The notes beneath the pieces were generated by a model. It ran no database searches and was not told the origin of the DNA. It was given only the letters and a program-made list of their open reading frames with translations. This document shows positions 1 to 64,000 of a DNA stretch of 64,000 nucleotides, in pieces. This DNA comes from Candidatus Hydrogenedentota bacterium (lineage in GTDB: Bacteria > Hydrogenedentota > Hydrogenedentia > Hydrogenedentales > JAEUWI01), in assembly GCA_034669905.1 (NCBI GenBank), contig JAXMOL010000032.1:1-64000 (forward strand), read 5' to 3'. Position numbers and translations under genes: made by a program. How positions within the stretch are numbered: the first letter of the stretch is position 1; each line of letters begins with the position of its first letter.

Positions 1-66
1 GACACCTATTTCGCACCGCTCGACCCAAATTTCGGCGGCTGCGGTCGGACCATCACGGATGAAAAC
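1..66 (+). pseudogene. Fragment resembling protocatechuate 3,4-dioxygenase beta subunit (truncated, 5' part outside window)
   Basis: Frame 1 reads DTYFAPLDPNFGGCGRTITDEN, matching the PcaH APLDPNFGGxGRxxTD motif; similarity stops where GYYxFRT is expected. Confidence 0.5.
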
Positions 67-330
67 AGTAGACGCCCCGCCCCCCTCGTCAACGACGGGA
101 CAGCCACGCCCGCCCTGGTCACACGCGCTGCCAGCACGTCACGGGGTATCCATAGTCGCCCACGCGACGGCGCAGGCTACCGGGGCGAGACGGCCCCTGA
201 TGGTCTGCCGCGCCACAGAGTCTCGTTTAGTTCTAATGCCCACTCCTTGATCTGGGTGTCTGTATCTGCTCAACTACCCCCTGCGTGCGCGGGAATGACC
301 GGCGCGAGGGATTTAAAAGGTAGTACGATC

Positions 331-1617
331 GTGACATCAGACCAGTGCACTCTTCCAGAGACCCAGGCCGCAGGGACATTCCAACGATTGCTTCGTCCCC
401 ACCACCGGGCCTATCTCGCGGCCTTCCTGATGGATGCTGCGGTCATGGTGGTCTTCGCCACGACGCCCTTCTTCATCTTCAATCAGGTGGGTGGTGACGA
501 GGCGATGGCGGGGGTGGTGGGTGCCATCCAGATGGCGGCCTACGCCTTCAGTTGTCTGGCGAGCTCCCAATTCGTGGCGCGCACAGAGAACGGATTACGC
601 TGGGCCCTGTTGGGCATCACCTTGTTTATCTTCTTCTCCTGCCTCATGCCCCTCTACCCCACCTTTCTCTTGTGTGGCATGCTGACCTTTCTGGCCTTCG
701 TGGCCCTGGGGCTCGTGTGGCCTGCGCTGCTCTCCTGGATTGGCGGCGAACCCAATGCGGCCCGCCGCGCAAAACACATGTCGTATTTCACGATTGCTGC
801 GGGGTGCGGCTTTGCCTTGAGTCCCCTCCTGGGCGGCCCCCTCTATGACCTCGATTACCGCCTGCCCTTTATCGCGCTGGTAGGCCTCGGCGCCGCCATA
901 CTCGCGCTGGTCGGGACCCTGCCCCATGAGAAAGACCATTTCGCGGAGACGGACCCGGAGCCCGACGTGGCGGAAGGTCCGGGGACGGACAAACGGGCGC
1001 ATGAGACCAACCTGCTCGTCGCATGGTGCGCGCTTTTCGTGGCCAACATACTCGTGGGTGCGACACGCTCCGTCTACCCCAAGCGGGTGGTGGACCTCCT
1101 GGAATCGGGAGAACTGGGGCTCCTCACCACGGGGGATACGTCCCCCCTGCTGACCTATGGTCCGGCAACGACCTTCTCGTGGTTGGTGTCGGCCCTCTGG
1201 ATTGCCACGGCGTGTTGCTTCTACCTCATGGGCAGGAAGCACCACTGGCACCACCGCGTGGGACTCATCCTGTGGCTTCAGGTGATGGCGGGCGCGGCGG
1301 CATGGATGCTGGGCATCACCGAAAGTCTGGGCATCATGCTGGTGTGCTTCGTCCTGGTGGGCGTCAACTTCGGCATATCCTTCTTTATCGCCATGTCCTA
1401 CAGCCTGGCCGACCCGGCCCACAAACACCGGCGGGCGGCCACCTCGGAGGGCATTCTCGGGGCGGGCTGTTTCGCGGGGAGCATCGGTTTTGGCTACCTT
1501 GCTGGCCACTTCGGCATCCCCATGCCCTTCCTCTACACGCCCGTGCTCGTGGCCGTGGGGCTGGCACTCCAGTTGTGGCTGTTGCGCCGGGGACGACGCA
1601 ATCAAGCAAGGGCCTGA
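331..1617 (+). CDS. MFS transporter
   Basis: About 12 hydrophobic segments in two halves with a hydrophilic central loop; GTG at 331 chosen (ORF open further upstream). Confidence 0.8.
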   Translation: MTSDQCTLPETQAAGTFQRLLRPHHRAYLAAFLMDAAVMVVFATTPFFIFNQVGGDEAMAGVVGAIQMAAYAFSCLASSQFVARTENGLRWALLGITLFIFFSCLMPLYPTFLLCGMLTFLAFVALGLVWPALLSWIGGEPNAARRAKHMSYFTIAAGCGFALSPLLGGPLYDLDYRLPFIALVGLGAAILALVGTLPHEKDHFAETDPEPDVAEGPGTDKRAHETNLLVAWCALFVANILVGATRSVYPKRVVDLLESGELGLLTTGDTSPLLTYGPATTFSWLVSALWIATACCFYLMGRKHHWHHRVGLILWLQVMAGAAAWMLGITESLGIMLVCFVLVGVNFGISFFIAMSYSLADPAHKHRRAATSEGILGAGCFAGSIGFGYLAGHFGIPMPFLYTPVLVAVGLALQLWLLRRGRRNQARA

Positions 1618-1665
1618 GTTGCGCGCCATGCGGTCAGGGGCAAGCGGCTTCGCCCCCCGCCACGC

Positions 1666-2556
1666 CTACTTCTTCGTTTTCGCATAGAGCCGCCGGTAGG
1701 CCGAGGGCAGTATTTTTTGGTGCTTCTTGAAGAGATGGGTGAAGTGCGCGGCGTCGCAGTAGCCAAGTTCATAGGCCACGTCGGTAATCGACAAATCGAG
1801 ATCGAGCAGAAGGCGACAGGCGTGTTGCACGCGCCGATGCTGGTAATAGGCCATGGGACTCCATCCCGTCGACTTCTGGAACTGCACGGCCAGGTTGGCG
1901 GGAGAAATTGCGAGCGACTCCGCCAGTTCGGCCACCCGGAAGGTATCCCGTCGCAGAATGATCCCCTCGATTTGCTCCAACCCCGCCACAATCTCCTTGC
2001 GGAACTTCAAGCTCAACTCGATGGACGAAGCCCGCACGGCGGCACGACTCATGGTAATCAAAATCTTGAGGAGGCAGGAGCGGAGGAAGATGAGGGAGGG
2101 CTGTTCTTCATTGGATTCCCGCGTGATGTTCGCCAGTTCGTGGTCCACATTTTCCAGCTCGGTCGGGTTCAACCTGAACTGGGGAATGGGCCCCACATGG
2201 TTCCGGCGAAAAAGCACGGCCGCCAGGAAGAGGGGTACAAAGGCGGTTTCTCGCCAGTGACTGATGAGATCGTCGGCCAACCACTCGGTCAGATAATAGA
2301 GGTTGGTCTGGTGCAAGTCGTGGGCGCTGTAGATGGCGTGGACCATGCCCGGGGCCATCACGATGACCGTTCCGGGCCCCAGTTCCTCACTGGACGATTC
2401 GGTCTTGTGCCGTGCACTGCCCTGCCGAATGATACAGATTTCGAAGTGGGCGTGGTCGTGAAATCGCTTGTCCTGCTCATGCAGATAGACGGTGGAGCCG
2501 TAGTGCCACCCGGGGTAGTTCTCATCGCCCGGTGACAAGTCTCCGGTTCCGTCCAT
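1666..2556 (-). CDS. AraC-family transcriptional regulator
   Basis: N-terminal cupin (FHDHAHFEI) and C-terminal double HTH (LSITDVAYELGYCDAAHFTHLFKK); start at 2556 uncertain, ORF extends to 2664. Confidence 0.9.
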   Translation of the reverse strand: MDGTGDLSPGDENYPGWHYGSTVYLHEQDKRFHDHAHFEICIIRQGSARHKTESSSEELGPGTVIVMAPGMVHAIYSAHDLHQTNLYYLTEWLADDLISHWRETAFVPLFLAAVLFRRNHVGPIPQFRLNPTELENVDHELANITRESNEEQPSLIFLRSCLLKILITMSRAAVRASSIELSLKFRKEIVAGLEQIEGIILRRDTFRVAELAESLAISPANLAVQFQKSTGWSPMAYYQHRRVQHACRLLLDLDLSITDVAYELGYCDAAHFTHLFKKHQKILPSAYRRLYAKTKK

Positions 2557-2735
2557 ACCCGCTATCCAGGAGCCAACGCTGACGGGCCGCGTTGCGCTCA
2601 CGCCCACGCCGATGGTTCCGAGGGTGGACGTAAACTCCGCTTTGGGGATAGTGCATGGTTTCATACAAATAACCTACCGTAAACACACAATACGAAATTG
2701 AGGTAATCGCAGCATAATGGAAGCATTCTTGGTGT

Positions 2736-2755
2736 ATTGACAGGTCATTGTCAAT
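2736..2755. promoter_or_regulatory. Palindrome ATTGACA-N6-TGTCAAT in the divergent AraC/hydrolase intergenic region
   Basis: Perfect 7-bp inverted repeat containing TTGACA on both strands. Confidence 0.4.
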
Positions 2756-2915
2756 CTCTGCCGGGACAATACATACAAGTAAGTCGGAGCGATTGAGGAC
2801 GGGCGGCTACCACTTCGATGGGTGCAGCGTCGCCACAATTTTGAAATCCACGCGAACATGTCGGCACCACCCCGGTGCCCGAAATCCGAGCGAACCTCGA
2901 ATCTGGGAGATGACC

Positions 2916-4082
2916 ATGGGCTATCTGACACAAGATGAACGTGACCAACGATTGGCAAGAGTCCGCGAAATCATGGCGGCCCGGGACCTCGATATCGCCC
3001 TGGTTTACTACGATGAATTCAACATCGGTAACGGGTGGTATCTCACTGGCTGGTGTCCCCAGTTCGAAATAGGCACGGTGCTCATTCCCAAAACCGGAGA
3101 ACCCATGCTCCTGGGCGGTCCCGAAAGCGAACCCTTCGCCAAGCTCGACAGCGCCATTACGGAAACGCGCAACTTTTCCGTCTTCATGGTACCCGACGAG
3201 GAATATCCCAACGCGACCATCACCGATTTTCCCGCCCTCTTTTCTGAATTGAATGGAAGCCTGGGCGAGGTAAAGCGGGTCGGCATGGTCGGCGGTGGCC
3301 GCATGCCCGCCGAGTGCTTTCGCCAGATAGAAGAAGGCTTCAGCGGCACCACGCTGGTGGACATCACGGACGAGTTTGTGGCGCTACGCTTCGACAAGTC
3401 CCCCTGGGAGTTGGCGCAGATACGGGCCGCCTTTGCCCTGGCCGACCGGTCCTTCGAGGCGATGAAGGCCAAGATAGCGCCGGGCGTGTCGGAAATCGAA
3501 GTCGCCGCCGCGGGGGAATATGCCGCGCGCAGCCAGGGCGCCACAGGGTTCGGGTTTACCGCCATCGTGGGTTCGGGCGAACGGGCGAAAGCCGTTGTGC
3601 CTACGGCGACGAGCCGCATAATGGAAGACGGCGAGCTGGTCATGATCGGCCTGGCTCCCAAGGTCAATGGCTATGCTGGGGTGATGGGCGATTTACTGCC
3701 CGTTTCCGGAAAATACACAGCCGACCAGGAAGAATGTCTGAACCATCTTAAGGAAGTCTTCCGCCTGACCAAGGCCATGCTCAGGCCGGGCGTAACCGGC
3801 AAAGAAATTGACGTCCCCGGACGAAAGTACTATGAAAAACACGGCCTCATGCCCTACCTGGTCTGTCCCTTTGCCCACACCATCGGGCTACACGAAGCGG
3901 AGTCGCCCTTCTTCGGACCGGGCAGTGACGATGCGCTGAAGCCCGGCATGGCGGTCTGTGTGGATATCAGTTTCTTCGGTCACCCCAAGTGGCACGGCGC
4001 CCGCATCGAAACGGGCTACGAGATTACGGAAGATGGGCCGGTGCCTTTCAGTCCCACCATGGACGCCTATCTGCTGGGTTAG
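2916..4082 (+). CDS. M24 (pita-bread) family hydrolase, creatinase/Xaa-Pro peptidase-like
   Basis: Creatinase_N-like N-terminus (WYLTGW), KSPWEL, AHTIGL, GARIE motifs. Confidence 0.85.
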   Translation: MGYLTQDERDQRLARVREIMAARDLDIALVYYDEFNIGNGWYLTGWCPQFEIGTVLIPKTGEPMLLGGPESEPFAKLDSAITETRNFSVFMVPDEEYPNATITDFPALFSELNGSLGEVKRVGMVGGGRMPAECFRQIEEGFSGTTLVDITDEFVALRFDKSPWELAQIRAAFALADRSFEAMKAKIAPGVSEIEVAAAGEYAARSQGATGFGFTAIVGSGERAKAVVPTATSRIMEDGELVMIGLAPKVNGYAGVMGDLLPVSGKYTADQEECLNHLKEVFRLTKAMLRPGVTGKEIDVPGRKYYEKHGLMPYLVCPFAHTIGLHEAESPFFGPGSDDALKPGMAVCVDISFFGHPKWHGARIETGYEITEDGPVPFSPTMDAYLLG

Positions 4083-4122
4083 GGCACGGACATCCTTCGC
4101 ACAACCAAGAGATTCTAACGAA

Positions 4123-4200
4123 CTCCCCTCCCAGGAGGGGCCGGGGGTTGGGTAGCGGCCTAACAGTCAAACCCACCCCTAACCCCTCCCAGGAGGGGAA
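4123..4200. repeat. REP-like inverted-repeat doublet with CCCCTCCCAGGAGGGG cores
   Basis: Two CCCCTCCCAGGAGGGG hairpin cores with roughly complementary GGGGGTTGGGT / ACCCACCCCT flanks. Confidence 0.65.
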
Positions 4201-4346
4201 TAAAGGGGCTCCACGCTGCGCGACGCCGTTGAGCCGTTCTACGGATTTCGATGCAATGAAATGTATTGAGGGGTGCCAGACGACAAGACACCCGTAAGCT
4301 CCTCCGCGAAAGGGGGCACCCAACAAGATTTTCCAATGACCGTCAC

Positions 4347-4375
4347 TTGACGGGGAAATCCCATTCAATTAGGCT
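4347..4375 (+). promoter_or_regulatory. Putative sigma70 promoter of the symporter operon
   Basis: TTGACG-17 bp-TAGGCT about 60 bp upstream of the start. Confidence 0.45.
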
Positions 4376-4436
4376 ACATCAACGCCACCGGAGTCCGTAA
4401 GTATGCGTCGTGACGCAACACCCCCGAGAGGAACCC

Positions 4437-6029
4437 ATGGAACAATTTGAAGCCATCGTCCAAGGCACCAATTTCACCGGACTCGATTGGGGCATCGTGG
4501 TCGTCTACCTGGGCCTATCCGTCGCAATCGGAATTATCGCCAACCGATATATCGGTAATATGACCGACTACGTGGTCGCAGGGCGGGGCGTACGCACGGC
4601 CCTCTCCGTCGCCACCCTTACCGGCACCGAGCTGGGTCTCGTCACCGTGATGTACAACGCCCAGGTGGGCTACCTTGGTGGCTTCGCGGCCTTTCATATT
4701 GGCCTCTTCGCCGGTGCAATTACCTTCGTCGTGGGACTGACCGGTTTCATCGTGGCGGACTTGCGCCGCCATGAAGTGCTGACCATCCCCGAATTCTACG
4801 GCAAACGCTACAGCAAGGGCGTCCGAATTTACGGCGCCCTGTTGCTGGCGCTGGGCGGCATCTTCTGCATGGGCATGTACCTCAACGCCGGCGCCAAATT
4901 CATTGTCGGCGTGACCGGCCTGCCCATGGATGGCGCCATGCTGAATTTTGTGATGGTCGCCCTGTTGAGCCTGGTGCTCTTCTACACCGTGCTCGGCGGC
5001 ATGGTCTCGGTCATCCTCACCGACTACATTCAATTTGTCGTCCTTTCTTTAGGGCTCGTGGTGACGACCGGCCTCACCTTGTATTACATCTCCTGGGGGG
5101 ACATTGTCTCCGTGGTTATCGCGGAAAAGGGCGAATCGGCCTACAACCCCTTGGGGGAGGAGGGGCCCTTTGGAGCCACCTACATGCTGTGGATGGCCTT
5201 TATGGGGTTGGTGGTCTGCGCCATCTGGCCCACGTCGGTGGCCCGCGCCCTGGCCTGTGACAGTGAGCGAACGGTTCGACGCCAGTTCATGTTCGGCTCC
5301 CTCTCTTTTCTTATCCGGACCATCATCCCGTTCTTCTGGGGGATTGCGGCCTTTGCCGTTATCATGACCATTCCTGAATTGAAGGATGCCTTTCACCCCG
5401 GTGAAGAAACGGCGAACGGGGTGGATTCCCTTTTCGCCATGCCCGTCTTCCTGGGCCGCATCCTGCCGGTCGGCATTATTGGACTGGTCACCGCAGCGAT
5501 GATCGCGGCTTTCATGTCAACCCACGACAGCTATCTCCTCTGCTGGAGCACGGTGCTGACCAATGACGTGGTCGTGCCCCTTGCGGGCCGGAAGCTCTCG
5601 CAGCGCGCTCAGATTTATATTACGCGGGCCTTTATCATCGCCATTGGCCTGACCATCCTCATGATCAGCTTCTTCTTCCCCCTGAAACAAAGCCTGTGGG
5701 ACTTCATGTCCATGACGGCCGCGCTCTATTTCTGCGGGGCCTTTGCCCTTCTCATCGCGGGACTCTACTGGAAGCGGGCCAGTTCGGGGGGCGCCTATTT
5801 TGCCCTCACCGCGGGCTTTTTCGCTTTCCTGGGCTTCGAAGATTTTCGCCGCGTAATCTTTTACAACGTGTTGCCCATTTCCGATGGCTCGGCCGACGGA
5901 CTCATGGCCCTGGCCACGAGTGCAAACGTGGGATTGACCACCGTGGCGCTGGCCTGCATCGGCATGGTCATCGGCTCATTCCTCTTCCCCGATAAGACGG
6001 GCCATAATTTTCAGGAGAACAACCCATGA
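4437..6029 (+). CDS. Sodium:solute symporter (SSS) family protein
   Basis: DYVVAGR, LTIPEF, YTVLGGMVSVILTDYIQF, AAFMST motifs; about 13 TM segments. Confidence 0.92.
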   Translation: MEQFEAIVQGTNFTGLDWGIVVVYLGLSVAIGIIANRYIGNMTDYVVAGRGVRTALSVATLTGTELGLVTVMYNAQVGYLGGFAAFHIGLFAGAITFVVGLTGFIVADLRRHEVLTIPEFYGKRYSKGVRIYGALLLALGGIFCMGMYLNAGAKFIVGVTGLPMDGAMLNFVMVALLSLVLFYTVLGGMVSVILTDYIQFVVLSLGLVVTTGLTLYYISWGDIVSVVIAEKGESAYNPLGEEGPFGATYMLWMAFMGLVVCAIWPTSVARALACDSERTVRRQFMFGSLSFLIRTIIPFFWGIAAFAVIMTIPELKDAFHPGEETANGVDSLFAMPVFLGRILPVGIIGLVTAAMIAAFMSTHDSYLLCWSTVLTNDVVVPLAGRKLSQRAQIYITRAFIIAIGLTILMISFFFPLKQSLWDFMSMTAALYFCGAFALLIAGLYWKRASSGGAYFALTAGFFAFLGFEDFRRVIFYNVLPISDGSADGLMALATSANVGLTTVALACIGMVIGSFLFPDKTGHNFQENNP

Positions 6030-6190
6030 GTTTTTGGATGACCCTGTGGAAATGGCTCATGATTGTGAGCATCGGCAGCTTTTCGGTGATGGCCCTGTGG
6101 GTGACCGTGCAAGGGGCTCGGGACATCAAAGCCCTTCTCCAGTCGCTGCGTGCGGGACATGAACAATCCGGCGAGAACACAAAGGAATAA
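6026..6190 (+). CDS. Small single-TM membrane protein (54 aa), not in the ORF track
   Basis: MSFWMTLWKWLMIVSIGSFSVMALWVTVQGARDIKALLQSLRAGHEQSGENTKE; AGGAG SD; ATGA overlap with the symporter stop. Confidence 0.7.
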   Translation: MSFWMTLWKWLMIVSIGSFSVMALWVTVQGARDIKALLQSLRAGHEQSGENTKE

Positions 6191-6197
6191 CTACCCC

Positions 6198-7238
6198 ATG
6201 GCGTTAAGTTTGGCAAAGACCGTGGAATGCCTCCGCATGCACGGCGCCTCCCCTCTGCAACTGGTGACCCAGCACGGCACCGTATTCATCTCCCCGGAGT
6301 TACAGGGGCGCATCTTCTGTACGCTGGGCAATGAGCTCATCCACCGGCTCGACGCCGAGCGGGTGGCCACCCCTTCGCCCGACGAATTCAACAACCTCGG
6401 TGGCAACTCCCTGTGGCCCGCGCCCGAGGGGGGCGCCTTCGCCTTCAACTATCCGCAAGACAGCGACGCGTGGTTTGTGCCCGAAGTGGTGGCCGATACC
6501 CCCTGCTCCGTCGTGGATGCCGACAGCGGCCAGGCCATCATCGAAAAACGTGGGGTCTTGTATAACAAGGCGGGCACCAAGGGCTATGTCCTGTTCCACC
6601 GCAAGGTGGCCGTGCCCCACGACCATCCCGTGCCCGAAGGGTACGCGCTCAAGGGAATTCGCTACTTCTGCGAAGACACGATTAACCCCCTGGAAGAGAT
6701 CGATGCGGAAGCCTTCCTGATTGCCCCTTGGTCCCTGGAGCAGTTTCCCGGGGGCGAGGGCGTCATTGCCTTCGGGGCCGTCGCCACACCAGAAGGAAGC
6801 GTGAACGATGACTACTACGGCGTACCCGGCGACCGGATACAGTATCACGCGGGCGGCTTCACCTTTGCACTGGGCGGCGCGGAGCGCCATCAGATTGGGG
6901 TGCGCGTCAGCCATGCGCCCCGCCTGATCGGTTCGCTGGAGCCCAAGCGTGAGTTGTTGGTGATTCGCAAGACCCCGGAACAGGGCGGAAGATATTTTAA
7001 CATTGCCGACAATGACCAGCCCCAGGGGGCCTGGTCCGCCCGGGATCTGTATAGCGTCTTCAACGGCGGCGATCTCGGATTCTACGAATTGGAAACTATC
7101 GGTGCCCATCAAAGCTGCCTGGCCTTGGTGGCACCAAGCCGGCTCTCGTCGGAGACGCTTATCCTGCAGGGACCGCTTCCCGAATTGAAACGCTACCTGC
7201 GGGAACGGGAAAACATTACGTTTATGGAGGCCTTCTGA
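6198..7238 (+). CDS. Conserved hypothetical protein, DUF6786-like
   Basis: SPELQGRI, NLGGNSLWPAPEGG and FYELET motifs recalled for this family; operonic spacing. Confidence 0.6.
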   Translation: MALSLAKTVECLRMHGASPLQLVTQHGTVFISPELQGRIFCTLGNELIHRLDAERVATPSPDEFNNLGGNSLWPAPEGGAFAFNYPQDSDAWFVPEVVADTPCSVVDADSGQAIIEKRGVLYNKAGTKGYVLFHRKVAVPHDHPVPEGYALKGIRYFCEDTINPLEEIDAEAFLIAPWSLEQFPGGEGVIAFGAVATPEGSVNDDYYGVPGDRIQYHAGGFTFALGGAERHQIGVRVSHAPRLIGSLEPKRELLVIRKTPEQGGRYFNIADNDQPQGAWSARDLYSVFNGGDLGFYELETIGAHQSCLALVAPSRLSSETLILQGPLPELKRYLRERENITFMEAF

Positions 7239-8125
7239 TGGGAGCACCGCGCATTGCCCTGGGTTTTGACATGGAAACCGACGTCGGAAGCTGGACGCCC
7301 TTCTACGAAGGGCTACGGCCCGGTGGACACGCTATCCTCGATACCCTCGCCGCAAACGGTGTGACCGGCACCTTCTTCTTCACCAGCGACGCCGCGCAGG
7401 AAGCGCCCGAAATCGTGCAGGCTGTGCTGGATGGCGGTCATGAAGTCGGTGCCCACACGCTGTTTCACGAAACGATAGGTGAGCCCCTCTGGCCCATTCC
7501 CGGCGCCTTTCCCATTTTGCCCGAGGAAGTGCCCAACCGCCTGAGAAAGTGCACCGAGCGCATTGAATCCGTCGCCGGCGTGCGGCCCGTGTCCTTCCGG
7601 TGCCCCCGATTATTCGGATCCACCGCCGTTACGAACGCCCTGGAAGACCTGGGCTATGTGGCCGACGCGACCCTGCCCATGTTTCACTTCCGTGATCGGG
7701 TAGAACCCTATCACCCCTCGAAGGACGACTGGACCGTGCCGGGCGATCTCAAACTGCTCCAGATTCCTAATTTCGCGGATCTCGGACAGACCCACGAGGA
7801 CCCCTTCGGCCGTGATCTCGACCAGTGGCCCCTCTTCCGGACCGAAAGCGCGGATGCCCTGCTGAAGCATATCGACAGCTTCGTCTCCTATGCCACGAAT
7901 CACGGTGTGGACTCCCCCGTGCTGTGCTTCTACATGCACCCCTGGGAATTTCACCCCATGCCACAGGAATCCATCCACTATGGCGAAGGCGCGGTGTTGC
8001 CCGATCCCTTTATCGTGAAAAACTGCGGCGACTACGCCACGGAGCAACTGGATCGGCTCATCAAGCGACTGCTGGCACAGGGCGCGACCTTCTACCAGAC
8101 CCGCCAATTGGCCGAGATGTATTGA
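7238..8125 (+). CDS. Polysaccharide deacetylase (CE4) family protein
   Basis: GFDME, EVGAHTLFH, FRCP, YMHPWEF motifs. Confidence 0.88.
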   Translation: MGAPRIALGFDMETDVGSWTPFYEGLRPGGHAILDTLAANGVTGTFFFTSDAAQEAPEIVQAVLDGGHEVGAHTLFHETIGEPLWPIPGAFPILPEEVPNRLRKCTERIESVAGVRPVSFRCPRLFGSTAVTNALEDLGYVADATLPMFHFRDRVEPYHPSKDDWTVPGDLKLLQIPNFADLGQTHEDPFGRDLDQWPLFRTESADALLKHIDSFVSYATNHGVDSPVLCFYMHPWEFHPMPQESIHYGEGAVLPDPFIVKNCGDYATEQLDRLIKRLLAQGATFYQTRQLAEMY

Positions 8126-8220
8126 GCGGGGAAGCCAATGACGCACGTAGCCTGTCGGTCTTGAGCAGATTAGGACCGCGCAAACATATATCTGCCGAAG
8201 AAGCAATCAGAAACAAGTTA

Positions 8221-8393
8221 AACCACGAATGGACACGAATTCACACGAATGGTATGGGCCGCTAGCGAACGTCGTGAATGGTTCTTCTCGGCATAGCGCC
8301 AAGGCGGGCACAAGCTCCCACCTCATTTTTCCGTGTCATTCTGTGCCATCCGTGGTAGAAACGATTCGTGTAAATTCGTGTCCATGCGTGGTT
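8221..8393. repeat. Miniature inverted-repeat element with 30-bp arms built of (A)CACGAAT units
   Basis: 8221-8250 and 8364-8393 are reverse complements at 28 of 30 positions; a related unit lies at about 8328-8356. Confidence 0.75.
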
Positions 8394-8479
8394 CAATACG
8401 TACCATACCCCGGCTGCCCAATGCGTGAAACAATTTGTGGACGAAATCACCGCAGTCTAATCACAGAGGAACGCACACT

Positions 8480-9637
8480 ATGCAACTTATCCCCGACAAG
8501 GAATACAAAGACCGGATTAAGAAGTTCCAACAGAAAATCCGGGAGGCCGGCCTCGATGCCGCGCTGGTCCATTCCAACGAAGCGGACTTTGCCAACGTAC
8601 GCTACCTTTCCGAATACTGGCCCACCTTTGAGTCGGCCGGCGTCTTTGTGCCCGCCACGGGTGCCCCCACCCTCATCATCGGCCCTGAAAGCGAAGCCTA
8701 CGCCAAAGGCCGCAGCAAGATTCGGCGCATCCGGATGATGGTGGAGTACCGGGAATCCGCCGATCCCGAGTATCCCGGCATCCCGGTGGCCACCTTCCAG
8801 GACATCGTGAAGCAGGCCATGCCCAAGGGAAAACTGAAGAAGCTCGGCCTTGTGGGCTATTCCATCATGCCCCTGCCCGTCTATATGAGCTTGAAGAAAG
8901 AACTCAAGGGCGTCGAACTCATCAAGGCGGACGACACGCTGATCCACCTGCGCATCGACAAGAGTGCGAACGAACTGCGGCTCGCCAAGAAGGCCTATCA
9001 GGTCAGCGAGAAGGCCATCGACGCCATTCTCGGTGAAATCAAACCAGGCATGACCGAGCTACAGGTCATCGGCATCGCCCAGCGCGAAATCTATAAGCAC
9101 GGCGGGGAGTATGAAGGCCACGCCCTCTACTGTTTCTGCGGGCCCGCGACGAAACACGCCATCTCCCGCCCGACCCACAACAAGATTAAGAAGAACGAAA
9201 TCATTCAGCTCAATATCGGTGCCCGTGTTGGGGGTTATTCCTCCAGTGTGGGTCTCCCCATGTGCATTGGCAAACTCCCTGCGCGCAAACAGCGCCTTGT
9301 CGAGTTTGGCCTGGAAGCCCACTTCAAAACCGGCGAACTCATGAAGGCCGGCAAGCCTGCCGCTGAGGTCGTGCGTGAATACGAGGAATTCGTCAAGAAG
9401 CGGGGCTTCATGAAGCACATGCTCTATGGCCCCTGCCACGGTATCGGGATGATGGAAGTCGAGCGACCCTGGATGGAGTCCACGTCGGACTATACCCTCG
9501 AAGAAAATATGACCTTCCAAGTGGATACCTTCTTCTACGATACGGATTTCGGGCTTCGTTGGGAAAACGGGGTACGGGTAACCAAGAGCGGCGTGGCACG
9601 ACTCTCGAAGAAATTCATGCGACTCGTTTCCCTTTGA
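8480..9637 (+). CDS. M24 (pita-bread) family hydrolase, creatinase/Xaa-Pro peptidase-like
   Basis: NVRYLS, KSANEL, CHGIG, GLRWE motifs; GAGGA SD. Confidence 0.85.
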   Translation: MQLIPDKEYKDRIKKFQQKIREAGLDAALVHSNEADFANVRYLSEYWPTFESAGVFVPATGAPTLIIGPESEAYAKGRSKIRRIRMMVEYRESADPEYPGIPVATFQDIVKQAMPKGKLKKLGLVGYSIMPLPVYMSLKKELKGVELIKADDTLIHLRIDKSANELRLAKKAYQVSEKAIDAILGEIKPGMTELQVIGIAQREIYKHGGEYEGHALYCFCGPATKHAISRPTHNKIKKNEIIQLNIGARVGGYSSSVGLPMCIGKLPARKQRLVEFGLEAHFKTGELMKAGKPAAEVVREYEEFVKKRGFMKHMLYGPCHGIGMMEVERPWMESTSDYTLEENMTFQVDTFFYDTDFGLRWENGVRVTKSGVARLSKKFMRLVSL

Positions 9638-9676
9638 GGTAGACGAGCCATTCGTGGACGATTCATCCCCAAGACG

Positions 9677-9704
9677 GGCCCGACGCACTATCGCGTCGGG
9701 CCTT
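9677..9704 (+). terminator. Hairpin after the hydrolase gene
   Basis: GGCCCGACGC-N6-GCGTCGGGCC with a weak T tail. Confidence 0.5.
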
Positions 9705-9844
9705 GTCGGCAGGGCCTCCCCGTGGGAAGCGGTATTGTACGCGCCCTGATGCCAGGGATAATTCGGTTGCATTCCGCCACGCACTCTGTTTTAATCACGC
9801 GTACCCCATCGTGAATCCACCATGAAACTTCTTCGGAAATCCTC

Positions 9845-11197
9845 ATGCACGCCTTCAAGCGCCAAAACAGTCCAGATGGCCCCATTCCCTTCCCCCCGGC
9901 GATGATCCTCCCGACTGGGAAAGCACGCCGCTTTTCCGGTCTGCTCTTGCTGCTTTGTATGGGCCTGCTTCTTCCGATGTGCGTGGTCCAGGCAGACGAC
10001 GCACCGGAAGACGTGGACGAACTCAAGGCGCTTCTCCTCGAAACGCGGGACGCCATGCGCGAGATGCAGTCCACCTATGAATCACGGATTGACACCCTGG
10101 AATCGCGCATCGAAGCCCTGGAAGGGGGTGCAGAAGCCCAGACGGTGCAACAGGACGGCCTGGAGCGAAACGCGATTGAGCAGCAAACCCTCTTGGAAGA
10201 GGTGGAGTCAGCGGTTAATGACCGCCTTTCCATTCACGGGTACTACGACTTTCAATACATCGATGCAGACAACGAAGTTGTGGGTTCTTTCATCCAGAAT
10301 GAGCTGAGTATTTTCCTGCGCAGTTCCACCGAAGACGAGCAGTGGACCGTATTTGGCGAACTGGAGTTTGAGCGCATTGACGGCAACGATTATCTGAGAA
10401 GTCGCACCGGGAGCGATGGTGAATTTGAGATAGAGACGGCCTGGCTGGAATACCGGCACAACGATCGCTTCCGGGTACGGGCGGGCAAGCTTCTGCTGCC
10501 CCAATATTGGCAGACTTACCACTACCCCAACCTGACCCTTTCGACCTTGCCCCCGTTGATGGTGGGCAATCTCTTTCCAAAGAGTATCGTCGCCATGCAA
10601 ATCGCGGGCGATTGGTGGACGGCAAATGAGCGGGGTATCAGCTATGCGCTCTATGGAGGCAATGGAGGGGACGGCGACTTGCGTGAACTCGACGCAAATG
10701 AACACAAAGCCATCGGAGGACGACTCACCCTGCGCCTCGCGGGCCGCAACAGGCCGGAATGGCTGGAGACCCTCGACTTTTCTGTGTCGGCCTATGTGGG
10801 TGATGATGACGACGGGCGCAATCAGTCCATCGTCGGTCTCGACACCCAGGTCCGTATCGGTCGGGTGGAGCTGCTCGGCGAACTGGCCCACGGCAACCAG
10901 CCCTCTTATTTGCGGCGATCGCTTCGGCGGGCCTGGCATCGGGACGGCGAGTCGTTGGGCTTCTATGTGCAACCTTCCTATCGCATAGCACCCCAGTGGC
11001 ACCTGTTTTATCGGTTCGACTATTTGGAATTGGACGATCGCGGTGTGACCCCCTTCGACGAATCGCGCCATACCCTGGGGATTAACTTCCGACCCCGCCC
11101 GAACATTTCCCTTAAACTCGAACTTTTCCACAGTGAACCGGAGCACAAGGGCAGCGACTTTAATGGTGTCGCAAGCTCTGTGGTGTTCAATTTTTGA
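9845..11197 (+). CDS. Outer-membrane beta-barrel/porin-like protein with N-terminal coiled coil
   Basis: Signal peptide, coiled coil, AWLEY..RAGK motif, alternating strands, C-terminal Phe (VVFNF); start may be 9902. Confidence 0.75.
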   Translation: MHAFKRQNSPDGPIPFPPAMILPTGKARRFSGLLLLLCMGLLLPMCVVQADDAPEDVDELKALLLETRDAMREMQSTYESRIDTLESRIEALEGGAEAQTVQQDGLERNAIEQQTLLEEVESAVNDRLSIHGYYDFQYIDADNEVVGSFIQNELSIFLRSSTEDEQWTVFGELEFERIDGNDYLRSRTGSDGEFEIETAWLEYRHNDRFRVRAGKLLLPQYWQTYHYPNLTLSTLPPLMVGNLFPKSIVAMQIAGDWWTANERGISYALYGGNGGDGDLRELDANEHKAIGGRLTLRLAGRNRPEWLETLDFSVSAYVGDDDDGRNQSIVGLDTQVRIGRVELLGELAHGNQPSYLRRSLRRAWHRDGESLGFYVQPSYRIAPQWHLFYRFDYLELDDRGVTPFDESRHTLGINFRPRPNISLKLELFHSEPEHKGSDFNGVASSVVFNF

Positions 11198-11249
11198 GGT
11201 CGACGGTGAATCGGCACCGGGAGCAGGCCCCCTGTTTTGAGCCCTTCCC

Positions 11250-11834
11250 ATGGACATAATTAAGCGACGATACTACGCCAGCGCGCGGCTTTTGGCACTC
11301 GTGATCGGTTCCGCTGTGCTCGTTGGTGTCGAAGCCTCCCCGGAACCGGAGAAGTCAAAGGTCCGGCTTGTGGCGGTGATCACCCACCTGGAAAACGAGG
11401 TGGACGCCGTTCCTCGAAGCGAGCTGGCTCGGATGTTCCTCAAACAGCAAACGGAATGGCCCAACGGGGAACGCTGTATCCCCATCGATCAGCGGGGTGA
11501 AAACCCCATTCGCAAGGTCTTTTCCCAGGTGGTATTGCGGCGAAGCCTTTACGACATAAAACGGTATTGGATGCAGGAAACCATGACCGGCAACGCGCGG
11601 CCTCCAGTGGCGCTGGAGAGTGCCTCCACCGTCAAAAAGTACGTCCAGAAACTCAAAGGAGCGGTTGCCTATATCTATCTGGACGAGCTGGATGATACGG
11701 TCCGTATTCTGGGCGTGACCGATGTCGAGGAACTCGCCCAGCCCTCCGGGGACAGGCCCGGAGCGAAGGGTTCGGAGGCGGCTCATATTCCGGATGACGA
11801 GGGGGTAGCATCTTCACCGGAAGTGCGTCCATGA
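11250..11834 (+). CDS. Small periplasmic binding-protein-like (PstS-type single domain) protein
   Basis: Signal peptide; AVITH..N, ELARMFL, W, VKKYV...GAVAYI pattern typical of the small PBP partners of such porins. Confidence 0.7.
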   Translation: MDIIKRRYYASARLLALVIGSAVLVGVEASPEPEKSKVRLVAVITHLENEVDAVPRSELARMFLKQQTEWPNGERCIPIDQRGENPIRKVFSQVVLRRSLYDIKRYWMQETMTGNARPPVALESASTVKKYVQKLKGAVAYIYLDELDDTVRILGVTDVEELAQPSGDRPGAKGSEAAHIPDDEGVASSPEVRP

Positions 11835-13837
11835 GCATGTATTCCAAGGTCTTACTGAGCCTCCTGACCACAGCCTTACTGCCGCTCCTGCTGGTGACGG
11901 CGATTACCTACCAGAGCAGCAAGCAAACCCTGAGGTCCATGGCAGGTGGCACCCTGGAAGCGAGCGCCATGTCCCTGGCCCGCAACTCCATCGTATCCCT
12001 CGAAAACGCCGCCAAGGAAATGGAGTCCTGGGCCGCGCTGGATACCCTCCAAGACGTCTTCACCGGAGAAGACATCGACCTCCGCATGGGGCTGCTCCTG
12101 CGGGAACTCCAGGCGAACAGTGACTTTCTCGAAATCTGGTGCACCGACACCAACGGCAAGATCGTCGCCGCCAGTGATTTCAATCGCCTGGGGCAGCAGG
12201 TAGCCGAGCTGGACGGCGTGGCACGTGCCCTGTCAGGCGCCTCTTTTGTGTCTCCCGTACTCAATCACACGTCGATGCACGGGGTGGAGAATCCTTCCGT
12301 ATGCCTGATCTTTCCCCTTCTCGGTGCCTTTGATGGAGAAACGGTCATTGGTACGATTATCGGATTTTACGATTGGCATCGGATCGATGAGCGGGTCAGC
12401 TTCCAGGAGTACATTGCGCCCCAAGAGGGCATGCATCTCTTCCTCATGGACGAAGCACATCGTATCGTCGCCCGGGGCAATGCCGAGCCCGGCGTCGTGG
12501 CACTCCTGGAAAAAGAGCTGCCGGGCTTACACCGCGATGACGAGATGCGGACCCATTCCGTCACCGGCTCCCCCTTTGATGGCTCCCGCCAACTACTGGC
12601 CATGGCCACGCAGACCAGCACGCTCCACAACGTGGTGTACACCGGTGTTGCCGTCGCCCCCGAGCGCGAGGTACTTCAGCCCATCCGCCGTCTCGCGTGG
12701 TTTACGGTACTCGCCTGTATCGCTGCCGTGGCGGGCACCTTCGTCCTGGCGCTGGTACTCAGCAGGCGAATCAGTGGCCCCATAACCGCCCTGTCGCGCA
12801 CGGCGCGGGAAATCGCCCGGGGTAACCTTGCGCTCGCGCCCCCCGTCCTATCGGCAGACGAAATCGGACAGTTGGGAGCAGATCTGGATAGCATGCGGCG
12901 TAGCCTGAAAGCGCATATTGACACCCTGGACAGCTCCGTAAAGGAGCGGACCCGGCAACTGGAGGAGAGCGTATCGCAGCTGAAACATGAGATTCAGAAG
13001 CGTGAGCAGGCCCAAGACGAAGCCCTTCTCCGGGAGCAACAATTGCGGCAGGCCGACAAAATGGTTTCACTGGGCGTCCTCGTGTCGGGTGTGGCCCACG
13101 AAATCAACAATCCCAATGGGCTGATTGCTTTGAATCTCGGACTCCTCTCGGAAATCTGGGAGAAGTCCCTCCCGGTCCTCGAAGCTTTTTATGAAGAAAA
13201 TGGCGACTTCAGTCTTGGGGCGATGAACTTCTCCGAACTGCGCCGGGAGATGCCCGTGCTGCTCGCAGATACGACGGCCAGTTCGGAACGTATCAAGGCC
13301 ATTGTGGATGATCTTAAAGGGTTCTCCCGCACCTCCGACGAGCGGCTGGACGAAGCAGTGGACCTGAACCGGGTGGTCGACTCGGCCATCAATCTCGCCG
13401 CCAGCTACCTGAAAAAGGCCACCCGAAACCTGGTCGTTGAACTCGATCCAAGCTTAGCCGCCATTCCTGGCAATCCACAGCGATTGGAGCAGGTGGTCAT
13501 CAATCTGCTGCTCAACGCCTGCCATGCCCTGGTATCGGAAGACGCCGAGATTCGCGTCGTAACCCGGGCCACGAAACACCAGGCCATCGTCGAAGTGATT
13601 GACCAGGGCCGGGGCATTGCCCCCGAGGATATCGGCCGAATTACCGACCCGTTTTTTACCACCCGGCGGAACGACGGGGGCACCGGGCTCGGCCTGTCCA
13701 TATCAGCGGGCATCGTGGAAGAGCATGGCGGTGTGCTACAGTTTGAATCGCAACCGGAGGTCGGAACCACCGCCCGCCTCGTTCTACCTGTTGCCCCGAT
13801 GGAGAAAGACCGTGAACCATTCCCATTACCTGAGTGA
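11831..13837 (+). CDS. Sensor histidine kinase (periplasmic Cache-like domain, HAMP, HisKA, HATPase)
   Basis: Two TMs, DEIGQL HAMP, VAHEINNP H-box, NLLLNA, DQGRGI, GTGLGL. Confidence 0.93.
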   Translation: MSMYSKVLLSLLTTALLPLLLVTAITYQSSKQTLRSMAGGTLEASAMSLARNSIVSLENAAKEMESWAALDTLQDVFTGEDIDLRMGLLLRELQANSDFLEIWCTDTNGKIVAASDFNRLGQQVAELDGVARALSGASFVSPVLNHTSMHGVENPSVCLIFPLLGAFDGETVIGTIIGFYDWHRIDERVSFQEYIAPQEGMHLFLMDEAHRIVARGNAEPGVVALLEKELPGLHRDDEMRTHSVTGSPFDGSRQLLAMATQTSTLHNVVYTGVAVAPEREVLQPIRRLAWFTVLACIAAVAGTFVLALVLSRRISGPITALSRTAREIARGNLALAPPVLSADEIGQLGADLDSMRRSLKAHIDTLDSSVKERTRQLEESVSQLKHEIQKREQAQDEALLREQQLRQADKMVSLGVLVSGVAHEINNPNGLIALNLGLLSEIWEKSLPVLEAFYEENGDFSLGAMNFSELRREMPVLLADTTASSERIKAIVDDLKGFSRTSDERLDEAVDLNRVVDSAINLAASYLKKATRNLVVELDPSLAAIPGNPQRLEQVVINLLLNACHALVSEDAEIRVVTRATKHQAIVEVIDQGRGIAPEDIGRITDPFFTTRRNDGGTGLGLSISAGIVEEHGGVLQFESQPEVGTTARLVLPVAPMEKDREPFPLPE

Positions 13838-15221
13838 CCCGGTTTTGCTCGTAGACGATGAAGCCGCCTGGCTGCGAAGTTTCACCATGACCCTTCGTGC
13901 CGCGGGCATAAGCAACGTGCATACCTGTTCCGACAGCCGGGAAGCCGTGGCCCGCGCGGAAGAAATACACCCGGCACTCGTTATCCTGGACCTCACCATG
14001 CCCCATTTGTCGGGGGTGGAAGTCATGGCGCAGCTTGCGGCGGTGCGCCCCGAATTGCCGGTCGTCATGTTGACGGGAATGAACGATATTGAGACCGCCG
14101 TGGCCTGCATGAAGGAAGGGGCCTTCGACTTCTACGTCAAGACCACCGAAACGGAGCGGCTCGTAGGCGGCGTCAAACGCGCCCTGGAGCTGCAGCAGCT
14201 CCGCCACGAAAATACCCGCCTGCGGGACGGCATGCTCGACGATGACCTCAAGCACCCGGAGGCCTTTGGGGAAATCGTCTCCGTATCGCAAAAAATATGG
14301 GGCGTTTTTAAATACCTTGAAGTCGTCTCCCTGTCGCCTCTGGCCGTCTTGATCACGGGAGAAACCGGGGTGGGCAAGGAATTGTTTGCCCGGGCCGTGC
14401 ACCACGTCAGTGGGCGCACCGGCAACTTTGTGCCTGTGAATGCGGCGGGGCTGGATGAACAGGTATTCTCCGACACCCTCTTCGGCCATGTGAAGGGGGC
14501 CTTTACCGGCGCTGACGTGGCCCGCCCAGGGCTCATCGAGCAGGCCGCTGGCGGCACACTGTTCCTTGACGAAATCGGCGACCTGGATGGCGCGGCGCAG
14601 GTGAAACTCTTACGCCTGCTCCAGGAAGGGGAATATTACCCCCTGGGCTCCGATGTGGCGCGCAAGTCGGATGCCCGTGTCGTCGCCGCAACCAATTGCG
14701 ACCTGAAGACCCTCACCGAAAGTGGCGCTTTCCGGAAGGACTTGTACTACCGTCTGCATACCCACCGTGTCCAGGTACCGCCATTGCGAGAGCGGCGGGA
14801 GGACATCGGGCCCTTGCTGGAGTTCTTTCTTGATGAAGCCGCCCGATTACTCGACAAGAAACGCCCGACGGCACCCCGCGAACTGACTTCCCTGCTCAAG
14901 ACCTATCACTTTCCCGGGAACGTCCGAGAGTTGCGCTCCATGGTCATGGACGCGGTCACCCATCACGGCGGCGGCATGTTGTCCATGGCGCGGTTCAAGG
15001 AACACGTCCGCGACATGTCGCCCGAACAAGACCCGACGGCCCGCCCGCAAGTTGCCGTCACCTTTGGGGAGGTCCTGCCGACACTCAAGGAGAATGCCGA
15101 GTTGTTGGTGGAGGAAGCCCTGAGCCGCGCCGAAGGCAATCAGGCCATTGCCGCAGAAATGCTCGGCATATCACGGCAGGCTTTGAACAAGCGCTTGCGC
15201 CAGGCCGGGGAGAGTAGCTAA
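13812..15221 (+). CDS. Sigma54-dependent response regulator (NtrC family)
   Basis: REC (VDDE, LDLTMP), GETGVGKE, GAFTGA, FLDEIG, PGNVREL, Fis-type HTH. Confidence 0.95.
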   Translation: MNHSHYLSDPVLLVDDEAAWLRSFTMTLRAAGISNVHTCSDSREAVARAEEIHPALVILDLTMPHLSGVEVMAQLAAVRPELPVVMLTGMNDIETAVACMKEGAFDFYVKTTETERLVGGVKRALELQQLRHENTRLRDGMLDDDLKHPEAFGEIVSVSQKIWGVFKYLEVVSLSPLAVLITGETGVGKELFARAVHHVSGRTGNFVPVNAAGLDEQVFSDTLFGHVKGAFTGADVARPGLIEQAAGGTLFLDEIGDLDGAAQVKLLRLLQEGEYYPLGSDVARKSDARVVAATNCDLKTLTESGAFRKDLYYRLHTHRVQVPPLRERREDIGPLLEFFLDEAARLLDKKRPTAPRELTSLLKTYHFPGNVRELRSMVMDAVTHHGGGMLSMARFKEHVRDMSPEQDPTARPQVAVTFGEVLPTLKENAELLVEEALSRAEGNQAIAAEMLGISRQALNKRLRQAGESS

Positions 15222-15233
15222 TTCGGTCAGGGG

Positions 15234-15322
15234 CGCAACTTTGGTTGCGGGCGCATCGGGGGTTGCATGGCCTAAGTACCTGATAGCACGCGCTCGGGGA
15301 TTTCCCCGTCAACCTGGGTTGC
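15234..15322. promoter_or_regulatory. Three candidate enhancer (UAS) sites GCAAC-N4-GTTGC
   Basis: CGCAACtttgGTTGCG 15234-15249, GCATCggggGTTGC 15253-15266, TCAACctggGTTGC 15309-15322. Confidence 0.6.
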
Positions 15323-15401
15323 ACCTATTGGTGGCGACGTGCCCACCGTAGCGCTCCCGAATTTCCTTGTAAACATGGGCAATACCGCCGGTCACGTGAA
15401 C

Positions 15402-15418
15402 TTGGCACACTTCTTTCT
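15402..15418 (+). promoter_or_regulatory. Putative sigma54 promoter of the mqn operon
   Basis: TTGGCACACTTCTTTCT matches YTGGCACR-N4-TTGCW except G to T in the -12 box. Confidence 0.5.
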
Positions 15419-15445
15419 CTTACCGAGTCGTAGAAAGGAAGTGCC

Positions 15446-16510
15446 ATGCTTCAAATCAAAATTAGACTCGACCGACCCACCGCCCTGCAGCACCTGCGGG
15501 AAACGCCCCTGCTTAGCCTGGGGCGCCTGGCCTTTGATGAAAAACGGGCGCGCTATGGAGACCGCGTGACCTACGTGCACAACCGACACGTCAACCCCAC
15601 CAATTTGTGTGTCTACTCCTGCAAGTTCTGCGACTATGCCGCGAAGAAAAATGACGCTCACGCCTATGAGTTGACGGAGGCCGATATTCTGAGCGACCTC
15701 CAGGATACCCACGTGGTGGAAGCCCACATCGTCGGCGGGCTCTGGCCGGGATGGCACTTCCACCGCTCCCTCGATCTGGTGCGCGCCATTCGTTCGGCAC
15801 GGCCGACGCTCTGGATCAAGGCCTTCACCGCCGTAGAAATCGCCTACTTCGCCCGCATGGAAAAGACCTCCACCCGACGCATTCTCGAGCAGATGCAGCA
15901 AGCGGGTGTAGACATGGTGCCGGGTGGTGGCGCTGAAATCCTGTGCGACCGAATTCACCAGGCCCTCTATAAAGATAAGATTGGACCGGCGGACTGGCTT
16001 CGTATTCATGAGGAAGCCCACGAAGTCGGTCTTCCCAGCAACGCCACCATGCTTTTCGGCCATATCGAAAGCGACGAAGAGATCGTCGACCACCTTTTGA
16101 AGTTGCGCGATCTTCAGGATCGTAGCGGTGGTTTTCAGAGTTTCATTCCCCTCGCCTACCTGCCCGGAGAAACCCGGCTGGTACCCCGCCCCGTAGCCGC
16201 ACCGCGCTCCCTGCGCATCATCGCCCTGTCCCGACTCGTCCTCGATAATTTCTCCCACGTCAAGGCCTACTGGCCGACCATCGGATTGGAAACCGCATCG
16301 GCGGCCTTGAGCTTTGGAGCCGACGACCTGGATGGCACCCTGGGAAAGGAGCGCATCATGCAGATGGCGGCTTCCGAATCGCCTGCCGCCCTGACCCGTC
16401 AGTTCATGGAACGCATTATTCGCGATGCCGGTCAGCTTCCCGTTACCCGTACGGGCCAATTCGACCTTTGTGGCGCCCACGAAGCAGGAGAAGCCCCATG
16501 CTGCGTCTAA
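15446..16510 (+). CDS. mqnE: Aminofutalosine synthase (radical SAM)
   Basis: NRHVNPTNLCVYSCKFC, IKAFTAVEI, PGGGAEI, NATMLFGHIE, HVKAYW, GADDLDGT. Confidence 0.9.
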   Translation: MLQIKIRLDRPTALQHLRETPLLSLGRLAFDEKRARYGDRVTYVHNRHVNPTNLCVYSCKFCDYAAKKNDAHAYELTEADILSDLQDTHVVEAHIVGGLWPGWHFHRSLDLVRAIRSARPTLWIKAFTAVEIAYFARMEKTSTRRILEQMQQAGVDMVPGGGAEILCDRIHQALYKDKIGPADWLRIHEEAHEVGLPSNATMLFGHIESDEEIVDHLLKLRDLQDRSGGFQSFIPLAYLPGETRLVPRPVAAPRSLRIIALSRLVLDNFSHVKAYWPTIGLETASAALSFGADDLDGTLGKERIMQMAASESPAALTRQFMERIIRDAGQLPVTRTGQFDLCGAHEAGEAPCCV

Positions 16511-17271
16511 GCGCAATCGATAACCTGTCAGGGAGCGGCTACCGACTTCGTGCGCCCGATTGCCACCACAGTCTGCTCTTTGAGACGCCCGCACGGATCC
16601 ATGAGCGTGTGGTCGCCCGTCAGTGCGAGGCGGCCTTGCTACCCGTCGCCAGCCTGCCCACCGTCAGCAACTATTTCGACGTGATTGGAAGCTATGGCAT
16701 CGCCTGCCGGGGTCCCGTACGAAGCGTCCAGCTCTTCAGCAGCAGTCCCCTTGGGTCCCTGTTGCGCCAGGGGCTGCCCATCTATGCCACCCCGAAATCC
16801 CGTTCCTCCATCGCGCTCTTTCGCATACTTTGCATACGGCAATTCGGCGTGGCACCCAAACTCACGTCTTCCTATCCCGGAGCCGCTGCCCACCTGCTGA
16901 TTGGCGACGGGGCCTTTGAATACGCCCAACGGAATCGGGACACACAACACGATAGGGACCTGAGCGGGTGGTGGTTCGAAGAAACGGGTCTCCCGTTCGT
17001 CTTCGCCCGCTGGGTCGTTTCCAGATCCCTGCCTCAACACCAGCGAGACGCCCTGTCCGACTGGCTCGACGCCTCCATCCAGTACGCCCAATCCCCTGAA
17101 GGCTTTGCTGCCCTGGTGCACTCGGAGGATGAGGCTACGGAGGGTGAACTCCGACGCAACTACTTCAAAAATCTGCGATATCACCTGACAGCGGAAGACC
17201 TCGCCGGCATGGAGAGGTTTCTTCAGCTCATGGAAGGAAACCGGTATGACCGTACCGCGCGTAGCGCCTGA
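16498..17271 (+). CDS. mqnA: Chorismate dehydratase (divergent)
   Basis: GPVRSVQLFS, SRSSIAL, LLIGD, DL..WW..TGLPFVFARW. Confidence 0.82.
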   Translation: MLRLSAIDNLSGSGYRLRAPDCHHSLLFETPARIHERVVARQCEAALLPVASLPTVSNYFDVIGSYGIACRGPVRSVQLFSSSPLGSLLRQGLPIYATPKSRSSIALFRILCIRQFGVAPKLTSSYPGAAAHLLIGDGAFEYAQRNRDTQHDRDLSGWWFEETGLPFVFARWVVSRSLPQHQRDALSDWLDASIQYAQSPEGFAALVHSEDEATEGELRRNYFKNLRYHLTAEDLAGMERFLQLMEGNRYDRTARSA

Positions 17272-18373
17272 AAAGGCCCTCAATCTCTATCGCCATGCTG
17301 CCCAGCGCGATCTCATGGAGCGGGCGAATGATATTCGCCAACAACTCCACCCGGGGAATGAGGTTACCTTCGTAATCGATACCAACCCCAACTACACCAA
17401 CGTGTGTACAACCGACTGCAATTTCTGCAGTTTCTATCGCAAGCCGGGCCACGACGACGCCTATGTGCGTACACCCGATGAACTCGGCCGCAATGCCGCC
17501 CAGGCCCAAGAACAAGGCGCGACGACGGTCTTGCTCCAGGGGGGGCACAATCCCGCCCTCGGCCTGTCTTACTACCTGGACGTTGTCGAGGCCTTGCAGC
17601 AGCACGCCCCAACTATGCACCTGCACCTCTTCTCTCCCTCGGAGATCCTGCACATTGCCGAGCAGGAGGCGATGAGTGCCCACGCCGTGCTCCAGCGGCT
17701 ATGGGATGCGGGGCTCCGCACGATGCCTGGAGGGGGCGCTGAGATACTGGTAGACACGGTGCGTCGTAAGTTGTCCCCCAAGAAGACCCGCAGCGACGCG
17801 TGGTTGGCCGTCATGGGCGAAGCCCATCGTATCGGCTTCAAGACCAGCGCCACCATGACCTATGGACATCTGGAGACCGATGAAGATATTATCGAACATC
17901 TCCTGCGGCTCCGCCAGTTACAGGACGAAACGGGTGGCTTCTACGCCTTCATCCCCTGGAGTTTCAAACCCGGCGCCTCCCCGCTCAGCCGCCTGGTTCC
18001 AGAAGCGGCACCGCCCAGCCAATATGTCCGCGTCATTGCCCTTGCCCGCATCTTCCTCGACAACGTGCCCCACATTCAGGCGTCCTGGTTCGGCGAAGGC
18101 TGGCGCGCCGGCCAACTGGCCCTCTATGCCGGTGCCGACGATTTTGGCGGCGTATTGCTGGAAGAAAATGTGCTTTTCCAGGCCCGTCATCAGGTCGCCA
18201 CCCAGCGGGATTCGGTGCTCAACATGATTCACGATGCCGGGTTCACGCCCGTTCAACGCAGCACCACCTATACCCACTTGAAACGTCATTTCATCCCCTC
18301 GTCTGTCACCCGCCCCTTCACGCAAACACGCGTCAACCCCCTGTTAACCCCCGCCTCGTCGACGGCGGTATAA
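17246..18373 (+). CDS. mqnC: Cyclic dehypoxanthinyl futalosine synthase (radical SAM)
   Basis: VTFVIDTNPNYTNVCTTDCNFC, LLQGGHNP, FIPWSFKP, HIQASW, GADDFGG..LEENV. Confidence 0.92.
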   Translation: MTVPRVAPEKALNLYRHAAQRDLMERANDIRQQLHPGNEVTFVIDTNPNYTNVCTTDCNFCSFYRKPGHDDAYVRTPDELGRNAAQAQEQGATTVLLQGGHNPALGLSYYLDVVEALQQHAPTMHLHLFSPSEILHIAEQEAMSAHAVLQRLWDAGLRTMPGGGAEILVDTVRRKLSPKKTRSDAWLAVMGEAHRIGFKTSATMTYGHLETDEDIIEHLLRLRQLQDETGGFYAFIPWSFKPGASPLSRLVPEAAPPSQYVRVIALARIFLDNVPHIQASWFGEGWRAGQLALYAGADDFGGVLLEENVLFQARHQVATQRDSVLNMIHDAGFTPVQRSTTYTHLKRHFIPSSVTRPFTQTRVNPLLTPASSTAV

Positions 18374-18385
18374 AGGAAGCCATCT

Positions 18386-19222
18386 ATGAATACCATTCGT
18401 ATTGGACACAGCCCCGACCCCGATGATGCCTTTATGTTCTATGGCTTCGCCTCGGAACAGGTCACGATTCCCGACCACCGCATCATCCATGTACTCCACG
18501 ATATACAAACATTGAATGAACTGGCCATGGGCGATGACCCCCTCGAAGTGACCGCCCTTTCTGTGCACGGCTATCTCCATCTGGCGGACCGCTATGAACT
18601 CCTCGAAGTGGGCACCAGCGCGGGGCGCTATTATGGCCCCCGACTCATCGCCAATGGCCCGGCATCGCTGGAAAGTCTGGCCGGGAAACCTGTTGCCCTG
18701 CCTGGCCCCTTCACCACCGCAACGCTCGTGGCCCGCACCCTCCTCCCCGGCATTCAAGAGGTCCATATGGATTTCACCCGGATCATGGATGCGGTCAAGT
18801 CCGGCGAAGTGGCCGCGGGTGTAATCATTCACGAAGGCCAACTCACCTACGCCGATGAGGGCTTCACCCTGCTCGCCGATTTTGGTGAGCTCTTTGGGGA
18901 ACGGCATGGCGGCTTGCCCCTCCCCCTCGGCGTCAATTGTATTCGCGCCAACCTGGGCCAGGCCCTGAAAACGACCGTGGCCAATGCCTATCGCCGTTCG
19001 GTGGAAATTGCGCTCAAACAACGGAGTGCCGCTGTGGACTATAGCCTCAATTACGGACGCGGCCTTTCAAAATCACTGGCGGACCGATTTGTCGGCATGT
19101 ATGTGAACGAAGACAGCCTTGCCTTCAATGACGAATTGCGACGGGCCATGGCGATTCTAAAAAACGAATACTGGCAAGGCTCCGAAGACCAGAAAAAAGC
19201 GCTGGCCGGCTCGGCGCGCTGA
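18386..19222 (+). CDS. mqnD: 1,4-dihydroxy-6-naphthoate synthase
   Basis: GHSPDPDDAFMFY, IIHEGQLTY, LPLPLG, GMYVN. Confidence 0.92.
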   Translation: MNTIRIGHSPDPDDAFMFYGFASEQVTIPDHRIIHVLHDIQTLNELAMGDDPLEVTALSVHGYLHLADRYELLEVGTSAGRYYGPRLIANGPASLESLAGKPVALPGPFTTATLVARTLLPGIQEVHMDFTRIMDAVKSGEVAAGVIIHEGQLTYADEGFTLLADFGELFGERHGGLPLPLGVNCIRANLGQALKTTVANAYRRSVEIALKQRSAAVDYSLNYGRGLSKSLADRFVGMYVNEDSLAFNDELRRAMAILKNEYWQGSEDQKKALAGSAR

Positions 19223-19287
19223 CGTCAAGCACATGAGCCACACTCTGTAACTCTCCTCTTTTTTAAAGGAATAAGGAACACAATCGT

Positions 19288-19932
19288 ATGTCACAACATG
19301 ATATCCCCACCGTGCTGGCCCACGACCGTTATACATCGAAACCCGCTCTAGACAATGGCTCCCCGGCCGCGGCAGATTCCGTAAAAACACCCCATGCGGA
19401 GCGCGAACGGATCATACAGGCGTGCCTCGACAGTAATTGCTTCCAGGCCGAGGTGCACTACGCGGAACGTAGTGGTCACCACACCATCGAACGGGCGGCC
19501 CGTCTCTATAAGAAACTGGACCGGGACGAAATGCGAAACGAACAACTCGTTCGTGTTGTCTTCCCGGCCGCGCCCCAACTCATCGAGCTGGGCTCCGTCA
19601 TGGCCATCACCTGCCTCTATGATCTGGAGAGGGCCTATAACATCTACGGCCACGTCATTTGTGCGGGCCCCGGTGTCAACGGCCTGCTGAAGGCCATCCA
19701 CGCCCCCATGGGCAGCGCCCATCCCCAACCGGGAGTCGCAGGCGAGCGGGCCATCATGCACTTTGTGGATTGGAAGCGCGCCGAATGGGACCGCTTTCTC
19801 ATCGACGAACTCGATCGGGGTCGTCAGGCGGCATCCGATCGCTATGTCCTGAATTTCTGGAAAGCGATGGACCGTATGTTTGGTGGCGGCCATCTCCTCA
19901 ATTGCCCAGACACCTACCACTGGAGAGGCTGA
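19288..19932 (+). CDS. Hypothetical cytoplasmic protein (214 aa)
   Basis: AAGGA SD, operonic position, coding-like composition; no family recognised. Confidence 0.7.
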   Translation: MSQHDIPTVLAHDRYTSKPALDNGSPAAADSVKTPHAERERIIQACLDSNCFQAEVHYAERSGHHTIERAARLYKKLDRDEMRNEQLVRVVFPAAPQLIELGSVMAITCLYDLERAYNIYGHVICAGPGVNGLLKAIHAPMGSAHPQPGVAGERAIMHFVDWKRAEWDRFLIDELDRGRQAASDRYVLNFWKAMDRMFGGGHLLNCPDTYHWRG

Positions 19933-19933
19933 G

Positions 19934-20707
19934 ATGACCCGTCTAAAAACGTGTGCGCTGATTGTATTGCTACTCACGCCCTTCGTTGCACCCCAGGCGG
20001 AAGAGGCCTACTCCGCACTCGATAGCTTTCGGGATGCGCGAAGGGCCTACGACGGGATCCGTATGGCGGCTATCCGCAATGCCCTCATGGAGCGCGCCTC
20101 GGAAGAGCGGGAGAACTACGAAGCCCAGATAGAAGCCGCCGAATGTCTTCGCATCACCGGGTCGGAGTTGCGTACCCAACGACAGGCCCAGCGTATTTCC
20201 GGTCAGGAGGCCAAGGAACTGAAGGCCCTGCAGGAAGATTGGTCCACCCAGGGAATGGCCTTTGCGGAACGCGCGTTGGCCCTGGCGACGACCGACGAGC
20301 GCATCGCCCGGACCCACCGCGTCTACGGGGAACTCTACGCCAACAGCATCACCGGGATGGTGGCTGGCCTCCGAAACGGGCCCAAAGCACGAAACCACAT
20401 GGATGAGGCGATGGCCCGAACGCCGAAGGACCCGGAGTGCATGCGGGCCATGGGCATCATGTACCTGAACAATCCCCCTTTCAATGGCGGTGATGTGGAG
20501 CGGGCCATTGAAACCTTCTCACGGTGCCACACCCTGGTGCCAGACAACGATAGTTATACGGTCTTGTTGACCCTGGCCTATAAGAAGCATAAGGACTGGA
20601 CGAAAGCCCTGGAGGCAGCAGAAACCACGCTGCGAATCAACGCGGCAAATCCCAACGCCGCAGCGCTGAAAGAAGCCATCATGGCGAAACTGGAGACGTC
20701 CGAATAA
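19934..20707 (+). CDS. Secreted TPR-repeat protein
   Basis: Signal peptide (..APQA-EE), helical TPR-like C-half (GIMYLNNPPFNGGD). Confidence 0.72.
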   Translation: MTRLKTCALIVLLLTPFVAPQAEEAYSALDSFRDARRAYDGIRMAAIRNALMERASEERENYEAQIEAAECLRITGSELRTQRQAQRISGQEAKELKALQEDWSTQGMAFAERALALATTDERIARTHRVYGELYANSITGMVAGLRNGPKARNHMDEAMARTPKDPECMRAMGIMYLNNPPFNGGDVERAIETFSRCHTLVPDNDSYTVLLTLAYKKHKDWTKALEAAETTLRINAANPNAAALKEAIMAKLETSE

Positions 20708-21675
20708 TGAAAGCGGTCTTTCGATGCATCGTGTTGGTGCTCTGTGGCACGGCGGTCTGCGCCCATTCCGAAGGCATGGAAAGGGCGGCCTATGTGGTCG
20801 AAGGCGCCGACGGGCTTCTACAGCGCTACGCCCCGGTGTTTGTGATTGAGCACCATGAAATGGCCTTCAACAAGATTGGAACGCCGGCAGCCAAGCGCAA
20901 CCACCGCGGTCGGGAAAAGGTATACGTGGACCCCAGTCATCCCACGGTCTACACCGAGGTCGAACACTTCGAAACAGCGCGCGGCTCCTATACCAATTTA
21001 ATTTATCGCATTCATTTCGAAGCCAATCCTTTCACCTGGGTTCCATTAAACGTTTCCGCCGGCAAAAACGTCGGTGCTATCTCCATCGTAACCCTGAATG
21101 CTTCCGACGAACCCGTCTGGTTGACCACAGTGCAAAGCTGCGGCTGTTACCATGCGATTATTCCCACGGACTACCTCCCGGAGGACGCCTATCCCGAGGG
21201 GTGGCGCAATAGCGAACTCGTGGTCTACGGTGAGCACCTCCCCGGCCAGCTCCCCATAAAGGCCCAGGCGGACGCGATGCCCCGTATCGTCATTCAGATC
21301 CGAAGTGGCTCCCACCGCTGTATGGGGGTATCGCTGGAGCCCCTCGAAGGGGTGGCTTCAGGCATGGCCCTCATACCTACACCGGCAGCCCCGATGGCGT
21401 CGCTGAAAGCCCTCCCCCTGGCCGATGGTTCGACCACTTCCTTTTACCACGCCCACGGCCATCGCAAGGGCCTGGTGAAGGGGGCCTACAAGCCCCTGGA
21501 GACCCTTCTCTTCGGGCTTTGGTCCTGGGATCACAATGTGGGACAGGACCGGGAATACGGGGCCAAGGAGCAGGTCGGCCGTCGATTTTATACCACCCTC
21601 TTCTTCGCCCGGAAGAAAGAGGCCGATATGTGGCACTATGCGCAGTATCTGGAACACAACGGATGGAAGCCGTAG
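20707..21675 (+). CDS. Secreted hypothetical protein (322 aa)
   Basis: Signal peptide; RYAPVF, NLIYRIHF, SCGCYH motifs; 1-bp overlap with the upstream stop. Confidence 0.7.
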   Translation: MKAVFRCIVLVLCGTAVCAHSEGMERAAYVVEGADGLLQRYAPVFVIEHHEMAFNKIGTPAAKRNHRGREKVYVDPSHPTVYTEVEHFETARGSYTNLIYRIHFEANPFTWVPLNVSAGKNVGAISIVTLNASDEPVWLTTVQSCGCYHAIIPTDYLPEDAYPEGWRNSELVVYGEHLPGQLPIKAQADAMPRIVIQIRSGSHRCMGVSLEPLEGVASGMALIPTPAAPMASLKALPLADGSTTSFYHAHGHRKGLVKGAYKPLETLLFGLWSWDHNVGQDREYGAKEQVGRRFYTTLFFARKKEADMWHYAQYLEHNGWKP

Positions 21676-21698
21676 GCCCTGACACAAAGGAAGTCCCC

Positions 21699-22451
21699 AT
21701 GACTCCACTATTCCTCAGCATCGCAACCCTCTGCGCCGGACTTACGGCAACCGGCATGGACCACGCCCCCTTGGACGCCCTCCTCAGTCACTATGTCGAG
21801 GACGGCCTGGTGGACTATGCCGCACTGAAAAAAGACCGGGCCGGGCTGGATGGCTACCTCGAAGAAGGAGGCCGCATAAGCCGCTCGACCTTTAATGCGT
21901 GGTCCAGGAACGACCAGCTCGCATTCCTGATTAATGTTTACAATGCCTCCACGCTCCAGTTGATTATTGACCACTTCCCCGTGGCCACTATCAAGTCCAT
22001 CGGCTCTCTTTTCAGCGGGCCCTGGGATAAGAAGTCTGTGCGGCTCTTCGGGAAGTCCATCTCCCTCAACACCCTGGAGCACAAGATTATCCGCAAGGAT
22101 TACAAAGAACCCCGCATACACTTTGCGCTGGTCTGCGCCGCCCTGGGCTGTCCTCCCCTTCGTGGAGAGGCCTACCAGGGCGACCGTCTCGACGCGCAAC
22201 TGGAAGAGCAGACGCAGCGCTTCCTCAATTCCGAAAATAAGAACTACCTGGACCGGGACAAGAAAACCCTCTGGCTATCCCCTATCTTCAAATGGTACCG
22301 CGAAGACTTTGAGGTCGCCGCGGACTCCCTTCCGGCCTTCGTGGCACCCTATATGCTCCCTACAGAAAATGCAGTAAACCTGAAAGACTTCGACATCTCC
22401 TTTACAGACTATGACTGGGCCCTGAACGACCGAAATAGCGGGAGTCTGTAA
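21699..22451 (+). CDS. DUF547-domain protein
   Basis: AFLINVYNA, EPRIHFALVCAALGCP, SPIFKWY..DF, YDWALN. Confidence 0.88.
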   Translation: MTPLFLSIATLCAGLTATGMDHAPLDALLSHYVEDGLVDYAALKKDRAGLDGYLEEGGRISRSTFNAWSRNDQLAFLINVYNASTLQLIIDHFPVATIKSIGSLFSGPWDKKSVRLFGKSISLNTLEHKIIRKDYKEPRIHFALVCAALGCPPLRGEAYQGDRLDAQLEEQTQRFLNSENKNYLDRDKKTLWLSPIFKWYREDFEVAADSLPAFVAPYMLPTENAVNLKDFDISFTDYDWALNDRNSGSL

Positions 22452-23957
22452 ATGCGTATCTTTCTGGCGGGCAACGTCCCGGAAGCCGTGCTCAGTCATC
22501 TTGACCGCCACCCCGGCGTACGGGCCACCTCCCCAATGACGGACACGGACGATACCAGGGTTGCGCATTCGTGGGACTGCTGTCTCGTGGGTGCCCCGGA
22601 GGACGCCGATGGACTGGATGATTTGCTGGAGGCCCTCCACAGGCAGCTGCCCCGGGTGCCACTCGGCTTCGTCGCAGGCCACGAACACCGGGACCACGCC
22701 CTGAAGGCACTTCGTTTCCGTGGGATTGACCGCATCATTCCTTCAGACATCGACGCTGCCGGCCTGGATAGTGCCCTGAAGGCGCTGGCGGAACACAACG
22801 TGCGGCTGACTCGACTGCAGGCTGCTCTCTCGGAGTGGGCGACGCCCACCATCTTTCTCACAGGTGCCACGGGTTTCCTGGGCGGGCACTTCCTACGCTA
22901 CCTCCTGCGCTGCACCTCAACCCACGTCATCGCACTCACCCGGCAGCGTGGAAACACGCCTTTCGATCAGCGCCTGACCCATCTGGACCGATTGCATCCC
23001 GGACGCATCGTGTGTGTCGAAGGAGACGTGGGCCTTCCGGGGCTCGGCTTGTCCGACGAGGCACACGCGCTGGTGGCGGCCCAACCCATCGAAGTCTGGC
23101 ATATGGCCGCCATTACCCGTTTTGAGGAGATGCTCCGCGAGGCCATTTTCAACGTCAACCTGGAGGGCACCCGCCATGTGGTGAACTTCTCCCGGAAGCT
23201 ACCGGACCTGAAGCACCTTCACCACGTCAGCACGGCCTATGTGGCTGGAAACGGTTACACCGCTGCGCCCGTTCCGGAAGCCCCCCTCGAACGTCCCGCC
23301 ACCTTCAAGAATCCCTACGAAGAATCCAAGTATGAGGCCGAACAGTGCGTGGTCCACTCTGACCTGCCTTGGACCATCTATCGGCCGAGTATCATCCTGG
23401 GGGAGAGTGTTTCCGGCCTCTGTGACGGGCAAACAGTCTACAATGTCGCCAAGATGCTCCGCCTCGCCCAAAAGGCCGGCGCGCGGCAAGTCGTGGCACA
23501 GCCCGAAACACCTCGGTTCCGTGTCGTGGTCGACCAGGGCGCGGCCAAGAACCTGATTCATGTGGATGATGTGGTGTGCCGAATGCTCCACATCGCGGCC
23601 CATCTGCCTGAGCGGGGAAGCTGCTTCCATATCACCCACGACGTCCCCACGCCCATGACCGACCTCATCGCAGTCATTGCGGCGCTGCTGGACATCCCGG
23701 AGTACGAATCCGTCCAGACCCTGGACGGCGCCCCCCTTTCGGCCGCGGAAGCCCTCCTTGAGCGTATCTCCGGGGTGTTCCGTCCCTACATGTTGAGCCG
23801 TGACGCCCACTTCGAAAGCGATCACGCTTATGTGACTTCCGGTCGTCTCCCCTTATGCCCCATGAACCGCCGTCGCCTTCATTTTCTCATGCAGTCTTTT
23901 TTGGAGCAGCACTACCCGTGCGAGGCCCCGTCACAACCCGTGTTGGCTTGCTCATGA
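22452..23957 (+). CDS. Thioester/acyl-CoA reductase-like extended SDR with N-terminal pseudo-receiver domain
   Basis: TGATGFLG, HVSTAYV, YEESK, YRPSII; first about 125 aa have a REC-like C-half pattern. Confidence 0.82.
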   Translation: MRIFLAGNVPEAVLSHLDRHPGVRATSPMTDTDDTRVAHSWDCCLVGAPEDADGLDDLLEALHRQLPRVPLGFVAGHEHRDHALKALRFRGIDRIIPSDIDAAGLDSALKALAEHNVRLTRLQAALSEWATPTIFLTGATGFLGGHFLRYLLRCTSTHVIALTRQRGNTPFDQRLTHLDRLHPGRIVCVEGDVGLPGLGLSDEAHALVAAQPIEVWHMAAITRFEEMLREAIFNVNLEGTRHVVNFSRKLPDLKHLHHVSTAYVAGNGYTAAPVPEAPLERPATFKNPYEESKYEAEQCVVHSDLPWTIYRPSIILGESVSGLCDGQTVYNVAKMLRLAQKAGARQVVAQPETPRFRVVVDQGAAKNLIHVDDVVCRMLHIAAHLPERGSCFHITHDVPTPMTDLIAVIAALLDIPEYESVQTLDGAPLSAAEALLERISGVFRPYMLSRDAHFESDHAYVTSGRLPLCPMNRRRLHFLMQSFLEQHYPCEAPSQPVLACS

Positions 23958-24346
23958 CCGAAAAGCGCTTATCCCCACACCGAACCCTATGCCGCGCCTA
24001 TTTTGAGGACTTCCTGCCCGGACTTACGGGCGAATTGCTCGTACCCGGTCTCCGTTCGCTCCATTGTACGCTCGGTGTTTCCATCATCGATGAAACGAAC
24101 GCTGCGTGGACTCTGGTCGTTTCGGAGGGGCGCCTGCTTTCCGTACGGCCCCAGGTCGATGACGCGCCCTGTATCTTTCAACTGGATTCCGGCACCCTCC
24201 TCGACGTCGCCGCAGGCGTGTTGGCCCCCGACAAAGCCTTCTTCGACCTTAGAATCGAAATCGAGGGCGACATGGCCCTCGGGCTTCAGTTCAGCACCGT
24301 GCTGGAACCCTTCTTCAAACAATACCCCTATGGGCGGGCAGAGTAG
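23954..24346 (+). CDS. SCP2 sterol/lipid-binding domain protein
   Basis: AWTLVV..G, LAPDKAFF..RIEIEGDMALGLQF. Confidence 0.8.
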   Translation: MTEKRLSPHRTLCRAYFEDFLPGLTGELLVPGLRSLHCTLGVSIIDETNAAWTLVVSEGRLLSVRPQVDDAPCIFQLDSGTLLDVAAGVLAPDKAFFDLRIEIEGDMALGLQFSTVLEPFFKQYPYGRAE

Positions 24347-26529
24347 TGACCGTGAACCCGATGAAAAACAGGGCCGCACGCATCGCGCTCGTGCTCACCG
24401 TCGCACTCGTATTGACCGCACCTTGGGGACTCCTCTGGCTCCATCTGGACAACCGTATTGAGCAGTGGGTGGCGGACGACGATGCCGCGGCTGGTTTTCG
24501 GAGCGATTTCGGAGAGGAGGATTTTCTGCTACTGGCCTATGCGGGGCCTTCCCTCTTTGAAATTGATGCCCTCGATCTACAGTTGGACGTGCTTGAGGAG
24601 GTGGAAGCACTTCCCCACGTCACCTCGGTCCAGAGTATTCCGTCCCTCTTTCGCGATCACTTTGGTGCGGAAAGCGCGGAGGAACTCGAAGAGGAAATCA
24701 CCACATCGCCCTTTTATGAAAAGGCCATCGTCTCTGTGGACCACCGGATGGGTGGCATGATTATTGGCAGTAGCAGCCCCTTTACGGCCTCAACGCGGCA
24801 GGCCTATGTCGAAGCGATACGCAGAGCCGCCGAACCCCTTCGCGCCGCCGGGTGGCAGGTACACCTCGTCGGACCAGGCGCGCTCAATGGAGCCCTCGAC
24901 AGTGCGTCGGAGTCGGAAAGCCGTCGCCTGCTCCCCCTTGCCGTACTGGTATCCACCGCCCTTCTTGGGGCAATACTCCGTTCGCTCAAAAAGGTACTGA
25001 TCGTCGGGCTCGTGTCGGCGCTGACCCTCGTCACTACCATGGGGCTCATGGGCTGGCTGGGTCTCACGATGAACATGGTCACCGTCGCGCTTCCGCCCGT
25101 GCTCTGGGTATTGTCGGCCGCCTACACGGTGCACCTGATTCGCTACTACGACGCATCCTTGGCAAACGGCGCGTCGGTCGAAAGGGCCGTTGCCCAGGCC
25201 CTGGCCATCGGAGTACGCCCATGTTTTCTGGCGGCGACCACGACCTGCCTCGGTTTTCTGGCTCTGCTCACGGCAGACATGGTGCCGGTTCGGGAATTGG
25301 GAATTGCGGCCGCCCTGGGAATCCCCGTGGCCTTCGTCGTTAGCATGGGGGTGACCCCACTGCTGCTCCAGTACCTGAGGCCCACCTCTCCGGACGCGGT
25401 AAGCACACCCCAATCGGTCGGCAAACTCCGCGCTTCCCATCACGCCAAGCCCATACTCCTGGCCGCGGTCGTGCTGGCCATGGCCTCCGCCTTTTTCACC
25501 ACGCGGGTTGACATCAAGTCCAACCCCCTTACGTTTCTACCGCCCGACGCCCCTATCGTTCGGGACTCTGCCATCGTCGCCGAACAGTTCACCGGACTCT
25601 ACCCCCTGGAAACGGTGCTCGAACTGAAAAGTCCGTGGCTCCGCCCCGAAAACTGGCCCGCCATTGAATTCCAGACCGAAACGCTCCAGGGCGCCACCGG
25701 CGTTGCCCGGGTACTCAGTCCGTTGGACTACCTCAAGAAGCTGAATCAGTGGAACGAGGGAGGTGGCACAGAAAACTACCGACTGCCCGCCGACCAGGCG
25801 ACGGCCGAAGCCTTGCTCCGTGATGTGCCCGAGGAACAACTGGGCCTGCTCACGTCGTTGGTTTCACCCGATGCCACCCGGGTCCGCCTTTCCGCCCTCG
25901 TAAACGTCATGGACGGCAAGGAATTGCTGGCCATTGTGGAGGCTTCCCGTGCCGCCCTTAGCCGGTCAGAAGACATCAAGGGGAGCTATCACACCGGCGT
26001 CGTGCTGCGATTGGTAGATGCGCAGTTCGCCTTGATTCGAACCCAGCTGAAAAGCCTGGCCATGGCCATTCTCATCATCTTCGGCTGCATGGCCATCGGG
26101 CTCCGCTCCCTTCGACTCTTGCTACTCGCCATTGCACCCAACCTCGCCCCCGTGCTGGCCCTCTTTGGCATCATGGGCTTGGTCGGCTTATCCCTCGATC
26201 CCGCCACCGTCATGGTGGCCGCTATGGTCCTGGGCATCGCCGTCGACGATACGATGCATCTCTTGCTGACCTGGCGGGAGCGATGGGTGAAGTCGGGGAA
26301 CGCGGCTATGGCACTGCAGGACGCCGTCGCCTTGAATGGCCCCGCTATGACCACGACCACGTGGGTGGCTTGCGCGGGATTTCTCGTTCTCGCCTTTTCC
26401 CATTTCGCGCCCATACGCTACTTCGGGCTCCTGTCCGCCGCGGCCATGGCAGTGGCACTCCTCGCGGACCTGTGGCTGTTGCCCGCCCTCATGCACCTGA
26501 GCAGTCTAAGAAAGGTCCGCGCCACGTGA
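24346..26529 (+). CDS. MMPL/RND-family exporter
   Basis: Two TM blocks with periplasmic loops, TTTCLGFLAL, LGIAVDDTMH. Confidence 0.88.
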   Translation: MTVNPMKNRAARIALVLTVALVLTAPWGLLWLHLDNRIEQWVADDDAAAGFRSDFGEEDFLLLAYAGPSLFEIDALDLQLDVLEEVEALPHVTSVQSIPSLFRDHFGAESAEELEEEITTSPFYEKAIVSVDHRMGGMIIGSSSPFTASTRQAYVEAIRRAAEPLRAAGWQVHLVGPGALNGALDSASESESRRLLPLAVLVSTALLGAILRSLKKVLIVGLVSALTLVTTMGLMGWLGLTMNMVTVALPPVLWVLSAAYTVHLIRYYDASLANGASVERAVAQALAIGVRPCFLAATTTCLGFLALLTADMVPVRELGIAAALGIPVAFVVSMGVTPLLLQYLRPTSPDAVSTPQSVGKLRASHHAKPILLAAVVLAMASAFFTTRVDIKSNPLTFLPPDAPIVRDSAIVAEQFTGLYPLETVLELKSPWLRPENWPAIEFQTETLQGATGVARVLSPLDYLKKLNQWNEGGGTENYRLPADQATAEALLRDVPEEQLGLLTSLVSPDATRVRLSALVNVMDGKELLAIVEASRAALSRSEDIKGSYHTGVVLRLVDAQFALIRTQLKSLAMAILIIFGCMAIGLRSLRLLLLAIAPNLAPVLALFGIMGLVGLSLDPATVMVAAMVLGIAVDDTMHLLLTWRERWVKSGNAAMALQDAVALNGPAMTTTTWVACAGFLVLAFSHFAPIRYFGLLSAAAMAVALLADLWLLPALMHLSSLRKVRAT

Positions 26530-27569
26530 CAGATTTCCAGCAACATGTGGAGGAAATTATCGCCCTCCACTTCGACCCCCGGTGGGGCACGCCCTATTGG
26601 CTTGAACGCGCGCCAAGCCTTCCCTTCAATCCCCAGAGGGATATATGCACGGTGGAAGACCTCCTCCGCTTCCCCCCCTTCCCCATGTACCTTCTCTCGA
26701 ATTGCCCCGTGGAGCATCTCATTCCGAAACGATTCCACGACGACCTTGCGAACTTCATTACCGCCGAAACGGGCGGGGCCACCGGCGTACCCAAGCGCAC
26801 GGCTTACCATAGCGATGACTTCACCGCGGCCTTTGTCGACCCCTTCGTCGCGGCAGCCACCCTTATGGATTTTCCCCGCAACCGGCATTGGCTCTTTATC
26901 GGGCCATCAGGTCCCCACATCATCGGCAAAGCGGCACGGGCCTGCGCCCACGCCCTCGGCTCCCTCGATCCCTTCTCCGTCGACTTTGACCCCCGTTGGG
27001 TACGCAAACTCCCTGAGGGCTCCCTGGGACGTACGCGCTACCTGGAGCATGTGCTGGAGCAGGCCCTGCAGGTATTGCATACCCAGCACATCGGTGTCCT
27101 ATTCAGCACGCCCCCCGTGCTTGAAGCCCTGGCAGGCCGACTGACAGAGGAACAACGAATGCACATCACGGGTATCCACCTCGGCGGTATGGCGGCGTCT
27201 GCGACCTTTTGGGAACAGCTTACGACCAACTGGTTTCCCAACGCCATCGCCCTTTCTGGCTATGGAAACAGCCTCGCCGGCGTATGTCCTCAAATAACAC
27301 CCTGCCTCGATGGGGCACCAGTCTATGTCCCTTTCGGCACTCGCATTGCCTTTGCTATGGAACGGAACGACGACGGCGCACCCGCCACGGTACGCTTTCA
27401 CCGCCTGGACCGGGCCGCTTTGCTCCCCCACGTGATAGAGGGCGATGAGGCTTTTGTCGACGTCGCCACGCCCCCCAAAGCACAGCAACTTGGTTTTCAT
27501 GCTACCGGGTTACGTAACCCGCAGCCGATCCAACGACAGCACGAAGTCCGGCAGGGAGGACTCTACTGA
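26526..27569 (+). CDS. EhpF-like ANL-superfamily adenylating enzyme
   Basis: HFDP..GTPYWLERA N-terminus, ETGGATGVPKR P-loop, GPSGPH, DFDPRWVRKL, GYGNS; GTGA overlap with the MMPL gene. Confidence 0.72.
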   Translation: MTDFQQHVEEIIALHFDPRWGTPYWLERAPSLPFNPQRDICTVEDLLRFPPFPMYLLSNCPVEHLIPKRFHDDLANFITAETGGATGVPKRTAYHSDDFTAAFVDPFVAAATLMDFPRNRHWLFIGPSGPHIIGKAARACAHALGSLDPFSVDFDPRWVRKLPEGSLGRTRYLEHVLEQALQVLHTQHIGVLFSTPPVLEALAGRLTEEQRMHITGIHLGGMAASATFWEQLTTNWFPNAIALSGYGNSLAGVCPQITPCLDGAPVYVPFGTRIAFAMERNDDGAPATVRFHRLDRAALLPHVIEGDEAFVDVATPPKAQQLGFHATGLRNPQPIQRQHEVRQGGLY

Positions 27570-27571
27570 CC

Positions 27572-28282
27572 ATGGTGGCACATGACTTTATCGAAGAGTC
27601 CGTAACCATACCCTGTGGCGACCGCAGCCTGGAAGGCATTTTGGCCTACCCGGAACGGGATAGCCCCAGACAGGGCGTGCTGCTCTTGTCACCCCACCCC
27701 CACATGGGTGGCCGGATGGACAACAACGTTATCGAACACCTCGCCCGACGCCTCGCCGAAGCGGGCAGCGTTACCCTCCGCTTCAACTACGGCGGTGTGG
27801 GCGGCAGTTCCCTGGAACTACCAGAAGACGTCACCACGTTTGACTATTGGGGACGCATCGAAGCCGAGCAAGACTATCGCGCCGTCCTGCCCGATGTAAT
27901 TGCCGCGCGGGATTTCCTCGTGCAGGCCCTTCCACCACGGACGCCAGTGGTCTATCTGGGCTACTCCTTCGGAAGTTGTATGGCGACGTTGTTGACGGGC
28001 GTGTCCGCCCCCCACGCGCTCATCGCCATCAGTCCCCCGGTGAGCCGGGTTCGCTTTGAAAATCTCGACGCGTGTACCATGCCCGTGTGTTTCGTGACCG
28101 GAGACCAGGATTTCGTATTCGACCCGGAGCGCTTCCGGGAGACCCGTGACGCTGTGCCCGGCCCCATAACCCATGTCCACCTGAACGGCTGCGACCACTT
28201 CTTTCGGAAAGAAGAAGGACGGGTCTATGATGTACTCCGCGCCTTTCTCAAAGAAAATATTCTCTTCGGAGCACCACTATGA
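27572..28282 (+). CDS. Alpha/beta hydrolase (COG2945-like)
   Basis: PHPHMGGRMDN, GYSFG nucleophile elbow, D, DHFF. Confidence 0.87.
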   Translation: MVAHDFIEESVTIPCGDRSLEGILAYPERDSPRQGVLLLSPHPHMGGRMDNNVIEHLARRLAEAGSVTLRFNYGGVGGSSLELPEDVTTFDYWGRIEAEQDYRAVLPDVIAARDFLVQALPPRTPVVYLGYSFGSCMATLLTGVSAPHALIAISPPVSRVRFENLDACTMPVCFVTGDQDFVFDPERFRETRDAVPGPITHVHLNGCDHFFRKEEGRVYDVLRAFLKENILFGAPL

Positions 28283-28977
28283 TCGGCCTGCTTCTCTGCC
28301 TCTTCAGCCTCGCCACAACGCCAACGGCCGAGCCTGTCGTCGAACTGGCAGAGGCCACCCGCACCTACGACCTCAGCAGGGCACAAGCCCTCGTGGCCTC
28401 TCTGAAACAAGCGACGGATAGCGACTCCGTGGCCCTCCGGGTGAAGGCACACTTGCTCGTGGCAGAGCTGCTGCGCCTGGAGTTTTCCTACCTTCCCGCG
28501 ACAGAAACCAAAACCCGGCGGGCCCTCGGGAAGCAGATCGATGCTGCCGCCGATGCCGGTCTCGCGGACCTCGATGGCCTGCCGGAAAGCTCAGAGAAAC
28601 ATCGCCTCAAGGCCGATCTGTTCGGCACAAAAATCCGCTCCACCTACCGTGCTGGAAAACTCAAGGGTCCATTGAACGCGGCCGTGGAGCGGGCCCTGCA
28701 GTTAGATCCGGAGAACGCGCGGGCCTATGTGACAAAAGCCAAGACCCTGCTCTTTCAGCCCTCCCCCACGGAAGGCGCACTTCAGGAAGCCCTTCGTCTT
28801 CTGAAGACAGCCCGCTCACGGGAGCCGACCCTCGAGCAAATCCGCCTCCTGCTGGCCTACGCCTACACACAAACAGGCGATACAGAAGCGGCCACCGAAT
28901 GCTGGCAGCAATGCCTGCAGGAAAACCCGGATTGTCTACCCGCTGCCCGTGAATTGAATTCAGTCCGACCTGATTGA
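28279..28977 (+). CDS. Secreted TPR-repeat protein
   Basis: Signal peptide; RALQLDPENARAY and C-terminal TPR motifs. Confidence 0.75.
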   Translation: MIGLLLCLFSLATTPTAEPVVELAEATRTYDLSRAQALVASLKQATDSDSVALRVKAHLLVAELLRLEFSYLPATETKTRRALGKQIDAAADAGLADLDGLPESSEKHRLKADLFGTKIRSTYRAGKLKGPLNAAVERALQLDPENARAYVTKAKTLLFQPSPTEGALQEALRLLKTARSREPTLEQIRLLLAYAYTQTGDTEAATECWQQCLQENPDCLPAARELNSVRPD

Positions 28978-29060
28978 ACGCCCCCCAGCCCCCTCGGACT
29001 CCGGCGCTCCACCCGATGAAGCATTCCGCTACCGTTTCACGTCGGATACGATACCCGCAG

Positions 29061-29106
29061 AAAAAACAAAAAGGCCCAACGAGTCAACCGTTAACTCGTT
29101 GGGCCT
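29061..29106 (-). terminator. Intrinsic terminator (displaced original tRNA terminator; may also act on the + strand)
   Basis: AGGCCCAACGAGT-loop-ACTCGTTGGGCCT 13-bp stem preceded by an A-tract on +. Confidence 0.75.
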
Positions 29107-29110
29107 GAAT

Positions 29111-29166
29111 TACTTAAATGGCGCGCCCGACAGGATTCGAACCTGTGGCCTCTTGCTCCGGAGGCA
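29111..29166. repeat. att site: 56-bp direct repeat containing the 3' part of tRNA-Arg(CCG)
   Basis: Identical to 35794-35849. Confidence 0.95.
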
Positions 29167-29362
29167 GACCTGATAGCCCCTCAGATTCCGCATCCACTCT
29201 ATAGATATGGAAAGTAGTGACTGCTGGCTAAAGAAGCATTGCACCAAGACTCAATAAGTAGTATAAACTTCTGGGATATTGTTGCAAAATTGTTGCAGCG
29301 CTATCAAGACAATATGATCTCTACCCACAAGAGAATACGTGTCTGACGCTCAATTGCACATC

Positions 29363-29391
29363 TTGATAGACTATTTGAAACTCCGTATACT
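29363..29391 (+). promoter_or_regulatory. Sigma70 promoter of the cargo cassette
   Basis: TTGATA-17 bp-TATACT. Confidence 0.6.
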
Positions 29392-29456
29392 TACCAACTT
29401 AAAACCATCTATTCAACTCCATGAAATCGGTATGAAAATTTGAGGGGTACCTGGCC

Positions 29457-30194
29457 TTGTTCGATTACATCATGAGCCACCAATTTGCGTACTATGCATC
29501 CGGCACTCATTTGGACCCGGAGCCCAAAATTATAAGCGAGCTCCTTAACGCGTTTTCCGGTAAAGACTTAATCCCAACGACAGTAACAGCATTTCTGGTG
29601 GATACCACTGTAAAATCGAAATCAGAACTACATTTTGTTAGTTCAAATGGTGATTTGCGCCTCGCTTTCGAAGCGAAACGTATCATGCTACGAAGACAAT
29701 GTACTTCGGAACGGGACGCAGGAAACTCCGAAGACTTCTCCAGGGAAACCTGTGACTTGTTCTCTAGCCTTTTAGAGACCTTGCCAATTCCAGGCCACCG
29801 ACTAGCATACGTGGTTAATGGTCTCTTCCCCGAGTTTTCCGAAGACCAACTGTTGCATGCACGTCAAGAATTCCTGAACGACCTAGATTTCTATAAAGAC
29901 TTTCCACCAAGCCGCTGGGAAACAAAAACGGTTACGAGGGTTGATAGGACTTTCGGTCAAAAGAGCGAAAAGATGAACGTACTAACAGACATCAATCGCT
30001 CCCAAGGGGAATTCTTAGGTGCCGCAGAGCACGGACTCCAATTCGACAGAATTCAGTCCGAGATTGACATCAACACAACACAACATAATGAGATTGCCCG
30101 ATTTGGTACTACAGATGTCGAACCATTCTTAAACGAAGCAATGACGCTAGCCACGGAACTAGAGACGCAAGTAGGTAGGCTACTCAATGTCTAA
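29457..30194 (+). CDS. Hypothetical protein, TIGR04255-like (cargo gene 1)
   Basis: RLAYVVN and EIDINT motifs recalled for this family; start is TTG 29457 or ATG 29472. Confidence 0.6.
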   Translation: MFDYIMSHQFAYYASGTHLDPEPKIISELLNAFSGKDLIPTTVTAFLVDTTVKSKSELHFVSSNGDLRLAFEAKRIMLRRQCTSERDAGNSEDFSRETCDLFSSLLETLPIPGHRLAYVVNGLFPEFSEDQLLHARQEFLNDLDFYKDFPPSRWETKTVTRVDRTFGQKSEKMNVLTDINRSQGEFLGAAEHGLQFDRIQSEIDINTTQHNEIARFGTTDVEPFLNEAMTLATELETQVGRLLNV

Positions 30195-30948
30195 AAAATT
30201 CTCGCATCCAAATTTGGACTACTTCAATCAAGCGCTAGCAACATACGTCGAGAGCGGTCACTTATTTCTCGACGAAACTTCGGATACAGTCGATCCTGGA
30301 AGTCTCCTCAAGTTCAAATTCAGAGAGCGATTCGAAAACCTTGAAACAAACTCCTTCAGACATTTCTTTGATGCTACCTCAGAGCCACTACATTTAGATG
30401 ATGAGACTCAGTCGTTCTCGGAATATCATGATAAGAAGGCACTGCTTGCTGAGGCAGCAACCTCACAATCAGAAATTCGTCTAGAGTTTCTAAAGCAGCT
30501 TGAGCACCTGATAAGAAAGTCGGAATTCGAATTTGGCTTCAACACTCCTGCTGATGACTATGTAAGAAATGCTCTAAAAACATACGGCGTATTCCCCCGA
30601 GCCTGGTTAAACGAACTCTTCTTAAGATTATTTAACAAGCCCTCTGAACTCAGCGGACTTCTCAGGGTAATAGCGCACTTCGAGTACCATGAAATTAGCC
30701 CAGAAGGCCCGACAATGGCTGTCGCTGCTCTTTCCCACAAAGACCCAGACATTCGCGAATGTGGCATACGCTGTTTCGAGAACTGGGAAAACGCGTCGTC
30801 TATTGATGTACTCGAAAATCTTATGATTCCTGAGCCTTGGCTTCGGGAGTATTTGTCGGACGTTATATCGGATTTAAAGGGGCTCACTGAGAATGTCACT
30901 ACTGATCAGAAAAATTCAACTCAGCAAATGGATGCAGAACGATATTAA
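30187..30948 (+). CDS. Hypothetical protein with C-terminal HEAT-like repeats (cargo gene 2)
   Basis: AVAALSHKDPDIRECGIRCFENW; overlaps genes 1 and 3. Confidence 0.7.
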   Translation: MSKKFSHPNLDYFNQALATYVESGHLFLDETSDTVDPGSLLKFKFRERFENLETNSFRHFFDATSEPLHLDDETQSFSEYHDKKALLAEAATSQSEIRLEFLKQLEHLIRKSEFEFGFNTPADDYVRNALKTYGVFPRAWLNELFLRLFNKPSELSGLLRVIAHFEYHEISPEGPTMAVAALSHKDPDIRECGIRCFENWENASSIDVLENLMIPEPWLREYLSDVISDLKGLTENVTTDQKNSTQQMDAERY

Positions 30949-31390
30949 GAGAGGTGCCCCTCCTTCCGCAGATGCTATTACGCACTGCACGAAGACTCAA
31001 TATAACACCCTTTCCGTTTGGTCAATCAACGCCGATCACGACTTGACGGATGCCGTTTTGGCGATAGCCACTGGTGCACATCATCTCGAGACATTCGACG
31101 TGGTAAAATTAAACCGAAATTCGCTAGAGCAAGGGGGGCTTTCCATAGAAAACGTGCCTGGGGAGACTGCATATCACGATTTTATCCAGAAGCACTACGA
31201 CATTCAGAAGCTTGATATCCGCTCTTTAACTCTCTTATCTGAGGAAATAGTACGAGCAATTAGAGATGAACAATGTATCCGCTACACCAAAGGAGCGTTG
31301 AAAAAACTTCTGCGTGCGGGAATTGACGAAGGTAAGATTTCGTGTGATGATTTGGCACCTGACGTCAAAAAAATTTTTGTCGAGAGCTAG
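30893..31390 (+). CDS. Hypothetical protein, possible ADP-ribosyltransferase-fold toxin (cargo gene 3)
   Basis: N-terminal IRK, NTLSVW and HYDI motifs resemble the R-S-H layout of ART-like toxins (by eye). Confidence 0.55.
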   Translation: MSLLIRKIQLSKWMQNDIKRGAPPSADAITHCTKTQYNTLSVWSINADHDLTDAVLAIATGAHHLETFDVVKLNRNSLEQGGLSIENVPGETAYHDFIQKHYDIQKLDIRSLTLLSEEIVRAIRDEQCIRYTKGALKKLLRAGIDEGKISCDDLAPDVKKIFVES

Positions 31391-31419
31391 AGGCAATATT
31401 CTTTTACACGTCTACCCGC

Positions 31420-31740
31420 TTACGTCCTTCCACGCACCAACGCTTCTTGTCGATTCAAGTCCAGTTGTCCCTCTACGTACCCGTCAAGGTCAACCCGACG
31501 AAATAACACCTTCGACTTTCGCTCTTCGCCCAATTTCGCCCGCCTAATCTGCCCAGACTCCGACAGACTGTCGAGCATTCGAGGCGACATACGCAAGTAC
31601 TCCGCGGCTTCTTCCCGCGTAAAATAGTTGGGCTGGGGAGGAACTCTACTATTCGTCGCGATTCGCATAAACTGCTCTTCAAGAACTTCTCGAAGCCGGT
31701 CTATGGACGCGGCCACTTCTTCTGGCACCACAACTTCCAT
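31420..31740 (-). CDS. Excisionase-type winged-helix DNA-binding protein
   Basis: YFTREEAAEYLRMSPRML....GQI...K.G...VLFRRVDLDGY; GGAGG SD. Confidence 0.85.
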   Translation of the reverse strand: MEVVVPEEVAASIDRLREVLEEQFMRIATNSRVPPQPNYFTREEAAEYLRMSPRMLDSLSESGQIRRAKLGEERKSKVLFRRVDLDGYVEGQLDLNRQEALVRGRT

Positions 31741-31754
31741 CTCGATTGCCTCCC

Positions 31755-31961
31755 TCAGAATTTCACGATATTGGCTTTGACCTGGCGGTGCTGGTCAATT
31801 AACTTCTTCACCCAATGTCGAAGGAGCTCGTCGACATCAACGCCCTTGTCCTTCGCGATAATGCCGAGTTTGGTTCGGTCCCAACTAGACACCGGCACGG
31901 AGACATGTTGATTCGTCGCGTGAAGCGATACCTTCTTGTACTGCGCCTTCGCCTTAGCCAT
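31755..31961 (-). CDS. Small basic protein, possible ribbon-helix-helix
   Basis: 68 aa; VSVPVS..DRTKL..IA..KG....ELLR..V; overlaps the rep stop. Confidence 0.6.
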   Translation of the reverse strand: MAKAKAQYKKVSLHATNQHVSVPVSSWDRTKLGIIAKDKGVDVDELLRHWVKKLIDQHRQVKANIVKF

Positions 31962-33336
31962 GGGCCTGTGCTCCCTTCCAGCGTGCCACTACGCCCCAAT
32001 CCTCGCCTTCGTCCACCCAGGGCTCTTCGCACGTCGCTATGAAGCTGTTCGGAAGCACTGCGCCGCCGTAGCTCACAACCCGTTGTGCGGCTTTCTTGGT
32101 GAACTTCTCACGAAACCCACTATCCCCCATGGAATCGATACCCCACTCAAGGACCTCTTGGGCGTGCACGCGAAATTCCTCCCGTGTCATGTGCAACTCT
32201 TGAGTCAGGTCAGCGACGGCGGCCAATATGCAACCGCTTGCCTGTTTGACCAATCGGATTGGATCTTTACACATCCCTCGTTGCTTGCGCTCGACCGACT
32301 CCCGGGGCTTTTTCATCCATGACCGGAAAGCCTCTTGCACCGCAACCCATTCGGGCGCCGTCGATTGACGGGTCTGGTGATTGTTCTTCCGGTCTGGTTC
32401 CTCCTTAACGATACGAAACCAATCGCCGGTCAAATACGCAGCAAGGGCGGCACCCTTCGCGTAGAAGTCGCCCATGGTGTTGATACCAAGTTCTTTCAAG
32501 GCAGGTCGCCGCAACTGATATTCAACGCGCATGGCGTGGTCTGGACTTTTGCCCCAGCGCTTTTCAATCAAGTATTTCTCTTTCTCCAAATCGGGGTGGC
32601 CGTGTCGAACCTCATGCAGCTTGTCATAGATGCGCAGCATAATGTCCCCTTTCCCAACCGTCACCCCGGTCAGCTTGGAGCCATCCTCGTGGTAGTCTTT
32701 CTTCGTTGCTCGGGTAACACACTTTTTCTCCCAGACCATGCGTGCCAGGTCGGCAGTATCAATACCAGGCAAATCAGCGCAAATATCCAAGCGGCTGAAT
32801 TTGTGCCAGAAGATGCGCCCGCCCAGGGCCTCTACGATGTTTCGGACGGTCGCCCAGGCACCATCAATACCATTGAGCATTAGAAAGAGTGAGCCGCATT
32901 CAACCATGACATTCGCATTCTGCTGGGCTTCGTCCGCCGTCGCCCCTTTCGTGAGCTTGAGTGTGATTCCACCACGCTTGAGGAAATAGGAATAGTAGAT
33001 TCCTTTACCGCCTCCTGTGCCCTTCCCGCCTCCAGCGATGGCGAATACATGACCATTGATGGGGATGGTAATATCATGATGCTTTTCCTGGGCCTGCAAT
33101 TTGCCAGAATCGAGAGCATGAAGAAGGTCCTCGAAGGGGAACTCATAGTCCCAGGTAACCCCAAGATTCCAGACCACCGAATCCACCCCGCCGCTCTCGA
33201 GTGGGTTGATTTGGCTATTTTGCAGGTGGGTGTTACTCGAACCAACCACCTGCACTTCTACACTGTCAGACTCGGCCAACAAGGCGGTCAGACCTTCACC
33301 ATAGGGTTGTTTCTGTGTTATAGTCTCACCAGACAT
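31954..33336 (-). CDS. Rep_trans-family rolling-circle initiator / MOBT-type relaxase
   Basis: SRLDICAD, LRIYDK, RVEYQLRR motifs; AAAGGAGG SD. Confidence 0.82.
   Translation of the reverse strand: MSGETITQKQPYGEGLTALLAESDSVEVQVVGSSNTHLQNSQINPLESGGVDSVVWNLGVTWDYEFPFEDLLHALDSGKLQAQEKHHDITIPINGHVFAIAGGGKGTGGGKGIYYSYFLKRGGITLKLTKGATADEAQQNANVMVECGSLFLMLNGIDGAWATVRNIVEALGGRIFWHKFSRLDICADLPGIDTADLARMVWEKKCVTRATKKDYHEDGSKLTGVTVGKGDIMLRIYDKLHEVRHGHPDLEKEKYLIEKRWGKSPDHAMRVEYQLRRPALKELGINTMGDFYAKGAALAAYLTGDWFRIVKEEPDRKNNHQTRQSTAPEWVAVQEAFRSWMKKPRESVERKQRGMCKDPIRLVKQASGCILAAVADLTQELHMTREEFRVHAQEVLEWGIDSMGDSGFREKFTKKAAQRVVSYGGAVLPNSFIATCEEPWVDEGEDWGVVARWKGAQAHG
33221..33254 (-). other. Candidate nick-site hairpin (dso/oriT) within the rep 5' end
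   Basis: TGCAGGTGG-[TTGGTTCGAGTAACAC]-CCACCTGCA; 9-bp stem with TAAC in the loop. Confidence 0.6.
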
Positions 33337-33420
33337 TGATTGCCTCCTTTCGTGAGGTTTTCATGTTTTTCTGTGGTCCTGCGTCGCGTCGCCAAACTCA
33401 GCGCAGGGCCATTTTTTAGC

Positions 33421-33672
33421 TTACGCGTCGGGTTCCTCGCTAGCGGGGAACCAGCCGATATCCTCGCGGAACACCCCACGAGCAACACATTGCAATCCTT
33501 GCCATATCTCATAGCTTGTGCAATCCCTTTCCTCTGCACCCATAGCTATTCCAAACTCAATTACGGACTGAGTACCAGGATCCTCCCAGTCCCTGCAGGC
33601 CTCCTCATCGAGTTTCACAACGAATTTTCGTATACCCTTGCTATCGACTGATACAGACATTTCGTCATTCAC
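33421..33672 (-). CDS. Small acidic hypothetical protein (83 aa)
   Basis: GAGGAG SD upstream; co-oriented with the element backbone. Confidence 0.5.
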   Translation of the reverse strand: MNDEMSVSVDSKGIRKFVVKLDEEACRDWEDPGTQSVIEFGIAMGAEERDCTSYEIWQGLQCVARGVFREDIGWFPASEEPDA

Positions 33673-33781
33673 AACGTCTTTCTCCTCTGAAACTCACCAA
33701 CAAAGACGAGGGGCGCGCCCTCTTATCATCGTCTGCGCTCGTTCCTGTGCCTTCTTCACTTTGCCATCGTGCTCTGCAGTA

Positions 33782-33962
33782 TCAAGGCTTCCCTCGCTTC
33801 GCTCGGCGCTGCGCGGCCTTGACACTGCCTGCGCGCGTTGGCTGCAGGAAGGCACGACGGAACGGCTCCGACGAAGACAAGAGGGCTCAACAGGCACCCC
33901 ATACCAAAGACACTGCCTCCGGTGGAGCGCGAAGCGCCCAGGAGGTCGCTCCGCGACTCCTA
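33782..33962. other. Hairpin-rich candidate single-strand origin
   Basis: TCAAGGC...GCCTTGA stem enclosing CGCTTCGCTC; GCGC-GAA-GCGC; GGAGGTCGC-TCC-GCGACTCC. Confidence 0.45.
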
Positions 33963-34157
33963 GGCGCATTCCCGCTCCTCTACCGAGGACCCAAGAATTC
34001 CTTTTGATACAGACACCGCCTCGCGGAGCAACCGTCTTACGTTGACCCCGACTTCTTGAGCCGTCTTCGCATCAACATCACCCGAGGCTCTTTCTAGCCA
34101 GGGTTGCAATTCTTCAATGACCCCGGTTATGTGACGGACCCTATCATTGACTTTCAT
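33960..34157 (-). CDS. Small helical hypothetical protein (65 aa)
   Basis: Strong AAAGGAGG SD. Confidence 0.6.
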   Translation of the reverse strand: MKVNDRVRHITGVIEELQPWLERASGDVDAKTAQEVGVNVRRLLREAVSVSKGILGSSVEERECA

Positions 34158-34177
34158 AATGCCTCCTTTCCTCAGTT

Positions 34178-34510
34178 CTAGGCCTTTTCAAGACTCTCGT
34201 TATCATCACTTATGCTCTCAGCCTTCCGACTGCGCTTTCGGGTAAAACGCGTCGGTGGCTCTTCATCCTCAAGTCGCTTAATTGGGAGCTTGCTTATTAC
34301 ACCTCGTACCTTGTCCGGGTCAGCTCCAAACATTTCAATCAATGACTCTACTTGGTCAACATCCTGCCATAGCGCAATCAAACTCCGTTGCACGACGAGT
34401 GACCGATTTAGTCCGACCGTGTCCGCGAAATTATCCAGCGCCTCTACGTAGTTCACCGGAAGTGAAATGCTCACGCTCACTTTTTCAACGATCTTGTCTC
34501 TCTTAGTCAT
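34178..34510 (-). CDS. Ribbon-helix-helix (CopG-like) regulator
   Basis: VSISLP...VEALD......GLNRSLVV; AGGAGG SD. Confidence 0.78.
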   Translation of the reverse strand: MTKRDKIVEKVSVSISLPVNYVEALDNFADTVGLNRSLVVQRSLIALWQDVDQVESLIEMFGADPDKVRGVISKLPIKRLEDEEPPTRFTRKRSRKAESISDDNESLEKA

Positions 34511-34594
34511 ATTGACCTCCTAAACGCGACTGGTCTTTTCGGTTTTTGTATCGCCTCTCGGCTTTCTGTTTTGGATTGCCAGTTCGCTTAGGCA

Positions 34595-34623
34595 ATTATC
34601 GTATATTTTTAAAAAATATGCAA
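34595..34623 (-). promoter_or_regulatory. Sigma70 promoter of the element backbone with a palindromic spacer
   Basis: TTGCAT-17 bp-GATAAT on -; ATATTTTT-A-AAAAATAT inverted repeat at 34603-34619. Confidence 0.6.
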
Positions 34624-34638
34624 TAAGTTTATTCGAGA

Positions 34639-35694
34639 CTATCCGAATCTATCTATGTCCTCGTCGTACTCCTGCAGCCCCGCATAGTGCTTGGCGGTCA
34701 CATCAACCGAGCTATGGCCCATCCATTTGGAAATCTTGTAAATGCTCGTTCCCGCAATCGCGTGTTGGCTCCCGAAAGTATGCCGCATCAGCTGGAAGGT
34801 CGCCCGGGGAACGCCGGCAGTCTTCGCAATGGTCGCGAAGCTCTTGCGAGGGTCATAGCGATACCGATACTTCCCCTCATTCGGACGTGAGCTGGTCAAC
34901 AAGTACCCTTCTCCCCCGTCCTGTTCTCCCAATACTTCATGTATCCGTGAACTCAAGGGGACCGAACGTTCCTCGCTGTCCTTTATTTCGAAGCCATTGC
35001 TATTGCGGACTCGCAGGAGTTTGTTTTCGAAGTCGAACCACTCCCAACGCGCACAGACGATTTCCTTCTTTCGGAGGCCGCAATAGATGCCTAGCAGGCA
35101 TACCCAGTGCAACTGACGACTGTGTTCTTCCGCCGCGAGAAGCAGCTTCCCGATTTCATCTTGACTGAGAAAATCCGGCGTGCTCTTTGGAATCTTGAAC
35201 CGAGCGACGTTTAGCACAGGATTCGTGCCGTTGAAAAGCCCGAGTTTCAGGGCGTGATTGTAAATGGCCTGTAGGTGCCTGAGCGCATCATTAATTGATT
35301 CATCCGCCAGCGGCCTCCCACGCATTCCCTTGCGTTTTAATATAGACTTGAATCGCTCGATATCCCGTGGCCGAACATCGCCCAATCGCTTCGCACCAGT
35401 GAACTCCAACAATTGACGCCAGTAGTTCTTTTCAATCGCGATGGTGGATTCTCGCTTGTGCTGTTCTGCCCAGGCGAAGTACTCACGCTCGAATTCTTCC
35501 ACTTCTGGATTACGTGACTCCCGGAGAAAACTCCCTGTATCACGCCGGTATTCGGCGATGCGTTCCTGACGGACGAACTCCGCATCCCGCTTCCTTTCGA
35601 CGCCTAAGGATTCCCATTCTGTCCGCTTGTCCAGGCGGTACTTCCACCACCAGACCCGGCCACGCTTGATTAGTGTTCCGTTCGTTATCCCCAT
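34639..35694 (-). CDS. int: Tyrosine recombinase/integrase
   Basis: GLRKKE (R), MRHTFGS (R), MGHSS (H), TAKHY (Y); N-terminal arm-binding-like RGRVWWWKY. Confidence 0.95.
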   Translation of the reverse strand: MGITNGTLIKRGRVWWWKYRLDKRTEWESLGVERKRDAEFVRQERIAEYRRDTGSFLRESRNPEVEEFEREYFAWAEQHKRESTIAIEKNYWRQLLEFTGAKRLGDVRPRDIERFKSILKRKGMRGRPLADESINDALRHLQAIYNHALKLGLFNGTNPVLNVARFKIPKSTPDFLSQDEIGKLLLAAEEHSRQLHWVCLLGIYCGLRKKEIVCARWEWFDFENKLLRVRNSNGFEIKDSEERSVPLSSRIHEVLGEQDGGEGYLLTSSRPNEGKYRYRYDPRKSFATIAKTAGVPRATFQLMRHTFGSQHAIAGTSIYKISKWMGHSSVDVTAKHYAGLQEYDEDIDRFG

Positions 35695-35748
35695 CGCTCT
35701 ACGGCCTCACCGGTTGTCGCAAAATGGTTGCAATTTTCGCCAAAAACA

Positions 35749-35789
35749 CAAAAAAGGCCCAACGAGTTATGTACTAACTCGTTGAGCCT
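35749..35789 (-). terminator. Element-encoded terminator for the intact tRNA
   Basis: AGGCCCAACGAGTTA-loop-TAACTCGTTGAGCCT with an A-tract on +; diverged copy of 29061-29106. Confidence 0.75.
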
Positions 35790-35801
35790 GAAATACTTAA
35801 A

Positions 35802-35878
35802 TGGCGCGCCCGACAGGATTCGAACCTGTGGCCTCTTGCTCCGGAGGCAAGCGCTCTATCCAGCTGAGCTACGGGCGC
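35802..35878 (-). tRNA. tRNA-Arg(CCG)
   Basis: GCGCCCGTAGCTCAGCTGGATAGAGCGCTTGCCT-CCG-GAGCAAGAGGCCACAGGTTCGAATCCTGTCGGGCGCGCCA; cloverleaf with encoded CCA. Confidence 0.97.
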
Positions 35879-36088
35879 CAAAGGGAGCCGTATAGTAGCA
35901 TGGTGAATGGGAGCGTGTCTACTTTCCGTGGGGTCTTTTCGCGTTGCCCGGTGTTCGAGTGCGACTTGGCGGATGAACACACCTTCCGCGGTGGCCGTGG
36001 CGTCGGGAAGGTAGGGGACACGAATCACCGGCGCCCATCGGGCCTTTTCCGGAGGCTGACGAACACGCCGGGGCGTTCGCCGTTACTT

Positions 36089-39085
36089 TCAGGCGACGTG
36101 CTGTTTGGCGAGGGCTGTTTCAATGACCTGAAGCAATTGGGCCATGTTGAAGGGCTTACGCAGGATATCGCGTACGCCACTGCCGGAAGCTTCCCCTATC
36201 TCCAGGTTGGAGGTAGGCCCGGCCAGCATAATTACGGAGAGGTGGGGCTTGCGCTTTTGAATCTCGTCGACGAGGGCCTGGGGCGTATTTACGCCTGGAA
36301 TGGCGCCATCAAGCAACACCAGATCCACCGGATTGGCAATAACTTCGGCAAGGGCTTCCAAGCCGTCTGCTGCGGTGCAAACGGTGTAGCCACGATTCTG
36401 GAGGGCTTCGGTCAGCACGTCGCCCAGCGCGGGATCATCGTCTACCAGCAGAATCCGGCTATCGGGCTTGCCACTGGCTTGTGGCCGTGGCCGCACCGGT
36501 GCGGGCGCGGGGGCTGACGCGGCGGGAGGGCGTTCTGCTGTCGGTGCCGGTGGAGTGGCTACCGGGGACGCGGGCTGCCATGCCGGCGCTTCGGCGGTGG
36601 CAAAACCGGGTACCTCTGGCGTACGCTCCCGACGGGTGTCTGGCGCACTATCGAAGGGGGAAATCTGCTCTCTGGGCGCTTCCGGCACGGGTCTGGGTGC
36701 GGCTGCGACGGGTTCGGGTGTCGCGGGCTTCGGCGCGGCGGGATGCGCTGACTCCGCCGTTGATACGGCACTTCGGCGCCGTGCTTCTGCATCGTCTTGC
36801 AGGGCCGCTGCCACTTCGGGCACCAATCGGGGGTGTTCGGCTCGGGAAGGGGATTCCAACGGAGGCCGGGTACCGACCGCTATGGCTTCGGCGGGACGGG
36901 CCACGGCTTCGTCAATCCGGGTCTCCACTTTGTCGGTGGAAATGGGCAGGGCGACGGTACACGTGGTCCCTATCCCTTCCTGACTGTGAAGGGTAATTGA
37001 ACCCCGGTGGGCTTCGATAATTCCATGGCAAACCGCGAGGCCCATTCCCGTACCCTCGGCGCCTGGCTGGGTGGTAAAGAAGGGCTCGAAGACCTTGTCC
37101 ATAATATCGGCGGCAATACCCTGCCCCGTATCGATAATCTGTACAAGTACGGCGGTGCGGTCTTGATTGGGTCGCACCCGAACGGTGAGCTTGTCACCCT
37201 GACGGGTCATGGCCTGTTCCGCGTTCTTCAGCAGGTTCTGGAAGACCTGGTCGAGTTGCATACGGTCTACAGGAATCTGCGGGAGATCCTGGGCGTATTC
37301 TTCGACCAGTTGAATGCCTTCTTCGGACAATTTCTGACGCACACGGTCCACCGAGGTCTTCACCAGATAGCTCAGGCGATTGGGCATGAGCTGGGGCGGA
37401 TTCGGGCGGGCGAACTGGAGCAGGTCGCGCAGGATGCCACAGGCCCGTTGGCTGTGTTCCACGATGACTTCCAGGGCTTTGCGGTCCTCGGGGCGCTCCG
37501 TGTTGGCGAGCAGCATCTGGGCCTTGCCGGAAATCACCGCAAGCGGGTTGTTGATCTCGTGGGCCGCGCCAGCAGCCATTTTCCCAACACTGATGAGGCG
37601 TTCGGTGCGCCGGTCATGGCGGTGGCTGAGTTCCTGCTTCCATACGGCCGCCGCGAGCGACTCCGCTTCGTCGTAGACACCGCGGACGGCGCGACAACGT
37701 GCGAGCGCGGCACCGGCGCTCTTTACGAAACGCATGAGATCACTCAGAAAACTATCGGAGAGGTTGGGCGAATTTGCCCCCCCCCTGAAAATCAACTGGC
37801 CCAGGCTACGGCTGCCATCCAACAACGGCAGGGCGATAAAGCCATGTCGATGGGCGGGTCCGGTCATATCTTTCGCGGTGACACCACTTTTTTCCAACGT
37901 GCCAATAAGCGAATCCAGGGACTTTCCATCGTCTGCTTCCCCACTGGCATCCTTGCCATAGACGCTCTCCGGCTCTTCTTCCAGACTGCGCCAACGGAGC
38001 ACCACGGAGGTGTCGCTCGCCTGATCGGTCAGATAGCACAAGCCGACCGGAATTGCGAAGGCCTTGCGAAGACCATCGACAAATACCGCAAGCTGCGCTG
38101 CGGGGGCCATGCCGGGCAACATCCGCTCATGCAAGGTGCACAGGGACTCATAGTAATTTCGTTCAAAGCGAAGGCGCGACGATTCCGTACGCGATTCCGT
38201 CGTGGCGGGCGTTTCCGCGGGTAAGGTATCCGAGCTGTCGGACGGCGTGGAATTGGCCGTACCATCCCGGAGTAATTCCAGCACGTCGACCCGCTCCATC
38301 CCCAGCCGCAAATAGCGCTGCTCATCGAGGGACGCCACCCGCTCCTGGGGTGGCGACTCCAGGGCATCACCATGGGCGAGGAAATTCGCCAGGGATACGA
38401 TCTCGATCAATTCAATGGGATAGGGTGTGGCGTCCAGCGTTCCTGGGGGATGGTGGTGAAGCCAAATGGTCGATACCACCGAGGCCGGTGCGCCCCAGGC
38501 ATCGGCGAGCCATTTACCGGCCACCGTATGATCCGCCCCTAACTCACGGCGTTCGGCTTCCAGGGCGTAGAGCCCCTGCTGCCGTACGAGTTCCAGGGCG
38601 CGGGTAAAGCCACCCGGAGTAACGCGATCGAGGGCGGGCTTGCCAATATCGTGGAGCAAGCCTGCCACATACGCAAGGGGCTGGTATCGGCTCTCAATCT
38701 TTCGGGCGATGCGGTCCGCATAGCCCGCCACAGAAAAGGCATGGGCCCAGAAGGCTTTCATATCGAGGCCGTGGCTGCGTGACCCGTCAAAAAGTGCAGG
38801 AGCCACCCGCTTAAAGGTCAGCTCCACGACCCGGGACAAGCCCAGGGCCTTCAGGCGATCTTCGAGGGGCGTCCCTTCCGGGCAGTGACACTCGTCGGCG
38901 GAAGCGGCCAGAAACTGACGCATCATGGCTTCGTCAAACTCGGCGATCGCGGCCAACTCGCTCCAGTTCACCGTCCCGGCATCGAGCGACGAGAGGATCT
39001 CGCGCGCAATGTGGGGCAGCACGGGCAGTTGCTGCAATGAGCTTATTCGCTGTTTGACGTCAGAATTTGTCATGGCCTCTTGCAT
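36089..39085 (-). CDS. Hybrid histidine kinase: HDOD - GAF-like - HisKA/HATPase - Pro/Ala linker - REC
   Basis: LPVLP, FWAH, AGLLHDIGK, AAHEINNP, GTGMGL, LLVDDD..LLD..KPF; start uncertain (39073-39142). Confidence 0.9.
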   Translation of the reverse strand: MQEAMTNSDVKQRISSLQQLPVLPHIAREILSSLDAGTVNWSELAAIAEFDEAMMRQFLAASADECHCPEGTPLEDRLKALGLSRVVELTFKRVAPALFDGSRSHGLDMKAFWAHAFSVAGYADRIARKIESRYQPLAYVAGLLHDIGKPALDRVTPGGFTRALELVRQQGLYALEAERRELGADHTVAGKWLADAWGAPASVVSTIWLHHHPPGTLDATPYPIELIEIVSLANFLAHGDALESPPQERVASLDEQRYLRLGMERVDVLELLRDGTANSTPSDSSDTLPAETPATTESRTESSRLRFERNYYESLCTLHERMLPGMAPAAQLAVFVDGLRKAFAIPVGLCYLTDQASDTSVVLRWRSLEEEPESVYGKDASGEADDGKSLDSLIGTLEKSGVTAKDMTGPAHRHGFIALPLLDGSRSLGQLIFRGGANSPNLSDSFLSDLMRFVKSAGAALARCRAVRGVYDEAESLAAAVWKQELSHRHDRRTERLISVGKMAAGAAHEINNPLAVISGKAQMLLANTERPEDRKALEVIVEHSQRACGILRDLLQFARPNPPQLMPNRLSYLVKTSVDRVRQKLSEEGIQLVEEYAQDLPQIPVDRMQLDQVFQNLLKNAEQAMTRQGDKLTVRVRPNQDRTAVLVQIIDTGQGIAADIMDKVFEPFFTTQPGAEGTGMGLAVCHGIIEAHRGSITLHSQEGIGTTCTVALPISTDKVETRIDEAVARPAEAIAVGTRPPLESPSRAEHPRLVPEVAAALQDDAEARRRSAVSTAESAHPAAPKPATPEPVAAAPRPVPEAPREQISPFDSAPDTRRERTPEVPGFATAEAPAWQPASPVATPPAPTAERPPAASAPAPAPVRPRPQASGKPDSRILLVDDDPALGDVLTEALQNRGYTVCTAADGLEALAEVIANPVDLVLLDGAIPGVNTPQALVDEIQKRKPHLSVIMLAGPTSNLEIGEASGSGVRDILRKPFNMAQLLQVIETALAKQHVA

Positions 39086-39171
39086 CACAACGAGTCGAAT
39101 GGGTGTGTTGAAGTGCTCTAAGGCGTTCACCCTACAACACATTCGTGCAGTTCGCTCGTGTGACTCTTTGC

Positions 39172-39218
39172 CTACTATATCATGTATGGTCGATAATCAC
39201 CAACACAATATATAGATG
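39172..39218. promoter_or_regulatory. Tandem NrdR-like boxes
   Basis: CTACTATATCATGTAT (39172) and ACACAATATATAGATG (39203), 31 bp apart; NrdR consensus acaCwAtATaTwGtgt. Confidence 0.6.
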
Positions 39219-39364
39219 GCAAATGGAGTCCATCCGCACCCCTGCTTCGCACACACATTCCCCAGGTATCGCTTCATTCCCATGTCTTCGCACCACTATA
39301 ATAGCAGGATTTTCCTGATAAGTGTCAACTTTCTGTCGATCGATTACCCTATACCGACCGGTAG

Positions 39365-40642
39365 CTAATCTTTCGCCGCGCTGAAGTCCCTCGAAAACGT
39401 GGCTACCCGGGACGCCTTCGATGGCTGAGTTTGGTAATCGGGCAGCAATTCCATCACGCGCACGCGATGACGTCGGAGGGACCACAAGATCCGCCGGTAG
39501 CCTTCCGATTCCTGATCCTCCAGCGCCAACTCCACCAATCGTCGCAGGACCCGGTCATCCTTGTCAACCATAGCAGACAATCCGTAATACACGGCGGCCT
39601 GTCGTACAGCGGGCTCCTCATCCTCCGCGAGGTAAAGGGCCAGATCGATGGCCTCCGCCGTGGGCTCCCGGACTGCCCCAATCCACCGTTCGCCGACCAT
39701 TCTGGCGGTTTGCGCACGGACCTCGGGGTCGGCATCTGCACTGCATTGCGCGAAGGCCGAAACGTGGGAATCATCCATGATGAGGGCAATATGCTCCCGT
39801 GCGATCAGTTCGAGCACTTCACGGCGCGTTTTGGAATTCCCTGTGTGCAGTGCCGCAGTCAGCGATGCCAACTGGTCACCCCAGCTTGCCTGGGCGGCTT
39901 CGCGGCGTTTGGCGGTGGCCCACGTAACGGCTTTCAGTTCCCGGGCCAGGATTTTCCGTACGGCCTCCGCCTTCTCCCGAATGGCAGGATCCGAATCGGT
40001 CTCGTAGGGCACGAGGAACGACGCCGCCTGCTCCCGCTGCTTTCCCACCCCCCAGGTAATGCGACTGAGGTCGTTGGGGTCATCGACCCGCATGGAAATA
40101 TCCACGAGCGTCCGGAGTATGGCGTCCGTCTTCGGCCGTACGACCGCGAGTCCGAAATAGATGGCAGGCCCCCGTGTGCCGTAGCGGTCTTCGTTGATTT
40201 CATTGCAGGTGGCCGCGTGGTACATGAGCTCGATAGCGGCGGGATGCTGAGGCGACTTCCCCCAGATGAAGGTATTTCCGACCCAGCGGAGAAGGGGCAC
40301 CGGCGACCGGGGATAGCGGCGTAGTCCCTGGCGAACGCGCGCCAGGTCGTCGTCATTGCCTGCAGCATTCCCATCCCGCTGTGCCCACCAGACGGCCAGC
40401 GCCTCGGCCCCTTTGGCGTCATCGGGAAAATAGGCCTCAAAATCAGGGGCCTGGTACGGGTCACTGCTGTTCCAGGCATAGCACACCTCGGCCGGCTTCT
40501 CGGCCCCTGGGGCGGCTCCGTCAACCTGAGCGGCCCCTGCGACAACGACCACTCCGCCCCAGCAACACCGTAGAAGTAGTCCCCGTGTCCATTCCCGAAA
40601 TGGAGTGCTCATAGCATTGACCCTTCCTTCGATGGGCTTCAC
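39365..40642 (-). CDS. Exported HEAT-repeat protein
   Basis: Hydrophobic N-terminus; DSDPAIR, DADPEVRAQ, DEEPAVRQAA repeats. Confidence 0.72.
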   Translation of the reverse strand: MKPIEGRVNAMSTPFREWTRGLLLRCCWGGVVVVAGAAQVDGAAPGAEKPAEVCYAWNSSDPYQAPDFEAYFPDDAKGAEALAVWWAQRDGNAAGNDDDLARVRQGLRRYPRSPVPLLRWVGNTFIWGKSPQHPAAIELMYHAATCNEINEDRYGTRGPAIYFGLAVVRPKTDAILRTLVDISMRVDDPNDLSRITWGVGKQREQAASFLVPYETDSDPAIREKAEAVRKILARELKAVTWATAKRREAAQASWGDQLASLTAALHTGNSKTRREVLELIAREHIALIMDDSHVSAFAQCSADADPEVRAQTARMVGERWIGAVREPTAEAIDLALYLAEDEEPAVRQAAVYYGLSAMVDKDDRVLRRLVELALEDQESEGYRRILWSLRRHRVRVMELLPDYQTQPSKASRVATFSRDFSAAKD

Positions 40643-40650
40643 TTCTTTCG

Positions 40651-41763
40651 CTACAACGCGATGGCGGCCACCAACGCACCGAGTAATTGTTCCACCATCC
40701 GCATGGCCGGTCCCAGCGCCACACTACACAGGAACCAGGCCATAACAAAACCACACCCCCCTTCCAAACGAAGCGGAAATCGGGCGGCGATCATCAGTAG
40801 TTTGATGACGAACGTGACAAAAAAGGCCATCACCATCAGAATACTCGCCATCGGACCGAAGACCCCGAAATGGGCAGCCCCCAACGTAACCAGACTATTC
40901 ATCACGGCAAAGGCGATACCCAAATAGATGACAGGGCGCAAATTGTCCCATTTGTCCTCATAGAGCAGGTCAAGCAACGCGAGCGTCACGTAGAGCCCCA
41001 ACCCCTGACCCAAGGCACTCGCCACAAAACCGAAGCCCTTGACCACCCACATCCAGGCAATCGGGAGTTCTTGTGCCCGCGCCCGATCCGGGGCAAAAAT
41101 CTGGGCTACCCAGTACTCGACAGGGAGGAGCGTGACCGCGATGACGGCAATAGCGCCGCAGGCGGCGAGGACGAGGAGGCCCTTCTTGTTCTCTTCCCAT
41201 TTACTGGGGACCTTTTCCGTCGCCTGCACGATTGGACGGGGTGCGTCGGGCCGCATCATATCGCGCCGTTCACGGAACGTCGGGACCTTATAGGTATCAT
41301 CGGCCCGGGCGGCACACAAATGGCATACGTCGCCATCATGGCGGGGATTCCGATCCCAATCCCCACGAAAAGCCTTGCCACATCGGGCACAGGCCCCATG
41401 GCCCCCTTCCGCAGCGGCTTCCCGAACCCCTTCGGACCAAACCCGCGGGGCTCCCGCGGCCACTGGGACGGATGGAATGCTTTCTTCTGGTGCTTCCGAG
41501 GGAGTGGGACTCTCAAAACTGTTTATCGTCGCGTCGGGCCCCTCCGCACCTCCGTCACCGAAGGCGTCGGAAGGCACTTCCGGTACAAATGACTCGACCA
41601 GGAGCTCGGCTTCCGGAAGATGCAATGCCTTCCCGCAGGCCAAACACAGCTTCGCCTCGCCATATCCAAAGACAGCCAAATCGTTTCGCTGTCCACACTC
41701 ACATACGACCGCTCGCCCCAAGGCAACGTACTCCCAATCCTGCGGTGCGATGAAATTGTCCAA
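40651..41763 (-). CDS. Membrane protein with N-terminal Cys-rich Zn-ribbon motifs
   Basis: CECG, CLACG, CARCG, CHLC, then about 5 TM segments. Confidence 0.7.
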   Translation of the reverse strand: MDNFIAPQDWEYVALGRAVVCECGQRNDLAVFGYGEAKLCLACGKALHLPEAELLVESFVPEVPSDAFGDGGAEGPDATINSFESPTPSEAPEESIPSVPVAAGAPRVWSEGVREAAAEGGHGACARCGKAFRGDWDRNPRHDGDVCHLCAARADDTYKVPTFRERRDMMRPDAPRPIVQATEKVPSKWEENKKGLLVLAACGAIAVIAVTLLPVEYWVAQIFAPDRARAQELPIAWMWVVKGFGFVASALGQGLGLYVTLALLDLLYEDKWDNLRPVIYLGIAFAVMNSLVTLGAAHFGVFGPMASILMVMAFFVTFVIKLLMIAARFPLRLEGGCGFVMAWFLCSVALGPAMRMVEQLLGALVAAIAL

Positions 41764-42019
41764 TGCCTATCCGGCCTCAAGTAGTCGGATAGCCACCATC
41801 GACACCACCCTAACCATACACTGTGCCCACCCGATCTATTCAAGGATGCCACGAAGCCCCGCCCCTGCCATCTTCCTGGACCCCGATCAGGCGGCGTTTG
41901 GTCGCCCATGAAAAACGATTTTTATAGTTGCAATTGATCAGATCGCCAGCGTAGCATCATTGTAGGTATTGATCACTTCGAAGCAATCGGTTTCATACCG
42001 ACCAAAGGGAGCACGCGGC

Positions 42020-45000
42020 ATGGGTGACAATCTACGACTGGCAGGTATCGGCGCATTCTTTCTACTGGTGCTGGCAGGCATCGGCTTTCTCGTCATGCAG
42101 GACGATGGCACCATCCCCGAAGTGGCGCCCGCAAGCACCACGCAGCAAACAAGCGCTCAGGATGGGGGCGATGCCCTGGCCCTCCGATCTGGTGGAAGAG
42201 CCTCGGGTGGCACACCGGCGCCGCAAAGAAATGATGACACACCGGACACTTCCCTGAATACGGAAGCGGTCGAAGAAGAGTCGGCAGAAGACAGCGCGGG
42301 TGATGAACCCCGCAAACGGGCCAGCCGCCCCCGGGGCCCCGGCGTGGTGAAAGGGAAAGTCACGTGGCATGGTGACGGGGCACCCGTCTCCGGTGCGTCC
42401 ATCCTGTTGGACTATGTGAAGCGGGAAAACAGTTACGATCCCTATCCCGACGAACGGGCCCAATGGACAGCCCGTTCCAATGAAGACGGGGAATTCCGTA
42501 TCACCAATCTTCCCGTGAATCATGTGGCAGGCCGTCGCGGCGGGCGTCTGGTGGTCATTGCGACGAAAGACGGGGCGAGTGCCATCGCGCACGCCGGCAT
42601 GACTGACGACGAGACCGATGCCCTCGTCGAGCTGGAATTACGCCCTACATCGGGCATCGGTGGACAAGTCCTGGGCGGTGACGGATCCCCTGTCGCCGGT
42701 GCCGTGGTGCTCCCCCACGAAATCCAGGAAAAGGAATTGGAGCGCACCTCCTATGGCGCTCGAAGCTTATGGGCCCGAACGGGGGCAGACGGCCGTTTTC
42801 AGCTGGACCACATGCCCGAAGGCACGTGGACCCTGGCGGTGCAGGCAAAGTCTTACGCCAATGTAATCTCGGACGCCGTCAAGACGGGCGAAACCAACGC
42901 ACACATCGTGTTAAAGCGGGGCAGTACGGTGAGCGGAACGGTCGTGGAGGCCAACGGCGGTGAGCCCGCTCCCAACGTATTCGTCACGATCAACGACCAG
43001 AAGAATTACCGCAATCAGCAGCGGGTCAAAACGGACGAGGAGGGGGCCTTTCACGCCGATGCCCTGGCCGACAGCGAGTACATCGTTCATTTGGAAGACG
43101 AGAACCGCATCCTCGTGGGCGAGCCCCCTACCTTCACCATTAGCGACGAAGAGCCGGTGGAGGGCATCAAACTCGCCATCATCGACGGGGGCATTGTGTC
43201 AGGCATGATCACCGACGCGGACACGGGTAACCCCATCGCAGGGGTTCGCATTCGCGCCCGGGGCAATAATCGTTCGACCAATCGCTCCCTGGAGGGCAGC
43301 AGCGACGCCACGGGATACTACCAGATCACCGGGATGCCCGGGGGCAGCTACACCTTGCAGCGGCGCTGGAAAGAAGGCTATCTCCACGGGGAATCCCGAG
43401 AAAACAAATCGGTGTCGGTCACCTTGGGCGAACACCTCGAGAACATTGATTTCTTGGTGCGGCGCGGCCTCTCGGTGACGGGCATCGTGGTCGATCAACA
43501 GGGTGAGCCGGTGCAAGGGGTCAATGTGGGTTGCCATCCGCTGGTTGACACGGGTGAAGGGGAAAACATATCCACCAAGGAAGACGGCACCTTTGCGGCC
43601 CGGGGCTTTTCGCCCAACGTCGAATTCAATATCCGGGTTAACGGTCGCGGCTACACCGCCCCTATGATGGGCCCCCTCAACACCGGAGAGACGGGATTGG
43701 AAGACATCAAGATTGTCGTTGAACCGGGAGCCTCTATTGCGGGCGTGGTGGTCGATACGAGTGGGAAACCCCTCTCGGGCATGTCGGTGAGTGCCCAGAA
43801 AGTGGGCGGTGGAAACGGTGGCGGTGCCGAATCTTTGGGCCCGGAAGGCGAATTCCACATCAAGAGCCTGGAAGAAGGCACCTATCAATTGAGTGCCCGT
43901 AACCGCAATTCCTGGGGCCGATCGGATGGGCCCAAAGAGGAGATCACCGTCAGCCAGGGAGAGAAAGTGACGGGGGTGCGGGTGGTATTCGGGGGCACCG
44001 ATGGCGCAACGATTTCCGGAAAAGTCACCAACTCCAAGCGGGAACCGGTCAAGGATGCCAGTGTGCAGGCCTACAGCCAGCAAGGCGGCGGTGGCTCCTA
44101 TGTGCAAACGGAGGAAGACGGCACCTTCGAGCTGAGCGTGGAGAAGGATCGCGTCTATCGCGTCGACGTCAATCACCGCGACTACAGCAGTGCCCATCGT
44201 GAAGAGGTCTCGCCGGGCGAGCGCAATCTGAATATCGAGCTGGAAGGCCGTGGCACGGTGGAAGGCCAGGTGCTCGATGCCACCACAGGACGCCCCATAC
44301 CCAACTTCGAAATTGCCCACCATAAGGGGCATTCGAATGGTATTAATTATCAAAACGGTGGCTATGTCGGCTTCTATGACGAAGATGGCCGTTTCAGCAT
44401 TTCCACGGTAGAAGCAGGAGAAGCCACGCTCTACGCACGGGCCAGTGGATACGCCCCCACCTTCCAGCAGATTCCCTACGTCGAGCCCGATGGCGTCACT
44501 GGAGGTATACAGTTCCGGCTCAGTCCCGGTGCCTCTATCGAAGGTGTCGTGTTGAATCTAGAGGGCGCCCCCATCTCGGGTGCGCGCATTTTCCTGGCGG
44601 CGCGGGTGGATGATTGGATGATTCGCCAGGGCAGTGGCTATGGTGCGGTGGCCACCTCCGATGCGAATGGCGCCTTTACCATCGATTCCGTCGGAGATGA
44701 CCTGCCCAAAATCACGGCCGTCCATCCGGATTACCCGAACACCACCATTGATGTCAGTCTTGACCTTGGCCAGGTCACCACCGTCGAAATTATTATGACC
44801 GGTGGTGCCACCATCGAAGGCACCGTGTCGGCCAATGGTGTCCCCATGGCGAACCAACACGTCTATATCCAAAGCAATCAGGGCGGAGGCCATCAATCGA
44901 CACAAAGCGATGCCAACGGCTTTTACACGATCGAGAAAGTCCCGGCAGGTGAGATTACAGTACACGCGCGGATACAGCGTGACGGGGCAACGAAGACCCA

Positions 45001-45652
45001 GTCCAAAACGGTCACGGTTCAGGGCGGATACACCACCACGGTCGACCTCGATGTGGAGTTTGGGACCGCAGCCGTGGAAGGTCGATTGACCGTCGGAGGC
45101 CAACCGGTGACCCAGGCCCATGTCGCGGCCATCCGCGTGGGTGGGGACAATACCAGCCCGGAACAGGTTCAGGGCCAGGTGTCACCAGACGGCACCTACC
45201 GCATCGATGGGCTCTCGTCAGGCACCCACCGCATCATGGCCAATGCTGCCGCCCCGGGGTCCGATCAGCGCCGGATGCGCATCATTGAGATCACGGTTCA
45301 AGACGGCCAAACGGTTCAGCTGGACATCGAGTTGGAAGACGGGGCACACATCCGGGGAATAATTTCAGGGGTTTCCGATTCCCGCCGGGTACAAGTGCTG
45401 GCCCTCTCCGGCGCTGTGACGATCACGGATCCGCAGACGGACATGACGTCGCCCGCCATGCAGTCGCTGATGGCGGGCTATTCTTCCGTTGCGGCCGACG
45501 GCAGCTACGATCTCAGCGGGCTGGATGCTGGCCAATATACGGTGGTCGCCCTCGAGTTCGGGCAGAATGGCTATGCCGATGCCGCGTTTGCCACGGGGAC
45601 CCTTCAGCTTGGTAACACCGGCGATGGCGCGCTGAACCTCGCTATTCGCTAG
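42020..45652 (+). CDS. Large membrane-anchored protein with many carboxypeptidase-regulatory-like (Cna-B-type) repeats
   Basis: N-terminal anchor; about a dozen G.V.D..G.P..GA.V ... TD.DG.F repeats. Confidence 0.85.
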   Translation: MGDNLRLAGIGAFFLLVLAGIGFLVMQDDGTIPEVAPASTTQQTSAQDGGDALALRSGGRASGGTPAPQRNDDTPDTSLNTEAVEEESAEDSAGDEPRKRASRPRGPGVVKGKVTWHGDGAPVSGASILLDYVKRENSYDPYPDERAQWTARSNEDGEFRITNLPVNHVAGRRGGRLVVIATKDGASAIAHAGMTDDETDALVELELRPTSGIGGQVLGGDGSPVAGAVVLPHEIQEKELERTSYGARSLWARTGADGRFQLDHMPEGTWTLAVQAKSYANVISDAVKTGETNAHIVLKRGSTVSGTVVEANGGEPAPNVFVTINDQKNYRNQQRVKTDEEGAFHADALADSEYIVHLEDENRILVGEPPTFTISDEEPVEGIKLAIIDGGIVSGMITDADTGNPIAGVRIRARGNNRSTNRSLEGSSDATGYYQITGMPGGSYTLQRRWKEGYLHGESRENKSVSVTLGEHLENIDFLVRRGLSVTGIVVDQQGEPVQGVNVGCHPLVDTGEGENISTKEDGTFAARGFSPNVEFNIRVNGRGYTAPMMGPLNTGETGLEDIKIVVEPGASIAGVVVDTSGKPLSGMSVSAQKVGGGNGGGAESLGPEGEFHIKSLEEGTYQLSARNRNSWGRSDGPKEEITVSQGEKVTGVRVVFGGTDGATISGKVTNSKREPVKDASVQAYSQQGGGGSYVQTEEDGTFELSVEKDRVYRVDVNHRDYSSAHREEVSPGERNLNIELEGRGTVEGQVLDATTGRPIPNFEIAHHKGHSNGINYQNGGYVGFYDEDGRFSISTVEAGEATLYARASGYAPTFQQIPYVEPDGVTGGIQFRLSPGASIEGVVLNLEGAPISGARIFLAARVDDWMIRQGSGYGAVATSDANGAFTIDSVGDDLPKITAVHPDYPNTTIDVSLDLGQVTTVEIIMTGGATIEGTVSANGVPMANQHVYIQSNQGGGHQSTQSDANGFYTIEKVPAGEITVHARIQRDGATKTQSKTVTVQGGYTTTVDLDVEFGTAAVEGRLTVGGQPVTQAHVAAIRVGGDNTSPEQVQGQVSPDGTYRIDGLSSGTHRIMANAAAPGSDQRRMRIIEITVQDGQTVQLDIELEDGAHIRGIISGVSDSRRVQVLALSGAVTITDPQTDMTSPAMQSLMAGYSSVAADGSYDLSGLDAGQYTVVALEFGQNGYADAAFATGTLQLGNTGDGALNLAIR

Positions 45653-45664
45653 TCCTCAATAAAG

Positions 45665-45706
45665 AACCCGCCTGTCTCGCAACGCCATTTGCGGGACAGG
45701 CGGGTT
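45665..45706. terminator. Bidirectional terminator between convergent genes
   Basis: AACCCGCCTGTCTCGCAA-loop-TTGCGGGACAGGCGGGTT. Confidence 0.8.
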
Positions 45707-45732
45707 TAGTTTTGTGCCACTGATTCCGGCCT

Positions 45733-46347
45733 TCAGTCGGAGTCTTTCTCCGGCTCCGGCGCGTCAAACCCATAGAGCATGAGCAAATCCAGGTGCCGTT
45801 TCAGCGTGCTCTGAATCGACTCATCCGTGCGGTGGCCCACCCGTTGCGCCCGGGGCGTGCCGGCCCACACTTCATTCTCTCCGACATTCTTGGTGACGAT
45901 GCTGCGGGGCAGTATGACCGCACCCCGGCCAATCTTCACCCCCGGCATAATATAGCTGTGATTTCCGATAAAACAGTTTTCACCAATAATTATGGGATCA
46001 CTCTGGTGGGGCGTCAGGCGCCAATGGACATCGGTACCCCGGAAACTGTGGTTCATATCACGAATCACGCTGTAGGCTTCAATACACGTATTGTTGCCAA
46101 TCTCAACGTAGTCGTTCCCGGCGATAAGCACGTGGTCTTGCAACACGACGTCGTCGCCCACCATAATCTTTCCGCGCTTGTGGGTGCGCATGAGGACATT
46201 GTTATACACCGTGCAGCGGGCACCCAATTCGACGTGCCCCTTTATCTCCAGGTGCTCTGCCTGGAAGGTGCAGCCCTCCCCCACGCGCTTGAATAGACGC
46301 TTATGCCGACGCTGTCGCCACGTTTCGAAAATACTCATGGTAGTCAT
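45733..46347 (-). CDS. Hexapeptide-repeat (LbH) acyltransferase
   Basis: IIIGENCFIG...IMPGVKIGRGAVI...SIVTK, WAGTP. Confidence 0.88.
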   Translation of the reverse strand: MTTMSIFETWRQRRHKRLFKRVGEGCTFQAEHLEIKGHVELGARCTVYNNVLMRTHKRGKIMVGDDVVLQDHVLIAGNDYVEIGNNTCIEAYSVIRDMNHSFRGTDVHWRLTPHQSDPIIIGENCFIGNHSYIMPGVKIGRGAVILPRSIVTKNVGENEVWAGTPRAQRVGHRTDESIQSTLKRHLDLLMLYGFDAPEPEKDSD

Positions 46348-46588
46348 CCTTTGGCGGTATTTTACGGATGCGGTCGCTGCGGCTCAATATTCTACCGCCG
46401 GATGTCGAAAAGAAGGGTACGAACATCACACCGCGACGTGCCCGCCCCAACCTTGCCATTGGCTTCCGAGCGTCCCATTTCCTGCCGGGACCGATGGATA
46501 CCAAAGTGGGACAGCTTCCCGCATAACGTATTGATTTCAGACAACTTAACCGATTAAATCCCGAAAAGTACGGAAAAAATCCGGCGGT

Positions 46589-46631
46589 GTACATTTTTGT
46601 ACTTGCAGATGTTCCCCATACATGATAGTAT
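46589..46631 (+). promoter_or_regulatory. Sigma70 promoter with an abutting GTACA-N4-TGTAC palindrome
   Basis: GTACATTTTTGTAC 46589-46602; TTGCAG (46603)-17 bp-TAGTAT (46626) with extended TG. Confidence 0.65.
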
Positions 46632-46634
46632 TTG

Positions 46635-46682
46635 TTCCAACATATAGTGTAGACACTGCGTCACCACGCCTATATGTTGTGT
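46635..46682. promoter_or_regulatory. Tandem NrdR-like boxes
   Basis: TTCCAACATATAGTGT (46635) and CGCCTATATGTTGTGT (46667), 32 bp apart, overlapping the predicted TSS. Confidence 0.7.
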
Positions 46683-46722
46683 CAAGTCAACAACGCGATC
46701 AATTGGGAAGCAGCCTACGACC

Positions 46723-48399
46723 ATGGGTGCCCGTGTCCTTCTATATGTTGTGCCAGGTTTGCCGCTACACGTGGAAGATCTGATGCCCCAAGCGCTTCCG
46801 GCCCGTTGCGCCGGCGTGCTCCGCGCACACGGTCACCGCGTCTTGATCGTCGACGACGGGACGGTAGACGCTATCGATAACGTCACCGATAGCACGCTCC
46901 AAACGCAACTCACCGAGCGCCTGGAAACGGCCAGCCCTGAAAAGCGCGCCTGGACCGCCCTTATCCCCACCGCCCGCACCGCCTATTACCGCGCGCTCGA
47001 CACCTGCCGGACGTTGCGAATCGAACGGGCATTGGCGGACAACACGGTCGGGCCCATTCCTCCCCAACTGGCCGTCATTTTTGCCCATCGGCGAAAAGAC
47101 CTGCGGGAGGGGCTGAAGCTTGCCACGGCACTGAAACACCGCTGGCCCGATTGCTGTGTGGCCCTGGCGGGTGAAATGGCCCGTAGTTTCGGACGGCAGA
47201 TTCTGACGCGCTGCGCGGCGGTCGACGCCATCTGTGGCACCGCGCCGGAAGCGGCTATTGCGGGACTCGCAGTACACTGGAACAACCAGGGCAACTGGCA
47301 TCAGATACCCGGGCTGCTCAGTCGTGCCGGAGAGCACGAATTGCAGGAAACCCCGTCGGCGACGACCATGCCCGCCCATGCCCCACCGATCTATCACCCG
47401 GAAGTCTATCCGGCTATATTGGACGGTGGAAAGTTCCGCCTGTTCACCCTGCGCCAGAGCGCGGGATATACACACATGGGGCATTATCGCGGGGGACAAC
47501 GCAACGCCATCCAGTCGCGCACGGTTCGACAACTCCGAGCGGAGATGCTGGCCCTGTATGAGCTCTTTGGCACGCGTACCTTCCACGTGGAGGGGGAGCA
47601 CACCCCGGAGCAAGCGATCATCGAACTGGCCAACGCCTGCCAGGGGCTTCCCTTTCCCGTCGACTACAGCCGAGACACCCACGTTTTTGAAATCCGGCCC
47701 AAGACCGTAGCCCACCTGTCGGCTTCCGGCTGCCGGGCGCTTCGTTTTTCCCTGTTAACCGGCAGTCAGATGACCTTGACGGATTACTTTGGTGAGAACT
47801 GGACCATCAGCCACGTGGACCGCTGCCTGCGCCTCTGTCGCGATGCGGGCCTCTATGTGCACGGCGATCTCATTCACCCGGTTCCCGTTGATGACTACCA
47901 CACGCGCGCCGAAACCATACGGCTGCTTCACCGGTGCCGTCCCGACGGGTTGCGTATCCATCTGCCCCGGTTGATTCCCGGGAGTGCCTGGCACCAGCAT
48001 GCGGCGGAATTCGAGTTTCTGGTGGACGCCAAACGGGTGGGATTGTGGACCGACGCACCCGACCTGGAATTGACCCGGGCCCAGGAAGCATCCTTATATC
48101 CCCACCGATTTGGTGGCGGCCAACGCAGCTCGGTCTTGCAGCGCCTCGCGTCCTTCGAAGCCGATCTGGAGCATTTCCCCGTACCCGTGGAAAGTGGATG
48201 CCAATCCGGCTTACTGGCCCGGGTATCAGGACACGTCGGCACCGAACAGCCCTATATCCAGGGGTTGGAACGGGCCGCGAAGACCTTGGATATTTCGGCG
48301 ATGCGGGAGTACGTTGACACGTTCAACATCCACGCGACGGCGACCATAAACACCCTCGATTTTCATCGAACCGCGGCCAAAAAAGTAGTGGGGAACTAA
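46723..48399 (+). CDS. B12-binding/radical-SAM-like protein lacking CxxxCxxC
   Basis: Class-B RS architecture (LRAHGHRV.I.D, VALAG, VDAI, IPGL, ASGC....F...TGS, PGS); QSAGYTHMGHYR replaces SRGCxxxCxxC. Confidence 0.7.
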   Translation: MGARVLLYVVPGLPLHVEDLMPQALPARCAGVLRAHGHRVLIVDDGTVDAIDNVTDSTLQTQLTERLETASPEKRAWTALIPTARTAYYRALDTCRTLRIERALADNTVGPIPPQLAVIFAHRRKDLREGLKLATALKHRWPDCCVALAGEMARSFGRQILTRCAAVDAICGTAPEAAIAGLAVHWNNQGNWHQIPGLLSRAGEHELQETPSATTMPAHAPPIYHPEVYPAILDGGKFRLFTLRQSAGYTHMGHYRGGQRNAIQSRTVRQLRAEMLALYELFGTRTFHVEGEHTPEQAIIELANACQGLPFPVDYSRDTHVFEIRPKTVAHLSASGCRALRFSLLTGSQMTLTDYFGENWTISHVDRCLRLCRDAGLYVHGDLIHPVPVDDYHTRAETIRLLHRCRPDGLRIHLPRLIPGSAWHQHAAEFEFLVDAKRVGLWTDAPDLELTRAQEASLYPHRFGGGQRSSVLQRLASFEADLEHFPVPVESGCQSGLLARVSGHVGTEQPYIQGLERAAKTLDISAMREYVDTFNIHATATINTLDFHRTAAKKVVGN

Positions 48400-48407
48400 C
48401 GCAGACT

Positions 48408-49652
48408 ATGAAGTCACATGCTGTCGTAGTTACGGGAATTGGCGTACTTTCCTGCAATGGATTGGGGCGGGAGGCCTATTGGGATGCGATCTCCAATGGT
48501 GTTTCCGGAATTCGACCGGTCACGCGCTTTGACGCTGGCGATCTCCCCTGCCAGATTGCAGGCGAATTGCTGGATTTCAATCCCGAAGACTTTATGAAGA
48601 AAAGCGTGGTCCGCAATTGGAACCGCCATGTGCATCAGGCGCTCGCCTGCTCACGCCTTGCGGTAGAAGATGCCGACCTGAAATCCGCCAAGTATGATCC
48701 CGAACGTATCGCCGTGGGCATTGGCACCAGCATTGGATCGCCCGATGAGGCCTACGAAGGCAGCCAGCTGGCCATGGAAACCTCGGGCTACAAAAAAATC
48801 AACAAGCTGGCCTCTTCGGCCTTCTCCGGCCACTCCGCGACGGTCCATGTTTCTGTCGACATCGGAATACGGGGCCCGGCTATCACGATATCCAGTGGCT
48901 GCGCCACGGGACTGGATGCCCTGATGTGGGGCTTCAATCAGATTCGCATGGGGCAGGTCGAAGCCGCGGTCGTCGGGGCCACCGAGTCCCCCATTTTCCC
49001 CCTCTCCATGGCGTCTGCCTGCTCGTTGGGCATCTTGTCCAAGCGCAATAACGAACCCCAATCGGCCATGCGCCCCTTTGATCGTCATCGGGACGGAATT
49101 GTGCTCAGTGAAGGGGCCTGCACGGTGGTGCTGGAGCGGGAAGACACGGCCCGGGCACGGGGCGCCCAGATTCTCGGCGTCGTCGCGGGTTGTGGCTCGG
49201 CCGCCGAAGGAACGAATCCCCTGATTCTGGACCGGGAAGGAAAATCCCTGGCGGATGCCATTGAGCGCACCCTCCGCAGTTCGGGCGTTACGACCCGCGA
49301 AATCGATTGCATACAGGCCCATGGGGTCTCTCTCGACATGTACGACCGGTGCGAGACCAATGCCTACAAACGGGTCTTTGGCGATGATGCCTACCGCATT
49401 CCCGTGAGTGCCGTAAAGTCAATGATCGGCCAATCCTATTCGGCTGGAGGACTGCTGGGATTCGCGGCCGCCCTCCTGTCGCTGAACCGGGACATTATCT
49501 CCCCCACCTTGAATCTGGATGACCCCGATCCCCTGTGTGATCTCGACTTCGTGCCCAAACTGGCCCGACTCAACGACGTGGGCGCCGCCCTGGTGGTAGC
49601 TATCAGCTTTGGCGGTACGCACAGCGCAACCATTGTCCGGAGAGCCGCCTGA
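48408..49652 (+). CDS. Beta-ketoacyl synthase (FabF/KAS-II-like, atypical)
   Basis: VVVTGIG, SGCATG (Cys), RPFD..RDG..LSEG, AHG (His), KSMIGQ, SFGG. Confidence 0.9.
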   Translation: MKSHAVVVTGIGVLSCNGLGREAYWDAISNGVSGIRPVTRFDAGDLPCQIAGELLDFNPEDFMKKSVVRNWNRHVHQALACSRLAVEDADLKSAKYDPERIAVGIGTSIGSPDEAYEGSQLAMETSGYKKINKLASSAFSGHSATVHVSVDIGIRGPAITISSGCATGLDALMWGFNQIRMGQVEAAVVGATESPIFPLSMASACSLGILSKRNNEPQSAMRPFDRHRDGIVLSEGACTVVLEREDTARARGAQILGVVAGCGSAAEGTNPLILDREGKSLADAIERTLRSSGVTTREIDCIQAHGVSLDMYDRCETNAYKRVFGDDAYRIPVSAVKSMIGQSYSAGGLLGFAAALLSLNRDIISPTLNLDDPDPLCDLDFVPKLARLNDVGAALVVAISFGGTHSATIVRRAA

Positions 49653-49654
49653 CT

Positions 49655-52183
49655 GTGTGGGATTATAATTACATAGGCACCTCGGTCTTGCTGGTAATGG
49701 CCGTCATTTCCAGCTGCCTGCTGGGCGGTGTCGTGTTTTTTCGGAATCCCGAGCGCACCACGCACAAGGCCTTTGCCGTCCTCACCCTGAATCTTGCGCT
49801 CTGGGCCCTGGGCGTGTTGCTGATCATACATTCGCACACCTACGACACGGCCCGGCTCTGGATCATGGTCACCTTCGGCGTGGCCACCTTTCTCCCCGCA
49901 ACCTTCTACCATTTCATTGGCCATTTCCCCGACCAGACCTTCCGCGGTATGCGGTGGTATCTCTACCTCCTCTTCGCTTCCGCCCTCGTCTTGACCGGAC
50001 TGGTCAACACGGAATGGTATATTCTCGATCTTCAGGTGAGTCCTTTCTCCCCGCCCAGCGTGGTCTATGGCCCCGTATTCAAGGCCTACACCCTGATGAT
50101 CGTGGCCACGCTGATCCTCATGTCCGCCAACCTCATCCGCAAACTGCGCCGTGCCGAAGGCATCGAACGCCGCCAGTTGGAGCATGTGCTGGGCTCCATC
50201 CTCGGTGGCCTCGGCTTTGCCATCGCCACCAACGTCATCGCCCCCTTCTTTGGTGTGGGCGATATGGAACTCTACGGACCCTGCTTTCTGGTTCTGATGA
50301 TGGCCGGTCTGGCCTACTCCATGATCCGGTATCACCTGCTTGATATCTGGTTCATCGTCTCCCGCACCACGACATACGCCATCGTCACGGCCGCTGTGTT
50401 CATCTTGTTCTCCTCGGTTGTTACCCTCGTAAATATCGTCCACCGGGTATTCCGCACGGCCGATACCCCCGCCTACGAGTACCTGGCCATCGCCCTGACC
50501 TCCCTGGTCGTCGCGATCATCATCCAGCCCCTCCGGGAACACGCCCAACTGCTTATCGATCGGGCCATTCGCCACCGCCGCTACGATACCGAGGCCCTTA
50601 CGCAACGGGTCAGCCGCCTGGCCAGTCAATTTGTTCAGCTCGATGACATCATGGAGCGGGTCTTCCTCGACTTTCGCCAGACGATGGGGGTCACTGGACT
50701 GCGGGTCCTCCTCGCCAGCCCCCAGGGCGATGGCAATCTGGTAGCCGCCTTCAGCACGCCCTTGGACAGTGGCACCCGTGCACGCAACTCGAATTTCGTG
50801 CTGGAATATATTCGAAAGAATCCCGAGCCGCTCATCCTGGATGAACTGGCGCACCAGGGCAGGACTCCCAATCGCCAACGGCTCATCCACCATATGGAAA
50901 GCCTGGGCGCACAGGTGCTTATTCCGCTGGTCACCAATTCCGGCGTCTTGGGGATGATCATCCTGCGCAAGAAAGAAAACGGCGACATTTACACCCAGGA
51001 CGATCAGCGGGTCTTTGCCACGGTCGCTGCGCCGCTCGCCGCCGCTATCGAGAATGCACGGCTTTATGGACGCCTGGAAGAACTGAACGTACACCTCGAA
51101 CTCATCTTGCGTAATATGCGGGGCACGGTCATCGCCGTAGATACCAAGGGGGTCATTACCACCATCAACCAGGAAGGCCGGTCCCTCTTTCCAGATATCG
51201 CGCCCGGTATGGCCCTGGGCGTCCTGGATGCCAAGGTGGCCCATCTTCTCCAGATGACACTGGACAACCGCCGTGGTATTCTGGATGTGGAAACGACGAT
51301 TTGTGGGGGCAAGACGGATGAGATTCCGGTGGCCATGTCCACCTCCTGTTTGGAGACACCGGAACAGAGCACCACGCTGGGAGCCATGGTACTCATTCAT
51401 GACATGACCCAGATCAAACGTCTGGAAAGCAATGTGCAGCGGGCGGATCGGTTGACGTCTATCGGTACGATGGCCGCTGGCATGGCCCATGAGATTAAGA
51501 ACCCGCTCCAGTCGATCAAGACCTTTACGCAGCTGCTCTTAGACCGCTACGACGATGCGGATTTTCGAATGACGTTTGCCGAAGTGGTACCGCCGGAAGT
51601 GGATCGTATTGACAACATTGTCACGCGGCTCCTCCACTTCGCCCGGCCCCAGCCCGTGTCATTCAACCTGCACGACGTCCGACAGATAATCCGCGAGGTC
51701 TTTGCGCTCGTGGAGAATCAGATGCACAAAGAAGGCATCGAGCTTCGCCTCCATCTCCCGGAAAAGCCGATAGGCGTCATGGCCGATGACCAGCAATTAC
51801 ACCAGGTGTTCCTGAATCTGGTGCTCAATGCCATAGAAGCCATGCGGGAGACCTCGTCCAACTTCATCGAGGTCCGCATCCAGACCGGCCTGACCCACCT
51901 CCAACAACCGGGCACCCAGGTACGCCACGACGTGCCCTGTGTCAAGGTGGTCATCTCGGATTCGGGCTGTGGCATTTCCCGCGAAAACCTGAAACAACTC
52001 TTCACGCCCTTCTTCACGACGAAAGCCGATGGCAGTGGCCTCGGGCTCTCGGTCGTGCATCGTATCATCACAGAACATCGCGGCATTATAGACGTCGACA
52101 GCAATCCCGGAGTCGGGTCATCCTTTACGGTGACGTTCCCGCTGGCCGGCAACACGGAATCCAAGGAAAGGGTCGGCACATGA
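49655..52183 (+). CDS. Multi-TM sensor histidine kinase (7TM-type N-terminus, GAF, PAS, HisKA, HATPase; PrsK-like)
   Basis: About 8-9 TMs, YSMIRYHLLDI, AIENARLY, MAHEIKNP, GSGLGL. Confidence 0.92.
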   Translation: MWDYNYIGTSVLLVMAVISSCLLGGVVFFRNPERTTHKAFAVLTLNLALWALGVLLIIHSHTYDTARLWIMVTFGVATFLPATFYHFIGHFPDQTFRGMRWYLYLLFASALVLTGLVNTEWYILDLQVSPFSPPSVVYGPVFKAYTLMIVATLILMSANLIRKLRRAEGIERRQLEHVLGSILGGLGFAIATNVIAPFFGVGDMELYGPCFLVLMMAGLAYSMIRYHLLDIWFIVSRTTTYAIVTAAVFILFSSVVTLVNIVHRVFRTADTPAYEYLAIALTSLVVAIIIQPLREHAQLLIDRAIRHRRYDTEALTQRVSRLASQFVQLDDIMERVFLDFRQTMGVTGLRVLLASPQGDGNLVAAFSTPLDSGTRARNSNFVLEYIRKNPEPLILDELAHQGRTPNRQRLIHHMESLGAQVLIPLVTNSGVLGMIILRKKENGDIYTQDDQRVFATVAAPLAAAIENARLYGRLEELNVHLELILRNMRGTVIAVDTKGVITTINQEGRSLFPDIAPGMALGVLDAKVAHLLQMTLDNRRGILDVETTICGGKTDEIPVAMSTSCLETPEQSTTLGAMVLIHDMTQIKRLESNVQRADRLTSIGTMAAGMAHEIKNPLQSIKTFTQLLLDRYDDADFRMTFAEVVPPEVDRIDNIVTRLLHFARPQPVSFNLHDVRQIIREVFALVENQMHKEGIELRLHLPEKPIGVMADDQQLHQVFLNLVLNAIEAMRETSSNFIEVRIQTGLTHLQQPGTQVRHDVPCVKVVISDSGCGISRENLKQLFTPFFTTKADGSGLGLSVVHRIITEHRGIIDVDSNPGVGSSFTVTFPLAGNTESKERVGT

Positions 52184-54099
52184 ACGTAATTCTCGTCATC
52201 GCGGAAACGGCGGCCGTTTGGGAATCACTGCGGGCGGCGCTACCGGACGGCGATCTCGTCCTCCATGAACGGGATGTCGCCACGGCCCGGCGCCGAATCA
52301 CCACCGTGGCAGTAGACGCTATCCTGCTCGACGAAAGCAGCTCGAAGGGTGAAGACTTCGTGGAAACCGTCAAGGACATGGCCCCGGGCATCCCCCTCGC
52401 CGTGCTTTCGGGCCGGGAAGACCTCCTTACCCAGGCGGCCCTGACCCGCGCGGGTGCCAATGCCATCGTCACAAAGCCCTTTTCCTGTGAAACATTGCAT
52501 GAAGCCATGGACTCCCTGTTACACACCACGATCTTGTCCGATGAGCCCCCCCGCTTGCCCGATGTCTCTCCCGCACCGCCCATGGGCCTGGTGCAGCACC
52601 AGATGGCCCTGCGATGGATCAGTCGCCTGGCCAATTGCCGGGGCGATGGGGAGCGCCTGGCGCGTCGGCTCATTGAAGGTACGCCCGACATTTTCGATAC
52701 GGTACGCTGCACCCTCCTGCTGGAGCGCCGTGGCACCGTACATGTGGCGGCGGCCCATGGCATGCCGGAGCACATTACGGAACAACTTCAGCTTTCCTTT
52801 GAACATGGTCTCATGCACTGGTTTGACAGCCATGCCTGCCTCTTCGACAGTTTCGCCATCCGCTCGGCACCGGAGGCCACCAAGGAACTCCGAATCTTGC
52901 GGGGTGTGCTTGCAGCGCCCCTTATGGACAAGGGGCTGGTTTTCGGCGCACTCGTATTGGGTGAAAAGGCCTCGGGGATGCCCTACAGCCAGGAAGAACG
53001 GGAGCTCCTGACCCTCTTCGCACGCTCCGTCGAAATACTTTTCGAACGGACCGATAATCGCTATGCCGCCACGGCGCCCGCCCTTCCCTCTCAGCAGGTA
53101 CTGAACAGTCTCCCAATGGGACTGATTACCGTGTCGGCGGATCGCAAGGTAGCCCTTCTCAATCATAACGCGGAGTCCATCCTGTCGGTCACACGACAAG
53201 ATGCGGTCGGCTCCAGCGTGCAAAAGCTGGGATCGGCCTTCGCCGACGTGGTTCTCCGGGCAATTGCCGATGGCGAGGTACGCAACAACGAGGTCATCCG
53301 GGAGCCCCGTTCCAACGTCAATCTGAGTGTGAACGTATCGCCTAACGAAGACGGGGGCGCCATTGTAACTTTTCTTCCCCAGCCGGAAGAGGGGATCAAG
53401 CACGAGGAATTGGCCTACAGCCCCTTCTGGGAGTATCTGTCTACCCGGGTTGCCCAGGAGATCAAGAACCCCATGGTGGCCATCAACACCTTTGCCCAGT
53501 TATTGCCCCGAAAGTATGAATCGGAGGAATTCCGTGATGCCTTCAGCCGGGTGGTGCAGCAGGAGGTCGAGCGGATCAACCGGGTTGTTGAAACCCTGTT
53601 TGAGTTTGCCCGCAACCCGAAACTGCGCCTCCAGCACTGTGATCTGAACGAAACGGTGCGCACGGTCCTGACCTCCTTTCAGCAGGAATTGGACAAGCAC
53701 TCCATCAAGCTTGCGCAGAACTATGACCCTCAGGTGACAGAAACGGACATGGATCCGGTATTCTTCTCACAAGCGTTGCACAATATTGTACAAAACTCTA
53801 TCGAAGCCATGCCGACGGGTGGTACCATACAGGTAAGTACTTCGAAACAGGCGGATAAAGTAGAAATTCGGGTTTCTGATTCGGGCCCGGGTATCTCACA
53901 GGAAGATTCCGATCTGGTCTTTCTGCCTTTTTACAGTACGAAAGAGCAAGGTATGGGATTGGGGCTGACTATTGCCAATCGCATTCTCCATCAACACCAG
54001 GGCGTCTTACGCTGGGTGTCTGATGATAAAAATGGCAACTATTTTGCCTTGGAGATTCCAACCTCGGAGTTAAGTCATGCAGACCATCCTGGCAATTGA
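52180..54099 (+). CDS. REC-GAF-PAS-kinase-like protein with phospho-His replaced by Gln
   Basis: VAQEIKNP H-box; N, G1, F and G2 boxes intact; degenerate REC N-terminus. Confidence 0.88.
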   Translation: MNVILVIAETAAVWESLRAALPDGDLVLHERDVATARRRITTVAVDAILLDESSSKGEDFVETVKDMAPGIPLAVLSGREDLLTQAALTRAGANAIVTKPFSCETLHEAMDSLLHTTILSDEPPRLPDVSPAPPMGLVQHQMALRWISRLANCRGDGERLARRLIEGTPDIFDTVRCTLLLERRGTVHVAAAHGMPEHITEQLQLSFEHGLMHWFDSHACLFDSFAIRSAPEATKELRILRGVLAAPLMDKGLVFGALVLGEKASGMPYSQEERELLTLFARSVEILFERTDNRYAATAPALPSQQVLNSLPMGLITVSADRKVALLNHNAESILSVTRQDAVGSSVQKLGSAFADVVLRAIADGEVRNNEVIREPRSNVNLSVNVSPNEDGGAIVTFLPQPEEGIKHEELAYSPFWEYLSTRVAQEIKNPMVAINTFAQLLPRKYESEEFRDAFSRVVQQEVERINRVVETLFEFARNPKLRLQHCDLNETVRTVLTSFQQELDKHSIKLAQNYDPQVTETDMDPVFFSQALHNIVQNSIEAMPTGGTIQVSTSKQADKVEIRVSDSGPGISQEDSDLVFLPFYSTKEQGMGLGLTIANRILHQHQGVLRWVSDDKNGNYFALEIPTSELSHADHPGN

Positions 54100-55462
54100 C
54101 GACGAAATCAGCATCCGCGAGTCCTACCGTATCATTCTCGGTGATACCTACCGGGTTTATCTGGCGGAAAGCGGCGAGGAAGGGTTGCGTCTCCTCCAGG
54201 AGAAGCACATCGACCTGATCCTGCTGGACCTCAGTATGCCCAAAATGGGCGGGATGGCCTTTCTTGAGGAATTGGAAAAGCGGGGCGAATTGGTGCCGAT
54301 TCTCATTGTGACCGGTTCCAACACGGTGGATATTGCCGTAAAAGCCATGAAAAAGGGCGCCCGCGAATTTGTCATCAAGCCCTTCGATGTGGATGACCTG
54401 CTCCTGTTGGTGGAACGCACCCTGGAAGAACTCCGCGAGAAGCGGGAACTGAGCACCCTTCGGGAGCAAGGGGTCGCCGGCTTTGAGCACATTATCGGTG
54501 ATGCTCCCCCGCTCCGGGAAGCGATCGCCGGGGCCCGTCAGGCGATGGAGGTGGATTCGACCGTATTGATCACGGGCGAAACCGGCACCGGAAAAGACGT
54601 GTTGGCCCGGGCCATCCATTTCGGCGGCACCCGCAAGAGCAAACCCTTTGTACCCCTCTCGTGCTGCGCCATTCCGGCCAACCTGGTGGAGAGCGAACTC
54701 TTCGGCCTGACCAAGGGCGCTTTCACCGGGGCCACGGAAAACCGCGTCGGGAAGATGCAGGTCGCCGATGGGGGCTCCCTCTTTCTTGATGAAATCGGCG
54801 AAATGCCCATTGAAGCCCAGGGCAAATTGCTCCGTGTCTTACAGGAAGGCACCTTTTACGCCGTGGGCGGAAACCGCGAGATCGAAGTGGATGTGCGCTT
54901 TATCTGCGCCACCAACCGCCCCTTCGACAAAGCCATCGAAGAAGGCCTGTTTCGACAGGACCTCTTTTATCGTATCAACGTCTTGCCCATAATCATGCCG
55001 CCCCTTCGAAAGCGCCGGGAAGACATCCCCAAATTGATCGCCCACTTCGTGGCCAAGCATGGCCCCCGGGTCAACTCCCGTGTGAAGGACTTCGAGCCCC
55101 GGGCACTTTCCCGCCTCATGTCGTGTCAGTGGCCGGGCAATGTGCGCGAATTGGAAAATACCGTCGAGCGTATTCTGGTGTGCAATCGCAGCGAATCGGT
55201 GATCAAGGCCGAATTCCTGAATGGCATCGTGGCCAGTGACGGAAGCACCGATGTGAATGCCCTGGAGGACTTCTCCGGACTCCCCTTGCAGGAAGCGACC
55301 CAGCGCCTTGAGCGCCATCTCATCAAGCAGGCCCTGGAACGGTGCGAATTCGTCCAGAGTCAGGCGGCCGAATCGCTGGGGACCACCCGACGCATCCTGA
55401 AATACAAGATGGACCAACTTGGCATCACCGATCCCAGCGACAAGCAGTCCATGGCGAGCTAA
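54077..55462 (+). CDS. Sigma54-dependent response regulator (NtrC/AtoC family)
   Basis: IDDE, LDLSMP, GETGTGKD, ESELFG..KGAFTGA, WPGNVREL, Fis-type HTH. Confidence 0.95.
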   Translation: MQTILAIDDEISIRESYRIILGDTYRVYLAESGEEGLRLLQEKHIDLILLDLSMPKMGGMAFLEELEKRGELVPILIVTGSNTVDIAVKAMKKGAREFVIKPFDVDDLLLLVERTLEELREKRELSTLREQGVAGFEHIIGDAPPLREAIAGARQAMEVDSTVLITGETGTGKDVLARAIHFGGTRKSKPFVPLSCCAIPANLVESELFGLTKGAFTGATENRVGKMQVADGGSLFLDEIGEMPIEAQGKLLRVLQEGTFYAVGGNREIEVDVRFICATNRPFDKAIEEGLFRQDLFYRINVLPIIMPPLRKRREDIPKLIAHFVAKHGPRVNSRVKDFEPRALSRLMSCQWPGNVRELENTVERILVCNRSESVIKAEFLNGIVASDGSTDVNALEDFSGLPLQEATQRLERHLIKQALERCEFVQSQAAESLGTTRRILKYKMDQLGITDPSDKQSMAS

Positions 55463-55825
55463 AGGGGCGAAGGTAGACCTCGAGCAAATCCAACTCGCTC
55501 GTTACGACAGCGCACGCAAGCACTTGCAAAAGGCCAACGTGCTGGCGGCTTGGCCACTATCGCTCAACGCAACCTTTGACAATTGGGAGCGCAGGCGACG
55601 CACCTGTCGACGTGCCGGATAACGCAACACCGCCGACGCACGGCCCTTCCCATGAGCCCGCAAGTGCGGATCACGGGCGGTGTCAGCCTTCGAGAGGGCA
55701 TGCCCCTTCTTCTATCTGCTATGATAGGGCCTTAAATTCGTTCCCTTCGCAGGTTGTTCGTGCCCGATTTCCCGAAATGGGCGCGTCACGATATTGATTT
55801 CCCGAAAACTAAGGAGAAGTGTTTT

Positions 55826-56725
55826 ATGAGTATCACCGTCGTCGGATCCGTTGGTCTGGACACTGTGGAAACGCCTTCGGGCAAGAACGAAGAAGGACTG
55901 GGCGGCGCGGCCGTCTATTTCAGTCTTGCAGCGGCCAACCTCACCCAGGTAAACCTGGTCGCCATCGTCGGTGACGATTTCCCCGAGGCCCACGTGGCGC
56001 TCCTCGAATCCAAGCACATCAATCTGGATGGGCTGGAACGGGCCGAAGGAAAGACCTTCCGCTGGACCGGCAAATACCACGACGATGTGAACGAACGGGA
56101 CACGCTGGATACGCAGCTCAACGTGTTTGCCGACTTCCACCCGAAAGTGCCCGAGGCCGCCTGCACGGCCCCCTATCTCTTTCTGGGCAACATCCACCCT
56201 TCCCTGCAGTTGGAAGTGTTGGACCAGGCGAAATCGGAATTTGTTGGTCTGGACACGATGAATCTCTGGATTGACATCACCCTGGACGATCTCAAGGCCG
56301 TGCTGAAGCGGGTGAACTGCCTCATTATTAACGACGGCGAGGCCAAGCAGCTCACGGGACAACTGAATCTCCGCGACGCCGCTAAGGATATCCAGGCGAT
56401 GGGTCCGGACATCGTGGTGATCAAAAAGGGCGAGCATGGCTGCATGCTTTTTGGGGCCGATGGCGAAATCTTTGCGATTCCCGCGTTCCCCCTGGAAGAG
56501 GTGAAAGACCCCACCGGTGCCGGCGATAGCTTCGCGGGCGGGTTCATGGGTTATATCGCCACCCAGGATGCCACGGACTTTGACACCCTGCGCCAGGCCG
56601 TGGTCTATGGCAGCGCCATGGCTTCCTTCACCTGTGAGGCCTTCGGACCGGACGCCCTTTCCACGGTCGACAAGGCCAAGCTGGAAGCGCGCTACACGGC
56701 CTTTCGCCAGTTGACGAACTTCTAA
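55826..56725 (+). CDS. PfkB-family carbohydrate/nucleoside kinase
   Basis: VVGS...D, LGGAA, KKGEHG, DPTGAGDSFAGG; AAGGAG SD. Confidence 0.92.
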   Translation: MSITVVGSVGLDTVETPSGKNEEGLGGAAVYFSLAAANLTQVNLVAIVGDDFPEAHVALLESKHINLDGLERAEGKTFRWTGKYHDDVNERDTLDTQLNVFADFHPKVPEAACTAPYLFLGNIHPSLQLEVLDQAKSEFVGLDTMNLWIDITLDDLKAVLKRVNCLIINDGEAKQLTGQLNLRDAAKDIQAMGPDIVVIKKGEHGCMLFGADGEIFAIPAFPLEEVKDPTGAGDSFAGGFMGYIATQDATDFDTLRQAVVYGSAMASFTCEAFGPDALSTVDKAKLEARYTAFRQLTNF

Positions 56726-56745
56726 GCCCCCCCCTTGAAACAACC

Positions 56746-56789
56746 CGGGCCCGGCCTCGCAACCTTTGTGCGATGCCGGACCCGTTTTT
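56746..56789 (+). terminator. Intrinsic terminator
   Basis: Imperfect CGGGCCCGGC...GCCGGACCCG stem followed by TTTTT. Confidence 0.55.
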
Positions 56790-56808
56790 CGTTCCGTCTC
56801 AGGGGGGA

Positions 56809-57543
56809 TCAGGGCGTATCGGTATCTTCCGATGATATTTCCACGACCTCGCCGGCCTGTGTACGCTTCAGGGCCTCTAGGAAATGCTTCGCGATGGCCT
56901 CTTCTCCGGCCTCGTTGGGGTGAACGCCATCGGGCTTGAGATGGCGCTCGTCCCCGGCGATCAGCTGGTTCATATCCACCAGGGACACCTTCATTTCCCG
57001 GGCCACGGTTTGGGTGGCGGCGCGGTATCGGGCCAGAATGGCCTCCAGCCCGCCTTCCGGATCATAGAATTCTTTGGGATGCCGGGTGTAGTAGGGTGCC
57101 GCGATAATCGGCAGCAGGGTGCCCAGGATGGGCGTAGCGCCCCGTTTGCGACATTCCGCCACCATCTTCTCCAGATCCGCCTGAAAGCGCTTCAGCGGCG
57201 TCCGGTACTGCCCCGCCCCACGCAACACACTGTCGTTGGTGCCAAACATGATCAACACGATGTCCGGCGATTTTTCCAACACATCCGTTTCCATCCGCAC
57301 CAGACCGGCCCCCGTAGTATTGCCCCCGACACCCGCGTTGATAACCTCAAGTTCGGGTGCCTGGGCGGCGAGTATCTCAGGATACCGGGCCGCTGTGATA
57401 CTGTCCCCGAAACAGACGACCCGCGTGCGGGCCTCCCCGGCACCACCGGAAGCGGCGGGATCGGCCGCACAGGCCCCCGCCGCAATCAGCACTCCGCAGG
57501 ATATCGTTGTCACTACCCGTTGGAGGGCGCTACCAAAAAACAA
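56809..57543 (-). CDS. Exported SGNH/GDSL hydrolase
   Basis: FGDSIT, NAGVGG, FGTND, DGVHP. Confidence 0.92.
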   Translation of the reverse strand: MFFGSALQRVVTTISCGVLIAAGACAADPAASGGAGEARTRVVCFGDSITAARYPEILAAQAPELEVINAGVGGNTTGAGLVRMETDVLEKSPDIVLIMFGTNDSVLRGAGQYRTPLKRFQADLEKMVAECRKRGATPILGTLLPIIAAPYYTRHPKEFYDPEGGLEAILARYRAATQTVAREMKVSLVDMNQLIAGDERHLKPDGVHPNEAGEEAIAKHFLEALKRTQAGEVVEISSEDTDTP

Positions 57544-57709
57544 AATCAGACTCCTTCTCGTTCTGGCTATTTGACTCCCAACATAGGCTCGTATATTCTT
57601 CTTTTCACGATTCCGAATGCAACACCGTCAGTTATAAACCAACCGGGCGGGGCCAATCCGGCTGCGGCTCACCAGGATTTCCGCCCTCCCCCGAATCTGG
57701 AGTACAGTC

Positions 57710-58666
57710 ATGAAGCGCGCCATCTCCCAGACTTTTTTGGTTCTCTTGCTTTGTATGGTGCCCGGTGTGGCCGTGGCGCAGGAGGAAGCCCCCTCCCCCC
57801 CTGCGGAACCGACGGTTACGGAAGCCAACCCGGCTGCCGACACCAGCGAAACGACACCGGAGGCCGCCGCCGAAGCAGCTCCGGAACGCCCCCTCGTCCG
57901 CATTGCCATACTCCCCTTTCAGAGCCGTCCCAAAATTGACACCCGGGTGGCGGCCGCGATGGTACGGGAAATGACAGCGGCGCTGACAGCGACGGGCCGC
58001 TTCAGCCTCCTGGAACGGGATGCCATGGCAGATGTTGCCAGCGCGCTGGATTACACCCGAAAAGGGGTCCTGAAACCGGAATCTGCCGCCGCCTGGGGCG
58101 CACAACATCAGTTGGACCACATCATTGCCGGCGAAGTATTGGCGGCCGGCAAGGGTCTCGGTGGTATGGGTATCGGAGGCGTGCGCATCAGCTCCAAGGC
58201 CATTTCACTGGCCATCGACATCCAGCTTATTGCCTGCCCCTCGGCGGAGACACCGGTTTCTGATACCTTTAAAGAAGAGAAAACAGGACTTGGCCTCGCG
58301 GTGGGCTCGGTAGAGTTTGACCCGGAGAGCCGTCGGGGCAGCGAGATGCTCCAGGTGGTGCTGGGGCACATCCTCCGCGAAGTCCTTTCTGCGATCGAGC
58401 CCCCAACGGTCCTTTCGGTGGCAGGCGATGGTGAAGTGGTCACCCTCGATGCCGGAACCATGGTGTTTGCGCCGGAACAGCGCTGGGAACTGTTTAAGCC
58501 CGCGACAGAATCGGGCGAAGGAAAGAAATCCAAGCCCGACAAGGTCGGTGCATTGCGGATCATCACCGTAGACGAAACCACGGCGACGGCCACTGTGGTC
58601 GATGGCACGGCCACCGTCGGCGACATCGTCCGATTTGATAAAATGGGGAAGAAGAAAAAAGAATAG
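57710..58666 (+). CDS. Exported CsgG/TolB-N-like domain protein
   Basis: Signal peptide, RIAILPF, TGRFSLLER, C-terminal beta domain with VGDIV. Confidence 0.7.
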   Translation: MKRAISQTFLVLLLCMVPGVAVAQEEAPSPPAEPTVTEANPAADTSETTPEAAAEAAPERPLVRIAILPFQSRPKIDTRVAAAMVREMTAALTATGRFSLLERDAMADVASALDYTRKGVLKPESAAAWGAQHQLDHIIAGEVLAAGKGLGGMGIGGVRISSKAISLAIDIQLIACPSAETPVSDTFKEEKTGLGLAVGSVEFDPESRRGSEMLQVVLGHILREVLSAIEPPTVLSVAGDGEVVTLDAGTMVFAPEQRWELFKPATESGEGKKSKPDKVGALRIITVDETTATATVVDGTATVGDIVRFDKMGKKKKE

Positions 58667-58786
58667 CAACCTGGCAACCTGCGGTAGCTCCTGCGACCTT
58701 CGATACCCATCGGCCGCCGCACGTGCTACCGGGGCCCGCCACCCGACCCAGGCCGACACTATCGGCCCCATAAGGATAGTATAGAA

Positions 58787-60034
58787 ATGAGTACTCCTAC
58801 ACGCAGAGATTTCCTGAAGACGGCCACGCTGAGCGCCGCCGCTGTTTCCATGAGTGCGGCCAGCTACGCCCGCGTCAAGGGCGCCAATGATCGTATCGCC
58901 CTCGGGCTCGTGGGCTGTGGGCGGCGGGGCATCGGGGCCCACATGGTCGGCGTACACAATCATGACAAGGATGAAAATGTCGAATTTGTGGCCGTGTGCG
59001 ACCCGTGGAAAGTCTCCCGCGACAAGGCCGCGGCCCGGGTCAAGGACTGGTATGGCCTGGACGCGAAGCACTATGTGTCCCATGAGGACCTGATAGCCGA
59101 TGAGAAGGTGGATGCCGTAATGATTGCGTCGTGCGACCACCAGCACACGACCCATCTGGAAGCGGTGGCGAAGGCGGGCAAAGACACCTACTGTGAAAAG
59201 CCCCTGGCCAATAATTTCGGCAAACTCCAGCGCGCCGTGAAGGCCGTCGAAGAGAGTGGCATTATTTGCCAGATCGGCACCCAGCTCCGGAGCTACCCGA
59301 GCTTCGGTGGTGCGAAGGCCGTCGTCGAATCGGGCGTGCTGGGTGACATCCACCGTATTGAGCAGGTCCGGAATGGTGCTACGCCCTATTGGCTCGACCG
59401 TATCGGTGAAGCCAAGCCGGAGGAAGTCGCGTGGGATGTTTTCCTCATGGACGCACCGAAGATCGATTTTGATCCCGTCAAGTTTACGGCCTGGATGGGC
59501 TACATGGATTATTCCCACGGTCCCGTGCCCCAGCTGGGCGTCCACTTCCTGGACCTCGTGCACTACATCACCGGAGCCAAGCGGCCGAGCAGTGCCACCT
59601 GCCAGGGGGGATTGCTCACCTGGAATGACGAGCACAAGTTCACCGCGCCCGACCAGGTATCGGCCCAGTACCTCTACCCCGAAGGCTTCATGGTCTCCTA
59701 TACGTCCAACTTCGGCAACGCGGATGGGAACACGTTTAAGATCTACGGCACGAAGGGCACGATGGACCTGAGCGATTGGAACAACCCGACCATCAGCGCG
59801 GCGGGTGCGCGAAAGGGTGAAGGCCTGGACGCTGGTGATGGATCCGTCGCCCCGGTGGCCCGTCCGAACCACATGCTGAATTTCCTCCAGTGTCTGCGGA
59901 ACCGGGAAACGCCCCATGCTCCCATCCAGGCGGGCTACGACCACTCGGTAGCCTCCATCATGGCGACGCAGGCCCTGGCCCGCAAACGGACCCAGGTTTA
60001 TGATGAAGCGACGAAGGTGATTAAAGACGCGTAA
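58787..60034 (+). CDS. Tat-exported Gfo/Idh/MocA oxidoreductase
   Basis: TRRDFLK Tat motif, VGCGRRG, YCEKP, GVHFLD. Confidence 0.92.
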   Translation: MSTPTRRDFLKTATLSAAAVSMSAASYARVKGANDRIALGLVGCGRRGIGAHMVGVHNHDKDENVEFVAVCDPWKVSRDKAAARVKDWYGLDAKHYVSHEDLIADEKVDAVMIASCDHQHTTHLEAVAKAGKDTYCEKPLANNFGKLQRAVKAVEESGIICQIGTQLRSYPSFGGAKAVVESGVLGDIHRIEQVRNGATPYWLDRIGEAKPEEVAWDVFLMDAPKIDFDPVKFTAWMGYMDYSHGPVPQLGVHFLDLVHYITGAKRPSSATCQGGLLTWNDEHKFTAPDQVSAQYLYPEGFMVSYTSNFGNADGNTFKIYGTKGTMDLSDWNNPTISAAGARKGEGLDAGDGSVAPVARPNHMLNFLQCLRNRETPHAPIQAGYDHSVASIMATQALARKRTQVYDEATKVIKDA

Positions 60035-60067
60035 GTTCCAGTCACACTTGATTAGCGGAACGATTTG

Positions 60068-60102
60068 AAACGCCATCCCAAGGCATTGGGGTGGCGTTTT
60101 TT
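60068..60102 (+). terminator. Intrinsic terminator
   Basis: AAACGCCATCCCAA-loop-TTGGGGTGGCGTTTTTT. Confidence 0.8.
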
Positions 60103-60550
60103 CGTGGGGTTCATGGGAAGAAACCGGTGAGCTGATCATACCGTGTACATGGTCTTCCGTCGTTCGTGGCACGCACCCGTAAACACCGTGACCGGCGGTC
60201 GCCTCTCGCGGTGTGTAAGGGTGGCACCCCCGACGCCGTGTAAAAGTAGTTAGAGGAGAGCTTGCTGGCGGTGTATCGTGAAAAAAGACGGCGGTGACTA
60301 GAGACGCCTGATCGGCAACACCAGACGGAAGAAAACAACGCCACCCTGGAATATACAGGGTGGTGTTTTATTTGGGGGATAGCTGGCTTGAGGCGGATGG
60401 GCAAGACGCCGTAAGACGCGGTGGATTCCCGCTGGCGCTGTGGACTTGGTGGACAATCGTGGACGGAGTGGATATGTATCAGACAGCGCTCTCTTCCACC
60501 CCGTCGGCCCCACCCGCTGTCAACTATCAACTCTCCACCGTCAACTAAAC

Positions 60551-60590
60551 AAAACGGTGCCCGGGGAGCGCTTGGCTCGCCCGGGCACCG
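60551..60590 (-). terminator. Intrinsic terminator after the OmpA-domain gene
   Basis: CGGTGCCCGGG...CCCGGGCACCG with AAAA on +. Confidence 0.7.
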
Positions 60591-60618
60591 GTGCGTACTA
60601 ACTTATGGTGTCGGTAAC

Positions 60619-61281
60619 TTAGTTAACGACGGTGATTTCGAACACTGCGCGACGGTTCAGTGCGCGGTTAGCGCGGGAATCGTTGGGCACTGCGGGGGAA
60701 GTTTCACCCATGCTCTTGGTCTGAATGCGGCTGGCGTCGATACCGGCAGCTTTCATGTAGCTGGCAACCGAGTCGGCGCGACGCTGACCGAGGCCCATGT
60801 TGTAGGCGTCGGTACCGATGCTGTCGGTGTGACCCACAACAACGACCGTGTCTTTGCCGAACTTCTTCATCTCAGCGACGAGCTTGTCAATCTCAGCCTT
60901 ACCTTCGGGCTTGAGGTTGGTCTTGTCGAAGTCGAAGAGCACGTTGTTCAGCACGACAGCCGTACGCTCAGGTGCGGGGTTCGGTGCCGGAGCGGGAGCG
61001 GGAGCCGGTGCAGGGGCAGGAGCCGGTGCAGGCTTTTCCCAGGCATGGTACACGATTCCGCGGTTACCCCAAAGCTCACCGTCGTTGGCGTTGGAGGCGG
61101 GCTCTTTCGGCCACCACCAGTAACCGGAACGGCCTTTGGTATCCATAGTCGGTTCGGGGGTGGCGCCGGTATTGCCCCACCAGGACATGTCGTCCCACAT
61201 TTTGGCGGCGTCTGCCGTACCACCCATTCCACAAAGGGCGGCAATCAGAGCCAATGCGATAATACGTTTCATAGCGGTCAT
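60619..61281 (-). CDS. OmpA_C-domain peptidoglycan-binding protein
   Basis: Signal peptide, Trp-rich segment, PA-repeat linker, VLFDFDK, GHTD..G...YN..L...RA, NRR. Confidence 0.92.
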   Translation of the reverse strand: MTAMKRIIALALIAALCGMGGTADAAKMWDDMSWWGNTGATPEPTMDTKGRSGYWWWPKEPASNANDGELWGNRGIVYHAWEKPAPAPAPAPAPAPAPAPNPAPERTAVVLNNVLFDFDKTNLKPEGKAEIDKLVAEMKKFGKDTVVVVGHTDSIGTDAYNMGLGQRRADSVASYMKAAGIDASRIQTKSMGETSPAVPNDSRANRALNRRAVFEITVVN

Positions 61282-61564
61282 CTCCTTCTGCGCTGCTACG
61301 TTACACTGTCATTCCGCGTTATTACTTGATGGTCATACAAAGCATACACAGCTTCGTAACCACCATTTAACCACAATACTTAGGTCGTGTCAAGCAATAC
61401 CCGTTCCGAATCCCTTTGCGTGTTTACAAAGAGACCCGTTTCGGAAGAGTGCGTACACTTTTCCTATGTTTTCATTCTAACACGTGGGATCCCCCGGCGC
61501 AACATTACCGGTGGAAATCGGGAGCGGGCACCACAAAATGCCGTGCGCGATGGCGTCCGTCGGT

Positions 61565-61999
61565 TCACACGGCCTCCCGGAGCCTACCCTGAAGGGAGCT
61601 GAGGGCCTGGGTGATCTGAGGATCATCGGTCTTGTCGATTAATTTACGTAGCTTGGGTATGGCCCCCCCCACCTTCTTGCCGCCTCGGACCGTTCCAAAA
61701 AGGTGGCGGCTGACGGTGGATTGGGTCAATTGCAGGATAACCGCAATATCTTCCTGCGTCTTCCCATAGAAATAATAGAGCTTCACGACTTCACGCTGCC
61801 GCTCGGTCAGGCAATTATCGATAAAGCTGTCGACGGAAGGCCGCACTTCCTCGTAGAAGTGCTGCATGGCATAGCGCCGCTCCCGGTCATCTTCGGATTC
61901 GTAGTAGAGTGCTTCGGTGGAAGGAACCCGGTCCAAGGTTGCAAACTCGGTGGGAACTTCCCAGAAATCAGGATTATAGCTGGCCATTGCTCGGTTCAC
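61565..61999 (-). CDS. Sigma70 region-4-only HTH protein
   Basis: LTERQREVVKLYY..GKTQEDIA..L..TQSTVSRHL; no region 2. Confidence 0.8.
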   Translation of the reverse strand: MNRAMASYNPDFWEVPTEFATLDRVPSTEALYYESEDDRERRYAMQHFYEEVRPSVDSFIDNCLTERQREVVKLYYFYGKTQEDIAVILQLTQSTVSRHLFGTVRGGKKVGGAIPKLRKLIDKTDDPQITQALSSLQGRLREAV

Positions 62000-62182
62000 T
62001 TTCCCTGTAGTGTTGTTGTCGGTCGATCTGTCCTGCGTCGTAATTCCGGTCCATAGATAGGGCGTTGGCGGCTACCCACACTCGGGACATAAAGCATCGG
62101 GTCGTTACATTAATCAGGTGTTTCATTTCAGGTATTCCTTTTGGTTTTCGGGTTGTGGTGGGCCCCATGGCACACCGGTAAT

Positions 62183-62215
62183 AAAAAAGCCGCAGACCTT
62201 TGAGAGGCCTGCGGC
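62183..62215 (-). terminator. Intrinsic terminator upstream of the sigma4-only gene
   Basis: On -: GCCGCAGGCCT-CTCAA-AGGTCTGCGGC-TTTTTT. Confidence 0.75.
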
Positions 62216-62551
62216 GTTGTGAGCGTATATGTTGTAGCGGAATCGCTAACCCATACCCAACACCCCAGGCGCGGTGCATACGGATACACCGGTGTGCCAC
62301 ACGCGTGCGAAGGATCGCATCGTGTTACACAGAATGGCGCCGTATTTGGCCGTGAGGTTGGACATGTTCGTAAGATTCCTTGTTGGGTTTGTTGATACCT
62401 GAGGCTACCACAAACGGGCCGGGCAATCAAGCCCGTATAGTGTCGTCGCAACCGGTAGTGGCGATACCTTAAACCGGAATATGCGCACTTTTTGAGGCTG
62501 GGCCCGAAATATCATAATTCCGGGAATCCCCCTTCCCTTGCGCACATTTCA

Positions 62552-62605
62552 GTACAATTTTGTACAAACCCAATCCCTTTTTGGGACCAGCGTACATATT
62601 TGTAC
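62552..62605. promoter_or_regulatory. Two GTACA-N4-TGTAC palindromes (candidate UAS)
   Basis: 62552-62565 and 62592-62605, 40 bp apart, 70-120 bp upstream of a sigma54 box. Confidence 0.65.
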
Positions 62606-62673
62606 ACAAAGTCCCCCTCCATTAAAACCTGTCAACCGCATACATCAAAAGCACTTACAGCCTATGTCCATCG

Positions 62674-62690
62674 ATGGCACAATCTATGCG
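62674..62690 (+). promoter_or_regulatory. Sigma54 promoter
   Basis: ATGGCACAATCTATGCG: GG and GC at canonical -24/-12 spacing. Confidence 0.7.
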
Positions 62691-62909
62691 TAGGTTAGGG
62701 CATCGGACGAAGTAGACCCAGGGCATGGGTCAAAGCGAAACGTTTGGGGGGCACGTCCATCTTAGAGACCATTTGGTGTGAATGAAGTAAAATGGAGAAA
62801 CCCCTTGAGTGTCTTGAATCCATCACCATCGGCGCATTTGACGCCTCGCCAAGTCGACGCCCCTGTCCTTATCCCCATTAACGCCCACGCTATTACCCCC
62901 CGGACCGCC

Positions 62910-64000
62910 ATGAATCAAGCCACGAATACTCAGGACGCCACCAGTGCCTTTAACTTCAATACCCATCCCCGTATCCTGATTGTCGATGACGAAAATGGAC
63001 CACGGCAATCCCTGCGGATGGTGCTGAAGGAAGACTATGACATCCGTCTCGCGACGGGTGTGGACGATGCCCTGTCCCAGTTGGCAGAAGAGACCGTGGA
63101 CCTGATCATTACGGATATCCGGATGCCCCACAAGACGGGCATGGACCTGTTGAAGGCCGTGCGGGAGGGCTTTGGCGATATCGAGATCATTATCCTGACC
63201 GGGTATGGCGAGCTCGACACGGCGATGAAGGCCATCGAATATGGTGCCTTCGCCTATCTTGAGAAGCCCTTTGATCATGACAAGATGATGGAGAAGGTGC
63301 GGGCCTGCATGGAGAAGCGCCGCCGCGAACAGGACCGCAAGGCCCTGGAATCACTCGCGATGGAAGCGAACCGTTTTGAAACACTGGGACGGCTTATCTC
63401 TGGCACCATGCACGATTTGGGCACGCCCCTGTCGGTGCTGGGCACCCATCTTGAGATGCTGATTGCAGACCCGAGCCCCGAGAGCTTCGACAAGCGACTG
63501 GGCACCATGGAATCTCAGGTCCGCCATTGCACCGAGTTGGTTCGCTCGACCATGAACTTCCTGCGGCACAGCCCCAACGAACAGACCCCCTTCGACGTCA
63601 ATGCGGCGGTGCAGGTCTGCCTCGAGGTTGCCCACCCCCTTCTGTTGCGTCAAAACATTGATGTAAAGACGACGCTCAGCCCGGACATCTCCATCTGCGT
63701 GGGTGATTTTGTGCTGGTGCGACAGGCCCTGTTGAACCTTATTTATAACGCGTGTCAGGCCATGGAAGCACAGCAGAAGCCCCGAACGCTCTACATTGAG
63801 ACCACGATGGAGGCCGGCAACCTGGTCCTCACGGTGGAAGATACGGGCCCGGGCATTCCGGAAGCAGACCGTAACCGCGTCTTCCACACCCTCTACAGCA
63901 CCAAAGGCAACAAGGGTACGGGATTGGGCCTCAGTGTGGTGAAGAACGTCATGCAGCAACACGGTGGCGAAGTGACCCTGGAAGACAACGAAGGCCCCGG
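62910..64000 (+). CDS. REC-histidine kinase hybrid (3' end outside window; not in the ORF track)
   Basis: My translation: RILIVDDE, ITDIRMP, EKPF, GTMHDLGTPL, NLIYNACQAM, EDTGPGI, GTGLGL; alternative in-frame TTG at 62805 with GGAG SD. Confidence 0.9.
   Translation, partial: MNQATNTQDATSAFNFNTHPRILIVDDENGPRQSLRMVLKEDYDIRLATGVDDALSQLAEETVDLIITDIRMPHKTGMDLLKAVREGFGDIEIIILTGYGELDTAMKAIEYGAFAYLEKPFDHDKMMEKVRACMEKRRREQDRKALESLAMEANRFETLGRLISGTMHDLGTPLSVLGTHLEMLIADPSPESFDKRLGTMESQVRHCTELVRSTMNFLRHSPNEQTPFDVNAAVQVCLEVAHPLLLRQNIDVKTTLSPDISICVGDFVLVRQALLNLIYNACQAMEAQQKPRTLYIETTMEAGNLVLTVEDTGPGIPEADRNRVFHTLYSTKGNKGTGLGLSVVKNVMQQHGGEVTLEDNEGP

Follow-up and report, generated by a model that had tools for sequence, protein, structure and literature searches.

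Why would a bacterium with a complete classical pathway to menaquinone also maintain the early genes of the futalosine pathway, in one operon with an adenylating enzyme and a predicted exporter? The question is raised by a stretch of 64,000 nucleotides (the window; contig JAXMOL010000032.1, positions 1 to 64,000) from a Candidatus Hydrogenedentota bacterium. An earlier note on this DNA described 14 co-oriented genes at 15446..28977 on the + strand, and all 14 open reading frames were confirmed. From mqnE to the last TPR gene the successive intergenic gaps measure -13, -26, 12, 65, 1, -1, 23, 0, -4, -1, -4, 2 and -4 nt, and the operon is flanked by a conserved sigma-54-type motif on the 5' side and a 16-bp hairpin on the 3' side. 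The -24/-12 motif, TGGCAC-N5-TTTC (15403..15417, + strand), precedes mqnE; the same motif holds that position in six genomes, the one analysed here (G000) among them, a variant with TTGC precedes the SCP2 gene in G011 and G022, and sites of the pattern number 74 throughout G000. The hairpin (29072..29106) scored as terminator-like on the - strand. Upstream and outside the operon, also on the + strand, lies a sensing unit consisting of a porin-like outer-membrane protein (9845..11197, PF07396), a small exported, possibly substrate-binding protein without a Pfam match (11250..11834), a Cache-HAMP histidine kinase recognised by its domain matches (11831..13837) and an NtrC-type sigma-54 response regulator (13812..15221, start inferred; PF00072, PF00158 and HTH_8). 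The first two keep their positions in G003 and G005, while orthologues of the regulator, 73-89% identical, adjoin the cluster in G003, G004 and G005. The regulator is likely the activator of the operon, which would likely be under sigma-54 control, and the porin-like protein is likely part of the regulatory unit.

The four mqn genes that open the operon, all on the + strand, encode proteins with their catalytic motifs. The mqnE product (15446..16510), an aminofutalosine synthase-like radical SAM enzyme, scored 367 against TIGR03700, below the equivalog cut-off of 434.55; this was still its best model, its CxxxCxxC motif is intact and it groups with MqnE in the tree. The chorismate dehydratase-like mqnA product (16498..17271, PF02621) has the chorismate dehydratase MqnA 7an7 as its best PDB match (E 1e-11) and is the most diverged of the four, with 49-65% identity within the genus as compared to 72-84% for MqnC. 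The latter, a cyclic DHFL synthase (17246..18373), scored 454.5 against TIGR03699 (cut-off 428.1), and MqnD, the 1,4-dihydroxy-6-naphthoate synthase (18386..19222, PF02621), best matched the AF1704 and TTHA1568 MqnD structures (1zbm and 2czl; E 1e-53 and 6e-42). MqnA, MqnE, MqnC and MqnD yield 1,4-dihydroxy-6-naphthoate with the help of a nucleosidase. The earlier note overlooked that MqnB is missing. MqnB/MTAN is absent from the operon and neither TIGR03664 nor TIGR01704 found a match in G000, which is 95.7% complete; the nucleosidase step towards naphthoate is therefore without a recognised enzyme. Candidates for it are two PNP-type proteins, which account for both PF01048 matches of the genome, and three PF01156 hydrolases over cut-off.

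The search for a second menaquinone set that the earlier note had proposed revealed a complete classical men pathway and no second mqn set. In G000 menF, menD-menH, menC, menB and menA all scored over cut-off, accompanied by menE-like and menG-like genes, and MenB is over cut-off in 31 of 34 Hydrogenedentales genomes, including 11 of the 12 cluster carriers. At 95.7% completeness, G000 yielded no mqnP, mqnL or ubiX: PF01977, which tests for the MqnL/MqnM decarboxylase, had no match, and the sole PF02441 match, read by eye, is a CoaBC-like protein of 411 aa, hence no ubiX. The lack of UbiA-type and UbiD genes claimed for the window extends further, with no UbiA-family gene on the contig and no UbiD in the genome. 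Because the men pathway is complete and mqnP, mqnL and ubiX were not found, the mqn genes of the operon hardly serve menaquinone. The available part of a survey reports the two menaquinone routes to be almost mutually exclusive (20 of 13,096 genomes) and required six futalosine proteins (PMC13386864), so that operons such as this one would escape it. The lineage appears to have retained the early futalosine genes for some other use, in addition to a full men pathway, and mqn genes by themselves are no marker of futalosine-derived menaquinone.

One of the circumstances that the earlier note had set against its main inference, a non-menaquinone product of the mqn genes, is true, as the operon holds the sole mqn genes of G000. 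The other two fail: in Mqn trees the cluster proteins form their own clade with Myxococcota cluster copies, apart from the sampled housekeeping copies and with a separate MqnD clade dedicated to such clusters, and the downstream genes are co-conserved with mqn genes across related genomes and loci. Together with the men pathway, these results support the inference. The EhpF-like gene and mqnD occur in the same 12 of 34 Hydrogenedentales genomes, counts in which related genomes are not independent of each other. The two Myxococcota carriers, G067 and G068, likewise lack MqnP. In the six carriers of a tail without mqn neighbours (G061-G066), MqnC-like genes and MqnP lie at other places in the genome. 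Of 80 metagenome loci, 29 have mqn genes next to an EhpF-clade gene, as do 20 of the 31 that span at least 10 kb; several different layouts are seen, and two MqnD clades are represented. Genes for cytochromes and YceI-family proteins are repeatedly found beside related clusters. It is very improbable that the operon serves as a back-up or condition-specific menaquinone route, completed by MenA or an unrecognised prenyltransferase and a decarboxylase, with the downstream genes forming an unrelated lipid-export unit. That the mqn genes are the genome's only ones, that the assemblies are incomplete and that the two pathways are frequently switched, as the available text of PMC13386864 reports, would fit such a route; however, MqnP (TIGR01475) was found in none of the 34 genomes, G000 lacks UbiD, and mqn and ligase genes share one presence/absence pattern and remain linked through rearrangements across phyla.

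The tail of the operon is also encoded on the + strand. Its EhpF-like adenylating enzyme (26526..27569) is homologous over its full length to EhpF (PDB 3hgu/3l2k; E 7e-27, and 2.5e-45 in a profile search), carries the P-loop ETGGxTGxPK and a GYGN motif, and belongs to a family in which each of the 95 closed ORFs has a C-terminal Tyr; G063 and G065 have second paralogues, which form a separate long branch. The name ThnN occurs as a database label among its matches. GriC/EhpF-type enzymes adenylate aromatic acids, and by analogy aromatic-acid activation is likely here; an aldehyde-dehydrogenase-like partner was sought, and no ALDH domain was present in any of the 14 genes. The neighbouring alpha/beta hydrolase of the Atu1826/XC6422 type (27572..28282; PDB 3trd and 2i3d), with an intact Ser132-Asp180-His209 triad in a 54-row alignment, is a candidate acyltransferase or thioesterase. 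The SCP2 lipid carrier (23954..24346, PF02036) is elsewhere often fused to the SDR, a thioester-reductase (R-domain)-like protein (22452..23957; PF07993, and TIGR01746 below cut-off) with an N-terminal extension of about 130 aa and invariant TGxxGxxG and YxxxK motifs. Of 46 related loci of at least 10 kb, hydrolase and SCP2 are each present in 43 and the reductase domain in 34. The naphthoate carboxyl had been proposed to be activated and then reduced or conjugated; since the hydrolase and SCP2 are core and the reductase accessory, the step common to these loci is more probably conjugation of activated 1,4-dihydroxy-6-naphthoate than its reduction.

Two other fates of the pathway have to be weighed. 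The EhpF-like enzyme and the SDR might act as a two-protein carboxylate reductase, converting naphthoate to an aldehyde or alcohol, or to an amine in loci with an aminotransferase; a small free naphthoquinone would then be exported to act as an antibiotic, signal or shuttle. This is possible, if rather doubtful: GriC/GriD chemistry, as given in the available text of PMC10179220, provides a model, the R domain of MxaA is the SDR's top PDB match, 17 of 21 long loci with a class-III aminotransferase have an R domain, and the SDR is conserved within this genus. However, 12 of the 46 long loci lack an R domain, no close homologue of the cluster-type SDR was found in G030, G036 and G067, and the two most conserved partners, SCP2 and hydrolase, would be left unexplained. 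SCP2 and PF07993 domains typically handle fatty acyl-CoA, which would suit a branch before or at MqnD or another ligase substrate; the activated acid would be a fatty acid or a futalosine intermediate, for example cyclic DHFL or 3-(1-carboxyvinyloxy)benzoate, and naphthoate would be a mere acceptor or side product. Such a scheme also agrees with the missing MqnB, the divergent MqnA and the four loci (L133, L143, L163 and L167) with mqnA-mqnE-mqnC but without adjacent mqnD. We regard it as decidedly unlikely, given that mqnD is the mqn gene commonest beside the ligase (22 of 80 loci) and has its dedicated clade, and that EhpF-type substrates are aromatic acids.

The gene after mqnD, orf5 (19288..19932, +), had been taken for an orphan; it belongs instead to a new small cytoplasmic family with 76 homologues that is tied to naphthoate metabolism, with two MqnD::orf5 fusion proteins and proximity to mqnP/mqnL in 25 of 28 other loci. 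Residues E55, K75, R89, D112, N118, Y120, H122, K163, D195 and R196 are invariant. The protein has no Pfam match, to PNP_UDP_1 (the MqnB/MTAN domain) or any other family, its predicted model (pLDDT 87.7) gave no match above Z 5.1 among the fold matches listed, and Atlas feature scores of 0.83-0.87 with FeeM/GNAT N-acyltransferases are a lead only, no GNAT being among those matches. We take orf5 to be likely a naphthoate-tailoring or naphthoate-handling protein. It might instead be a non-homologous stand-in for the missing MqnB nucleosidase, which we consider unlikely. MqnB is over cut-off in none of the 34 Hydrogenedentales genomes, most of which have orf5, the slot that orf5 occupies beside mqnD is held by mqnB in L088, and in Phycisphaerae the adenosylating radical SAM protein ArsS carries a fused tandem orf5. 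Against this, orf5 occurs in just 3 of 151 Gemmatimonadota, is found in G153 together with a divergent mqnB-mqnD pair, accompanies the late genes mqnP/mqnL and alternates with the aminotransferase among related loci, and G000 has the other nucleosidase candidates.

The three secreted proteins claimed (starting at 19934, 20707 and 21699) have N-terminal hydrophobic stretches, and a fourth stretch is present at 28279, according to a simple hydropathy test rather than a signal-peptide predictor. The first and last are TPR proteins by Pfam match (19934..20707 and 28279..28977, both +). An accessory DUF547 protein (21699..22451, +; PF04784), with two unlinked paralogues elsewhere in G000, is encoded in 8 of the 46 long loci. 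The remaining one, sec2 (20707..21675, +), is present in 29 of the 46 and has an invariant CGCxH...H motif in a 26-row alignment. Its predicted fold matched 3st1 with a VIA Z of 9.5 (rmsd 3.9 over 175 aligned residues; next unrelated match Z 3.3), and NLP folds gave Z 9.5 and 9.2 at rmsd ~4, 11% identity and a Foldseek E of 4.5e-3. The model thus agrees with an NLP beta-sandwich, a likeness to NLP/NPP1 in fold only, as sec2 has no NPP1 sequence signature and no Pfam match at E 0.01.

Our leading reading, to which we give slightly less than an even chance, is that naphthoate is activated by the EhpF-like enzyme and coupled to a hydrophobic acceptor, and that the naphthoquinone conjugate leaves through the predicted MMPL/RND exporter (24346..26529, +; PF03176). 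MqnA, MqnE, MqnC and MqnD would make 1,4-dihydroxy-6-naphthoate, diverted from menaquinone, and orf5 would modify or channel it directly after MqnD. The ligase would convert the carboxyl to naphthoyl-AMP, which may be handed on, via the invariant C-terminal Tyr or the hydrolase Ser, to an SCP2-bound lipid alcohol or amine; the accessory reductase could supply the acceptor alcohol or reduce the naphthoyl group. MMPL would export the conjugate and the exported proteins would receive it; its most likely role would be to mediate redox reactions within the cell envelope or outside it. The operon is likely to make and export a naphthoquinone that is undescribed and probably fat-soluble. Several observations count against this reading: the nucleosidase step has no assigned enzyme, the operon has no acyl carrier protein, MMPL is present in only 26 of the 46 long loci, 9 of the 46 show neither orf5 nor mqn genes, and no cytochrome lies beside the operon in G000. 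In the available texts, moreover, the partner of GriC is a reductase and not a transferase (PMC10179220) and EhpF is paired with EhpG of the aldehyde dehydrogenase family (PMC11278526). More speculatively, and with clearly lower confidence, the operon may represent a class of naphthoquinones that is both undescribed and widespread. These would be lipid-conjugated and not prenylated, elaborated from the 6-carboxyl of the futalosine product, and would serve, once exported, as redox carriers in the envelope; an EhpF-type ligase, serine hydrolase and SCP2 would make them without NRPS, PKS or carrier protein. In this view orf5 would be an enzyme family new in both sequence and fold, which in some Gemmatimonadota would also tailor menaquinone precursors. 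If true, this would mean that several mostly uncultured phyla share a naphthoquinone metabolite or redox carrier that is new, that EhpF-type ligases can act without a reductase, and that functions can be assigned to two uncharacterised families, orf5 and sec2. The operon is compact and self-contained and therefore expressible in one piece.

No paper describing this operon system was found in the literature. A precedent for the recruitment of mqn genes with an AMP ligase is the PM100117/PM100118 gon cluster of Streptomyces caniferus, for which the available text describes dedicated mqnA, C, E and D without mqnB in the cluster, conversion of 1,4-dihydroxy-6-naphthoate to a non-menaquinone naphthoquinone, and proposed AMP-ligase activation (PMC4763440). 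In that system, by contrast, the naphthoquinone unit is handed to an ACP/PKS, the molecule that finally bears it is a glycosylated macrolide, and additional mqn copies are present in the host (PMC4763440). The present operon has no PKS, ACP or methyltransferase, and neither its 14 genes nor the recurrent neighbours of related loci include a CAL-ACP ligase, KSIII or type I PKS of the PM100117 type; it has an EhpF-type ligase, SCP2, MMPL, hydrolase and orf5, in a host that makes menaquinone via the men route. With the futalosine pathway proper (MqnA/E/B/C/D, then MqnP/L/M/MenG) the operon shares four of five early enzymes with intact motifs, but MqnB, MqnP, MqnL and UbiX were not found, its distribution is patchy, a full men pathway is present in the same genome, and a sigma-54-type motif lies upstream. 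Myxochelin and myxalamid release (by MxcG with MxcL, and by MxaA) likewise employs an R-domain-type reductase, and related clusters add a class-III aminotransferase; the operon-type SDR differs in being stand-alone or SCP2-fused, free of NRPS or carrier domains, and accessory. The ligase belongs to the same atypical short adenylating family as those of EhpF/EhpG (D-alanylgriseoluteic acid), GriC/GriD (grixazone) and ThnN/ThnO (thienamycin); its constant partners, however, are not an aldehyde-dehydrogenase-like protein but a serine hydrolase and SCP2.

The operon (15446..28977) comprises 14 genes, all on the plus strand with intergenic gaps of -26 to 65 nt, and family and structure searches bore out the labels that the earlier note had given to each of them. 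In order, the genes encode MqnE, MqnA, MqnC, MqnD, an orphan (orf5, 19288..19932), a TPR protein, an exported protein matching no family (sec2, 20707..21675), a DUF547 protein, an R-domain-like SDR (22452..23957), SCP2, MMPL, an EhpF relative (the ligase, 26526..27569), an alpha/beta hydrolase (27572..28282) and a second TPR protein. In the family search MqnC scored above the curated cut-off, and for MqnE the correct model ranked best with a score under the cut-off; the radical SAM motifs are intact in both. A TGGCAC-N5-TTTC motif (15403-15417) is conserved 5' of mqnE in six genomes including the host, and a TTGC form of this sigma-54-type motif sits 5' of SCP2 in two rearranged genomes. An NtrC-type two-component system lies immediately upstream of the operon and a 16-bp hairpin downstream of its last gene. 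Judged from sequence, the operon is probably read as one sigma-54 transcript. A lower-GC island (47-55%, 29457-35878) begins directly 3' of the operon; it carries two minus-strand ORFs, by eye integrase-like (34639-35694) and replication-protein-like (31954-33336), and is adjoined by a tRNA-Arg(CCG) gene (35802-35878).

The host genome, 95.7% complete, is assigned by its named relatives to Candidatus Hydrogenedentota. Its only mqnE/A/C/D genes are those in the operon, and the genome search proposed in the earlier note revealed a full men set and no second mqn set. Contig C1 carries menF, a menD-menH fusion, menB, menA and menC, all above cut-off, as well as a menE-like ligase gene, and a menG-like gene lies on contig C11. 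Of four UbiA-family genes, three scan as menA, decaprenyl-phosphate phosphoribosyltransferase and eboC-like, and the fourth is by eye heme o synthase. The eboC-like gene is followed by a phosphodiesterase-like ORF (contig C25, 63116-65382) and is possibly part of an ebo operon. Searches of the host genome found no MqnP (the names MqnP/L/M come from PMC4746308), UbiD or UbiX, and no MqnB or MTAN. The operon thus could reach 1,4-dihydroxy-6-naphthoate but apparently not menaquinone. Both menaquinone pathways occur together in 20 of 13,096 genomes under a six-protein quorum (PMC13386864), and the accessible text of PMC3914697 holds nothing on MqnB gaps.

A search of 61 genomes from the order turned up MqnD in 12. 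Among the 34 of the 61 searched further for the EhpF-like gene, MqnP and MenB, the EhpF-like gene occurs in the same 12 that carry MqnD, MqnP in none, and MenB above cut-off in 31, among them all cluster carriers but G030 (11 of 12). In one genome (G009, 88% complete) a 3-kb contig holds mqnE-A-C, and neither mqnD nor the ligase was found in that genome. Gene order is retained within the genus; in three other genera and one Myxococcota genome the block is divided into divergent, still adjacent units, mqnEACD-orf5 versus SCP2-MMPL-ligase-hydrolase. Synteny thus upholds the proposed cluster, the mqn and downstream genes being co-conserved across genera and in a Myxococcota genome. In trees that left out seven duplicate loci and one unpublished locus (and, for MqnC, four MqnE-like rows), cluster MqnC forms one clade (17 rows, support 100/99), as does cluster MqnD (16 rows, 99/97), each made up of Hydrogenedentota, Myxococcota and three metagenome contigs. 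In keeping with the repurposing suggested earlier, neither clade groups with the sampled housekeeping copies, a small and narrow sample of 9 MqnC and 4 MqnD. A housekeeping reading of the mqn genes was rejected on the strength of the men pathway in the host, the lack of a detected MqnP or UbiD and the co-occurrence of mqn genes with the ligase; that they form a back-up menaquinone route is highly improbable, and the product is very probably naphthoate-related and not menaquinone.

Used to scan metagenomes, the ligase alignment gave 232 relatives, and among the best 80 of these, which were kept, 29 loci have an mqn gene (20 of the 31 that are at least 10 kb long). Those 31 and 15 genome loci make 46 long loci, in which the partners are hydrolase (43), SCP2 (43), R domain (34), mqn (31), sec2 (29), MMPL (26), class-III aminotransferase (21), orf5 (19), U32 (12) and DUF547 (8), counts that are descriptive and not a test, the loci having been picked by similarity with near-duplicates included. 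Both mqn genes and orf5 are absent from 9 of the 46. Six genomes (G061-G066) have the ligase-side genes, or tail, without adjacent mqn; elsewhere they carry MqnP and MqnC-like genes, and they lack MenB. The distribution fits a tail that taps housekeeping naphthoate where this is present and comes with mqn genes of its own in men-pathway hosts.

Several of these clusters differ in content. MqnD forms a further, separate clade inside EhpF-like clusters, at 32-39% identity to the copy in the window; its gene mostly comes right after the ligase, with a class-III aminotransferase next (L103, L104, L114, L117, L119-L121, L124-L127, L130, L131, L134, L136-L138, L159, L161). Five clusters (L153, L164, L166, L143, L167) run on into genes for a U32 (UbiU/TrhP-like) protein, an aminotransferase and multiheme cytochromes, and three of the five add cytochrome b subunits. 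A link of DUF547 to arsenosugar synthesis was set aside, as an ArsS-like gene and another DUF547 gene of the host lie on contig C61, unlinked to the operon. That region (6149-15231), with methyltransferase-like and ABC transporter genes, an ArsS-like radical SAM gene, a DUF547 fusion and a mercuric-reductase-like gene, is probably an arsenosugar-type cluster, its labels being partly by eye.

The ligase aligns to EhpF across 310 profile positions and retains both the P-loop and the GYGN motif; all 95 closed ORFs have Tyr as the last residue. The steady partner of the ligase in these clusters is the hydrolase, in which a Ser-Asp-His triad is invariant in the alignment. Two genomes (G063, G065) have second ligase paralogues on a separate long branch, one of them followed by a by-eye ALDH-like ORF. 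We infer from these sequences that ligase and hydrolase would together effect an acyl transfer, and one may speculate that the terminal Tyr is the acyl acceptor, for which we take LuxE to be the analogue. The earlier note had the carboxyl activated and then reduced or conjugated; the case for reduction as a core step is weakened, the reductase being accessory. The R domain is missing from 12 of the 46 long loci, no cluster-type copy was found in G030, G036 or G067, and G011 and G022 have unlinked homologues only. A small free quinone formed via reduction is a less likely product than a conjugate, and activation of some other acid by the ligase appears improbable. We tentatively prefer a scheme in which naphthoate, tailored by orf5, would be adenylated, the activated group passed onto an SCP2-bound lipid alcohol or amine, and the resulting lipophilic naphthoquinone exported by MMPL as a redox mediator. 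This last role is favoured because cytochromes and YceI proteins lie near related clusters, although none stands beside the operon in the host. In sec2 a CGCxH...H motif is invariant and the predicted fold is an NLP-like beta-sandwich (Z 9.5, rmsd 3.9, 175 residues), a likeness of fold only; sec2 may take up the product after export, binding metal or lipid. In G003 a second sec2 paralogue stands between mqnC and mqnD (L022:8775-9764).

The orphan orf5, for which 76 homologues were found, matches nothing in Pfam or NCBIfam. Its model is confident (pLDDT 87.7), and a fold search gave no Foldseek match at E <=0.001 (best VIA Z 5.1); such weak matches to a predicted structure prove neither a new fold nor its absence. 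That orf5 is an antisense artefact of a minus-strand gene was rejected, given the conserved alignment, the model confidence and in-frame fusions to MqnD and ArsS. Two proteins have orf5 fused behind cluster-type MqnD, 25 of 28 loci from Gemmatimonadota and Acidobacteriota have mqnP or mqnL no farther than about 5 kb from orf5, and MqnC-like genes occur in all 19 outside genomes reached through orf5, which together tie it to naphthoate metabolism. With MqnB and MTAN both undetected in the host, orf5 might be the missing MqnB, but it occurs in only 3 of 151 Gemmatimonadota, and G153 has it alongside a divergent mqnB-mqnD pair, which weakens this explanation. It seems more likely that orf5 acts after MqnD, in tailoring or channelling, than as a nucleosidase. 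Among the long loci 18 have orf5 only, 20 the aminotransferase only, one both and seven neither, an alternation that recurs at several places of the ligase tree.

Outside these clusters, orf5 travels with a long-form UbiD clade, and the tree does not support it as a marker of a specialised MqnP. In Gemmatimonadota and Acidobacteriota it lies, usually on the opposite strand, between long-form mqnL (~590 aa) and mqnP (L046-L065, L067-L074, L194, L196). Some of these genomes have a second mqnL-mqnP set with orf5, followed by a phytoene-synthase-family gene, which could lead to a modified menaquinone. The MqnB step is poorly detected in Gemmatimonadota, since MqnB scores above cut-off in 2 of 151 genomes (one the unpublished G172) and gives any match in 22. 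Phycisphaerae have a protein that joins two tandem orf5 domains to a radical SAM domain of the ArsS type (TIGR04167 above cut-off; L075:9356-11593, L076, L077, L078, L151). This fusion, seen alone in L078, opens a cluster whose other members are SDR::SCP2, hydrolase, EhpF-like ligase, sec2 and GT2 glycosyltransferase, and it is preceded by a cytochrome c.

The cluster is real, conserved and undescribed in the searchable literature. We found no paper on it, and no described cluster of this layout, as the earlier note had supposed, in a search with most subscription journals outside coverage. The window adds a self-contained version of the cluster in a host that uses the men pathway, together with orf5 and the finding that the reductase is accessory. 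EhpF is termed an 'atypical ANL adenylating enzyme' in a title in the reference list of PMC3175449, and its gene is adjoined by ehpG, of the aldehyde-dehydrogenase family (PMC11278526), whereas the operon holds no ALDH-family partner of the ligase; GriC forms an acyl-AMP, which GriD then reduces (PMC10179220). The PM100117 cluster, as described in PMC4763440, recruits mqnA/C/D/E without mqnB, as here, for a naphthoquinone unit tied to ACP/PKS loading.
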